From NCBI GenBank assembly GCA_030917665.1, contig JAUPUH010000064.1, positions 1 to 32,633 on the forward strand: 32,633 nucleotides of DNA, given 5' to 3'. Position numbers and translations under genes: made by a program. Origin of the DNA: Patescibacteria group bacterium (GTDB lineage: Bacteria > Patescibacteriota > Minisyncoccia > Phycocordibacterales > PALSA-1337). Under the pieces are notes generated by a model, which had not been told where the DNA came from, searched no databases, and saw only the letters and a list, made by a program, of their open reading frames with translations. This document shows positions 1 to 32,633 of this stretch, in pieces. How positions within the stretch are numbered: the stretch's first letter is position 1; each line of letters opens with the position of its first letter.

Positions 1-158
1 AAAGATCGACTGAAACGGAATTCATAGAATCAATAGGTTGGAGCAAATTTACCTTTTTTCAATAACGATAATTTCAGCAAGCTTTTCTTTTACATGATTC
101 TATTATTTTGTTGAAAACTAGATGTCATTTAAGTAAACATACGTGTTAGGATTACCCT

Positions 159-629
159 ATGAATAACATATTAAAACTCATCATAGCGCTAGTTGTGTCC
201 CAACTTGCAGGTATTATTGGTTCAATATTTACTTATCCATCAGTCACCGGATGGTACGCTACAATCAACAGACCAGAATTCGCACCACCAAACTGGGTAT
301 TTGGTCCGGTATGGACTACTCTCTTTATACTTATGGGAATCGCAGCATTCCTTGTGTGGAAAAAAGGACTCGATCGAAAAGATGTAAAGATTGCTCTCGG
401 TATATTCATCGGACAACTTATACTAAACACGCTTTGGTCAATCATATTCTTTAGTCTGCAGTCACCAGGTGCAGCATTCTTTGAAATGATTTTCCTATGG
501 CTCGCCATCTTTGCAACAATCATTGCTTTCGCAAAAATATCAAAGCCAGCTGCATGGCTTCTTCTGCCCTATATTCTTTGGGTAAGTTTTGCAGGTTTCC
601 TTAATTATTCTATTTGGATGCTCAATTAA
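159..629 (+). CDS. tspO: TspO/MBR family tryptophan-rich sensory protein
   Basis: 156 aa, about 5 hydrophobic helices and Trp-rich. The segment WYATINRPEFAPPNWVFGPVWTTLFILMGIA matches the TspO family pattern. TGtTAGGAT (-10-like, 147-152) lies 6 nt upstream of the ATG. Confidence 0.85.
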   Translation: MNNILKLIIALVVSQLAGIIGSIFTYPSVTGWYATINRPEFAPPNWVFGPVWTTLFILMGIAAFLVWKKGLDRKDVKIALGIFIGQLILNTLWSIIFFSLQSPGAAFFEMIFLWLAIFATIIAFAKISKPAAWLLLPYILWVSFAGFLNYSIWMLN

Positions 630-647
630 AAAAATAATATAAACTCC

Positions 648-1040
648 ATGAAAGGCTACGTAAAAAATATTGAGAAGTTATCTCTTGAGAACAATAACTT
701 TCGACATGTGCTTTATACCGACAAAAATAGCCAGCTCGTTCTCATGTCGCTTCTTCCAAACGAAGAGATTGGTGAGGAAATTCACGATGTTGATCAATTT
801 TTGAGAGTCGAAAAGGGCTCCGGGACAGCAATTCTAAATGACGTTCCACATACAATATCCGATGGTAGCGTCATTCTTGTTCCTATGGGAACAAAACACA
901 ATGTTATTAATAGTAATAGCGGGGATATGAAGCTTTATACTCTCTACATGCCTCCTCACCATCGTGATGGAGTAATACACAAAACTAAAGCGGAAGCGGA
1001 ATCTGACACAGAGCATTTCGACGGAAAGACTACCGAGTAG
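648..1040 (+). CDS. cupin domain protein
   Basis: 130 aa. GEEIHDVDQFLRVEKGSG...VPMGTKHNVINSN...LYTLYMPPHH fits the cupin_2 beta-barrel metal-site pattern. TAATAT (635-640) lies 7 nt upstream of the ATG and there is no SD. Confidence 0.8.
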   Translation: MKGYVKNIEKLSLENNNFRHVLYTDKNSQLVLMSLLPNEEIGEEIHDVDQFLRVEKGSGTAILNDVPHTISDGSVILVPMGTKHNVINSNSGDMKLYTLYMPPHHRDGVIHKTKAEAESDTEHFDGKTTE

Positions 1041-1152
1041 TGTTTGACTTTTTGCATTAAAAGAATAGATTATGTACTAGCGAACAATGATGTGTCACTG
1101 CGTCATAACTGCACCAAACATTCAGTGACTGATCATCAAACTGGAGGTAATA

Positions 1153-1473
1153 ATGAACGGTAGACCTGAAAAGCATATGGATGATGCGCTCATCGCACAT
1201 GCCACGCAAACAACCCACATGGAAATCAAGGTGGTAATACCGGGCGGAGGTTCACGGACACTCCACGCTCGTAGCGTCAGGGTGGTCGACGTAGGGATTC
1301 CTACGGTTGATCTGCTGTCACCTGAAAGCACCCGACAGAACGGCAGCCTCTCCACGACGGCTGTGGCAGAGTTTGATGAGGCACTCAAAAAACTCGTGAA
1401 GCGTGGGACTAAATTCTACACCATGCTGAGGCCCAATTGGGCTCTTCCCGCAGTCCTGTGGGAACTTGAATAG
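1153..1473 (+). CDS. hypothetical protein (GC-rich block 1)
   Basis: 106-aa ORF with a strong SD (GGAGG, 1143-1147) 5 nt before the ATG. An upstream TTGACT-N16-TAGATT promoter-like pair lies at 1044-1071 and a hairpin terminator follows the ORF. I recognise no family. Confidence 0.55.
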   Translation: MNGRPEKHMDDALIAHATQTTHMEIKVVIPGGGSRTLHARSVRVVDVGIPTVDLLSPESTRQNGSLSTTAVAEFDEALKKLVKRGTKFYTMLRPNWALPAVLWELE

Positions 1474-1502
1474 ATGGGAGGATTCAATCTGCACACTTCT
1501 CA

Positions 1503-1545
1503 CCCGTCATGAACACAAAAGCCTGTCGTTCACGATGGGTTTTTG
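1503..1545 (+). terminator. intrinsic terminator after 1153..1473
   Basis: 12-bp stem cccgtcatgaac / gttcacgatggg (one G-U pair, one mismatch) followed by ttttt. Confidence 0.5.
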
Positions 1546-1623
1546 TTTACCTAGACAATGTCTATTTTTTATGTTAATATTTTAATGAATTGCATTGCGA
1601 CGATGTCGTAAAGCCCCTGCCGT

Positions 1624-2553
1624 ATGGGATATATGGTAATGCACCTTGGACAAATCGTTATGAGTAAAAAATCAAAGGACGCCGCTTCTGGCGGCTTCAA
1701 AACAAAGACACGGAAATTGCAGCAAAGCATCAACCAAGTCGGGCGGGAACTTTCAGCCCTCACAAAGCGCGAAAAGAAATCGTGCCGCGTGTGGGCAAGC
1801 GGCTACCACAAATTCATGAAATCGGCGGACCAGCTCGCAGATCTGAAGGTGCACAAAACACAAAAAGAGAGCCGGCTGCGAGCTGTGATCAAGGCTTGGT
1901 CAACTGAAACTGTGCGTCTGACGAAAGAACGTGACAAGTGCCGTGAATTACTCCAGGCCAAGAAGGCTGAGTTGGCAGGCCTCGAAGCAAAACTCGCGAT
2001 GCTCAAAGAACAAGAGCAGAACGAGATCAAGAACGTGGATGAAATCGTGACGCAAGTCTTCGATCTCAACGCCACTGTCGTCCGAGCATCGAATTCGCGC
2101 TTGGAGTGCCTTAATCGGCACGTGTTCCCTCGTCTCTGGACTGATGAAGGTGGTATGCGCAGTCAGGTCAGCTTCATAAGCTCCGACGGATTGCAAAAAG
2201 TCGTTGCGATGGTGAATACCATGACCCTCGTTAAAGGCGAATTCGCCGAGGAAGCGTTGCGGCTCATCCAGGGTTTCTTTGATCGCTTTCAAACCACCAC
2301 GAAGGTCAGCAGCGATATGCAGCCCATCTTCGAACTTACGCGGCAGCTTCTCGTGCTGAAAACGAACTTCAAGGTTGGACCTGACCTTTACCGGTTCATT
2401 TCCATGGAACTTGATGCCAGCACTCTTCCCGAGCTCGCTCGTGCACAAACACTGCTTCGGCAGAGCATTCGGTCGGAAAAGACCAACTCCTACATCCGAA
2501 TGTACGCACGTACGAATCGGAATGCGAACTGGGAGGTCGTTCCCCAATCATAA
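1624..2553 (+). CDS. hypothetical coiled-coil protein (GC-rich block 1)
   Basis: 309-aa ORF; the alternative start is Met13 at 1660. It has a basic N-terminus, a heptad-like KAELAGLEAKLAMLKEQEQ segment and a strong terminator downstream. The promoter-like pair TAGACA-N17(TGt)-TAATAT lies at 1552-1580. The C-terminal motif SYIRMYAR reminds me of the Mu-like-phage DUF3164 family, but this is memory only and unverified. Confidence 0.65.
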   Translation: MGYMVMHLGQIVMSKKSKDAASGGFKTKTRKLQQSINQVGRELSALTKREKKSCRVWASGYHKFMKSADQLADLKVHKTQKESRLRAVIKAWSTETVRLTKERDKCRELLQAKKAELAGLEAKLAMLKEQEQNEIKNVDEIVTQVFDLNATVVRASNSRLECLNRHVFPRLWTDEGGMRSQVSFISSDGLQKVVAMVNTMTLVKGEFAEEALRLIQGFFDRFQTTTKVSSDMQPIFELTRQLLVLKTNFKVGPDLYRFISMELDASTLPELARAQTLLRQSIRSEKTNSYIRMYARTNRNANWEVVPQS

Positions 2554-2570
2554 TCGGATTATTTCGCACA

Positions 2571-2602
2571 AATGCCACCAACTTTCGTTGGTGGCATTTT
2601 TT
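2571..2602 (+). terminator. intrinsic terminator
   Basis: Perfect 12-bp stem aatgccaccaac / gttggtggcatt with loop tttc, followed by a T-run. Confidence 0.85.
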
Positions 2603-2609
2603 ACATAAA

Positions 2610-2637
2610 TTGACAGAATACAAATCCGCGATAGTAT
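2610..2637 (+). promoter_or_regulatory. sigma70-like promoter for 2662..3018
   Basis: TTGACA (2610-2615), N16, TAGTAT (2632-2637). Confidence 0.5.
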
Positions 2638-2661
2638 TCTTCACTGAAGGAGAACTGTACT

Positions 2662-3018
2662 GTGCTGAAGATAATCTTTATTTTGATAGTTATCCGGATG
2701 TTAATGTATTTCGTGAAGTATCTTTTTTTCAATGTTACCGTCACCCCCGAGGAATGCTTACATGCTTTGGACCCGGTGAAATGGCGAACTCTCGAAGAAA
2801 TCATAGCTGAGCTCGAGATACTTAAAAGGGGCAAGTTACGGGCTTATGAGGTCAATGTACCTCTTGAGAAACTTGTCGAGCAGGGTGTTGTAGAAAGAAA
2901 ATTGACGCCCAAAATGCCTCCTGTACTTTACTACCGGAGCAAGGGTGATCGCACCCCCAGAAAACCTCGTCCCGAGAGGAAAATCAGGTGGTGGCGTCTT
3001 CTACCCCAACCCGCATAA
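2662..3018 (+). CDS. small hypothetical protein, hydrophobic N-terminus plus possible winged-helix, basic tail
   Basis: GTG start with SD AAGGAG (2647-2652) 9 nt upstream. 118 aa. The Arg/Pro/Lys-rich C-terminus is RKPRPERKIRWWRLL. I recognise no family. Confidence 0.5.
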   Translation: MLKIIFILIVIRMLMYFVKYLFFNVTVTPEECLHALDPVKWRTLEEIIAELEILKRGKLRAYEVNVPLEKLVEQGVVERKLTPKMPPVLYYRSKGDRTPRKPRPERKIRWWRLLPQPA

Positions 3019-3045
3019 ACAACCAATCCGTGAGTTATTTCAAAC

Positions 3046-3077
3046 AACGCCACCCAAAAGGAGGCGTTGAATTTTTT
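3046..3077 (+). terminator. intrinsic terminator
   Basis: Stem aacgccacc / ggaggcgtt (one mismatch) followed by gaatttttt. Confidence 0.55.
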
Positions 3078-3096
3078 ATCAAATCACTGCTATAAT
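3067..3096 (+). promoter_or_regulatory. promoter of the VanY-like gene (leaderless configuration)
   Basis: TTGAAT (3067-3072), N18, TATAAT (3091-3096). The ATG at 3103 is 6 nt after the -10 element. Confidence 0.5.
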
Positions 3097-3102
3097 GCCG
3101 AC

Positions 3103-4011
3103 ATGAAGATTAAAATCCCCCATTTCACTACCAAGGACAAAATTATAATAACAGGAACTATAGCCTTTTTTATTGGCATAAATTATTGGGCGTACTATAC
3201 TACGAACCTCTATACTGAACTTAAGGATACAAGAAGCGAATTTGCAGTAAGTACAAGTACGCTCAATACCACGATTAAGGAGCTCGAGGAAAAGCTCGCT
3301 GATTCAAAAAAAGAAAATGAAAATCTTTCTGATGTATTGAGTGATGAACAAAAGAAAACTGTTGAGCTCGAGCGCGAACGAAGAAGGAATGAGAAGAAGA
3401 TTAATACACTTACCAAGCTTACAACCATCGACCCAGAGCTTCTCAAGAAATACTCGAAGGTATATTTCTTGAGCGAAAATTATGTTCCAGCAAAACTTGA
3501 TACAATAGGCACCAATTTCCTAGTTGATCCGACAAAAGACATTCAAATTCTTGATGGTGTATCCTCATATCTTATCGACATGCTTGAAGATGCAAAAAGG
3601 GCTGGGGTTGATCTCAAGGTACTCTCTGGGTATAGATCATTTGATTATCAAAAGACTTTGAAATCACAGTATAAGGTTGTGTATGGGGCAGGAACAGCAA
3701 ACCAATTCTCTGCAGAACAAGGGTATTCTGAGCATCAGCTTGGTACAGCGGTCGATTTCACAACAACCGCCCTTAGAAGCGCCGAAACTACATTTGACCA
3801 AACAGCAGCGTATGCTTGGCTTGCAAAAAACGCGTACAAGTACGGGTTCATTATTTCTTATCCAAAAGGAAACTTGTATTACCAGTATGAACCATGGCAT
3901 TGGAGATTTGTTGGTGTCGACCTTGCTGAAGATATGCACGATGATGGAAAACAATTCTACGAACTCGATCAGCGAGACATCGATGAGTACCTTGTAAAAT
4001 TCTTCGATTAG
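3103..4011 (+). CDS. D-alanyl-D-alanine carboxypeptidase, VanY / peptidase M15B family, membrane-anchored with coiled-coil linker
   Basis: M15B motifs are present: SGYRS, SEHQLGTAVDF (H-x6-D) and EPWHWRF. There is an N-terminal TM helix, IIITGTIAFFIGINYWAYY. I take the start at ATG 3103 rather than the track TTG at 3067, which lies inside the upstream terminator. Confidence 0.85.
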   Translation: MKIKIPHFTTKDKIIITGTIAFFIGINYWAYYTTNLYTELKDTRSEFAVSTSTLNTTIKELEEKLADSKKENENLSDVLSDEQKKTVELERERRRNEKKINTLTKLTTIDPELLKKYSKVYFLSENYVPAKLDTIGTNFLVDPTKDIQILDGVSSYLIDMLEDAKRAGVDLKVLSGYRSFDYQKTLKSQYKVVYGAGTANQFSAEQGYSEHQLGTAVDFTTTALRSAETTFDQTAAYAWLAKNAYKYGFIISYPKGNLYYQYEPWHWRFVGVDLAEDMHDDGKQFYELDQRDIDEYLVKFFD

Positions 4012-4013
4012 TA

Positions 4014-4049
4014 AACAAAAAAACAGAGGTCGTGAGCCTCTGTTTTTTA
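4014..4049. terminator. bidirectional intrinsic terminator between convergent genes
   Basis: Stem cagagg / cctctg, flanked by an A-run on the left and a T-run on the right. Confidence 0.8.
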
Positions 4050-4066
4050 TTTAATATATGTTGCAA

Positions 4067-5014
4067 TTACTGGGCAAGTGTTTGAAAGAAATTACCTGTC
4101 AATACTCCCCTGTTACCTGCTGCATCTGTACTATTAATCGTATAATAGTACTGCGTACTTGTTGCAAGATTATCTAACGTCACATCATGGTAATAAACTT
4201 GGGATGATGAGCTGATCGTCGGAGTTTCTGAAGTATTTATGGATGAATTTGTACTAATCCATACCTTGCTGTCTGAGGGTTCATTGGTAATCCATACGAG
4301 GCGCGTTGAGGTGGCTTTCAAACCAACTACTGTTGCGTACGTTATATTAGGAGCAATAACGTCCTGTTCTGGAGCAGATGGAATTGAAGTTGTCTTAAAA
4401 TTCAAGACGGATGAATCCTTCGTGTTGCCGTTTGCATCACGCGCTGTTACAACATAGTAATATGTAGTATTTGGTGTAAGTCCAGATAGAGTCACTTTAT
4501 GATTTAATATAAGTGAACCGTCTGCTACGGTTGAACTTGATGAAGTAATACTAGAATTCGTTCCATATTTCACACTTCCAGTTGTCGATTCATTTGTCTT
4601 CCAAGATACCGTTGCAGTAGAAGTTGCCTTAGAAACTCTGATGTCTGAAATCCTTGGCGCAACTGTATCACGTGTTGTGGTTGCAGTTGTAGTTCCGTTT
4701 CTGTTATCGCACTTTATTAATCTATTGAAAAGACCCTGAGGAAGTTCTTTTCCGTTCCCGAGTCGCTTATCTATTTCCCAATTGCGTATGATGCCCCATG
4801 GTAAACATTTCCTATCATGCTTCTTTGAATCCTTTTTCCTCTTATCATCGTCATCCTTTTTATTGTCATCATCACCCTTAGATCTTTCACTCTTTCCTTT
4901 TGAGTCAGATTTTGAATCATTATGTGCAGATGCAAGAAGTGGTTGTACTGATGTCGCAAGTAGTGCCAACATGAATACGAATCCAGCGAACTTTAAAAGT
5001 TTTTGATTTTTCAT
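4067..5014 (-). CDS. secreted protein with two fibronectin-type-III-like (purple-acid-phosphatase-N-like) domains
   Basis: The signal peptide is MKNQKLLKFAGFVFMLALLATSVQPLLASA. A D/K-rich low-complexity linker follows. Two internally repeated beta-sandwich units follow the linker: ATVSWKTNESTTGSVKYG...LTPNTTYYYVVTARDANGN and TRLVWITNEPSDSKVWIS...STQYYYTINSTDAAGN. Confidence 0.75.
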   Translation of the reverse strand: MKNQKLLKFAGFVFMLALLATSVQPLLASAHNDSKSDSKGKSERSKGDDDNKKDDDDKRKKDSKKHDRKCLPWGIIRNWEIDKRLGNGKELPQGLFNRLIKCDNRNGTTTATTTRDTVAPRISDIRVSKATSTATVSWKTNESTTGSVKYGTNSSITSSSSTVADGSLILNHKVTLSGLTPNTTYYYVVTARDANGNTKDSSVLNFKTTSIPSAPEQDVIAPNITYATVVGLKATSTRLVWITNEPSDSKVWISTNSSINTSETPTISSSSQVYYHDVTLDNLATSTQYYYTINSTDAAGNRGVLTGNFFQTLAQ

Positions 5015-5017
5015 TGT

Positions 5018-5057
5018 GATATGTAGGAGTTAAATTGATAATATCAGCCTACATATC
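5018..5057. repeat. 10-bp perfect inverted repeat in the 5' UTR of the FN3 gene
   Basis: gatatgtagg (5018-5027) and cctacatatc (5048-5057), with a 20-nt loop. The proximal arm ends 3 nt upstream of the ATG at 5014. Confidence 0.8.
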
Positions 5058-5061
5058 CAAC

Positions 5062-5087
5062 GACGTTTGAAAAAGCAGTACGTTACA
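5062..5087 (-). promoter_or_regulatory. ECF-sigma-type promoter candidate upstream of the FN3 gene
   Basis: The minus strand reads TGTAAC (5087-5082), N16, CGTC (5065-5062). This fits the AAC...CGT ECF consensus class (SigX/SigW-like). Confidence 0.45.
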
Positions 5088-5095
5088 GCAAAATG

Positions 5096-5881
5096 CTAAC
5101 GATCCTCACGAGAACGATTATTCTTTTTGATGTCAAGTTTTTTGACAATATCCTCATGTCTTTCAAAGACTTTTCTAAGATCAGAGTCACGATCATCGTC
5201 GTTATCATTATCATCATTGTCATCTGAATTTCGTGCTTTTCTAGAATCGTCCCTTGAATCTCGATCCTCCTTATCATCACTATTATCGTCATCATCTATA
5301 TCCTGACGCACATTCATCTTTGCACTCATCATTTCAGTGGCTTGTGGTGCACTAAACGTACCCATGAGTTGTATTGATTCCTCGTTCTTTTTACTTTCCC
5401 TAACTATCTTCACCTTTGCAAGAGCTTGTTCAGCCTTATCTGCCTGCTTCTCAATTTCCTCTTTTGCAATCTTTTTTGTTCTTTCTTCGAATTCCTCCTC
5501 CCTATCAAGCCTTTCAGCTTCCTGCAACCGACGTTCAACAAGTTTTGTTTCGTACTCAGCCTGAGGTTCTGGTTCTGATGCAACAAAGACTCTTTCAACT
5601 CGCTCAGTTACTTTTGTTTTTACAGGATAAAACAAATCACCTGGCAAAGCTTGTTCTGCTGCAAAGACAACGGTACTACCGAGAGACAGTGTTATGAAAA
5701 GTGCTGCATAACCGACTTTGAATTGGTGTGACCACAAAAGCCCATACCAATTTGTAGATGATGTGGTATGTGATGGGGCACCAATATGATCAAGAAGGTG
5801 CTTTTTGATTTCAGTCTTGTGTTTCTCACCCAAACTGACTTCCTTCATTGATTTTAAAATTGTAACTATATCTTTTTTCAT
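5096..5881 (-). CDS. anti-sigma-like membrane protein, DUF5667-like extracytoplasmic domain, acidic low-complexity tail
   Basis: The gene overlaps the sigma gene by ATGA. It has a single TM helix (FKVGYAALFITLSLGSTVVFAA) followed by LPGDLFYPVKTKVTERVE, which is DUF5667-like. The C-terminus is a D/N/R-rich tail. Confidence 0.7.
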   Translation of the reverse strand: MKKDIVTILKSMKEVSLGEKHKTEIKKHLLDHIGAPSHTTSSTNWYGLLWSHQFKVGYAALFITLSLGSTVVFAAEQALPGDLFYPVKTKVTERVERVFVASEPEPQAEYETKLVERRLQEAERLDREEEFEERTKKIAKEEIEKQADKAEQALAKVKIVRESKKNEESIQLMGTFSAPQATEMMSAKMNVRQDIDDDDNSDDKEDRDSRDDSRKARNSDDNDDNDNDDDRDSDLRKVFERHEDIVKKLDIKKNNRSREDR

Positions 5882-6381
5882 GATGTTTTCATTAAATCCT
5901 TCAGTCTTTCAAGCGCCCGGTGGATTCTTACCGAGACAGTATTTTCTCTTTCATTAAGGATTTCTGCGATGTCTTTAGGTGACAAATCTTCTACAAATCT
6001 CCAAAGAATTAGGTTTTGCTCATCTTGAGAAATCTGCGGCAATAGCCTTAAAACATTCTTAAACTCGGCAGTCTGTTCGATATTCTCGCCACGAGAATCT
6101 GAGGGTTCAAAACCTGCATCTATGAGATTATCAAGTGATTCGGCCTTCTTCTTTCTATACCAATCAATAGCAAGATTTCCAGCTATACGGTAGAGCAACG
6201 CCTTAGGATTCTCAACGTTCTGACCATCTTTCATATATGTCCAGAATTGCATAAATGCTTGCTGGGTCATATCCTGAGCTCGTTCTCGATCACTTACCTT
6301 GAAAAAGCAATGCCTGAAAATTGCGTCAGCATATGCCTCATAAATATCGATAAATGTCTTCTTTGTATCATTCAACTCCAT
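5878..6381 (-). CDS. ECF-type RNA polymerase sigma-70 family factor
   Basis: 167 aa. Region 2 is present (FRHCFFKVSDRERAQDMTQQAFMQFWTY...IAGNLAIDWYRKK). Region 4 is present (DEQNLILWRFVEDLSPKDIAEILNERENTVSVRIHRALERLK). Confidence 0.85.
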   Translation of the reverse strand: MELNDTKKTFIDIYEAYADAIFRHCFFKVSDRERAQDMTQQAFMQFWTYMKDGQNVENPKALLYRIAGNLAIDWYRKKKAESLDNLIDAGFEPSDSRGENIEQTAEFKNVLRLLPQISQDEQNLILWRFVEDLSPKDIAEILNERENTVSVRIHRALERLKDLMKTS

Positions 6382-6426
6382 AGACGTGTGGTTACCCCCA
6401 ATATTACATCGAGTGCCCTTTCAATG

Positions 6427-7416
6427 CTATCTTTTTTCCATCTTCTCTACGAACATATCAAGAAGCTTTCCTGTATCAATTTCACGTTCCGCAAACTCTG
6501 AGCGAAGTATGATAATTGCAATCGGGTACGTCTGTGGGCCGATTTTTTGTTTAAAAAGAGATATCATGCTTTCTTTTGCCTCATCAGTCCTCCCTGTCTT
6601 GCCCCCAATAAAGCTTGAGTTCTTGGAATATGGATTTATATTAACGAAATGGTGCGACTGGTGATCAGATGTTGTTGCCATATCAAAATCAACCGTTCTC
6701 GATATCTTTAGAATGTCTTCTTCATGACTATACAGATATTGAGTCAGGGTAAAAAGATCTTTGGCGTTTGAAATGTTAAATGGACTCAATCCAGAAGCAT
6801 CTCTGAATGAGGTTTTTTCAAGTCCAATTTCCTTAGCAAATGCATTCATCTCCTCCATGAAATTTTCGTAGCCAAAAGACTGAGCATACGCTTCTGCAGC
6901 ATCATTACTCGACTCAAGAAGAAGTGGGTAGAGAAGTTCTTCGGTAGTAAATTTCTCGTCGAGTACGAGACGTCCTGCGTCTCCATATGCATCAAGCATC
7001 GGTTGAGTAATCACTATCTCCTTGTCCGAATCCATAAGATGCTGAACTACGAGTGCTGTATAAAGTTTACTGACAGAAGCTATTGGAAAAACGGAGCTGC
7101 TATTAAAATTAATATACACCTCTCCCGTCTCAAGATTACCAACAAGATATGATTCAGCAGATATGTACGGTCTCGGTCTTTTTTGTTCTATGGGTACTGC
7201 AACAGCAGCTATTGGTGTGGACGAGATGGTGCGTATTTCAAGTGATGGCTCTTTCATTAAGATACTTTCATCAACGTCAACAATACCCTTCTGCGTCTGC
7301 AGAACAGACCCATTGGTATGGGTCTGGGCAGCCTCTCTTATTTTTTCGTTACGAACAGCAATAGCAAAGAGTACCATTGCGCAGCAAGAAATGAGGAGGT
7401 ATTTATTTTCATGCAT
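6427..7416 (-). CDS. serine-type D-Ala-D-Ala carboxypeptidase (peptidase S11, PBP5-like)
   Basis: The SxxK (SVSK), SxN (SSN) and KTG (GGKTGRT) motifs occur in the correct order, with an N-terminal hydrophobic anchor. Confidence 0.85.
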   Translation of the reverse strand: MHENKYLLISCCAMVLFAIAVRNEKIREAAQTHTNGSVLQTQKGIVDVDESILMKEPSLEIRTISSTPIAAVAVPIEQKRPRPYISAESYLVGNLETGEVYINFNSSSVFPIASVSKLYTALVVQHLMDSDKEIVITQPMLDAYGDAGRLVLDEKFTTEELLYPLLLESSNDAAEAYAQSFGYENFMEEMNAFAKEIGLEKTSFRDASGLSPFNISNAKDLFTLTQYLYSHEEDILKISRTVDFDMATTSDHQSHHFVNINPYSKNSSFIGGKTGRTDEAKESMISLFKQKIGPQTYPIAIIILRSEFAEREIDTGKLLDMFVEKMEKR

Positions 7417-7443
7417 TATCCTCTAAGTATAATACACATCCCC

Positions 7444-7914
7444 TCATCTCGTCACGGAGATGGTGGATATTTCTCCGTTACCACTTACTGTTATTCTTCC
7501 GTCACTATCCTGACTTATAGAATATCTAGTATTGTAACTTCCTGGGCTATCGAATTTTGCCAGGGTGTCAGAAGGATCGAAAGGAATAGCTGAAATATAA
7601 TTTGGGACTATACAGGTATAGACATCATACTCACCTGAATTGCTCGACATTACGGTCGGTGCACTTGGTAGAGCTGTTACACCGCCACCACACTGAAGTA
7701 TACCTTTGTTTTCTGCCATATTCTGGCCAACAGCATTCAATATCGCTGTGACATTGCTTACTCTTTGTGAATCACGTGCAAGCTTGAATTGACGAGCAGG
7801 GTTTATAGCCACCAACACGACTGCGGCCAGCACAGCTATTATTCCAATAACAACAAGGATTTCAATAAGTGTAAATCCTTTATTTCCCTTTTTTGTTTCT
7901 TTTTTTCTCAACAT
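7444..7914 (-). CDS. type IV pilin / pseudopilin (probable major subunit)
   Basis: The class III signal is KKGNKG|FTLIEILVVIGIIAVLAAVVL with Glu at +5. 156 aa. Confidence 0.85.
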   Translation of the reverse strand: MLRKKETKKGNKGFTLIEILVVIGIIAVLAAVVLVAINPARQFKLARDSQRVSNVTAILNAVGQNMAENKGILQCGGGVTALPSAPTVMSSNSGEYDVYTCIVPNYISAIPFDPSDTLAKFDSPGSYNTRYSISQDSDGRITVSGNGEISTISVTR

Positions 7915-8010
7915 TGTTTTTATAATTATATTAATAATGAATTGAGTTTACAGAAATCAAATGAAGTGTAAGTGAAGTATGTTTCAATTCCGCATGAATT
8001 TTCGAGTACA

Positions 8011-8400
8011 TCAGTCAATTGAAATTATTTCAAACCTATTGTCATATAACCTTACAACCGCTAACCTTTTCACATTTCCATTTTTAAAATTCCCGTGCGA
8101 ATAAATAATCTTTAATCCCTCATTTTCCTCTACCGAATCTATAACACAATATAAATCTGGAATCTCGTATGGTTCAGAAATCTGATAGAAGTAGTCATTT
8201 GCCAGAGCAAGAATAGCCTGATCAATGCAATTATATGCATTGTAATGGTTCATAAGTCTATATTGTTTGCGTTGTGTCATATCAAAAAAATGTCCGATTT
8301 CGATTGATTGCATAAATGTAAAAGCAAGCAAAAGACTCGAAACCGTAATCACAAGTGTCAGTGCAACGAACCCATCTTTTAATTTATAGTTAGTCTTCAT
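8011..8400 (-). CDS. minor pilin-like protein (degenerate prepilin signal)
   Basis: I take ATG 8400 as the start (MKTNYKLKDG|FVALTLVITVSSLLLAF). It lacks Glu+5, as in GspK/PilX-type minor pilins, and overlaps the upstream 56-aa ORF by 11 nt. The track start is 8424. Confidence 0.5.
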   Translation of the reverse strand: MKTNYKLKDGFVALTLVITVSSLLLAFTFMQSIEIGHFFDMTQRKQYRLMNHYNAYNCIDQAILALANDYFYQISEPYEIPDLYCVIDSVEENEGLKIIYSHGNFKNGNVKRLAVVRLYDNRFEIISID

Positions 8401-8560
8401 GATAATTCTCAATAAGCAGTTCATAATTCACTGGGGTAATAGCTGGCTGATTCATGCTGTTGTATACGAATGCAGTGGCTGATGAAAAAATACTCATCAT
8501 AAGCAAAGAAAGCAGGCTTACATATATAATTATTTCAATAAGTGTGAATCCTTTATTCAT
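8390..8560 (-). CDS. 56-aa prepilin-type N-terminal methylation-domain protein (absent from the ORF track)
   Basis: My manual translation is MNKGFTLIEIIIYVSLLSLLMMSIFSSATAFVYNSMNQPAITPVNYELLIENYHED*. It has the canonical G|FTLIE signal. The ATG overlaps the stop of 8553..9860 by 8 nt. Confidence 0.55.
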   Translation of the reverse strand: MNKGFTLIEIIIYVSLLSLLMMSIFSSATAFVYNSMNQPAITPVNYELLIENYHED

Positions 8561-9860
8561 ATAATTTTAATAGCGATACCCCCTTAGAATCCCCGGTTGC
8601 GAAATATAATGCAAATCCATCACAAGACATTCTTACAGGATTTGTGCCGAGTGGAACATCAAAAATTAGTTTAGAAAAACCAGAACTCCAAACTTGAAGT
8701 TCGTGCCCAAGTGCATGGGTTAGCAATATTGTGTACTCAGGCTGTATAAGAATTCCATACACTCCTCCAGGAATGTCTTTTGATGCATAACTTTCTGACG
8801 ATGAACTAAAAAGAAAAGTTTCGTGATTTGTAGTTACATTAAAGCCTCCCACGGTCCTCCCAAAACCAAGCGTTCCCTCAAAAAAATCAAGTACCTTCCC
8901 TGTTTGAGTCTGCCAACCTGAGGAGGAAAACTCGCTCAGAAGTACTGGGGCTCTCTTATCTTCCATATCAAGCACTCTCAGCTGATCTTCATCTGCGGTT
9001 GCAAGGTATGCTTTATTATCCTGGACATAAATATCATTAATAACAGTATTCGTCTCAAACGTACCGACAATGAATGGATCATTGATATTTGAAACATCAA
9101 TTATTGTAAACTCGGGACCGCCCCACTTTGCTGAACCTAAGTATATGAATCCTTTTGAATAAAAAATCGATGTCGCAACAGGAGCTGTGGTCGTTGGGGT
9201 TGGTAAGGTAAGTCTAAGTTGAGAAATAAGCTGCGGTGTCATCCTGTTATGTATGTCTATTATCTGCAGTTGATTGACTGAACTTGCTTGCGCAACAAAC
9301 GCATATGGTCCAGCAATCTCGAGAGCATTGATCCCAGGGCCAGTATTGAGTGAGGAGATGATTTTAAAATCTGATTGATCCTTTGTATCAATAATAAAAA
9401 AATCATGTGCTGATGAGGATGATGAATCTGCGCTTAGGTATGCAATCCCATTTCGACCTTCGATATCTGTACTTGTATTCGCTACACCAATATTGATTCC
9501 CTCAGAAAAGTATTCAATATTTTCTTCATCGAGTTTGAGTCGTGGATAACATCCGCTCCTTCCCCAAGCCGCTTCGTAATCTGAATGTGCAAGAACAAAA
9601 GGATTAATAGTAAATAATTTCGTATTGTTACCAAAACTTCCAAATCCAAGTAAGTTCTGAAAACCACCCTTAGCAAATTCGTCAGCGCCCAGAACAGAAA
9701 TCTTCAAACTCTCTAACTCTTCAAGAGACCATTCTTTCAATTTCCACATTGATGATTGGAGAGTAAAAGCTGCGAGAGTAAAAAGAATCAAGAGCGAAAA
9801 CGCCACCATGATCTCTGTGGTTAGGAATCCTTTATTTTGTGAGATGGTTTGTGATTTCAT
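8553..9860 (-). CDS. prepilin-signal protein fused to an LVIVD-repeat beta-propeller-like domain
   Basis: The N-terminus is QNKG|FLTTEIMVAFSLLILF, with Glu at +5. At least four LVIVD-like repeats follow: HDFFIIDTKDQSDFKIISSL, NQLQIIDIHNRMTPQLISQL, PEFTIIDVSNINDPFIVGTF and DQLRVLDMEDKRAPVLLSEF. Confidence 0.75.
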   Translation of the reverse strand: MKSQTISQNKGFLTTEIMVAFSLLILFTLAAFTLQSSMWKLKEWSLEELESLKISVLGADEFAKGGFQNLLGFGSFGNNTKLFTINPFVLAHSDYEAAWGRSGCYPRLKLDEENIEYFSEGINIGVANTSTDIEGRNGIAYLSADSSSSSAHDFFIIDTKDQSDFKIISSLNTGPGINALEIAGPYAFVAQASSVNQLQIIDIHNRMTPQLISQLRLTLPTPTTTAPVATSIFYSKGFIYLGSAKWGGPEFTIIDVSNINDPFIVGTFETNTVINDIYVQDNKAYLATADEDQLRVLDMEDKRAPVLLSEFSSSGWQTQTGKVLDFFEGTLGFGRTVGGFNVTTNHETFLFSSSSESYASKDIPGGVYGILIQPEYTILLTHALGHELQVWSSGFSKLIFDVPLGTNPVRMSCDGFALYFATGDSKGVSLLKLYE

Positions 9861-10914
9861 ACACAGGCAAGATTATAGATAGTGCTACGGAACCGACAAT
9901 TAATCCCATAAGTACCATTAAGGTTGGTTCGATAAGGGAGGAAAATCTCTTGAGAGAATCGTCTATATCCTGGTCAAATATCCTCGAGCAGTGTCCAAGC
10001 ATTTGAGCTAAATTTCCAGTCTTTTCGCCAAGCGCAGACATTTCAGATAGAAGCAGGGGAAATAAATCACGGCGCTTTTTTATTGATACTGAAAGAGAGA
10101 CTCCTTGAATCGTCTCTTCGTATATTTCACCAAATGCTATTTTATAAACAATATTACTTGTTGATTGTTGTGTGAAAAGCAAAAAATCAGGCACACTCTT
10201 TCCGGAAGATAAAAATATTTCTCCCATGCGACAAACAGAACTCATCAAATACGTCTTTACGGAAGAACTTAGGAGTGGTAAAGAAATAATTGTTCGATGA
10301 AATCTACTTTTCACATACACACTCTTCGCTATAAGAATATTGGTGGCTACAATTAAAACTAAAATGCAGCCCGAAACTAATAGTCCATACGACAACGAGA
10401 AGTAGTAAACACCTTGAACAATACGAGTAATCAATGGAAGCTTGATATCGAGACTACTGAGGAGAGGAATAATTTTCGGAAAAATATAGAGGACGAGAAA
10501 AAGGGTCATCGCTATTGTGGCAAAAATGATGAACATCGGATAAAGAAGTGAAGTAATGAGCTTCTTTTTCATTTCATTCCTTTTCTCAAGATACGAGTAT
10601 GCTTGAAGCAACGTTTCTGAAAGACTCCCAGTTGACTCACCATTCTGAATAAGACTAACGAGCAAACCATTGAACCTTATCCCGGAATTCCTAATACTCT
10701 TACTTAGTGATATTCCTTGCTGGATGCTTTTAAGTAGCTCGTCATAAATATGCTTTCTTGGCACACAATTTTCCATATTCTGCATCATAGACAACGCTTC
10801 TGACATCGATATTCCAGATTTGAGAAGTAGAGAAAGCCTATGTGCAAAATGCATTTGGTCAGATAGACTGAATGCTGCAATTTTAATTTTTGTATGTCTC
10901 TTACTCATGAACAA
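9832..10914 (-). CDS. pilC: type IV pilus / T2SS platform protein (GspF/PilC family)
   Basis: 360 aa polytopic membrane protein with a duplicated T2SSF-like architecture. It overlaps pilB by 14 nt and the downstream gene by 29 nt. Confidence 0.85.
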   Translation of the reverse strand: MFMSKRHTKIKIAAFSLSDQMHFAHRLSLLLKSGISMSEALSMMQNMENCVPRKHIYDELLKSIQQGISLSKSIRNSGIRFNGLLVSLIQNGESTGSLSETLLQAYSYLEKRNEMKKKLITSLLYPMFIIFATIAMTLFLVLYIFPKIIPLLSSLDIKLPLITRIVQGVYYFSLSYGLLVSGCILVLIVATNILIAKSVYVKSRFHRTIISLPLLSSSVKTYLMSSVCRMGEIFLSSGKSVPDFLLFTQQSTSNIVYKIAFGEIYEETIQGVSLSVSIKKRRDLFPLLLSEMSALGEKTGNLAQMLGHCSRIFDQDIDDSLKRFSSLIEPTLMVLMGLIVGSVALSIILPVYEITNHLTK

Positions 10915-12031
10915 TTCTTAGTATCTCTTCTTGGGTAGTAATTCCCTTCTCGACCTTTTCCATTCCATCCTCATACATACTTCTCATACCCTTACTTCGC
11001 ACATATCTACTAATTTCTGCATGAGAAGTGCGCGCCATAATATACTTTCTCAACTCTTCATCAACAATGAGGGTTTCTGCAATCACCGTTCGACCTTTAA
11101 ATCCAAGTGTCCCACACGCTCCGCAACCAGCCCCTTTGCACTGCTGACATACCTTCCTCACAAGTCGTTGGGCGATGACAAGTGAGAGCGTTGAAGCCAC
11201 TAGATATGGATCGACGCCCATATCAATAAGTCGAGGAATCGATCCGAGGGCCGAATTTGTATGAAGTGTTGATAATAAGAGATGTCCTGTAAGAGAAATA
11301 TTTGTTGCAATCTGAGCGGTTTCTGTATCCCGAATCTCCCCAACCATAATAATGTCTGGGTCTTGCCGCACAATTGATCTCAAACCATTTGCAAAAGTAA
11401 TTCCGTGTCTCGAATGAATTTGTATTTGGCGAATTCCTGGCATCGCATACTCAATAGGGTCTTCAAGTGTAATAATTGAATTTTTTTCTGACGACAAGGC
11501 AGAGATAAGTGTATAGAGCGTAGAAGTCTTTCCCGAGCCAGTCGGGCCCGTAACCAAGATCATTCCTTGATGATACGAAAGACACTGTACGATTCTACTA
11601 ACATCATGATCAGAAAAACCAAGCTTACCTAGTGTTGGTATATCACTATCATTCCTTAGTAGTCGCATAACAACATTTTCCCCGTGGTGTGTGGGAATAA
11701 TTGATACGCGTATATCACAATCACAAATACCCTGAGCAAACCTGAACCTGCCATCTTGTGGCACAAAATGTATATCTGTGCGCAGTCCAGAAAGCACCTT
11801 GATTCTTGCAATAAGCTCCTCATGCAAATCATTTGAAAGTGTGTCGGCGTACATAAGCATTCCATCAACACGAAATCGTATCGTCACACCCTCCTGCGCT
11901 GGGTCAATATGCACATCAGAAGCACCGCGATGAAAGCCATGGGTTATAAGCGAGTCGACAAGTTCAACTATAGAACGAATATCGTGAAGCGTGAGATCAT
12001 TATTCGGAATTGCATATGTTTTTTCTGACAT
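10901..12031 (-). CDS. pilB: type IV pilus / T2SS assembly ATPase (GspE/PilB family), short form
   Basis: The motifs present are Walker A GPTGSGKTST, Asp box EDPIEY, Walker B DPDIIMVGEIRD, His box GHLLLSTLHTN and the tetracysteine CQQCKGAGCGAC. At 376 aa it lacks the long N-terminal domain. Confidence 0.9.
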   Translation of the reverse strand: MSEKTYAIPNNDLTLHDIRSIVELVDSLITHGFHRGASDVHIDPAQEGVTIRFRVDGMLMYADTLSNDLHEELIARIKVLSGLRTDIHFVPQDGRFRFAQGICDCDIRVSIIPTHHGENVVMRLLRNDSDIPTLGKLGFSDHDVSRIVQCLSYHQGMILVTGPTGSGKTSTLYTLISALSSEKNSIITLEDPIEYAMPGIRQIQIHSRHGITFANGLRSIVRQDPDIIMVGEIRDTETAQIATNISLTGHLLLSTLHTNSALGSIPRLIDMGVDPYLVASTLSLVIAQRLVRKVCQQCKGAGCGACGTLGFKGRTVIAETLIVDEELRKYIMARTSHAEISRYVRSKGMRSMYEDGMEKVEKGITTQEEILRIVHE

Positions 12032-12153
12032 AAAGAAAGAATAACAAAGCAGTATGAAGAGACGATTAAATACTTCTAAAATCTGATTAAAATTGCAGAA
12101 AAGTGTGGATATCTATTAAAAATTTTCAATACAACGTATACCCGCTACCAAAG

Positions 12154-12182
12154 TTGCTTTACTTAATTTTCTATTGTATATT
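12154..12182 (+). promoter_or_regulatory. sigma70-like promoter for 12271..13017
   Basis: TTGCTT (12154-12159), N17, TATATT (12177-12182). The leader is about 85 nt and contains a 10-bp bulged hairpin at 12192-12225. Confidence 0.45.
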
Positions 12183-12270
12183 ATCGTCTGGCTGCCTGAT
12201 TGAAACCCTGAAATAATCACGGCAGGAATTTGTTCAAAAAAACCAAGACTGAAAAACTGCATTAAAACCT

Positions 12271-13017
12271 ATGGCAAAAAGCTCAAATGAGGCGTCGGAA
12301 ATTCCGACGGAAGAATGTCACTTAATCAAAATGGGGCCTGTGTACGTCGGAAAAGGTGTGTCAGGAAAAATGCTGAAAGCCCGCTTCGGATACCATGTGC
12401 ATCAAATCATAATCGGCGATCTGGTAAGGTCACGATTGCAGGATGACGTTGAATTTGCGAGTGACTTCGGCAAAATGCTGGGTGCTCGCGATCTGTTACC
12501 CGATCCTGTCGTGATTCCGATGGCACGTGCGTCTTACGAAAAAGGTAAATCCATCGGCTGTCCACTCTTTGAGTGGGATGGCTTCGGACGAACTGGGATG
12601 CAAATCGAGATGATGGCTAAGTGGGGATTGCTGAACCCTCAGAATACCCGCTGCCTGATCCTCGAAGCCGACGACGACACTTGCTGGCAACGTTACTTAC
12701 ACTCATTGGAAAACAATACCCGGAAGCACCGTACTGATGTAAGCGACGGTAACTTCAAGAAAGCCATGTCCTTGTACAAATGGCACCGGCCATTCGTGCT
12801 TGAGGCCTTGCAAGCAGCCAAGATCAAGCCCGTCTTTATTGATGCAAATCAAGAACTCGAAACGGTTGCCGACCTGGTTGTCGGGCACGCGCTTGAACTC
12901 CATTACCCTTTGGGGTGGCTGGCGTCTGTCACAAAGCAAAGCACCTCAGACCTTGTAACGCCTGAATCGGTGGGTCCCTGGGCCAACTTCACAGGATTGC
13001 GTCAAACGGTGTTCTAA
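12271..13017 (+). CDS. divergent adenylate-kinase-like (NMP kinase fold) protein with degenerate P-loop
   Basis: LIKMGPVYVGKGVSGKML...IIIGDLVRSRL...LLPDPVVIPM...WDGFGRTGMQIEMM...RTDVSDGNFKKAMSLYKWH...VFIDANQELETVADLV is colinear with Adk (GAPGAGKGT, STGDMLR, LVTDELVI, LLDGFPRT, RxDD, VDG). The P-loop is GPVYVGKGV instead of GxPGxGKGT. Confidence 0.7.
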   Translation: MAKSSNEASEIPTEECHLIKMGPVYVGKGVSGKMLKARFGYHVHQIIIGDLVRSRLQDDVEFASDFGKMLGARDLLPDPVVIPMARASYEKGKSIGCPLFEWDGFGRTGMQIEMMAKWGLLNPQNTRCLILEADDDTCWQRYLHSLENNTRKHRTDVSDGNFKKAMSLYKWHRPFVLEALQAAKIKPVFIDANQELETVADLVVGHALELHYPLGWLASVTKQSTSDLVTPESVGPWANFTGLRQTVF

Positions 13018-13041
13018 ATCAGTTATCAGTTTCATTAAATC

Positions 13042-13078
13042 GCGGTCTACCATCATGGATGGAGACCGCTTTTTCTTT
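13042..13078 (+). terminator. intrinsic terminator
   Basis: Stem gcggtct(a)ccat / atgg agaccgc followed by tttttctttt. Confidence 0.75.
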
Positions 13079-13138
13079 TGCACAGGTATGGCTTGCCAGA
13101 ATGGATTTTGTGTAGTATCGTTCTCCATTGGCTGCTCT

Positions 13139-13426
13139 TCAATTGTTTTCTATGGAATGGAAAACGGCAGCTTTTCTGAAAGATAGTAACAACATAATAC
13201 TATGGCACGAGAAAGCAAACCCCCGGTCAAACTCCAGATTCATAAACTCAGACTCACTCCGGTCGTCGTAACCAGCAAGCTTGTGAAGCCTGGTGCACGC
13301 CTCTCCGGAAACCGCGTCGCCCAATCGGCAACCGCCCCCATGTTGTCGCAACGCTAACGCAAGTACAAATTTTCGCCATTCACGGTCACCTAACGTTTTG
13401 GGTGGCCTCTTCTTTTGTCTCGACAC
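13139..13426 (-). CDS. doubtful hypothetical ORF in a GC-rich spacer
   Basis: 95-aa ORF with a GTG start, no convincing SD and no family I recognise. It may be a non-coding spacer or a gene remnant. Confidence 0.25.
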   Translation of the reverse strand: MSRQKKRPPKTLGDREWRKFVLALALRQHGGGCRLGDAVSGEACTRLHKLAGYDDRSESEFMNLEFDRGFAFSCHSIMLLLSFRKAAVFHSIENN

Positions 13427-13434
13427 TCTGAAGT

Positions 13435-13464
13435 TTGACTTTTCCTCTATTTTTGTGCTTTAAT
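13435..13464 (+). promoter_or_regulatory. promoter of typA
   Basis: TTGACT (13435-13440), N18 including TGc, TTTAAT (13459-13464). Confidence 0.45.
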
Positions 13465-13494
13465 GGCTACTCAACTTTAAACCTTAATTTACTT

Positions 13495-15285
13495 ATGGAT
13501 ATACGAAACATCGCGATTATTGCCCACGTGGACCACGGAAAGACCACGTTGACCGACGCTATCATGACCCAGTGTGGACATGGTGACGATGGAACCATGG
13601 ACTCAAACGCTCTTGAACAGGAGCGCGGCATTACTATTTACGCGAAAAATACATCTATAGAGTACAAAGGTACTAAAATCAACATCGTTGACACTCCAGG
13701 TCACGCCGACTTCGGTTCAGAGGTGGAACGAGTTCTTCGATCTATCGACACAGTGCTTCTCGTCGTTGATGCGCAGGAAGGACCTATGCCCCAGACACGA
13801 TTCGTACTCAAGAAATCTCTCGAACTCGGACTCAAGCCTATCGTCATCATCAACAAAATCGACAAGCCAGCTGCAAACCCTGACCACTGCCACGAAATGG
13901 TTCTCGAACTCTTCATGGAACTTGGAGCAAACGACAAGCAGCTCGACTTCCCTACTATTTATGCTATCGGACGACAAGGTGTCGCGATGAAGAAACTTGA
14001 TGATGAGCGAAAGGACCTTACCCCTCTTCTTGATATGATTCTTGAGCATGTCCCACCAGCAAACAAAGATCATAGCGCAACAGGACCACTTACAGTTCAA
14101 ACATTCAACCTTGGCTATGACAATTTCCTCGGACGACTCGCTATCGGACGTATTTATGATGGAACAATCAAGATGGGTCAGACAGTTTTTGAAAAAAAAA
14201 TTGATGGAACAGTGAACTCAGGAAAAATCACAAAACTTTTCACTTTTGAAGGAAAGAAGCGAGTAGAAATCCAGGAAGCTACAGCGGGTGACATCGTTAC
14301 AATCGCTGGTTTCCCTGACATCTATATCGGAGAAACACTTACAGATAACGCAGATACACCTGCTATGCCAGCCATCAAGATCGACGAGCCTACCATTTCC
14401 CTCAACTTCTTCGTTAACAGCTCCCCATTCGCTGGAAAAGAAGGAAAATTCGTAACAGGACGACAGATTCGTGAGCGACTTGAGAAAGAACTTGAGATCA
14501 ACGTCGGACTTAAGGTTGATTTTGGCTCAAATGAATTCTACCGAGTTTACGGACGAGGCGAACTCCACATCGCTGTGCTTTTGGAAAATATGCGACGAGA
14601 GGGTTACGAGCTCCAAGTGTCACAGCCTCAAGTTATCGTCAAAGAAATCGACGGAGTTAAAAGCGAACCGTTCGAGGAACTTACAATTGATACTCCAGAT
14701 GAATTTACTGGTGCGATCATCGAAAAGCTTGGAAAGCGAAAGGCTTCTATGCTTGATATGAAATCAAAAGAAGGTGTAACTCGAATGGTATTTGAAATTC
14801 CTACACGCGGACTTCTCGGTTATCGAGGTGCTTTCGTTATCGATACAAAAGGTAATGGTATTCTTGCCAGCCGATTCCTCGACTTCAAGCCGTATGCTGG
14901 AGAAATCGAAAAGCATTCAACAGGTTCTATGACATCTATGATGACTGGAAAGGCTCTCGCATTCGCACTCTGGAATCTCCAGGAGCGAGGACGAATTTTC
15001 ATTGATCCTACTACAGAAGTGTATGAAGGAATGGTTGTTGGAGATACTTCTAAGGGAGATGATATGGATGTTAATCCATGCAAAGGTAAAGCTATGTCAA
15101 ACATGAGATCTTCTGGAAATGATGAGCACATCATGCTCACACCCGCTTGGAAACTCGACGTTGAAAAAGGACTCGAAACAATGCGAGGCGATGAATATCT
15201 CGAAATCACTCCAAAGAATGTACGCTTGAGAAAGAAATTCCTCACCGATACAGACCGAGCGAAGAATCGAAGAAAGGATCTATAA
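13495..15285 (+). CDS. typA: translational GTPase TypA/BipA
   Basis: MDIRNIAIIAHVDHGKTTLTD, DTPGHADFGSEVER and NKIDK are present, with an EF-G-like domain order and the TypA C-terminal domain. I take the start at ATG 13495, not the track start at 13435. Confidence 0.95.
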   Translation: MDIRNIAIIAHVDHGKTTLTDAIMTQCGHGDDGTMDSNALEQERGITIYAKNTSIEYKGTKINIVDTPGHADFGSEVERVLRSIDTVLLVVDAQEGPMPQTRFVLKKSLELGLKPIVIINKIDKPAANPDHCHEMVLELFMELGANDKQLDFPTIYAIGRQGVAMKKLDDERKDLTPLLDMILEHVPPANKDHSATGPLTVQTFNLGYDNFLGRLAIGRIYDGTIKMGQTVFEKKIDGTVNSGKITKLFTFEGKKRVEIQEATAGDIVTIAGFPDIYIGETLTDNADTPAMPAIKIDEPTISLNFFVNSSPFAGKEGKFVTGRQIRERLEKELEINVGLKVDFGSNEFYRVYGRGELHIAVLLENMRREGYELQVSQPQVIVKEIDGVKSEPFEELTIDTPDEFTGAIIEKLGKRKASMLDMKSKEGVTRMVFEIPTRGLLGYRGAFVIDTKGNGILASRFLDFKPYAGEIEKHSTGSMTSMMTGKALAFALWNLQERGRIFIDPTTEVYEGMVVGDTSKGDDMDVNPCKGKAMSNMRSSGNDEHIMLTPAWKLDVEKGLETMRGDEYLEITPKNVRLRKKFLTDTDRAKNRRKDL

Positions 15286-15318
15286 GAAAAAGCCCCGCAA
15301 CCATCGCGGGGCTTTTTG
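15286..15318. terminator. bidirectional intrinsic terminator (typA and the convergent 15323..16546 gene)
   Basis: Stem agccccgc / gcggggct with a 7-nt loop, an A-run upstream and a T-run downstream. Confidence 0.85.
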
Positions 15319-15322
15319 AAAA

Positions 15323-16546
15323 CTACTTCAGACCTCTGTACAAGCGCCTGATGGTCTCGACTGCATGGATGACTGCTTCTTGTTTATCAGCAATCGCCTT
15401 TGCGGTATGATACCTGCCGTACCGAGCCATGTGAGCTCCACGTCCGATAAGTCGTCCAATCCTTTGGGGACTGATCTTCAAATCGACGTCGAGTAAATAG
15501 GCTGCGATGTAACGTGCTCGAGCAAACCGTGTGAGCGAACTTGAACTACTCAATTGTTTGGGGGTCAATCCGAACACCTGACAAACTATGAACACCAGCG
15601 TTTCTTCGTGGGTGTCCTGTATGATAGGCGTGAATTCCTTGAATTGAAGCTCATAGGGACGGTCCTTTGCAGCTTGTTTCCAAGTTTCTTTTTCGCGAGC
15701 AAACAGTGAGCCGATCTCGACTTGTTCTTCCACGCTCGGAAGCAATGGTGAAATGGGAATTGTTTCTCTAAATTTTCTCTCAAAAGCCTGGATGCGCTTC
15801 AAGAGTCTTTGGAGATGCTCTGGATTTGTTATTGGAGATTTCGCAACCTCCAACCTGTGCCAGATGTAATCAATGGCTTTCTGGGGAGTCGCCCAATTGA
15901 CTCGCCATTTCTCGGCAAGCTGCCGAAATGAAAGCTTTGTGCGGCCGTTGAGACCGAAAAAGCCTTCGAAGAACTCCATGTCCCTCTGCCGATTCGACAG
16001 CGGAATGACCCGAAGTAATCCGAGCATAACAGCAATCGGATCAGCAAGTTGTGAGAGCAATGATCGTGCGACCAAAAACTCTTGTGGTGACAAGGGCGGC
16101 TGGCTTTCTTCCCTGTCCCGCATCCTCTTCTTCGCATCATCAACGACAGTTTTCACTGCCACCGTGAAGGCTTGGAGATTTGACCGGACTTGAGAGTTCT
16201 GCACCTTTTCTAAGGCACGGGCCATTTTTGAGACCATATCCTCGTTAGCTCGTACCCGTTGCCGGAAACGAGCCAATACCTTTCGAACACGACGCGAAAA
16301 GTACGCAAAGAAAGATCGTCCTCGATTTTCATAGGGAAACAAATTGCTTCCAGTATGTAATTCATGAACAAACTCATCAACCAAAATTGCTCTGTGTATC
16401 GGCAATGCCTTCTCACAGTTTGGAATGATTTTTTGAGCGACAATGCTCCTGATCACCTCTGGTTCCACAACGCCCGGGAAAGCGTTGAGGAAAATCAATC
16501 TTCCGTGCAGGGCGATTGTCTCGCCTACAATTCGATTAGTTTCCAT
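15323..16546 (-). CDS. sigma-70-like protein with C-terminal DnaA-domain-IV-like HTH (GC-rich block 3)
   Basis: The start is ATG 16546, with SD AGGAGG (16552-16557) 5 nt upstream. The region-2-like segment is LVDEFVHELHTGSNLFPYENRGRSFFAYFSRRVRKVLARF. The region-4-like segment is LSNRQRDMEFFEGFFGLNGRTKLSFRQLAEKWRVNWATPQKAIDYIWHRL. The C-terminal segment VCQVFGLTPKQLSSSSSLTRFARARYIAAYLLDVDLKISPQRIGRLIGRG resembles Bac_DnaA_C. Confidence 0.75.
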   Translation of the reverse strand: METNRIVGETIALHGRLIFLNAFPGVVEPEVIRSIVAQKIIPNCEKALPIHRAILVDEFVHELHTGSNLFPYENRGRSFFAYFSRRVRKVLARFRQRVRANEDMVSKMARALEKVQNSQVRSNLQAFTVAVKTVVDDAKKRMRDREESQPPLSPQEFLVARSLLSQLADPIAVMLGLLRVIPLSNRQRDMEFFEGFFGLNGRTKLSFRQLAEKWRVNWATPQKAIDYIWHRLEVAKSPITNPEHLQRLLKRIQAFERKFRETIPISPLLPSVEEQVEIGSLFAREKETWKQAAKDRPYELQFKEFTPIIQDTHEETLVFIVCQVFGLTPKQLSSSSSLTRFARARYIAAYLLDVDLKISPQRIGRLIGRGAHMARYGRYHTAKAIADKQEAVIHAVETIRRLYRGLK

Positions 16547-16610
16547 CGTAACCTCCTGGGTTAGTTTGTTTTCGGTTGCACTCTTTAAACAACAAAGAGC
16601 ATTCACTTTG

Positions 16611-16640
16611 ATGGTATCACCGTCCTATAGCTAGGGTCAA
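16611..16640 (-). promoter_or_regulatory. promoter of the sigma-like gene
   Basis: The minus strand reads TTGACC (16640-16635), N18 with TGa, TACCAT (16616-16611). The 11-nt palindrome gtcaatttgac (16636-16646) overlaps the -35 element. Confidence 0.45.
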
Positions 16641-16661
16641 TTTGACATTATTCCCAATGCG

Positions 16662-17084
16662 TTATGATAAATTTACGACTTTATTACGTGGTCTCATAAA
16701 CAACCAGGTACCGAAGATAAAACCGGCAAACTGCACTAACATTTGTTTTATACCGCCAAACATAAAAATTTCAGAGATAAACGGGATGTAGATAGGAACA
16801 AAGTTTAAAAGAAAAAACACCATAATTAAAATACTGCTACGCAACCATACAGCATGAGTCTGTTCCTTATTCAAATTACTCCACAGAGTAATAATCCCCG
16901 AAGACAGGGATGCTCCAATAAAACAAATAAGGTAAGCGTGGGCGAAAAAAATAATATTCACAAAAACAGAGGGTGGATTTATATCACCCACACCCATCGC
17001 CACAAATCCAACAAAAAAATTCCAAGCTGAAATTATTACTGAAAAAATTATTAAATGAAGCACCACATACAGCCACTTATTCAT
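16662..17084 (-). CDS. small integral membrane protein (about 4 TM helices)
   Basis: The protein is hydrophobic throughout. I prefer ATG 17084 (MNKWLYVV...) because TATACT (17097-17092) lies 7 nt upstream. The track start is TTG 17108. I recognise no family. Confidence 0.6.
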   Translation of the reverse strand: MNKWLYVVLHLIIFSVIISAWNFFVGFVAMGVGDINPPSVFVNIIFFAHAYLICFIGASLSSGIITLWSNLNKEQTHAVWLRSSILIMVFFLLNFVPIYIPFISEIFMFGGIKQMLVQFAGFIFGTWLFMRPRNKVVNLS

Positions 17085-17123
17085 AGAATAAAGTATAGCA
17101 TGACTCAATCCCCGTGTAAGTAA

Positions 17124-18095
17124 TCACCAATGTGTTTTGATGTACTCAGAAGCTTCACTCATGGAATATGGCTGAGTTGAGTTCCCTACACGCACATAGA
17201 AATCCTCTTTTTTATCTCCATTATGTAAATATGCTGGCTTATGCCCTTCCCGAACTATAACAAGACAAATATCCTTTCCGTCTATAGTTTCGAAACTCGT
17301 ACTTACGTATTTTGTGAATGTCATGCCGATCATTGTCTTTATAAGCATAGTGATATGATTCTCAAAACCATCACGATTTTTCTTGGGCAAAGTCTTATAG
17401 TCATTTTCAAGTCCTACAACCCTTCCATCATCGTTAACACCTATAATAAGCGTTCCACCGTCTGCATTGAGAAAGCCGACAATCGTCTTTGTAATCATCT
17501 TTTCAAGCTCTTTGCTGATCTCACCCTTTTTCGCATCATAGCGCATTGTCTCTTTAAACTCGACAAAAAGTCCTTCACCCTTTTCTATGAGAATCTTTGG
17601 ATCGCGTGTAAGAAGACGTCCAGAACTACTATGCGCTAATTGCTTAATGACGTGCACATGCTCGTCGTAGTTTGAAACATTCTTTATCTTAGTCACCCGA
17701 CCATTACTATGCTCTAGAATGATGGTTGCATGATACATCATACGACTTATCGGACTTTGATATATCTCAACTGAAGCAACATCAGAGAGACTGACTGATT
17801 TCTTTCGGCGAAATATGAGACCTGATTTTCTAACAATCTCCTTTTCATGAATCTCGAAGCGTGCGAAATACCAGTCCAGAAACAGAATTGTTATGTACAC
17901 GAGCTGAAAACCTGAAAATGCAATCACTTCAAATATATCGAAACGGATAAATGCATGAAAATTAAGACTTTTATAAAGAAGCTCATAATTACCGAGGAAA
18001 GATATCGCGAAGAAAAACAGCGAAGCGATTATTTCCATTGTTAAGACGTTTCTCACGAAGACAAGCGGGCCTTCCTTTATGATGATTCGTCTCAT
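17124..18095 (-). CDS. membrane-anchored bacterial PH (bPH_2/YdbT-like) domain fused to AlbA_2 (Schlafen-type) domain
   Basis: An N-terminal TM hairpin is followed by EIHEKEIVRKSGLIFRRKKSVSLSDVASVEIYQSPISRMMYHATIILE, which is bPH-like. The C-terminal half, LFVEFKETMRYD...ITKTIVGFLNADGGTLIIGVNDDGRVVGLEND...FYVRVGNSTQ, matches the AlbA_2 pattern. Confidence 0.8.
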   Translation of the reverse strand: MRRIIIKEGPLVFVRNVLTMEIIASLFFFAISFLGNYELLYKSLNFHAFIRFDIFEVIAFSGFQLVYITILFLDWYFARFEIHEKEIVRKSGLIFRRKKSVSLSDVASVEIYQSPISRMMYHATIILEHSNGRVTKIKNVSNYDEHVHVIKQLAHSSSGRLLTRDPKILIEKGEGLFVEFKETMRYDAKKGEISKELEKMITKTIVGFLNADGGTLIIGVNDDGRVVGLENDYKTLPKKNRDGFENHITMLIKTMIGMTFTKYVSTSFETIDGKDICLVIVREGHKPAYLHNGDKKEDFYVRVGNSTQPYSMSEASEYIKTHW

Positions 18096-18113
18096 GTTCC
18101 CATCATACCACAG

Positions 18114-18806
18114 CTAAATTTTGTAGCCATTTATTCGGGTTCTTTTTATTGAATAAGCCATTGCTGGAATACCTGCGTCAATACCGATTCTGTTTGCGAG
18201 AGAACGCATATAGGTTCCGCTTGAGCATGCAACCTTCAATTTAATAATTATGAATCGTGTTGTTGCGAATTTTTCTCCGAATTCTCTCCATTTTGTGGAT
18301 ATCTCTTCTTGGCGGAAATCGCCTGTCACTTTTTTTATGTTTTCCAAAATAGTTTCTGAAATTCTTTGTCCGGAAAGAGCCTTTGAGCCGATTTGTTCAA
18401 TCAAAAAAATCTCAACGTCTTTGGTCGGCATTTCATCAGGTACTTCTCTCATTGCTAAAACCTTCGAAGAATACTTCGGATATTCCTGAGTAAACTTCCC
18501 TTTATATTTATCAAAATTTATAGCATCAAAATCTTTCTTTTCTGAGCTTTCAATCAATCCGAGCTGGTCATAGGTATCCGTTGAAACACCGAAGAGAACT
18601 TCGACTTCATACTCTTTATCCATTTTGAGATATCTTTCTTTGTCTTTACAATCCTCTCCAGCAAGAATAATAAGAAGGCCCTCTGCCATCGGATCAAGCC
18701 GTCCGGCATAGGTCATAGGAATATCTTTCGGTTTTCCGTATTCAGCACGAATCCTCTCAAGACATTCGAGGGGTGTCTCCCCTATATTTTTGTAGGATAA
18801 GTACAT
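18114..18806 (-). CDS. truB: tRNA pseudouridine synthase, TruB family
   Basis: TPLECLERIR...TYAGRLDPMAEGLLIILAGEDCKDKERYLKMDKEYEVEVLFGVSTDTYDQLG contains the catalytic Asp motif and the KxY motif of TruB. Confidence 0.8.
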   Translation of the reverse strand: MYLSYKNIGETPLECLERIRAEYGKPKDIPMTYAGRLDPMAEGLLIILAGEDCKDKERYLKMDKEYEVEVLFGVSTDTYDQLGLIESSEKKDFDAINFDKYKGKFTQEYPKYSSKVLAMREVPDEMPTKDVEIFLIEQIGSKALSGQRISETILENIKKVTGDFRQEEISTKWREFGEKFATTRFIIIKLKVACSSGTYMRSLANRIGIDAGIPAMAYSIKRTRINGYKI

Positions 18807-18951
18807 ATTGTTGTATTAGTGAATGTACTATATCATAGTACATGAGTCTGTTGCCTGTTCTTACATACTGGTTGTTTATTCAACAAGATTCCCGAGTTGC
18901 AATCTTCAAGAGTCTTGCGATCAGTATTTGAATCCTATAGCAGATCCCCTC

Positions 18952-18993
18952 GATACACCGTTGCCCTTACGAGCGGTGTATCCTTCTTTTTTT
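18952..18993 (+). terminator. orphan intrinsic terminator upstream of the hisS promoter
   Basis: Perfect 9-bp stem gatacaccg / cggtgtatc with a 13-nt loop, followed by cttcttttttt. No coding gene lies upstream on this strand. Confidence 0.7.
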
Positions 18994-19019
18994 GTAAAAT
19001 CTTCTACATTTGCTACAAT
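18992..19019 (+). promoter_or_regulatory. hisS promoter (leaderless configuration)
   Basis: TTGTAA (18992-18997), N16, TACAAT (19014-19019). The ATG at 19028 is 8 nt downstream. Confidence 0.5.
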
Positions 19020-19027
19020 GAGTACCT

Positions 19028-20320
19028 ATGAGTAAAAAACTATCGACTGAAGCCTATAAGGGCGTCCGGGACTTCTATCCTGAGGACATGGCCGTTCAGA
19101 ACCAAATCTTCACTATTTGGCGGAATGTTGCAGAAAAATTCGGTTATCAAGAATACAATGCTTCTGTACTTGAACCTGCTGATCTCTATCGAGCAAAATC
19201 AGGAGAGGAAATCGTCAATGACCAGACGTACACATTTACAGATCGAGGAGAACGTGAAGTCACCCTAAGACCTGAAATCACCCCGACTGTCGCTCGTATG
19301 GTTGCTGCGCGAAAGCGAGAGCTCGGCTATCCTCTTCGATGGTACTCAATTCCGAACCTTTTCCGCTACGAACAACCACAACGTGGACGTATCCGTGAAT
19401 TCTGGCAACTCAATGTCGATATTTTTGGTGTGGATAGTCTCCAGGCTGAAATTGAGACTATTCAAATGGCGTATGAAATCACAAAAGCCTATGGTCTCAC
19501 TGATGCAGATTTTGAAATCCGAATAAGTAGCAGAAAAATTCTCAACCATATTACCCAGACCCTCTTCGGTCTTGATTTTGAAAAATCACAAAAGCTTCTG
19601 AAATTAACTGACAAGAAGAACAAGCTTCCTACTGACGTCTTTACTGCTACAGCTGAAGGAATTCTTGGCGATGTGCCTGAGGGTAAAAAAATAAAGCAAT
19701 TCCTTACCCTTCTCAATTCGCAGAATTTCGAGGAGTTCACACAGAATCTCCAACAAAGCGCTGAAGAACATGAGGGGATAAGAGAAACAAGAGAGGTGCT
19801 CCAGGCCCTCGAGAAACTTGGCATTACAAATGCTCGGTTTGATCAAACACTTGTTCGCGGTTCTGACTATTACACAGGTATCATCTTTGAAGTTTTCGAT
19901 AAAAATCCCTTGAACCGAAGGTCTGTTTTTGGTGGTGGACGTTACGACGACCTTCTCGATCTTTTCGGTGGTGAAAAAGTTCCTGCAGTTGGGTTTGGGG
20001 CTGGTGATGTTATTGCCCGAGATCTTCTTGAAACATACGGCAAAATTGTAAAACCTGAATCCTCTTTCCCTGCCGACATCTATATCTGCCTCATGAACAA
20101 GGAAGTTGCTGAATACGCTCAGGACGTCGCTCAAGCACTACGTGGAAAAGGAAAACGAGTAGCCCTCGACTATTCTTTCAGGAAAATTGGGGATCAGATC
20201 AAGAACGCGAACAAAATACACATTCCTAATATCATTTGTATCGGTGAAGAAGAAGTAAAAACAGGAAATCTCAAGATTAAGAATCTAGCGACAGGAAACG
20301 AAGAATCTTATAAGCTCTAG
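19028..20320 (+). CDS. hisS: histidine--tRNA ligase
   Basis: KGVRDFYPEDM, the motif-2 segment RWYSIPNLFRYEQPQRGRIREFWQLNVDIFG, and the motif-3 segment GGGRYDDL with GFGAG are present. Confidence 0.95.
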   Translation: MSKKLSTEAYKGVRDFYPEDMAVQNQIFTIWRNVAEKFGYQEYNASVLEPADLYRAKSGEEIVNDQTYTFTDRGEREVTLRPEITPTVARMVAARKRELGYPLRWYSIPNLFRYEQPQRGRIREFWQLNVDIFGVDSLQAEIETIQMAYEITKAYGLTDADFEIRISSRKILNHITQTLFGLDFEKSQKLLKLTDKKNKLPTDVFTATAEGILGDVPEGKKIKQFLTLLNSQNFEEFTQNLQQSAEEHEGIRETREVLQALEKLGITNARFDQTLVRGSDYYTGIIFEVFDKNPLNRRSVFGGGRYDDLLDLFGGEKVPAVGFGAGDVIARDLLETYGKIVKPESSFPADIYICLMNKEVAEYAQDVAQALRGKGKRVALDYSFRKIGDQIKNANKIHIPNIICIGEEEVKTGNLKIKNLATGNEESYKL

Positions 20321-20335
20321 ACGACTCTGAGATAT

Positions 20336-20920
20336 ATGAGAAAAATAACTTTCGATATTGAAACACGGAATACTTTTCAAGATGTCGGCTCGACAGAGTC
20401 TTCTGCTCTTGATATTTCAGTCGTTTGTATTCATGATTCTTTGACTGACGAGTATTCAAGCTACCTCCAGGAGGATTTACCTAAACTTTGGCCGATCATC
20501 GAGCAGGCAGATATGCTCATCACATTTAATGGTGATCATTTCGACATTCCTCTTTTGAATAAATATTACTCTGGTGATCTAACAAAAATAAAAAGCTTGG
20601 ATCTTCTTGTGGAAGTACGAAACTCACTTGGGCGACGCATCAAGCTCGACACATTAGCCGAAGCGACACTTGGAAAGAACAAAAGCGGGCACGGACTTGA
20701 CGCTATCACCTGGTGGCAGCAAGGAGAAATCGAAAAGATCATCAAATACTGTATTGAGGATGTAAAGATTACAAAAGAAATTTACGAATATGCATTAAAA
20801 AATGGAAAGCTCAAGTATAAAGATCTTGGTGCAGGTGGAACTATTCGTGATATCAAACTTGATACATCAAAATGGGAAACAAAGAACGAAAGTTCAATGA
20901 CTTTCACGCTTCCTTTCTAA
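20336..20920 (+). CDS. RNase H-like DEDD 3'-5' exonuclease domain protein
   Basis: The acidic motifs ITFDIET, FNGDHFDIPLL and YCIEDVKIT occur in DEDD order. 194 aa. Confidence 0.7.
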   Translation: MRKITFDIETRNTFQDVGSTESSALDISVVCIHDSLTDEYSSYLQEDLPKLWPIIEQADMLITFNGDHFDIPLLNKYYSGDLTKIKSLDLLVEVRNSLGRRIKLDTLAEATLGKNKSGHGLDAITWWQQGEIEKIIKYCIEDVKITKEIYEYALKNGKLKYKDLGAGGTIRDIKLDTSKWETKNESSMTFTLPF

Positions 20921-20927
20921 TATTGAG

Positions 20928-22145
20928 CTAGGCAATATTTCTTCCAACCTTTGAACTAATGAAGAAGAGTATAAGTCCAAAGACTACGAGTGTAATAGAA
21001 ATGAACAGCGCGGTTATCGACCCTACATACTGCCAGAGAAAACCTCCCATGATTCCGGCAAACATAACACCAAACCCGATAACTGCATTAAAAACGCCGT
21101 AAGCTGTTCCTCTTTCAGATTCAGGGGTCGCTTTTGCAACGAACGCGCGCTGCGTTGAATCTGTACATGCGGAGAAGATTCCGAGTGTGATAAATGCAAT
21201 GACGAGTGTCGGAATAGTTTGCGAAAGCGCAAACATAAGATACGAAAGCATGAGAAGCATATAACCGAAAACCAGCACGCGTGCCGTACCGACCCCGTCG
21301 CTCAATTTTCCGGCTCCATATGAAAATATGGTAAATGAAATTCCGTAAACCATATAGAAAAGTGGAATAGAAGCGACTGTCAGACCAATCGAAAGAGCAG
21401 AAAGGAGGAGTACTGCTGTGGGCAAGCTACCGACTGAGAGAATAAAAATGGATATGAGATATATCCTGAAACGCTTCGGAAGGAGCTTGATTGCATTGAA
21501 TGAAAACTTTTTTGAACCACTGAGCACTGGGGCAATGAAAACATCTTTCACAAAAAAAACCGTAACGACAGAGAGAAGACCTATAACGAATGCAGTCATA
21601 AAGACTGTACTGAAGGCTCCTGGCCACTCTTTAAGGATAAGAAAAGCTGTGAGTGGTCCGAGAATTCCTCCCACCGTATCCATTGCTCTGTGATAACCAA
21701 ATGACCTCCCTATTTCGTGCGGTTCTGAAGAAACGGAAATAATAACATCACGAGGGGCTTCACGAATACCCTTCCCAACACGATCTATAACGCGCAGACC
21801 CAGTACACCAGCTACGCCACCCATAAAGATATAAAACGGCCGGACTGCAACTGACATGGCATAACCTACGAAAATAAATATTCTTCTTTTACGAATCTTG
21901 TCCGACAATTGGCCAGAATAAATCTTAAGAATATTTGCTGCACCATCAGCAATACCCTCGACAAGACCAAGTGATGCTGCTCCCGATTTCAACACCGAGG
22001 TAAAGAAGGCAGGAAATGATGAAAGTATCATTTCATTCGAAAAGTCATTGAAGAAGCTCGTAAGGCCGAGCATAAAGATGTTCTTGTTCAATCCGAAAAT
22101 CTTTTTTTGCTGCTGCACCGGAGGCATATCCGAAAAGTATACCAT
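20928..22145 (-). CDS. MFS transporter
   Basis: 405 aa with about 12 TM segments. An MFS loop motif GQLSDKIRKRR-like segment lies between TM2 and TM3. Confidence 0.85.
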   Translation of the reverse strand: MVYFSDMPPVQQQKKIFGLNKNIFMLGLTSFFNDFSNEMILSSFPAFFTSVLKSGAASLGLVEGIADGAANILKIYSGQLSDKIRKRRIFIFVGYAMSVAVRPFYIFMGGVAGVLGLRVIDRVGKGIREAPRDVIISVSSEPHEIGRSFGYHRAMDTVGGILGPLTAFLILKEWPGAFSTVFMTAFVIGLLSVVTVFFVKDVFIAPVLSGSKKFSFNAIKLLPKRFRIYLISIFILSVGSLPTAVLLLSALSIGLTVASIPLFYMVYGISFTIFSYGAGKLSDGVGTARVLVFGYMLLMLSYLMFALSQTIPTLVIAFITLGIFSACTDSTQRAFVAKATPESERGTAYGVFNAVIGFGVMFAGIMGGFLWQYVGSITALFISITLVVFGLILFFISSKVGRNIA

Positions 22146-22148
22146 GGA

Positions 22149-22177
22149 TTGACATATCGAATAAAGTACTATATATT
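22149..22177 (+). promoter_or_regulatory. sigma70-like promoter for 22251..22811
   Basis: TTGACA (22149-22154), N17, TATATT (22172-22177). Confidence 0.5.
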
Positions 22178-22250
22178 TTGAACTGAATAAATTTCAGTTG
22201 CGGATGCAGCTGATACGCACAAATAAACCCCAAAGCAGAATACCCCAGTT

Positions 22251-22811
22251 ATGACAACATTGATCAATACTCCTTACGGAATCTTCGAACCTGAAGACGC
22301 ACTCGCGGAGTTGTATGCAGCAAAAAGCTGGACCGCAGCCCAACTCGTCGCCGTGCTTGATGAGTTCTGGGCAAAGGCCCGAGATTGCGCGCGTCGCGCG
22401 AGTCTCTACATCGTCAATATGACGAATCTTGATTACCCGAAGAGAGTCATCTCGCGGGCGAAAGCTCTCATGCGGCTGTTTTCAAGGCCACAGACGAAAA
22501 GCCCTCGGCAGCGCTATGCGCATATCGAGAAGATGCTTCAGGAAGTTACTGCTCAAGCCGGCAAGCCTGTTGCGCTCAAACTCAGCTTCACCGGTGTGGT
22601 GAAAAAAGCTGACCTCGAAACTCTCCTCAACAACCATTGCGTCAGTCTTAGCTCGAAAGCAGAGCGGACTCGGCTTTTCCGGTTGGCCTCGATTAACCCT
22701 AACTTCGACGGCAAGGAAATCTCGGTCAAGGTCTCTCTCACGAACGCTTACGAAGCTTGGTCCCTTACCCACGCCATGCTCAAGCTCGTTCACGATGTCA
22801 AAGTTGTTTAA
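22251..22811 (+). CDS. hypothetical protein (GC-rich block 4)
   Basis: 186-aa ORF with a consensus promoter upstream and a hairpin terminator downstream. I recognise no family. Confidence 0.6.
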   Translation: MTTLINTPYGIFEPEDALAELYAAKSWTAAQLVAVLDEFWAKARDCARRASLYIVNMTNLDYPKRVISRAKALMRLFSRPQTKSPRQRYAHIEKMLQEVTAQAGKPVALKLSFTGVVKKADLETLLNNHCVSLSSKAERTRLFRLASINPNFDGKEISVKVSLTNAYEAWSLTHAMLKLVHDVKVV

Positions 22812-22842
22812 CCCAACCCCGATGGAGTATTAAAATTTCACG

Positions 22843-22877
22843 AAGTCCTGTTGCGCACGCGGCAGGACTTTTCTTTT
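22843..22877 (+). terminator. intrinsic terminator
   Basis: Stem aagtcctg / caggactt followed by ttcttttg. Confidence 0.7.
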
Positions 22878-22878
22878 G

Positions 22879-22912
22879 TAAAAGAAAGTGCCTTTGGTTT
22901 CCCAAAGGCACT
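22879..22912 (-). terminator. intrinsic terminator of the 637-aa gene
   Basis: Perfect 11-bp stem agtgcctttgg / ccaaaggcact with loop tttc. The T-run on the minus strand is the reverse complement of aaaagaaa. Confidence 0.8.
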
Positions 22913-22921
22913 CAGTGAATG

Positions 22922-24835
22922 CTAACAAATTAATTCCAATTCCTTTGCTTTCCTGCCTACCCGTTGGACAGCGACTTTAAAGTCGTCGTCTTCTCGGAAA
23001 CGCTTGGAAGCAAGGTTGTAAATGCTGGTAAACTCGTCCTTGTCGGTCTTGCTGATGATTTTCAGAAAGATCGACTTGGCGTCCGACCAGACAAGTTCGT
23101 TGTGGATAACCAAGCAGAGCATCCAATGTGCTTTCTTGATTTTAATGTGAAGTTCGTCGTCATCATTGGGGAAGTTTGGGACGTCAGCAGGGCTGATATC
23201 ACACTCCTCACAAACAAGTTCAACAACCTTCTGTTCTGCGGGATCAAGCTTTGCTGAAAGCGTAGGGAGTTTGGGGGGAGTGATTTTTGCTGGTAGCCCA
23301 AGTTCGACGGACTCTCCCGTCGCACTGAGCAGCAACTCATCTTCCCTCTTTTCACCCTTGATGACCTTTACAAGCTCATCAACAACCAACATAAACCTGT
23401 AATCCGCGGCGTATGCGGCGCGTGCTGTGCGAAGAATGCCGTGGAAGTCATAAATCGACTTCCTTCCAAGTGCCTTCAAGAAAATCTCTCCGGCAAAAGG
23501 ATGTTTGAGCTTTTCAGCAAAGATCAGTGCGAGCATCCGAGACGCTCGCAAAACCTTTGGCCCGAAGCCGCTCCCGTATGTCGAAGGCTTTGGTAAGTCT
23601 CCAGGCGTGAGGTCGTTGACCTTGCACACCAAGCCGATAATCCTCACCGTCTCTGGCTTTGCGAATTCGGTCTCACTGCTGACGAACGGTCTGCGTACGA
23701 CCGGTGGCCTAACAGCTTTCGGTGGAGCATACGAGAACACCCGTTCAATCGTATGACCCATGCCCAATTCCTTAATCTTCAGTCTTATCCGGTCTTTCCC
23801 TTTGAACTTACGGGCTTCATTCCAGACTTCGACTTGTTTTTCTTCTTGTATGCGAGCCAGTTCCCCAGCCTGCACGATGTAGAGCATGTCCTTGATCGGC
23901 GTAGGCGGAGCAAGCAGCTTCTGCAACTCGGGGTGAAGGTACTTGATACGTAGAATGCCATAGACATTCAACATGTCGAGTCCGCATGATTCAGCAAGGC
24001 TCTGAGCATTCGCCTTTTGTGCTATAAGCCACTGTGCAAACACGGCGCTCATTTTCATCGCACTGTAATCCAGAACCTCACCCTCTGCACAATACTTCCT
24101 CACGAAAGCAGCGAACAGTGGATTTGATTGTGCCCTTAACGCCAACTCATGTTTCATTGGTTCGTCAGGGTTTACCTCCACTGGCTCATGGAGTTCAACT
24201 GGACTTGAAGGAGCAGCCGGCAAAGATGGCGGTAGTTCTGGCTGCTTGAAGTATTCCCGAACGTATGCAGAATCAGGGAGGCCCGACAGAGACGATTTCT
24301 TCATGCTCGGAACCGACAGCGACGCTGGGGCCGACGGTTCGGCAAGATCAAGTCTTACCACCACCTCTTTTTCTGCCGGAGGTGGCGTGAGAAGTTCCTT
24401 GAGCTTTTGGGGATGAAGCACTTCGCATTCGAACTCCCAATCAGCAATCGTGTCGCCAATACCCATTATGCCAATCTTTTTGCCATCTCTCGACTGAATG
24501 AGCATCGTACGACCTGTTTCGATTTCTCGACACATGCCTTGAAATACTCGCATCAAGCGAAATGGTCCGCAGTTCTGTCCGTCCGGGACGCGGTGTTCAA
24601 GCAAAAATACAAAAGTACTGCTTGCAACATCACCGAGCTCGGGTGTAGACGCCTGAGTGTACTTGGGCGCGTTTGAGACCGCACCAATTTTGGCAAAGCC
24701 GAATTCTTGAAGGAACTCGACCGCTTTTGAATCCTTTTTGTCACTGCTAGCTTTCGCATCACATGTGACCCTCACACTGAGAATCCTCAAAACCTTTTGT
24801 GAGGCTCTTGAGGGTGCTCCATTTTTATTGTTCAT
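22922..24835 (-). CDS. large DNA-binding-type protein: unknown N-domain, Pro/Ser linker, ParB-like HTH, two DnaA-domain-IV-like modules (GC-rich block 4)
   Basis: 637 aa. The ParB-HTH-like segment is QSLAESCGLDMLNVYGILRIKYLHPELQKLL. The first DnaA_C-like module is VRIIGLVCKVNDLTPGDL...VLRASRMLALIFAEKLKHPFAGEIFLKALGRKS. The second is VVELVCEECDISPADV...IKKAHWMLCLVIHNEL. Confidence 0.75.
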   Translation of the reverse strand: MNNKNGAPSRASQKVLRILSVRVTCDAKASSDKKDSKAVEFLQEFGFAKIGAVSNAPKYTQASTPELGDVASSTFVFLLEHRVPDGQNCGPFRLMRVFQGMCREIETGRTMLIQSRDGKKIGIMGIGDTIADWEFECEVLHPQKLKELLTPPPAEKEVVVRLDLAEPSAPASLSVPSMKKSSLSGLPDSAYVREYFKQPELPPSLPAAPSSPVELHEPVEVNPDEPMKHELALRAQSNPLFAAFVRKYCAEGEVLDYSAMKMSAVFAQWLIAQKANAQSLAESCGLDMLNVYGILRIKYLHPELQKLLAPPTPIKDMLYIVQAGELARIQEEKQVEVWNEARKFKGKDRIRLKIKELGMGHTIERVFSYAPPKAVRPPVVRRPFVSSETEFAKPETVRIIGLVCKVNDLTPGDLPKPSTYGSGFGPKVLRASRMLALIFAEKLKHPFAGEIFLKALGRKSIYDFHGILRTARAAYAADYRFMLVVDELVKVIKGEKREDELLLSATGESVELGLPAKITPPKLPTLSAKLDPAEQKVVELVCEECDISPADVPNFPNDDDELHIKIKKAHWMLCLVIHNELVWSDAKSIFLKIISKTDKDEFTSIYNLASKRFREDDDFKVAVQRVGRKAKELELIC

Positions 24836-24881
24836 GAACTTACCTTTCTACCTCTCAAGAGGTGTTGGTTTGACTAGCAAA

Positions 24882-24910
24882 AAATTATCACAGTTTTGGT
24901 GGTCTGACAA
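24882..24910 (-). promoter_or_regulatory. promoter of the 637-aa gene
   Basis: The minus strand reads TTGTCA (24910-24905), N17 ending in TGa, TAATTT (24887-24882). Confidence 0.5.
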
Positions 24911-24926
24911 TGATTATGCCAATGTA

Positions 24927-24955
24927 TTGACATTTACTTTAATATGTTGTAATTT
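24927..24955 (+). promoter_or_regulatory. divergent promoter for 24988..25314
   Basis: TTGACA (24927-24932), N17, TAATTT (24950-24955). SD AGGAG (24977-24981) lies 6 nt before the ATG. Confidence 0.55.
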
Positions 24956-24987
24956 ATGGATAAACAACAGTTCACCAGGAGAAAAAT

Positions 24988-25314
24988 ATGACTCAAGGAC
25001 TAATTAGTATTGTGCAGGACGGTAAGGTCGTCATGAAAATCATCACAGGAGCAGATGGTCAGTGTGCCAGCAAAGTCGCAAAGGCGATCAAGAAGCTGGG
25101 GCACATTCCAGAACCAGAAGAAGCTTACGACCTTGCTCTGAGACATGGGTTCGGCCACGAGAGTTCACTTGTGGTAATGAACGGTAAGGAAACATTTCAC
25201 AAAACTGATACAGAAGGGTTCGAAAAGGGTTATCGTCAGACTTTTGACAACCCTGAATTCAATCCACGCTGGGATCACGGAACCGCTGATTACACTCAAA
25301 TCGTGCACTTGTGA
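24988..25314 (+). CDS. small hypothetical protein
   Basis: 108 aa with a good promoter and SD. I recognise no family. Confidence 0.6.
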   Translation: MTQGLISIVQDGKVVMKIITGADGQCASKVAKAIKKLGHIPEPEEAYDLALRHGFGHESSLVVMNGKETFHKTDTEGFEKGYRQTFDNPEFNPRWDHGTADYTQIVHL

Positions 25315-25377
25315 TTTCACCTGACACGACTCACCGCTCACTGAAGCCGCTGGCTTTAGTCGGCGGTTTTCATTTAC

Positions 25378-25824
25378 CTAAAATTTCCTACTATCGTATG
25401 CCCAATGGAGCAATGCCTGGCGCTGACGAGGACGGCAATGTACATCCCCTGCCCTGCAATTATTCCGTATTTGCACAATATGTCTTCGCATCGCTTTCCA
25501 TCTTTTTATCTGTCGAGCATCTTCATCTGGAATTCTTCGGCCAAGGTAGTAACGACAATACCACTCAAACCAACCTCGTGGATCGTATTTCGATATCCAA
25601 CCTTTTGCTTTCCATACCGAGAGCGGTTGGCTCGCATTCACACCAAAGTAATTTAGATTCTTGTCGTGCTTTTCTGAATTTAATTTTGCATTTTCGAACC
25701 AGTCACGCGGATATTCTAAAGGCTTGTCAGACATGTAGTGTCCACCAAAGACTCCAAGCTCAAGCATTTCCTTCGGAGTGAGTTCGGGTTTGAATTCTGG
25801 ATCAAAGTTATCGGGGAATTTCAT
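25378..25824 (-). CDS. conserved hypothetical protein with Trp/Arg-rich motif
   Basis: I take the start at ATG 25824 (MKFPDNF...), with TATACT (25836-25831) 6 nt upstream. The motif KGWISKYDPRGWFEWYCRYYLGRRIPDEDARQIKRW looks like a widely conserved uncharacterised family that I cannot name. The antisense ORF 25311..25781 is judged to be a shadow. Confidence 0.65.
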   Translation of the reverse strand: MKFPDNFDPEFKPELTPKEMLELGVFGGHYMSDKPLEYPRDWFENAKLNSEKHDKNLNYFGVNASQPLSVWKAKGWISKYDPRGWFEWYCRYYLGRRIPDEDARQIKRWKAMRRHIVQIRNNCRAGDVHCRPRQRQALLHWAYDSRKF

Positions 25825-25954
25825 ATAAATAGTATACCGCACATGTAGCCTGTGGATTATTTTGACTTTATCATAAAAAGATGTTACTCTCCTTGTCGGG
25901 TCCTATCTCACCACTGACGGTGTTAAGGGCATGTACACAAACGGAAATTGAAAA

Positions 25955-27070
25955 ATGAAAATGAAACTGACGGTAATGGTCGCCACACTCGTGGCGATTT
26001 CTAGTCTCGGCCTGCAAGCGCAGGAACTCACCAAGGAACAGTATTATGGACTCGAGCTCTTGGCTCAAGACGCTCGTGATGCCCTTGAGGAAAGTGAACG
26101 CAAGGCTGCTGAAGCTTACGCCAAACTCAGTCCGGAAGAACGGCTCGTACGGCAAATTCTCCTGGAAAAACAGAGGGAAGAGTACGAAAAAATCCGCGCG
26201 ATCATAACACCGCCAGAAATCACACCAGAGATGGTTGCGAAAGCGCAGCAGAACCGGCGTCTCAATAAAATCACAGTAACCCCAATCGTCGCGAAAATTG
26301 CTTCCATCTCAGAAGGCGGCGGGATTCAGGAGTTATCCTTCGGTGGATGCGGGGCTGATTCCAATCAGTTCTACAATGTCCCACTCTTCGATGCGGCAAC
26401 GCCTCCGCAGTGGCAAACTGAAAATGCACCAACCACCTACTACCCCTGGAGTTACTATGTCAACACGATTGACTTCACGGGAAGAAAGGCGATTCGCTCA
26501 GGTGCATTCTCAGCGAACTTCTCCAGTTCACCGCTCTACTACACCCTGACGAACAATTGGGATACGTACGGCGTACCTCTGAACCACCGTCTGACATTCA
26601 AATATACGTTTACGAAATCAGCTACGGCGGATGTCTTCAGGTTGCAAATCGGCTCGCTTCTCACGAACCTGCCGGTATCGTCAGGATGGACACAGGTGTC
26701 ATTCGTCATCCCACCATTCCCACGGACACAGACGAATGCTCAAGTGACCTTTACGGTCTTCAAGCAATCAACACAATCGTCCAGTCCGAGAGCAGACCTC
26801 TATGCGGTGCAATGGTGCACCGAAGTCCGCCCGGACAATAGGGCGATTAAGGCCCAAGCGGTCGGGAGTTCAGTGGCCGTCAGTTGGTCGCATGAGTCAT
26901 GTCCGACGAACTATTGGAGTCTCATGTACTCTCCGATCATGAACACAAACGAAGTGTTCTGGAGTACGAACATCGGCACGAGTCCCATCGTGTATTCGAA
27001 TACAACAGCGGTCGTGACCTTCCCTGCAACCGGCAGCGAACGTTACTATCGGCTCAAGCGAAACTTCTAA
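25955..27070 (+). CDS. secreted protein, helical N-region plus beta-rich (jelly-roll/Ig-like) C-region
   Basis: The signal peptide is MKMKLTVMVATLVAISSLGLQAQ. The beta-rich C-terminal half ends in ERYYRLKRNF. A terminator follows. Confidence 0.65.
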   Translation: MKMKLTVMVATLVAISSLGLQAQELTKEQYYGLELLAQDARDALEESERKAAEAYAKLSPEERLVRQILLEKQREEYEKIRAIITPPEITPEMVAKAQQNRRLNKITVTPIVAKIASISEGGGIQELSFGGCGADSNQFYNVPLFDAATPPQWQTENAPTTYYPWSYYVNTIDFTGRKAIRSGAFSANFSSSPLYYTLTNNWDTYGVPLNHRLTFKYTFTKSATADVFRLQIGSLLTNLPVSSGWTQVSFVIPPFPRTQTNAQVTFTVFKQSTQSSSPRADLYAVQWCTEVRPDNRAIKAQAVGSSVAVSWSHESCPTNYWSLMYSPIMNTNEVFWSTNIGTSPIVYSNTTAVVTFPATGSERYYRLKRNF

Positions 27071-27089
27071 TCCGTTTCAGTTCTTTCAC

Positions 27090-27123
27090 CTCCCGCAGGC
27101 CACAAGCCCGCGGGAGTATTTTT
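27090..27123 (+). terminator. intrinsic terminator
   Basis: Stem ctcccgcagg / cccgcgggag (one mismatch) with a 7-nt loop, followed by tattttta. Confidence 0.7.
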
Positions 27124-27649
27124 ATTTCTTTTCTTGAAACCCCATCTTCCCTTTTGGCTTCGGTGGTGGTTCAAGCAGATGCTTTACGACTGCATGTACG
27201 CTTTTCAGAAGATCTCCATGCTCTTTTTGTTTCTTTTCAACTTCACCAATCCTGATTTCCAAATCTTTGTTTGATAGAACTAATTCTTTAACCTTTATAA
27301 ATACGCGAATAATCAGAATATTCATCTGCACTGCTATCTCACTTCTTAAGACTGATGAAAGCATTGCGACGCCATGTTCAGTGAATGCGTAGGGTAAATA
27401 TTTGATATTACGGTGTACGTGTGAACCGGTTCCAATTTGGAACCGGTTACTGTACTCCTCGACAGTTAGTTGAAACATAAAATCCACAGGAAACCTCTCT
27501 AGATTTCTCTTAACAGCTTTATTGAGATTTTTCGTCTCAACTCTATATAACTCCGCCAAATCAGAATCGAGCATAACTCTGTAGCCACGGATAACATAGA
27601 TCCTTTGTTTAATGATTTCTTCCGGATCAATTTTTATCTTTTCACTCAT
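27122..27649 (-). CDS. ORF6N domain (KilA-N-related DNA-binding) protein
   Basis: IRGYRVMLDSDLAELYRVETKNLNKAVKRNLERFPVDFMFQLTVEE is the typical ORF6N signature, followed by a C-terminal coiled coil. The promoter is TTGCTT (27687-27682), N17, TATTAT (27664-27659), with the ATG 9 nt downstream. Confidence 0.85.
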   Translation of the reverse strand: MSEKIKIDPEEIIKQRIYVIRGYRVMLDSDLAELYRVETKNLNKAVKRNLERFPVDFMFQLTVEEYSNRFQIGTGSHVHRNIKYLPYAFTEHGVAMLSSVLRSEIAVQMNILIIRVFIKVKELVLSNKDLEIRIGEVEKKQKEHGDLLKSVHAVVKHLLEPPPKPKGKMGFQEKK

Positions 27650-27745
27650 GATGTTTCAATAATAAAATCGGCTCGCTTATCAAGCAACTGAAAAATTCAT
27701 TAAAATTTTAAACTTCTGTGGAAAAGTGGCGGCAAATTTACCAAA

Positions 27746-28996
27746 TTAAAGAAACAACAAATCCCTATCCAAATCTTCCATTTCGGTGCCGAGGCCTTTG
27801 CTTTTAAGCGCATCGTGAGTCGAAGCGAGATAGACCATGCGCTTGCCGTGCTTTTCTTCGAGCTTGTCGATTTGCTTGTGGACTGCTTCGAATTTATGCG
27901 CCCTGTCGGTACCTCCGAAGAGATCATTCTGTGCTGCACCTTCGGGCACCAAGCCGAGCAAGCTCACGCCGGTAGTGCGATAGAGGACGCCTTTCATATG
28001 CATGCCTTTGAAATGTTCGCGGACAAGCGCCATGAGAGGCTCTGGCGTATTGGTCGGCGAGATTAAATTGAAAGAACGATTGATATACTGAAAATCCCTC
28101 GTCTTAAGAAAAATGGAAACTGCTTTCGGTACGAGTTTGAAATGCCGAGCCTTGGCACAAGCCTCTTCCATATTCTTTGAAAATTGAGAAAGGAGAAATA
28201 CCTCATCGTTCGTTGCTGGATGGAATGACCGCGTACGCTGCATGGACGAATACTCTGTCTTCGAATGCGGATCGAGCTCCATGACGGACACGCCCCTCAA
28301 TTCCTGCCAGATCGCCTCATGAGGCTTTGAGAGATGCTCCCTCACCCACGAAACATCTTTCATGACGAAATCCTGCGCTGTCTTTATCCCCTTCTTCATC
28401 ATCGCCACTGACGTCTGCGCACCGATGCCCCAGATCTTTCCGATCGGCGTTTCTGAAAGATATTTCCCTATCTCATCCTGCCCGATGACCGTCAGTCCAT
28501 CCGGCTTCTGATGCTTCGATGCGACTTTCGCCAAGACCTTCGTCGGCGCCAATCCTACCGACACCGTCAGCCCGAGCTCCTCGGTAATTTCCTTCTTGAT
28601 CCGTTCCGCCATCTGCCGATAGGTCATCTTGAGCGGAGGCTCGAGACCAGTGAGATCAGCGAAGCATTCGTCGATGCTGTATTCCTCCACGTCATCGGCA
28701 TACCTGCGCACAATGTCGAACATCTTTGATGAATAGTCGGCGTAGGATTTGTAGTCTCCGGGAAGGATGATGACCTTGGGGTAGAGTTTCTTGAGCCTGA
28801 AGACGGGCATGCCTCGACTGATACCAAGAGCCTTGGCTTCGTATGACAATGCTGTGACGATTCCCTTCTCCTGACCAGTGACGACAGGCAGGCCCTTGAG
28901 CTTGGGGTTCTTGGCAACTTCAACACCGACGAAGAAAGCGTCACCGTCCATGTGGAGGATCATTTTAGATTGAGAGCGGTTTAGAAAGACGGCCAT
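27746..28996 (-). CDS. dinB: Y-family DNA polymerase IV
   Basis: ILHMDGDAFFVGVE, SIDECFADLT and KVLAKVASKHQKPDGLTVI are present. The start is either ATG 28996 (7 nt after a TATAAT) or the internal ATG 28963. Confidence 0.9.
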   Translation of the reverse strand: MAVFLNRSQSKMILHMDGDAFFVGVEVAKNPKLKGLPVVTGQEKGIVTALSYEAKALGISRGMPVFRLKKLYPKVIILPGDYKSYADYSSKMFDIVRRYADDVEEYSIDECFADLTGLEPPLKMTYRQMAERIKKEITEELGLTVSVGLAPTKVLAKVASKHQKPDGLTVIGQDEIGKYLSETPIGKIWGIGAQTSVAMMKKGIKTAQDFVMKDVSWVREHLSKPHEAIWQELRGVSVMELDPHSKTEYSSMQRTRSFHPATNDEVFLLSQFSKNMEEACAKARHFKLVPKAVSIFLKTRDFQYINRSFNLISPTNTPEPLMALVREHFKGMHMKGVLYRTTGVSLLGLVPEGAAQNDLFGGTDRAHKFEAVHKQIDKLEEKHGKRMVYLASTHDALKSKGLGTEMEDLDRDLLFL

Positions 28997-29003
28997 GCCC
29001 TAT

Positions 29004-29033
29004 ATTATAGGTGAACGGATGTTCACTAGGCAA
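29004..29033 (-). promoter_or_regulatory. dinB promoter
   Basis: The minus strand reads TTGCCT (29033-29028), N18, TATAAT (29009-29004). Confidence 0.5.
29011..29026. promoter_or_regulatory. Cheo-type LexA (SOS) box candidate
   Basis: gtGAACggatGTTCac is the GAAC-N4-GTTC palindrome. It lies exactly in the spacer between the -35 and -10 elements of the dinB promoter. Confidence 0.55.
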
Positions 29034-29085
29034 GGGATAATCAAATTTCTCTTGCTTTTATGTTTCATGGGTGTATTATCCTGGC

Positions 29086-29511
29086 ATGAGCTTAGATCTC
29101 AAAGACATCAAAATTGTTGAAAGTGAAAGTTTTATTTTCACCCTTTTCAATTTTCTCTTTTTAATACTGCCTGGAGTTGCAATTATTTATATATTTAATA
29201 ATGAACTCTTTATAAATGCTGATTGGATAAAAATTATCCTCATATCAGGAGCTGTAACAGCTCCCTTGGTGCTTGTAAATACTTTTATATTAGTCACAAT
29301 ATTTATGTGTAATAAAAAAAGTACTGAGAGCAGTCTATTCATTTCATTTTCTTTGAGTGTTCTCTTAAGTGGTCTAATTCTATACACAAATATTGCCCTT
29401 CATTATATTTTTGAAAAAACATTTAGGAGTGGGGTTTACTTTACATTTGCTATAGAATTTATACTTATAGTAATAATGGGAATTCGTCTCAAAGGTATGC
29501 GAAAAAAATAA
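29086..29511 (+). CDS. small integral membrane protein (AT-rich island)
   Basis: About 4 TM helices. ATG 29086 lies 6 nt after TATTAT (29074-29079), with TTGCTT at 29052-29057. The track start is GTG 29071. Confidence 0.6.
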   Translation: MSLDLKDIKIVESESFIFTLFNFLFLILPGVAIIYIFNNELFINADWIKIILISGAVTAPLVLVNTFILVTIFMCNKKSTESSLFISFSLSVLLSGLILYTNIALHYIFEKTFRSGVYFTFAIEFILIVIMGIRLKGMRKK

Positions 29512-29683
29512 AGTTACTCGACGAATGCTGTACAGTTTTTTAAATGTTTTTCTTTTTCGATTTTTTTTGATATACTTAAGCAATAATTTAATAGTCTCTA
29601 GGATGTCACTAATTTCAATTTCTCCTTTTTCAAAATTACTTCTTACAACACAAATTTTGCTTGTTGTAATCTTTTCTTTTAAC

Positions 29684-29730
29684 ATCGTATCAGATAGAAT
29701 GTTCTCAAAGAACATTCTATCTGATACGAT
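29684..29730. repeat. perfect 22-bp inverted repeat (palindrome)
   Basis: atcgtatcagatagaatgttct (29684-29705), loop caa, agaacattctatctgatacgat (29709-29730). Confidence 0.9.
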
Positions 29731-29759
29731 TCGCAGGTAAAATAAAGTTATACTAGATT

Positions 29760-29796
29760 AACAAAAAAGTATCCGTTTATCAGATACTTTTTTGTT
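29760..29796. terminator. bidirectional terminator-like hairpin
   Basis: 14-bp stem aacaaaaaagtatc / gatacttttttgtt with a 9-nt loop. The A/T runs are built into the stem ends. Confidence 0.65.
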
Positions 29797-29807
29797 TTAA
29801 ATATTTT

Positions 29808-29990
29808 TTATTTAGGAAACTTTACCCCCCTCATAACTTCCCTCTGCTCCTCACTGGCTTTCTTTGCCACATCCAAAAATACCTTCTTTTTTTCTCCAGA
29901 AGATGCAGTACGAAAAAACTTAGAAAACTCACTCGAGTTATCTTTGCTTTCTGAATTACGAGTCATTTTTGATATGATTTCCCTGAACAT
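29808..29990 (-). CDS. 60-aa protein translationally coupled downstream of the zeta toxin gene
   Basis: The ATG lies 2 nt after the zeta TAG stop (TAGctATG). The peptide is charged and probably helical (KKKVFLDVAKKASEEQREVM). I recognise no family. Confidence 0.45.
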   Translation of the reverse strand: MFREIISKMTRNSESKDNSSEFSKFFRTASSGEKKKVFLDVAKKASEEQREVMRGVKFPK

Positions 29991-29992
29991 AG

Positions 29993-30703
29993 CTAGATAA
30001 TAATTAACTTTCTTAAATCATCTACAGTGTACTTTTCTGGGATATAATTGTCAACTACGTCAATGTTCTCCCGATAATTAAAATCAGTACCGTCAATATT
30101 TTTGACAACCAAATCAACTCTCAATTTATTACCAAATTCTTTCTTTAAAAGATTAGTATTCGTTCTAGCTAAAAAATATTGATTAATAAATGCTTCCAAT
30201 GGCACCTTTCTACCATCCTTTTGCTCACGTGCTTTTACAAAGTTCCAAGCCTGGAGAGGCTCTTGGTAGACGTACAAGATTTGTGTGAATCTGTTTTTGT
30301 TCAATGATCTTTGTATATTTTGCTTCGACCGATCAAGATTCGAAAGGGTTCCATCGAATACAAAACTTTGTTTGTTCTTAAGAGCACAATCTTGAATGTT
30401 GTCTGCGATAATAGAGGTAGCGCTCATGAAAAGACTCGAATTTGTGCCATTGTACTCACTAAATTTTGATCTTAGTTCATCTGGGTCAATACGGAGAACA
30501 AAATGACTATCTTTGGAAAGTTTCTCGATAAGATTTCTTGAGGACTCTGTTTTCCCTGCACCAGGAGAACCTGCCATAAACACAGATACAGGAAATTCGT
30601 CTGGAATAAATAGTGATAAGTTAGTTATCTCTTTCGCGATTACTTTCTTGTTCTTTCGGGCATATTCTTCTGCTCGTTCTTTAATTAAAGCTTCTTCGGA
30701 CAT
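29993..30703 (-). CDS. zeta-toxin family kinase (P-loop)
   Basis: The Walker A motif is FMAGSPGAGKTESS. RIDPDELRSKFSEYNG and FVFDGTLSN fit the Zeta_toxin family. The promoter is TTCAAA (30739-30734), N17, TATAAT (30716-30711), with the ATG 7 nt downstream. Confidence 0.85.
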   Translation of the reverse strand: MSEEALIKERAEEYARKNKKVIAKEITNLSLFIPDEFPVSVFMAGSPGAGKTESSRNLIEKLSKDSHFVLRIDPDELRSKFSEYNGTNSSLFMSATSIIADNIQDCALKNKQSFVFDGTLSNLDRSKQNIQRSLNKNRFTQILYVYQEPLQAWNFVKAREQKDGRKVPLEAFINQYFLARTNTNLLKKEFGNKLRVDLVVKNIDGTDFNYRENIDVVDNYIPEKYTVDDLRKLIII

Positions 30704-30754
30704 AACATTGATTATATCTGAATTATCTCTTCTTTTGAAGAAAAAACCCTGTAA

Positions 30755-31846
30755 TTATTTCCCTGCTTTTGTTCGGTTGTCTTGTTTACACAACATCTGA
30801 CAATTTTCAGTGATTGTTTTCCCTCCCTCATGCCAAGGAGTAACGTGATCGGCCTCCATTTCTGAAATATCGAATTCTTTTTTACAAAATGAACAAATAC
30901 CATCTTGTCGCTCATAGGCTTCACGCTTCATTTTGTCAGTGAATGCACGAATTGAAAGATATTTTTCTTGTCGATTAAGAACATAAGGATAAATGCCGGA
31001 TTTCTTGGTTACGTCTTCATCTTGCATAAACTCTATAATCTCAGACTCTAACTTACTGGAACTTAATTTTTTATCCTTAAATTGATTATAAAGCTCACCC
31101 CATTGAACTACGCTCATTTCTTTACGATAATTGGGGAATGTCTTTCGTACCCATATAACAACATCCTGGAAATACTGCCACAGTTTATCAGCATTCTTGT
31201 CATGCTGATGCTTAGCCATATAATCCTCTATCTTACCATCATTAATCCATGATAAAGCAGTTTCTAAATATTCCTGACGAATTGGGGACCCGCTTAGCAA
31301 CTGACCGCCATCATTTGCAAGAAGGTATGCGACACAATTAGTCTTACTAAATTTAAGCTTTGCATCAGAAAGCCAAGGACCAGTATATACCGCATTACGT
31401 AACTCTTGTTCTGTAAGCTTTTCACCAGCTATATTAATAATCCTGAACCAATCTAACCTTTCCTTATCTGTCCCCTCACAGAAATAGATCATTAACTCAT
31501 AATCCAAGATATGATTTTGTTCTTCAGTTGTCAGGTTATGAAAAAATCGATCATTGAGCGAAAAATCTCCGTTTACATACTGTCCAATACTAATAGTACG
31601 TTGCTGTCCGTCCAACACCTCAAAATCACCCTCATCAGTCTTAACCCAATACATTACATTAAGCGGAAATCCATTTTTAATTGTTTCAATAACCGCATCA
31701 CGTTGATGGCCTTTATAAACAAATTCACGCTGGTATTTTGGTCGAATATTAAGCTTACCGCCATAAGCAACAACACCTTCCTCTGCACTATCTTCATAAC
31801 CTTTTATTACATACCGTACTTGAATTTTTTGTAATTCTATTTTCAT
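30755..31846 (-). CDS. DUF262 (ParB/GmrSD-N-like) domain protein with C-terminal HNH nuclease
   Basis: IRPKYQREFVY and LDGQQRTISI are DUF262 signatures. The C-terminal segment CSFCKKEFDISEMEADHVTPWHEGGKTITENCQMLCKQDNRTK is an HNH motif. Confidence 0.85.
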   Translation of the reverse strand: MKIELQKIQVRYVIKGYEDSAEEGVVAYGGKLNIRPKYQREFVYKGHQRDAVIETIKNGFPLNVMYWVKTDEGDFEVLDGQQRTISIGQYVNGDFSLNDRFFHNLTTEEQNHILDYELMIYFCEGTDKERLDWFRIINIAGEKLTEQELRNAVYTGPWLSDAKLKFSKTNCVAYLLANDGGQLLSGSPIRQEYLETALSWINDGKIEDYMAKHQHDKNADKLWQYFQDVVIWVRKTFPNYRKEMSVVQWGELYNQFKDKKLSSSKLESEIIEFMQDEDVTKKSGIYPYVLNRQEKYLSIRAFTDKMKREAYERQDGICSFCKKEFDISEMEADHVTPWHEGGKTITENCQMLCKQDNRTKAGK

Positions 31847-31850
31847 ATTA

Positions 31851-32633
31851 TTAGATTGTTTTATTTTTAATCAAAATGCGAAAATATTTTGATTTGCCTT
31901 TAATTTCTGTTAAGTGAATATGATTCTCGCGTGCCCAATTATTTAATTTTTCTACATCAAGAATAGTGTAACGATTAAGTCCATCAATAATCTGAAACTG
32001 AGTAGGATTGTATTTATGAAGAAAACTTATTGGTACACCCATAACTTTTTTATAGTCAAGTGGTATTTCTGTACACCTATCAATATTAATTGCATCATAA
32101 TTATCATATTTTTGATAAGTTTCCCTAGAAAAACGCTTGTATAGTGTAATAGTATCGTGACGTTTTGGTACGTCCATATTCGTAAACCAAACAACACCAT
32201 TTACAAAAATTAAATGGTTACCATAATCATCTATTTTGTGTTTTGCATTTTCACTAAATACGTAATCATTCGGAACTCTAAACCATCTATTACTTCCGTT
32301 CATTGATTGGCCGAGCCATACCTTATCCTCTTTGATCAACCTAAAAATTTCTTTATACGTGATAGCATTTTGATTACCAATAATCAAGAACTTTTTATTA
32401 TATTCGACTAACTGTGCTACATATTCACGGAATAATGAAAATGGTGGATTAGTACATACCACATCTGCCTCTTTTAACAACTCAATTGATTCCATACTTC
32501 GAAAATCACCATTACCAGTTAGAGGTGTCGCAACATTTTTATCGTGCTTTAAAAGATATTCGACATCAGTTATGTCTATAGACCCACTTTCATTTGTATC
32601 CTTTACTTCATTAATCTCAATCTTAAATGGTTG
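31851..32633 (-). CDS. N6-adenine DNA methyltransferase, M.EcoRI family (5' end outside window)
   Basis: The frame stays open to the window edge (QPFKIEINEV...). GDFRSMESIELLKEADVVCTNPPFSLFREY, YDNYDAINI, VMGVPISFLHKYNP and YFRILIKNK match my recollection of M.EcoRI. The stop lies 4 nt before the DUF262-HNH start. Confidence 0.85.
   Translation of the reverse strand, partial: QPFKIEINEVKDTNESGSIDITDVEYLLKHDKNVATPLTGNGDFRSMESIELLKEADVVCTNPPFSLFREYVAQLVEYNKKFLIIGNQNAITYKEIFRLIKEDKVWLGQSMNGSNRWFRVPNDYVFSENAKHKIDDYGNHLIFVNGVVWFTNMDVPKRHDTITLYKRFSRETYQKYDNYDAINIDRCTEIPLDYKKVMGVPISFLHKYNPTQFQIIDGLNRYTILDVEKLNNWARENHIHLTEIKGKSKYFRILIKNKTI

Follow-up and report, generated by a model that had tools for sequence, protein, structure and literature searches.

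A Patescibacteria gene predicted to join degenerate sigma-70-like domains to a DnaA domain IV-type helix-turn-helix

Introduction

Sigma factors define promoter recognition in bacteria, and the set of domains of which they are built is regarded as well charted. DnaA domain IV is, to our knowledge, normally confined to the replication initiator DnaA. The Patescibacteria (CPR) form a vast radiation that has hardly been studied and whose members have tiny genomes and few regulators, and a 32,633 bp stretch of DNA from an uncultivated member (contig JAUPUH010000064.1, here the window) was found to carry a gene in which both elements seemed to be present. A first-pass annotation, made from the sequence, read its product as sigma-70 regions 2 and 4 followed by a helix-turn-helix (HTH) of the DnaA domain IV type. 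The question raised by this locus is whether a single gene indeed encodes such a protein and, if so, whether the product would act as a sigma factor, as a transcription factor of another kind, or as a regulator of replication, of partition or of a mobile element.

Results

The gene and its surroundings

The open frame extends from the first GTG over 15323-16606 (-). Translation in fact begins at the ATG at 16546, which is preceded by AGGAGG and agrees with the deposited protein of 407 aa (P0001). The features of the locus are listed in Table 1. The ortholog P0002 shares 86% identity with P0001 and is identical in length, and the same length and domain order occur in at least 13 relatives; with its frame intact, the gene is a single one and not two genes separated by a sequencing frameshift. 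It is a stand-alone unit, as first described, for which promoter, Shine-Dalgarno sequence and bidirectional terminator were all located. Comparison of four loci disclosed two invariant promoter hexamers on either side of a variable spacer, and a promoter of the same layout lies upstream of other family genes. The terminator hairpin, flanked by A and T runs, has a dG of -21.7 kcal/mol on one strand and -21.0 kcal/mol on the other. The GC content of the gene is 48.2% (window mean 42%), lower than the 53% or so first given.

Table 1 Features of the locus. Positions are those of the window; residues are those of P0001.
Feature	Position	Strand	Residues	Basis or description
Sigma-70-type promoter	16611..16640	-		TTGACC-18 nt-TACCAT, TG-n upstream of TACCAT
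Leader inverted repeat	16578..16600	-		GCTCTTTG-N5-TAAAGAGTGC, ~10 nt downstream of -10; candidate operator or 5' mRNA hairpin
Shine-Dalgarno sequence	16552..16557	-		AGGAGG, 5 nt upstream of ATG
Complete CDS	15323..16546	-	1-407	407 aa, stop TAG 15323-15325; single ORF
N-terminal family-specific motif	16463..16546	-	1-28	predicted beta-hairpin (AF2 models)
Hypervariable recombining segment in sigma2-like domain	16180..16500	-		identity, dS, mosaic allele
Sigma2-like domain, regions 2.1-2.4	16205..16462	-	29-114	profile, hhalign, Foldseek
Inter-domain linker, sigma region 3.0/3.2 remnant	16088..16204	-	115-153	low pLDDT; region 3.1 absent
Sigma4-like domain, regions 4.1-4.2 HTH	15827..16087	-	154-240	profile, hhalign, Foldseek
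Helical linker	15611..15826	-	241-312	common to full sigma-DnaA_C fusions; L...L.RI..LE..vGE
DnaA domain IV-type HTH	15326..15610	-	313-407	Pfam, profile, Foldseek
Bidirectional intrinsic terminator, common to convergent typA	~15287..15317	.		hairpin fold

The neighbours were confirmed as typA, recognized by BipA_C, and an AT-rich membrane gene, a hydrophobic ORF of 34% GC. The latter is a small insertion that adjoins the gene and is missing from an allele of 97% identity, so that it is independent of the gene. The order truB, bPH/AlbA_2, gene, typA is a conserved chromosomal slot in other Patescibacteria MAGs; this synteny is kept at loci L003 and L007, where the neighbours are 72-99% identical. 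The organization of the gene is chromosomal, syntenic and monocistronic. No relatives were found among phage, plasmid and IMG/VR sequences, and PADLOC gave no match. A defence/RM island lies at the far end of the window.

The C-terminus is a DnaA domain IV

Pfam Bac_DnaA_C (PF08299) was the sole domain seen by single-sequence searches, in agreement with the NCBI annotation, and scored 30.7 bits with the whole protein and 34.2 bits with the C-terminus alone (cut-off 31.5). A family profile built from 15 relatives matched the DNA-binding domain of Mycobacterium tuberculosis DnaA in the PDB (3pvp, E=1.7e-9), and Foldseek aligned the C-terminus of the AlphaFold model with the DnaA DNA-binding domain at a TM score of 0.86-0.89, an rmsd of 1.6 A and a probability of 1.0. 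The assignment of about 90 C-terminal residues to DnaA domain IV was thus borne out. The remainder of DnaA, domains I-III, is absent from P0001: PF00308 (Bac_DnaA, the AAA+ domain III) gave no match, and the NCBIfam DnaA models aligned by their last ~70 positions only, at 22-31 bits against cut-offs of 344-410.

In the alignment the equivalents of Escherichia coli DnaA R399, P423 and R432, which correspond to backbone-contact residues, are retained as R345, P360 and R369. D433/H434/T435 correspond to G370/A371/H372, and the position of the DHTTV signature is occupied by G370-A371-H372-M373-A374, then RY, so that the AHMARY noted earlier in its place is indeed there. The alignment indicates that the residues that read the DnaA box have been lost, and classic DnaA-box specificity is not expected because the box-reading motif has been replaced. 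DnaA boxes (TTATCCACA, with at most one mismatch) occur 13 times in the window against 8.7 expected, an enrichment that is not significant, and no dnaA, dnaN or oriC context was found in the window.

The N-terminal 240 residues are sigma-like

P0001 alone matched no sigma model of Pfam or NCBIfam at E<=10, including Sigma70_r2, Sigma70_r4 and TIGR02937. A PHROGs scan and phmmer against the PDB with the same single sequence likewise gave no sigma match, BLASTP against an approximate E. coli RpoD r2-r4 sequence gave E=0.63, and P0004 matched no sigma model either. Taken alone, these negatives would wrongly refute sigma homology. Pfam Sigma70_r2 touches two of the 15 family members (best 6.7e-5). 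At E<0.01 the family profile found 54 PDB entries at the sigma part, every one of them a sigma factor, and r2 and r4.2 were matched colinearly. RpoS was the best of them (E=5e-8 and 2.6e-8), and a second colinear HMMER stretch comprised r4.2 of RpoS, SigB and SigA at 11-15 bits. No similarity of this kind was seen to the ECF sigma factor encoded in the window itself (hhalign probability 0.1), and ECF models gave no match.

Structure prediction led to the same assignment. The full-length model gave weak sigma matches in Foldseek, the DnaA domain dominating and the arrangement being arbitrary, and a model of the fragment 1-240 was used instead; its top 50 matches were all sigma chains (probability up to 0.95). 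The sigma4-like domain matched 3hug_A at a probability of 0.98 in the fragment model and 8cyf_B at 0.90 in the full-length one. The sigma2-like domain, made of three helices (29-46, 49-73 and 79-114), is predicted with a pLDDT of 80-90; the pTM of 0.42-0.45 means that the inter-domain arrangement is not confident. Of the proposed checks, the model comparison returned a DnaA DNA-binding domain at the C-terminus and sigma chains only for the N-terminal 240 aa, and the domain search found Bac_DnaA_C and missed Sigma70_r2 and Sigma70_r4 with P0001 alone, both regions being recovered by the family profile. The regions 2 and 4 of the first-pass annotation hold at the level of the family, by profile, hhalign and Foldseek for region 2 and by r4.2 in the profile, Foldseek and the Sigma70_r4 of related fusions for region 4, and neither is detectable from the single sequence.

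In the N-terminal motif, for which no counterpart was identified in canonical sigma factors, G15 and F23 are invariant alignment columns. The linker of family members keeps the motifs 'vrvPk' (like IRlPvH) and 'f.rLD' (like SLD); such a linker would be needed by a factor that threads into RNA polymerase (RNAP), and its retention is consistent with one. The consensus of the sigma4-like domain is DPIxVMLGxLRVIPLSxRQR...FE..YGLNGR...W...P..I...W.KL..A.SPI.

Full sigma-DnaA_C fusions in Patescibacteria

Word-indexed homolog searches gave almost nothing, and an exhaustive HMMER scan was required to find relatives. This disclosed a set of full-length Patescibacteria fusions of 418-1134 aa (P0017, P0018, P0019, P0022, P0023, P0034 and P0037), which are bona fide sigma-70 factors, passing the Pfam cut-offs for r1.2, r2, r3 and r4, with one to four DnaA_C domains. 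They score 1e-60 to 1e-70, like RpoD and RpoS. Alignment of the target family with proteins composed of Sigma70_r1_2, r2, r3, r4 and Bac_DnaA_C by hhalign gave a probability of 99.87 (E=1e-31) over 324 colinear columns, and phmmer matches to P0017-P0037 cover query residues 145-407. Fusions with intact sigma motifs are found in at least seven divergent clusters, in addition to the degenerate family of 400 aa.

The two groups share the order sigma2, (sigma3), sigma4, conserved helical linker and DnaA_C, the signatures 'YGL(N/D)G', 'W..L..A' and 'L...L.RI..LE..vGE', and chromosomal housekeeping contexts. Unlike the full fusions, which often have two to four DnaA_C copies, P0001 has one; it has also lost r1.2 and r3.1, its r2 and r4 are degenerate, and its pattern of conservation is inverted. 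P0037 (418 aa), composed of r2, a degenerate r4 and DnaA_C and scoring above the NCBIfam sigma-70 superfamily cut-off, is the bridge between the full fusions and the target family. P0023 adjoins parB, while the contexts of the other fusions are unrelated housekeeping genes.

The homology and the order of all domains are thereby established, and the gene very probably encodes a sigma-70-like protein fused to a DnaA domain IV-like HTH. Within an uncharacterized class of Patescibacteria sigma factors, distinguished by one to four C-terminal DnaA_C domains, it forms a shortened branch that evolves fast. In line with the statement that no characterized sigma factor is known to bear an origin-binding-type HTH, a literature search found no paper describing a fusion of sigma-70 with DnaA domain IV.

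Degeneracy and recombination of the sigma2-like domain

The equivalents of sigma-70 F419, G424, F427, Y430, R436 and R441 are kept in P0001, F427 and Y430 as F79 and Y82. Replaced are W433/W434 (R85/R86), Y425 (R77), Q437 (K89) and T440 (A92), and the QEGN core-binding motif of region 2.2 is not conserved in the family. The sigma4-like domain is the most conserved block of the target family (0.57), followed by DnaA_C, and the lowest value among the folded domains (0.44) belongs to the sigma2-like one; the opposite holds in the full fusions, where sigma2 is the most conserved (0.66). In these alignments the tryptophans used by sigma factors in melting are lost and the conservation pattern is inverted.

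The gene is by far the fastest-evolving of its neighbourhood. Values of omega of ~0.17 in the N-terminal and ~0.10 in the C-terminal part, within an overall range of ~0.1-0.2, show purifying selection on the gene. Within the hypervariable segment the nucleotide identity to L001 is 54-70% against 90-99% elsewhere, and dS is 1.07 against 0.20. The mosaic allele L098 has a recombination breakpoint near codon 150, and the sigma2-like domain is present as deeply diverged haplotypes that recombine, a separate cassette.

Two other origins of this diversity were considered. Replacement of the whole CDS by another allele or cassette was suggested by flanks that are 72-99% identical, a gene that is 32% identical and sharp boundaries between them; it is unnecessary because synonymous sites are saturated between the genomes compared (pS 0.44-0.85) and fast evolution in situ (dN 0.76) suffices, recombination being demonstrated at a finer scale, within the gene. 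A diversity-generating retroelement was rejected as the source of the hypervariable segment: neither a template repeat nor an RT gene was found in the window, and most of the changes are transitions that show no bias towards A.

An inverted repeat in the leader

The leader palindrome GCTCTTTGTTGTTTAAAGAGTGC occurs once in the window. The repeat is conserved in L001, L003, L007 and L098, the copy in L008 carries a one-base bulge, and clade-specific inverted repeats occupy the same position in L004a, L004b, L005 and L012. In five of seven loci the -10 is immediately followed by an inverted repeat that is perfect over 6 bp or more (chance ~0.1 per locus, binomial P ~3e-4). The two tandem paralogs of L004, where the palindrome reads TTGCGCA-N5-TGCGCAA, have the same half-site, and the window clade has the same one as L008. 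The leader is not special as a structured RNA (fold z-score -0.3). A regulon search in metagenomes returned 98 matches to the palindrome, nearly all of them chance occurrences inside unrelated genes; the extended leader was found at the target locus only. No target promoters and no second copies of the palindrome were found in the window or in the DNA searched.

Discussion

What the protein does can be proposed by degrees. The likeliest identity is that of a transcription factor which is derived from a sigma factor, associates with RNAP and reads DNA through two HTH heads, and the mechanism outlined here for it is a tentative one, which may well be right and is slightly more apt to be wrong. 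The strongest conservation in the family falls on r4.1/r4.2 and DnaA_C. The conserved sigma4-like domain, with the linker, would be the main means of docking to RNAP, at the beta-flap, and the role would be that of a specialized initiation or regulatory factor. DNA would be chosen by the two heads, the sigma4-like one and the DnaA-IV-like one, the latter reading a site other than the DnaA box, while the variable sigma2-like module may tune a lineage-specific contact. The gene would be transcribed from its housekeeping-type promoter, and its product probably regulates it by way of the inverted repeat lying across the transcript start, a candidate operator. Telling against this mechanism are the failure of P0001 alone to match a sigma model, the unconserved motif of region 2.2, a sigma2-like domain that is poorly conserved and recombines, the negative search for target promoters in the available DNA and the low confidence of the predicted inter-domain arrangement.

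Two readings differ from this one in the part left to the sigma domains. A substantial minority of the probability goes to a protein that no longer binds the RNAP core and acts as a free-standing DNA-binding repressor or activator: its sigma4 and DnaA-IV HTHs, perhaps in a protein dimerized by way of its long helical linker, would sit on the palindrome at its own start and on a few operators, and the sigma2-like domain would be a decaying or re-purposed partner-binding module. The inverted conservation, the loss of canonical residues of regions 2.2 and 2.3 and the hypervariable, recombining sigma2 module argue for it, as do the clade-specific perfect inverted repeats at +3 to +25 of family genes, with their conserved half-sites, and a promoter that is of the housekeeping type and not a self-recognized alternative one. 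Against it, the sigma2-like domain is under purifying selection (omega ~0.17) and confidently folded, the protein still has the region-3.2-like linker as well as r4.1, with which the flap is bound, and the one-base bulge in the L008 repeat would be better tolerated by an RNA hairpin than by a DNA operator. Conversely, P0001 might be a functional alternative sigma factor with a small regulon, whose sigma2 domain melts a divergent -10-like element while sigma4 reads a -35-like one and DnaA-IV makes contacts upstream. Its descent from unmistakable sigma-DnaA_C fusions, in which the sigma motifs are intact, favours this, fast change in sigma2 could track -10 specificity, and ECF sigma factors provide a precedent, functioning without the W433/W434 dyad and without region 3. 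This reading is nevertheless improbable: the core-binding motif of region 2.2 is not conserved in the family, the ECF sigma factor of the window shows no similarity, the gene's own promoter looks housekeeping-type and so gives no hint that the factor activates its own gene, as alternative sigmas typically do, and no candidate regulon was found. The degenerate sigma parts, together with a sigma2-like domain that is the least conserved and recombines, weaken the case for a working sigma factor; recombining haplotypes are unexpected there because such a surface must grip the invariant beta-prime clamp helices.

The first-pass annotation had offered a transcription factor that targets DnaA-box-like sites, or a replication or partition regulator belonging to a degraded mobile element, and neither proposal is supported. 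Action on DnaA-box-like sites at or near oriC through the DnaA-IV domain could appeal to the fold of that domain, to its retained basic-loop arginine and to the position of P0023 beside parB, but the box-reading signature residues have given way to others, the window shows no enrichment of boxes and offers no replication context, and the genes around other fusions are unrelated housekeeping ones; we hold this to be very improbable. Least probable of all, and contradicted by the data, is a leftover regulator of a mobile element, or a frameshift artefact joining two genes. The slightly higher GC content (48% against 42%), the adjoining membrane-ORF insertion and the defence/RM island at the far end of the window are what such an origin can call upon. 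Against this, several MAGs have the gene in one slot, with bPH/AlbA_2 and typA on its two sides and the flanks conserved, phage, plasmid, IMG/VR and PADLOC searches gave no match, 13 or more relatives have an intact frame of equal length, the full fusions share the domain order, and the insertion is independent of the gene.

To return to a sigma-derived factor that associates with RNAP, a bolder extension, which we consider unlikely without being far-fetched, is that Patescibacteria possess a class of sigma factors fused to DnaA-IV modules, which form arrays in some lineages, where the fusion may even serve as the principal sigma. The target would be a derived branch still acting on RNAP, with sigma2 as a recombining, population-polymorphic specificity cassette and the sigma4 and DnaA-IV heads kept; if this is true, promoters are read by a third head beside those for the -10 and the -35. 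Sigma-70 joined repeatedly to the DNA-binding domain of DnaA would be a new means by which RNA polymerase is directed, here in a protein whose sigma part is visible only through a family profile. A fast-evolving gene amid conserved neighbours, with a recombining sigma2 cassette, is also a tractable case of the re-purposing of a core transcription component.

Among known systems, sigma-70 factors of groups 1-3 (RpoD/SigA, RpoS, SigB) have homologous and colinear regions 2.1-2.4 and 4.1-4.2, whereas the target is without r1.2 and r3.1, has an added DnaA-IV domain and is missed by standard sigma models. With DnaA domain IV (PF08299; 3pvp, 1j1v) it shares the fold, at a TM score of 0.83-0.89 and an rmsd of 1.6-1.7 A, as well as the Arg of the basic loop, the Pro of the HTH and the Gly-Arg that precedes the recognition helix, and it differs in being without domains I-III, hence without AAA+, and in the replaced DHTTV. 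ECF sigma factors of the ECF41/ECF42 type consist of a minimal sigma2-linker-sigma4 core with an extra C-terminal domain that modulates activity. Their layout is the same as that of the target, but its nearest relatives are RpoD/RpoS-like, its extension is a DNA-binding HTH and not a sensory or SnoaL/TPR-type domain, and the gene is monocistronic, with no adjacent anti-sigma gene. T4 gp55/gp33 and Bacillus subtilis SigO-RsoA are diverged sigma2- and sigma4-like modules that act on RNAP and are barely detected by standard models; likened to the target by description, they are its precedents, although they are separate small polypeptides without a DnaA-type domain.

Gene structure and detection of its domains

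The gene of interest (deposited protein P0001) starts at the ATG at 16546, 5 bases past an AGGAGG sequence. An ortholog of exactly equal length and 86% identity (P0002, comparison locus L001) occurs in Hainich groundwater. The hairpin between the gene and typA has folding energies of -21.7 and -21.0 kcal/mol, one value per strand. GC content is 48.2% against 42% for the window, lower than the approximately 53% estimated in the first-pass annotation. The deposited annotation makes no mention of sigma. This is a single, expressed-looking gene maintained by selection.

Features of the window and of comparison loci.
Sequence	Feature	Position	Strand	Details
Window	ECF sigma and DUF5667 protein	5096-6381	-	sigma gene overlaps start of DUF5667 gene; DUF5667 protein likely its anti-sigma partner
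Window	ordinary ECF sigma, 167 aa	5878-6381	-	Sigma70_r2 + r4_2, trivial Pfam detection
Window	type IV pilus-like cluster	7444-12031	-	N_methyl-motif prepilin, LVIVD-repeat protein, T2SSF platform, T2SSE ATPase; syntenic in L007
Window	P0001 gene, 407 aa	15323-16546	-	
Window	longest ORF of P0001 gene	15323-16606	-	from GTG
Window	strong hairpin	downstream of P0001 gene	both	A and T runs at its flanks; common to convergent typA
Window	sigma-70-type promoter	upstream of P0001 gene	-	TTGACC-18-TACCAT with TG extension
Window	inverted repeat	16578-16600		GCTCTTTG-N5-TAAAGAGTGC; ~10 nt past -10; single occurrence in window
Window	~470-bp insertion	16654-17146		missing from L003, L007, L001 and 97%-identical allele L098; edges are degenerate ~20-nt duplicate of bPH_2/AlbA_2 gene 3' end
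Window	ORF in insertion, 148 aa	16662-17108	-	34% GC, multi-TM, no Pfam match
Window	bPH_2 + Schlafen/AlbA_2 membrane-anchored protein	17124-18095	-	upstream neighbour of P0001 gene, conserved in L003 and L007; weak PADLOC pAgo-model match (E = 2e-4) reflects AlbA_2 only
Window	several large ORFs (186, 637, 156, 371 aa)	22251-27070		most GC-rich part (up to 52%); no Pfam match
Window	ORF6N-domain protein adjoining Y-family (ImpB/DinB-like) DNA polymerase	27122-28996	-	
Window	probable defence/restriction island	29071-32495		GC about 30-35%; Zeta-toxin kinase, GmrSD_N+HNH endonuclease, EcoRI-type adenine methyltransferase fragment at window edge
L004	inverted repeats	5433-5449, 6888-6904		TTGCGCA-N5-TGCGCAA; upstream of both tandem paralogs, identical half-site
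L004	shorter DnaA_C paralog	6970-7932	+	directly adjoins family/fusion gene
L005	inverted repeat	7952-7966		GGATCG-N3-CGATCC
L008	inverted repeat	5937-5953		window's CTCTTT/AAAG(G)AG half-sites; locus otherwise unalignable
L010	shorter DnaA_C paralog	111-782	-	directly adjoins family/fusion gene
L012	inverted repeat	778-794		AATGCA-N5-TGCATT

From the single sequence, the C-terminal part alone was recognisable. Bac_DnaA_C (Pfam cut-off 31.5 bits) scored 30.7 bits with the whole protein and 34.2 bits with its C-terminal 109 aa, and matches to NCBIfam DnaA models were confined to the models' last ~70 positions. No Pfam or NCBIfam sigma model matched even at E ≤ 10, and BLASTP against regions 2-4 of E. 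coli RpoD was non-significant. Scanning 1.8 billion representative proteins exhaustively with HMMER yielded 37 relatives, about 13 of them full-length (roughly 400 aa, 30-40% identity). The family profile (A1) matched DnaA domain IV in the PDB (3pvp, E = 1.7e-9) together with dozens of sigma factors (RpoS, E = 4.9e-8; also SigA, SigB and RpoD), the best sigma matches comprising two colinear stretches, regions 2.2-2.4 and region 4.2. With a profile of residues 1-240, lacking the DnaA part (A6), all 54 PDB matches below E = 0.01 were sigma factors, some aligned in one continuous stretch from region 2 to region 4. The order region 2, region 4, DnaA domain IV, proposed in the first-pass annotation, was borne out by these profiles; its DnaA part was detected by Bac_DnaA_C, and its sigma parts escaped the models with the single sequence and emerged with the family profile.

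The AlphaFold2 model (A1 input, mean pLDDT 81) is all-helical bar a small N-terminal beta-hairpin, with low confidence restricted to residues 100-150. In Foldseek searches of the PDB its C-terminal domain superposed on DnaA DNA-binding domains (3pvp, TM 0.86-0.89, rmsd 1.6 Å; 1j1v, TM 0.83). For a separate model of residues 1-240 the top 50 matches were exclusively sigma-factor chains (sigmaA, sigma70, sigma32, sigmaE, sigmaH, sigmaL, sigmaB and AlgU), with probability up to 0.95 and alignments reaching from sigma2 to sigma4; TM scores were low because the relative placement of sigma2 and sigma4 is arbitrary in the model. Isolated SigL sigma4 (3hug_A) matched with probability 0.98. The predicted folds agree with the initial reading, and from N- to C-terminus the encoded domains are sigma2-like, sigma4-like and DnaA-IV-like.

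Relation to full sigma-DnaA_C fusions

Weaker HMMER relatives of 418-1134 aa carry Sigma70_r1_2, r2, r3 and r4, all above Pfam gathering cut-offs, followed by 1-4 Bac_DnaA_C domains, and are thus shown to be bona fide sigma-70 proteins. Their NCBIfam scores are on par with RpoD/RpoS (1e-60 to 1e-70); full-length fusions also occur in housekeeping contexts. Profile-profile alignment of A1 with these fusions (A2) gave a probability of 99.87% (E = 1e-31) over 324 colinear columns, passing through region 2, a region-3.0/3.2 remnant, region 4, a common helical linker and DnaA_C. Given this alignment and the verified sigma domains of the fusions, the sigma plus DnaA-IV architecture is real and recurrent. 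P0037 (418 aa), with clear r2, degenerate r4 and DnaA_C, is an intermediate form, and P0001 represents a shortened, diverged branch of the true fusion class. In the metagenomic proteins P0029 and P0030, up to eight copies of DnaA_C accompany IS200-type transposase, MarR or Sigma70_r4_2 domains. These lineages seem to use DnaA_C as a general module for DNA binding.

Divergence, recombination and the leader

The gene is surrounded by housekeeping genes (typA, an adk-like gene, type IV pilus ATPase and platform genes, truB, hisS and an RNase_H-fold exonuclease gene), and gene order equals that of the Patescibacteria assemblies L003 and L007 (JBBTYL01 H41-bin140_1) over ~13 kb. Between window and L007 the neighbouring proteins are 72-99% identical (typA 99.2%), P0001 just 32-34%; dN is 0.76 for its gene versus 0.006-0.18 for neighbours, and nucleotide similarity ends at the Shine-Dalgarno sequence and returns past the terminator. 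It is by far the fastest-evolving gene of its neighbourhood. Since synonymous sites are saturated (pS 0.44-0.85), fast evolution suffices and cassette replacement is unnecessary.

Window and L001 DNA are 90-99% identical outside ~16180-16500 (sigma2-like domain, codons ~15-120), where identity falls to 54-70% and dS is 1.07, against 0.20 over the remainder of the gene. The L098 allele has the window-type N-terminal 150 codons, its remaining 257 codons being protein-identical to L001, with a breakpoint near codon 150. Intragenic recombination among close alleles is clear, and the sigma2-like module falls into two deeply diverged haplotypes, which recombine independently of the rest. Purifying selection still acts on both parts (omega ~0.17 for the sigma2-like part, ~0.10 for the rest). 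No DGR signature was found for the hypervariable segment.

Over the 122 nt before the start codon, identity between window and L007 is 85-87% despite saturation at neutral sites; this is notable but not unique, as another intergenic region is conserved to the same degree. Invariant -35 and extended -10 elements separated by a variable spacer form a classic promoter footprint. Clade-specific perfect inverted repeats lie 2-15 nt past the -10 of family genes; a repeat that is perfect over at least 6 bp is present at this position in five of seven loci, against ~0.1 per locus by chance (binomial P ~3e-4). No additional copies from which a regulon could be defined were found.

Discussion

We regard the protein as a degenerate sigma-family member with an unprecedented DNA-binding extension; our literature search turned up no description of a fusion between a sigma factor and DnaA domain IV. 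The finding is of moderate-to-high relevance to transcription and CPR biology.

Region 4.1/4.2 of sigma factors grips the beta-flap and reads DNA. As conservation is highest in this region, the linker and the DnaA-type HTH, we propose that the protein still acts at RNA polymerase. It would work there as a specialised factor in initiation or regulation, its DNA targets picked by two HTH heads and its sigma2-like module forming a variable, lineage-specific surface; as a whole this mechanism is proposed tentatively, at somewhat short of an even chance. The main rival, a less probable one, is that the protein now acts as a free-standing regulator with two HTHs, probably repressing its own gene. 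The leader repeat may be an autoregulatory operator co-evolving with the protein, or a hairpin at the 5' end of the mRNA. That it is a fully canonical alternative sigma is more doubtful still. A replication or partition role is unlikely, and DnaA boxes are not enriched within the window. An origin from a degraded mobile element, entertained in the first-pass annotation, is likewise unlikely, given the housekeeping neighbours, the synteny in L003 and L007, and the lack of phage, plasmid, IMG/VR and PADLOC matches.

The protein departs from working sigma factors and from DnaA in several residues and regions. Residues were mapped through the family, PDB and A1-A2 alignments, with E. coli numbering from the literature. 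Sigma70 F419, G424, F427, Y430, R436 and R441 are kept (F70, G76, F79, Y82, R88, R93), whereas Y425, W433, W434, Q437 and T440 are replaced by R77, R85, R86, K89 and A92. The family does not conserve the region-2.2 QEGN motif, and the protein lacks region 1.2 as well as the region-3.1 HTH. The window's own ECF sigma has no affinity to the family. Of E. coli DnaA, R399, P423 and R432 are kept (R345, P360, R369), whereas box-reading D433/H434/T435 are replaced by G370/A371/H372. Conservation in the family decreases from the sigma4-like domain (0.57) through DnaA_C (0.52) to the sigma2-like domain (0.44). The full fusions show the inverse pattern: r2 (0.66) ranks above r4 (0.63) and r4 above r3 (0.51), with DnaA_C (0.50) about equal to r3.

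Follow-up and report, generated by a model that had tools for sequence, protein, structure and literature searches.

On the minus strand of the window, the whole 32,633-nucleotide stretch of Patescibacteria DNA analysed here, is a gene at 22922..24835 encoding a protein of 637 residues, which we refer to as p637. The reading frame opens with ATG and closes with a stop codon at 22922-22924, and it is a real gene of this ultra-small bacterium; the initial annotation read the domains of its product for the most part correctly. The same protein, unchanged in sequence, is encoded on 9 contigs, which come from at least 5 sequencing runs. Upstream of the start are a GAAAGG ribosome-binding site (24843-24848, minus strand) and a promoter-like element of the extended -10 type, TGTGATAATTTTTTGCTAGTC (24872..24892, minus strand), of the pattern TGTGATAATTTT..GCTAGTC. 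Both signals are conserved in two related genomes, the promoter-like element being present but more diverged in one (L092, upstream of the family gene P0003) than in the other (L086, upstream of P0002). Directly 3' of the stop codon is an intrinsic-terminator-like hairpin (22886..22913, minus strand) with a 12-bp stem, 6 GC pairs and a T-run. The identical copies on 9 contigs, the conserved promoter-like element and ribosome-binding site, and the terminator are together evidence that the gene is likely to be expressed. As had been stated, both this gene (GC 0.498) and the 15323..16606 gene (0.479) lie near 50% GC, against 0.42 for the whole window.

Facing p637 is a convergent orphan gene of 186 residues (22251..22811, plus strand) with a terminator of its own (22842-22871), and bounding the variable locus upstream is a conserved orphan gene of 154 residues (25378..25842, minus strand), which has no match in Pfam, PDB, PHROGs or PADLOC. 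The neighbouring orphan genes (154, 186, 108 and 371 residues) give no lead in Pfam or PDB, and p637 and its three orphan neighbours match nothing in PADLOC or PHROGs. A nearby ORF6N gene has matches to anti-repressors in PHROGs and to PDC-S05, a candidate family in PADLOC. Among the hallmarks of mobile elements, no integrase and no tRNA gene were found, and no flanking repeats are present within 22100-27200, the only region scanned for them; within the same interval, repeated operators or palindromes near p637 do not exceed chance. The cumulative GC skew has no origin-like switch in the window.

The locus has the same order in the window and in two related contigs: a 148-residue gene, the family gene, a convergent gene of about 190 residues, an MFS gene, an exonuclease gene and the gene for HisRS. 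The positional orthologues of p637 are P0002 (495 residues, on the Hainich groundwater contig L086) and P0003 (304 residues, L092), which are 42% and 25% identical to it, whereas the flanking proteins are 85-99% identical; the 154-residue protein alone is 95-99% identical in L086 and L092. The comparison shows a locus fixed in related genomes and a protein that, to judge by these identities, diverges very fast. In P0002 the N-domain is degenerate (hhalign E 4e-4) and one of the C-terminal units described below is present; P0003 ends after the helix-turn-helix (HTH) region and has none; the units are thus dispensable at this locus. The L086 and L092 versions of the convergent gene are 36% identical, and the version in the window cannot be aligned with them by BLASTP; this gene may encode a partner of p637. 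The 371-residue orphan gene is present in the window and absent from L086.

Running from the N terminus to the C terminus, p637 consists of an N-domain, a linker, a ParB-type HTH that lacks the ParB_N half, and two duplicated units with the fold of DnaA domain IV. The N-domain (residues 1-150; 24386..24835, minus strand) is β-rich, with eight strands and two helices, and defines the family: it is common to at least 26 relatives, residues 1-160 matching 25 other members in phmmer (i-E < 1e-4; alignment A7). Its AlphaFold2 (AF2) model is confident (pLDDT 88.4, pTM 0.81). The initial annotation could name no relative for this region, and none emerged: it has neither a Pfam match nor a PDB sequence match, and Foldseek returned no significant neighbour in PDB (best E 0.022, TM 0.35) or in BFVD (best E 0.034). 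As modelled, it is a real, confidently folding and previously undescribed domain. In the family the N-domain spans about 140 residues and is followed by a Pro-rich linker, a pattern that p637 fits. Its own linker (residues 151-215; 24191..24385, minus strand; pI 4.9) is 37% Pro plus Ser, in keeping with the Pro/Ser-rich stretch noted before, and relatives carry Pro-rich linkers at the equivalent position.

Standing where ParB_N would be expected is a short helical segment (residues 216-275; 24011..24190, minus strand) that matches the last ParB_N helices of relatives: residues 242-373 of p637 align in phmmer with residues 357-483 of P0005, downstream of the GERR box at position 326 of that protein. 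A segment of the form F(I/V)xxxCGG recurs here in other members that lack ParB_N. Below it in the chain is the ParB-type HTH domain (residues 276-385; 23681..24010, minus strand; pI 9.8), a basic region assigned from its profile and from the Pfam domains of its relatives, which includes the string QSLAESCGLDMLNVYGILRIKYLHPELQKLL (from residue 278) on which an HTH of this kind had been proposed. Although p637 has no direct Pfam match to HTH_ParB (PF17762), residues 242-382 match relatives carrying PF17762 and PF02195 with library-wide E-values of 1e-13 to 1e-5, and a profile of the HTH region with p637 as first row (A3) matches Helicobacter pylori Spo0J (PDB 4umk, E 8.7e-4) and, more weakly, 6sdk, 1vz0, 6s6h and 6t1f. 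By transitive and profile homology, the proposed HTH is thus assigned to the ParB type (PF17762).

The other half of the ParB core is missing. ParB_N (PF02195) gives no match in p637 at E ≤ 10, and the GERR box, an arginine patch, is absent at its ParB position together with the upstream half of ParB_N; a regex search matches only GEKR at residue 494, where the first unit ends. At least six members with N-domain and HTH also lack GERR, so the architecture without ParB_N is recurrent. Because of this missing half, p637 is predicted neither to bind nor to hydrolyse CTP. There is no ParA-type gene in the window, nor one beside relatives in L091, L094-L097, L100 and L102, and the parS consensus has no match in the window with up to 3 mismatches; p637 and its relatives are stand-alone genes. 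A role in partition, one of those considered at the outset, is therefore unlikely.

Completing the protein are two units of similar layout. Unit 1 (U1, residues 395-499; 23339..23653, minus strand) is basic (pI 9.6), and unit 2 (U2, residues 533-637; 22925..23239, minus strand), its duplicate, is acidic (pI 5.2, net charge -5); a Pro-rich linker read from the sequence separates them (residues 500-532; 23240..23338, minus strand; 24% Pro plus Ser). The strings by which the units were originally recognised map to residues 397 (VRIIGLVCKVNDLTPGDL) and 455 (ALGRKS) in U1 and begin at residues 537 (VVELVCEECDISPADV) and 566 (IKKAHWMLCLVIHNEL) in U2. The two align without gaps across about 100 residues, with a Smith-Waterman score of 95, where shuffles average 24.7 ± 4.1 (z = 17.4; 0 of 2,000 shuffles), and a phmmer domain i-E of 2.5e-7, and are evidently an internal duplication retained in frame. 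P0002 has a single C-terminal unit, and its orthologue in p637 is U2 (E 3.4e-27).

The fold of U1 was modelled by AF2 from 4 input sequences, none of them DnaA, giving a pLDDT of 87.4 and a pTM of 0.81 in a set in which three of the five models had a pLDDT of 52-65. The model has the elements of the domain IV fold in order, from a first helix and basic loop through a long helix and the HTH to a helix at the C terminus. Its top Foldseek match in PDB is the DNA-binding domain of Mycobacterium tuberculosis DnaA (3pvp; TM 0.70/0.76, r.m.s.d. 3.1 Å, probability 1.00), with an E-value no better than 0.14, as is usual for domains this small and helical, followed by Bacillus subtilis DnaA (8btg, TM 0.65). 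Consistent with this, the unit alignment (A5) matches an alignment of DnaA_C-like units of the p637 family (A6) by hhalign with 92.5% probability (E 4.9e-7, 85 columns), or 83.7% after removal of the unit from the 15323..16546 gene of the window, and A6 in turn matches Aquifex DnaA (E 2.7e-7) and the M. tuberculosis DNA-binding domain (E 1.2e-5). This route was needed: Bac_DnaA_C (PF08299) has no match at E ≤ 10 in the whole protein or in the isolated units, and A5 itself matches no DnaA in PDB.

Compared with DnaA domain IV (PF08299; 3pvp, 1l8q/2hcb, 8btg, 1j1v), the units have a matching fold (in U1) and a collinear layout. They differ in standing in tandem at the C terminus of a ParB-derived protein that has no match to AAA+ or Bac_DnaA, and in the DHTTV motif, the DnaA-box-reading residues with which the recognition helix begins; chained alignments place SIYDF (U1) and DKDEF (U2) opposite the DHTTV of Aquifex DnaA. 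The proposal of two units with a DnaA_C layout therefore stands for fold and profile, and fails for the motif and for the acidic U2, so that to speak of three DNA-binding modules was an overstatement. With DHTTV replaced in both and U2 acidic, the units may bind no DNA at all. The window shows no enrichment in DnaA-box-like 9-mers (13 observed against 8.7 ± 2.8 expected).

The 15323..16546 gene, which lies 6 kb away and had been proposed as a paralogue, contains a DnaA_C-like region (residues 317-372; 15431..15598, minus strand) that matches Bac_DnaA_C with E 3.1e-7 (30.7 bits, where the cut-off is 31.5) and NCBIfam DnaA models with E 1.3e-7. Its resemblance to p637 is slight: BLASTP gives E 0.066 and full-length phmmer nothing; hhalign of the A5 units against its DnaA_C region alone gives a probability of 3% (E 0.014); and Smith-Waterman scores against the p637 units (z = 4.1-4.4) are reached by 3-9 of 2,000 shuffles. 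Membership of a common fold superfamily is upheld, and a specific paralogy, at 3% in hhalign and about 4 s.d. above shuffles, is not. The locus of this gene is absent from many relatives, and its positional orthologue in L006 is 32% identical; on such comparisons both genes, each in a fixed place, appear to change much more quickly than the genes around them.

An exhaustive HMMER scan, which alone recovered the family, places p637 among 43 cluster representatives, 18 with ParB_N, 11 with HTH_ParB and one with Bac_DnaA_C by Pfam. The label of orphan is accordingly replaced by that of a rare family, some of whose members are annotated as ParB. Direct searches with p637 and its segments found nothing in Pfam, NCBIfam, PHROGs, PADLOC or PDB (phmmer); a word-indexed protein search returned only p637 itself; with the unit alignment it yielded no match, and with the family alignment a single ordinary ParB. 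A scan with the HTH alignment A4 found 5 relatives in metagenome contigs and none in genome or viral contigs, a result that, as the scan uses one narrow peptide pattern that P0012 does not match, speaks only for the absence of the p637/P0002 type from GTDB representatives. A tblastn search of 72,556 plasmids and 50,697 phages gave no match.

Two other architectures bracket that of p637. P0012 (MBI5126233.1, annotated 'ParB/RepB/Spo0J family partition protein', from a Candidatus Taylorbacteria bacterium) represents Paceibacteria proteins that have the N-domain, Pro-rich linker and ParB HTH in common with p637 and are likewise stand-alone without ParA, the P0012 gene lying alone between tuf and a fusA-containing block; they differ in keeping ParB_N with GERR, in a helical C-terminal tail of about 90 residues and in lacking the DnaA-domain-IV-like units. 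Conversely, P0030 (HEY4499391.1, a hypothetical protein of a Candidatus Paceibacterota bacterium), P0013, P0033 and P0027 join the N-domain to a DnaA-domain-IV-like unit as p637 does, and differ from it in having a single unit and no ParB HTH. The N-domain thus combines with either kind of HTH module. By eye, a C-terminal stretch of P0013, P0030 and P0033 resembles an HTH of the sigma-region-4 type.

Current understanding treats ParB proteins as DNA clamps gated by CTP. The CTPase clamps of the ParB/Spo0J type, which include ParB, Noc, KorB and VirB, combine ParB_N (PF02195) with HTH_ParB (PF17762), and in Noc and KorB an extra N-terminal module is added to the ParB core. Full-length relatives of p637 are built in the same way, and both Pfam domains occur in the family. 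p637 has the homologous HTH at residues 276-385 and differs from these clamps in lacking ParB_N with the GERR and CTP motifs, the usual C-terminal domain, ParA and parS; it is therefore predicted not to form a CTP-gated sliding clamp.

The reading that we favour, at a probability of roughly 55%, is that p637, derived from ParB but devoid of the CTPase, is a multivalent DNA-binding regulator and not a partition protein. Its ParB-type HTH would bind specific DNA and U1 would provide a second DNA contact, the N-domain and the acidic U2 serving in protein-protein contact, oligomerisation or regulation. The protein would then regulate at specific sites or organise DNA locally, for example as a repressor or bridging factor, and would act neither as a CTP-gated sliding clamp nor as a centromere-binding partition protein. 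Against this reading, no DNA target was found, and no operator or palindrome beyond chance near the gene; the ParB assignment depends on transitive links and on a family profile whose E-values are modest; and DNA binding by an HTH without ParB_N and a C-terminal dimerisation domain is an assumption. That p637 is instead a functional segregation protein, binding a chromosomal or extrachromosomal centromere, we regard as highly improbable. The homology of its HTH, the annotation of P0012 and the match of P0009 to ParB-like partition proteins in PHROGs (E 5.8e-20) point that way, but the GERR/CTP-binding half is gone, the C-terminal region has been replaced by the DnaA-IV-like units, neither ParA (here or beside any relative examined) nor a parS-like site accompanies the gene, and tblastn found no plasmid or phage relatives. 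No more credible is a decaying relic of a ParB gene minus its N-terminal half. Loss of ParB_N, very fast divergence and the want of any direct family match would suit decay, yet the 1.9-kb frame is intact and its product the same on 9 contigs, two separately modelled domains reach a pLDDT of 87-88, the duplication has been kept in frame, the ParB_N-less architecture occurs in at least six members, and promoter-like element, ribosome-binding site and terminator are in place.

In known systems, modules of both ParB and DnaA work close to origins. A modulator of replication initiation, whose units compete for DnaA boxes or whose acidic U2 mimics DNA or DnaA and titrates a partner, would also account for DnaA domain IV as the top structural match and for the profile link to modules that match DnaA structures. 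It is nonetheless very unlikely, given the replaced DHTTV, the lack of DnaA-box enrichment, of an origin-like skew switch in the window and of an AAA+ domain, and the orthologues with one unit or none. More deserving of consideration, if still tentative, is that p637 regulates or forms part of a fast-evolving conflict or accessory locus (defence, anti-defence or a cryptic mobile island), repressing or organising the neighbouring variable genes and co-evolving with the convergent gene of about 190 residues. This is compatible with the regulator that we favour, to which it adds a biological role. In its favour are the orthologues of 25-42% identity between flanks of 85-99%, the variation of the convergent gene, the elevated GC (0.50-0.52 against 0.42), the ORF6N gene, the 371-residue gene missing from L086, the similar behaviour of the 15323..16546 locus, and RptR as a weaker Foldseek neighbour of U1, RptR being reported to repress a phage-defence island (PMC12255303). 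Against it are the lack of an integrase, a tRNA gene and, within 22100-27200, flanking repeats, the empty PADLOC and PHROGs searches for p637 and its three orphan neighbours, the tblastn result in plasmids and phages, and the conservation of locus position, promoter-like element and ribosome-binding site across three genomes, which makes vertical descent with rapid divergence look likelier than repeated insertion.

What is new is that p637 fuses a ParB HTH with a DnaA-domain-IV fold present in duplicate, and that it carries an N-domain without a PDB or BFVD neighbour. In the library searched, no paper joins ParB-like and DnaA domain IV, and the papers returned for Bac_DnaA_C, or for ParB with Patescibacteria, appear unrelated. 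HTH-only ParB derivatives that recruit other DNA-binding folds would illustrate the repurposing of the ParB scaffold. What p637 offers at present is a new domain and a new architecture, and no mechanism. The divergence of p637 and the 15323..16546 gene at fixed loci, greater than that of the genes around them, makes both candidates for a part in genetic conflict or in regulation particular to the lineage. A bolder proposal, which we consider doubtful as a whole, is that the N-domain family comprises Paceibacteria-specific, unrecognised ParB-derived factors in which a new β-rich sensor or interaction domain at the N terminus is coupled interchangeably to a ParB CTPase, a ParB HTH only or DnaA domain IV, with hyper-divergent copies at fixed loci (p637 and 15323..16546) engaged in genetic conflict, for instance by recognising or silencing foreign DNA or by disturbing the initiation of replication, and the acidic U2 acting as a mimic of DnaA or DNA.

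Family members whose taxon is known come from Paceibacteria (CPR), ultra-small bacteria whose regulatory proteins are almost unstudied. An origin of the distant members in Verrucomicrobia, suggested by a VPDSG-CTERM neighbour, was dropped: the named sources are Taylorbacteria and Paceibacterota, and the gene contexts look like those of CPR genomes. The BipA encoded in the window matches Patescibacteria/Taylorbacteria metagenome-assembled genomes.

At positions 22922..24835 of the window, on the minus strand, is an open reading frame with an ATG start encoding a protein of 637 residues (p637), as described in the initial annotation, and all of the peptide strings quoted there are present in it, at residues 278, 397, 455, 537 and 566. 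Upstream of the gene are a GAAAGG ribosome-binding site and a promoter-like element (TGTGATAATTTT..GCTAGTC), both conserved in two related genomes; a terminator with a 12-bp stem lies 3' of the stop codon, and the convergent gene beside it has its own, second terminator. Nine contigs, drawn from five or more sequencing runs (SRR24011137-150), encode the identical protein. The raised GC content noted earlier for this gene (0.498) and for the gene at 15323..16606 (0.479) holds against a window value of 0.42.

Neither p637 nor its segments matched Pfam or NCBIfam at E ≤ 10, or PHROGs, PADLOC or, by phmmer, the PDB, and a word-indexed protein search returned the query alone. Exhaustive HMMER scanning of 1.84 billion cluster representatives retrieved 43 proteins at E ≤ 1e-3 (11 of them at E ≤ 1e-10); a Pfam scan of family members found ParB_N in 18, HTH_ParB in 11 and Bac_DnaA_C in one. 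Comparison with this family by phmmer divides p637 into an N-domain (approximately residues 1-150), common to 25 other members (i-E < 1e-4), a ParB-related middle part (216-385), common to about 35, and two C-terminal units, U1 (395-499) and U2 (533-637). Between the N-domain and the middle part is the Pro/Ser-rich linker expected from the initial annotation, with proline and serine making up 37% of residues 151-215. The modules are of known kinds; what is new is the architecture, in which an N-domain precedes a ParB helix-turn-helix (HTH) without its CTPase half and tandem units resembling DnaA domain IV, together with the N-domain itself and rapid evolution at a CPR locus of fixed position, and a literature search returned no description of any of the three.

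The N-domain, modelled from 26 sequences (pLDDT 88.4, pTM 0.81), is predicted to comprise eight strands and two helices. Its best Foldseek match in the PDB was to the TbpB β-barrel handles (E 0.022, TM 0.35-0.39), followed by low-scoring CYTH and lipocalin barrels, the best match in BFVD had an E-value of 0.034 and a TM-score of 0.23, and a profile search of PDB sequences found nothing. The domain is real, but its fold could not be assigned from PDB or BFVD structures. Preceding its first strand is a conserved basic peptide (MKN/MNNK..S.K.GA.K, residues 1-14), disordered in the model (pLDDT 59) and present in P0001, P0006, P0008, P0010, P0020, P0024 and other relatives.

In full-length relatives the N-domain is followed by a Pro-rich linker, a ParB_N domain containing a GERR box, the HTH and a helical tail of about 90 residues. 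With p637 as its first row, a profile built on the HTH region matched Helicobacter pylori Spo0J (4umk, E 8.7e-4) and, more weakly, the ParB/Spo0J proteins of Bacillus subtilis, Thermus thermophilus and Caulobacter crescentus.

U1 and U2 align without gaps over about 100 residues with a Smith-Waterman score of 95, against 24.7 ± 4.1 for shuffled sequences (z = 17.4, 0/2000), and on this sequence comparison they arose by internal duplication. The single unit of the positional orthologue P0002 is the counterpart of U2 (phmmer E 3.4e-27; 7.6e-10 with U1). In four N-domain proteins (P0027, P0013, P0030 and P0033) a related unit takes the place of the ParB part. When the units of P0033, P0030 and P0013 were aligned with p407, the product of the gene at 15323..16546, the resulting profile matched DnaA domain IV in the PDB, covering the whole domain in Aquifex (1l8q/2hcb, E 2.7e-7) and including the Mycobacterium tuberculosis DNA-binding domain (3pvp, E 1.2e-5). 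Aligned with these by hhalign, the p637-type units gave a probability of 92.5% (E 4.9e-7, 85 columns), and still 83.7% when p407 was omitted. Independently, U1 was modelled from the alignment of p637-type units alone, four sequences with no DnaA among them; the best model had a pLDDT of 87.4 and a pTM of 0.81, and three of five were poor (pLDDT 52-65). Foldseek ranked the M. tuberculosis DnaA DNA-binding domain first among PDB entries (TM 0.70/0.76, r.m.s.d. 3.1 Å, probability 1.00, E 0.14) and B. subtilis DnaA second (8btg, TM 0.65), the next fold family being RptR (0.46). Through the profile comparison, these PDB matches and the model, the 'DnaA_C layout' proposed for the units is upheld as fold and remote homology, and not as Pfam membership.

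The comparisons do not establish p637 and p407 as the paralogue set that had been proposed. p407 falls just short of the Bac_DnaA_C threshold (30.7 bits, with 31.5 required; E 3.1e-7), any specific link to U1/U2 is weak (BLASTP E 0.066, hhalign probability 3%, Smith-Waterman z of about 4), and outside the unit it does not match p637. What the two proteins share is a superfamily and an evolutionary pattern. The block at 15300-17120, comprising the p407 gene (also delimited as 15323..16606) and a 148-residue open reading frame, is a second fast-evolving locus: the positional orthologue of the gene in L006, the nearest relative of the window (83% identical DNA), is 32% identical, and in many relatives no such block separates BipA from the AlbA_2/Schlafen-like gene. 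The latter (17124-18095, minus strand) encodes bacterial PH and Schlafen/AlbA_2 domains and has a weak PADLOC pAgo-associated match (E 2e-4).

In p637 the GERR box is absent; residues 242-275 align with the last ParB_N helices of the relative P0005, and the upstream portion of ParB_N is missing. Having no CTP-binding half, p637 could not, judging from established ParB biology, act as a CTP-gated clamp. Partition, the function named for some relatives (P0009 matches the PHROGs 'ParB-like partition protein' at E 5.8e-20, and P0012 is annotated 'ParB/RepB/Spo0J family partition protein [Candidatus Taylorbacteria bacterium]'), is disfavoured for p637: the window contains no ParA gene and no parS-like sequence, ParA was never seen beside the other family members examined, whose neighbours are unrelated, and tblastn of p637 against plasmid and phage collections gave no match. 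The missing ParB_N might also suggest a pseudogene, likewise disfavoured; at least six members carry the N-domain and HTH without a GERR box, several of them sharing an 'F(I/V)xxxCGG' segment, so the loss is a recurrent architecture and no one-off decay. The fold of the units could be read as that of a DnaA competitor, again a disfavoured explanation: U1 has SIYDF and U2 has DKDEF in place of the DHTTV motif that reads DnaA boxes, and DnaA-box-like 9-mers are not enriched in the window (13 observed against 8.7 ± 2.8 expected). The reading we favour, over that of a partition clamp, is a regulator acting at specific sites or an organiser of DNA locally; p637 would bind DNA through its ParB HTH (pI 9.8) and probably make a further contact through U1, as basic (pI 9.6) as Aquifex domain IV (9.7). 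The N-domain and the acidic U2 (pI 5.2, against a nearly neutral 6.3 for the P0002 unit) may serve protein contacts or regulation. No convincing operator repeat or palindrome was found near the gene.

Involvement of p637 in a conflict or accessory locus is moderately likely and compatible with a DNA-binding regulator. At the p637 locus, flanking proteins are 85-97% identical between genomes and the 148/154-residue orphan 95-99%; p637 shares 42% identity with P0002 across the C-terminal 280 residues and 25% with the other positional orthologue, P0003. In P0002 the N-domain is degenerate (hhalign E 4e-4) and there is one unit; P0003 stops after the HTH. Gene order in L086 (Hainich H41 groundwater) and L092, the contigs encoding these orthologues, is a 148-residue gene, the family gene, a convergent gene of about 190 residues, MFS, exonuclease and HisRS; present in the window and not in L086 are a 108-residue open reading frame, a 371-residue orphan (25955-27070) and an ORF6N gene. 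Housekeeping genes in the window encode HisRS, TruB, BipA, adenylate kinase, type IV pilus components and an ECF sigma factor with DUF5667, and BipA has matches in MAGs of Patescibacteria, Taylorbacteria and Paceibacteria. The window contains neither an integrase nor a tRNA gene. Elsewhere in the family, the full-length P0012 (L100, JACRJP010000002.1, 10001-11686) is a lone gene on the opposite strand, flanked by tuf and a PG_binding/fusA/rpsG/rpsL block, an odd site for a ParB-like gene, and P0030, annotated as a hypothetical protein of Ca. Paceibacterota, has CPR-typical neighbours.

Adjoining p637 is the 154-residue orphan (25378-25842, minus strand; counterparts at 8661-9107 in L086 and 68-514 in L092), a strongly constrained protein for which searches of Pfam, PDB, PHROGs and PADLOC gave no match. 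At this locus the family gene is always followed by the convergent gene of about 190 residues (window 22251-22811, plus strand; L086 10785-11363 and L092 1601-2170, minus strand), which may be its co-varying partner; identity between its L086 and L092 versions is 36%, and BLASTP could not align the window version. In PHROGs the ORF6N-domain gene (27122-27649, minus strand) matches phage anti-repressors (6.8e-27), and in PADLOC it matches PDC-S05, a candidate defence family (4e-55). Of the 13 DnaA-box-like 9-mers, four, at 23101-23109, 24955-24963, 25851-25859 and 27717-27725 (-), fall in the 22.9-27.8 kb island; among these four is the sole perfect TTATCCACA, within the p637 gene. Adjoining DinB in L086 is a 366-residue open reading frame (6202-7302, minus strand, GC 0.34), by its sequence a candidate DNA cytosine-5 methyltransferase, with none seen in the matching part of the window. 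At the end of the window (29000-32633) GC content is 30-36% with strongly negative GC skew, and a zeta-toxin family gene lies at 29993-30703.
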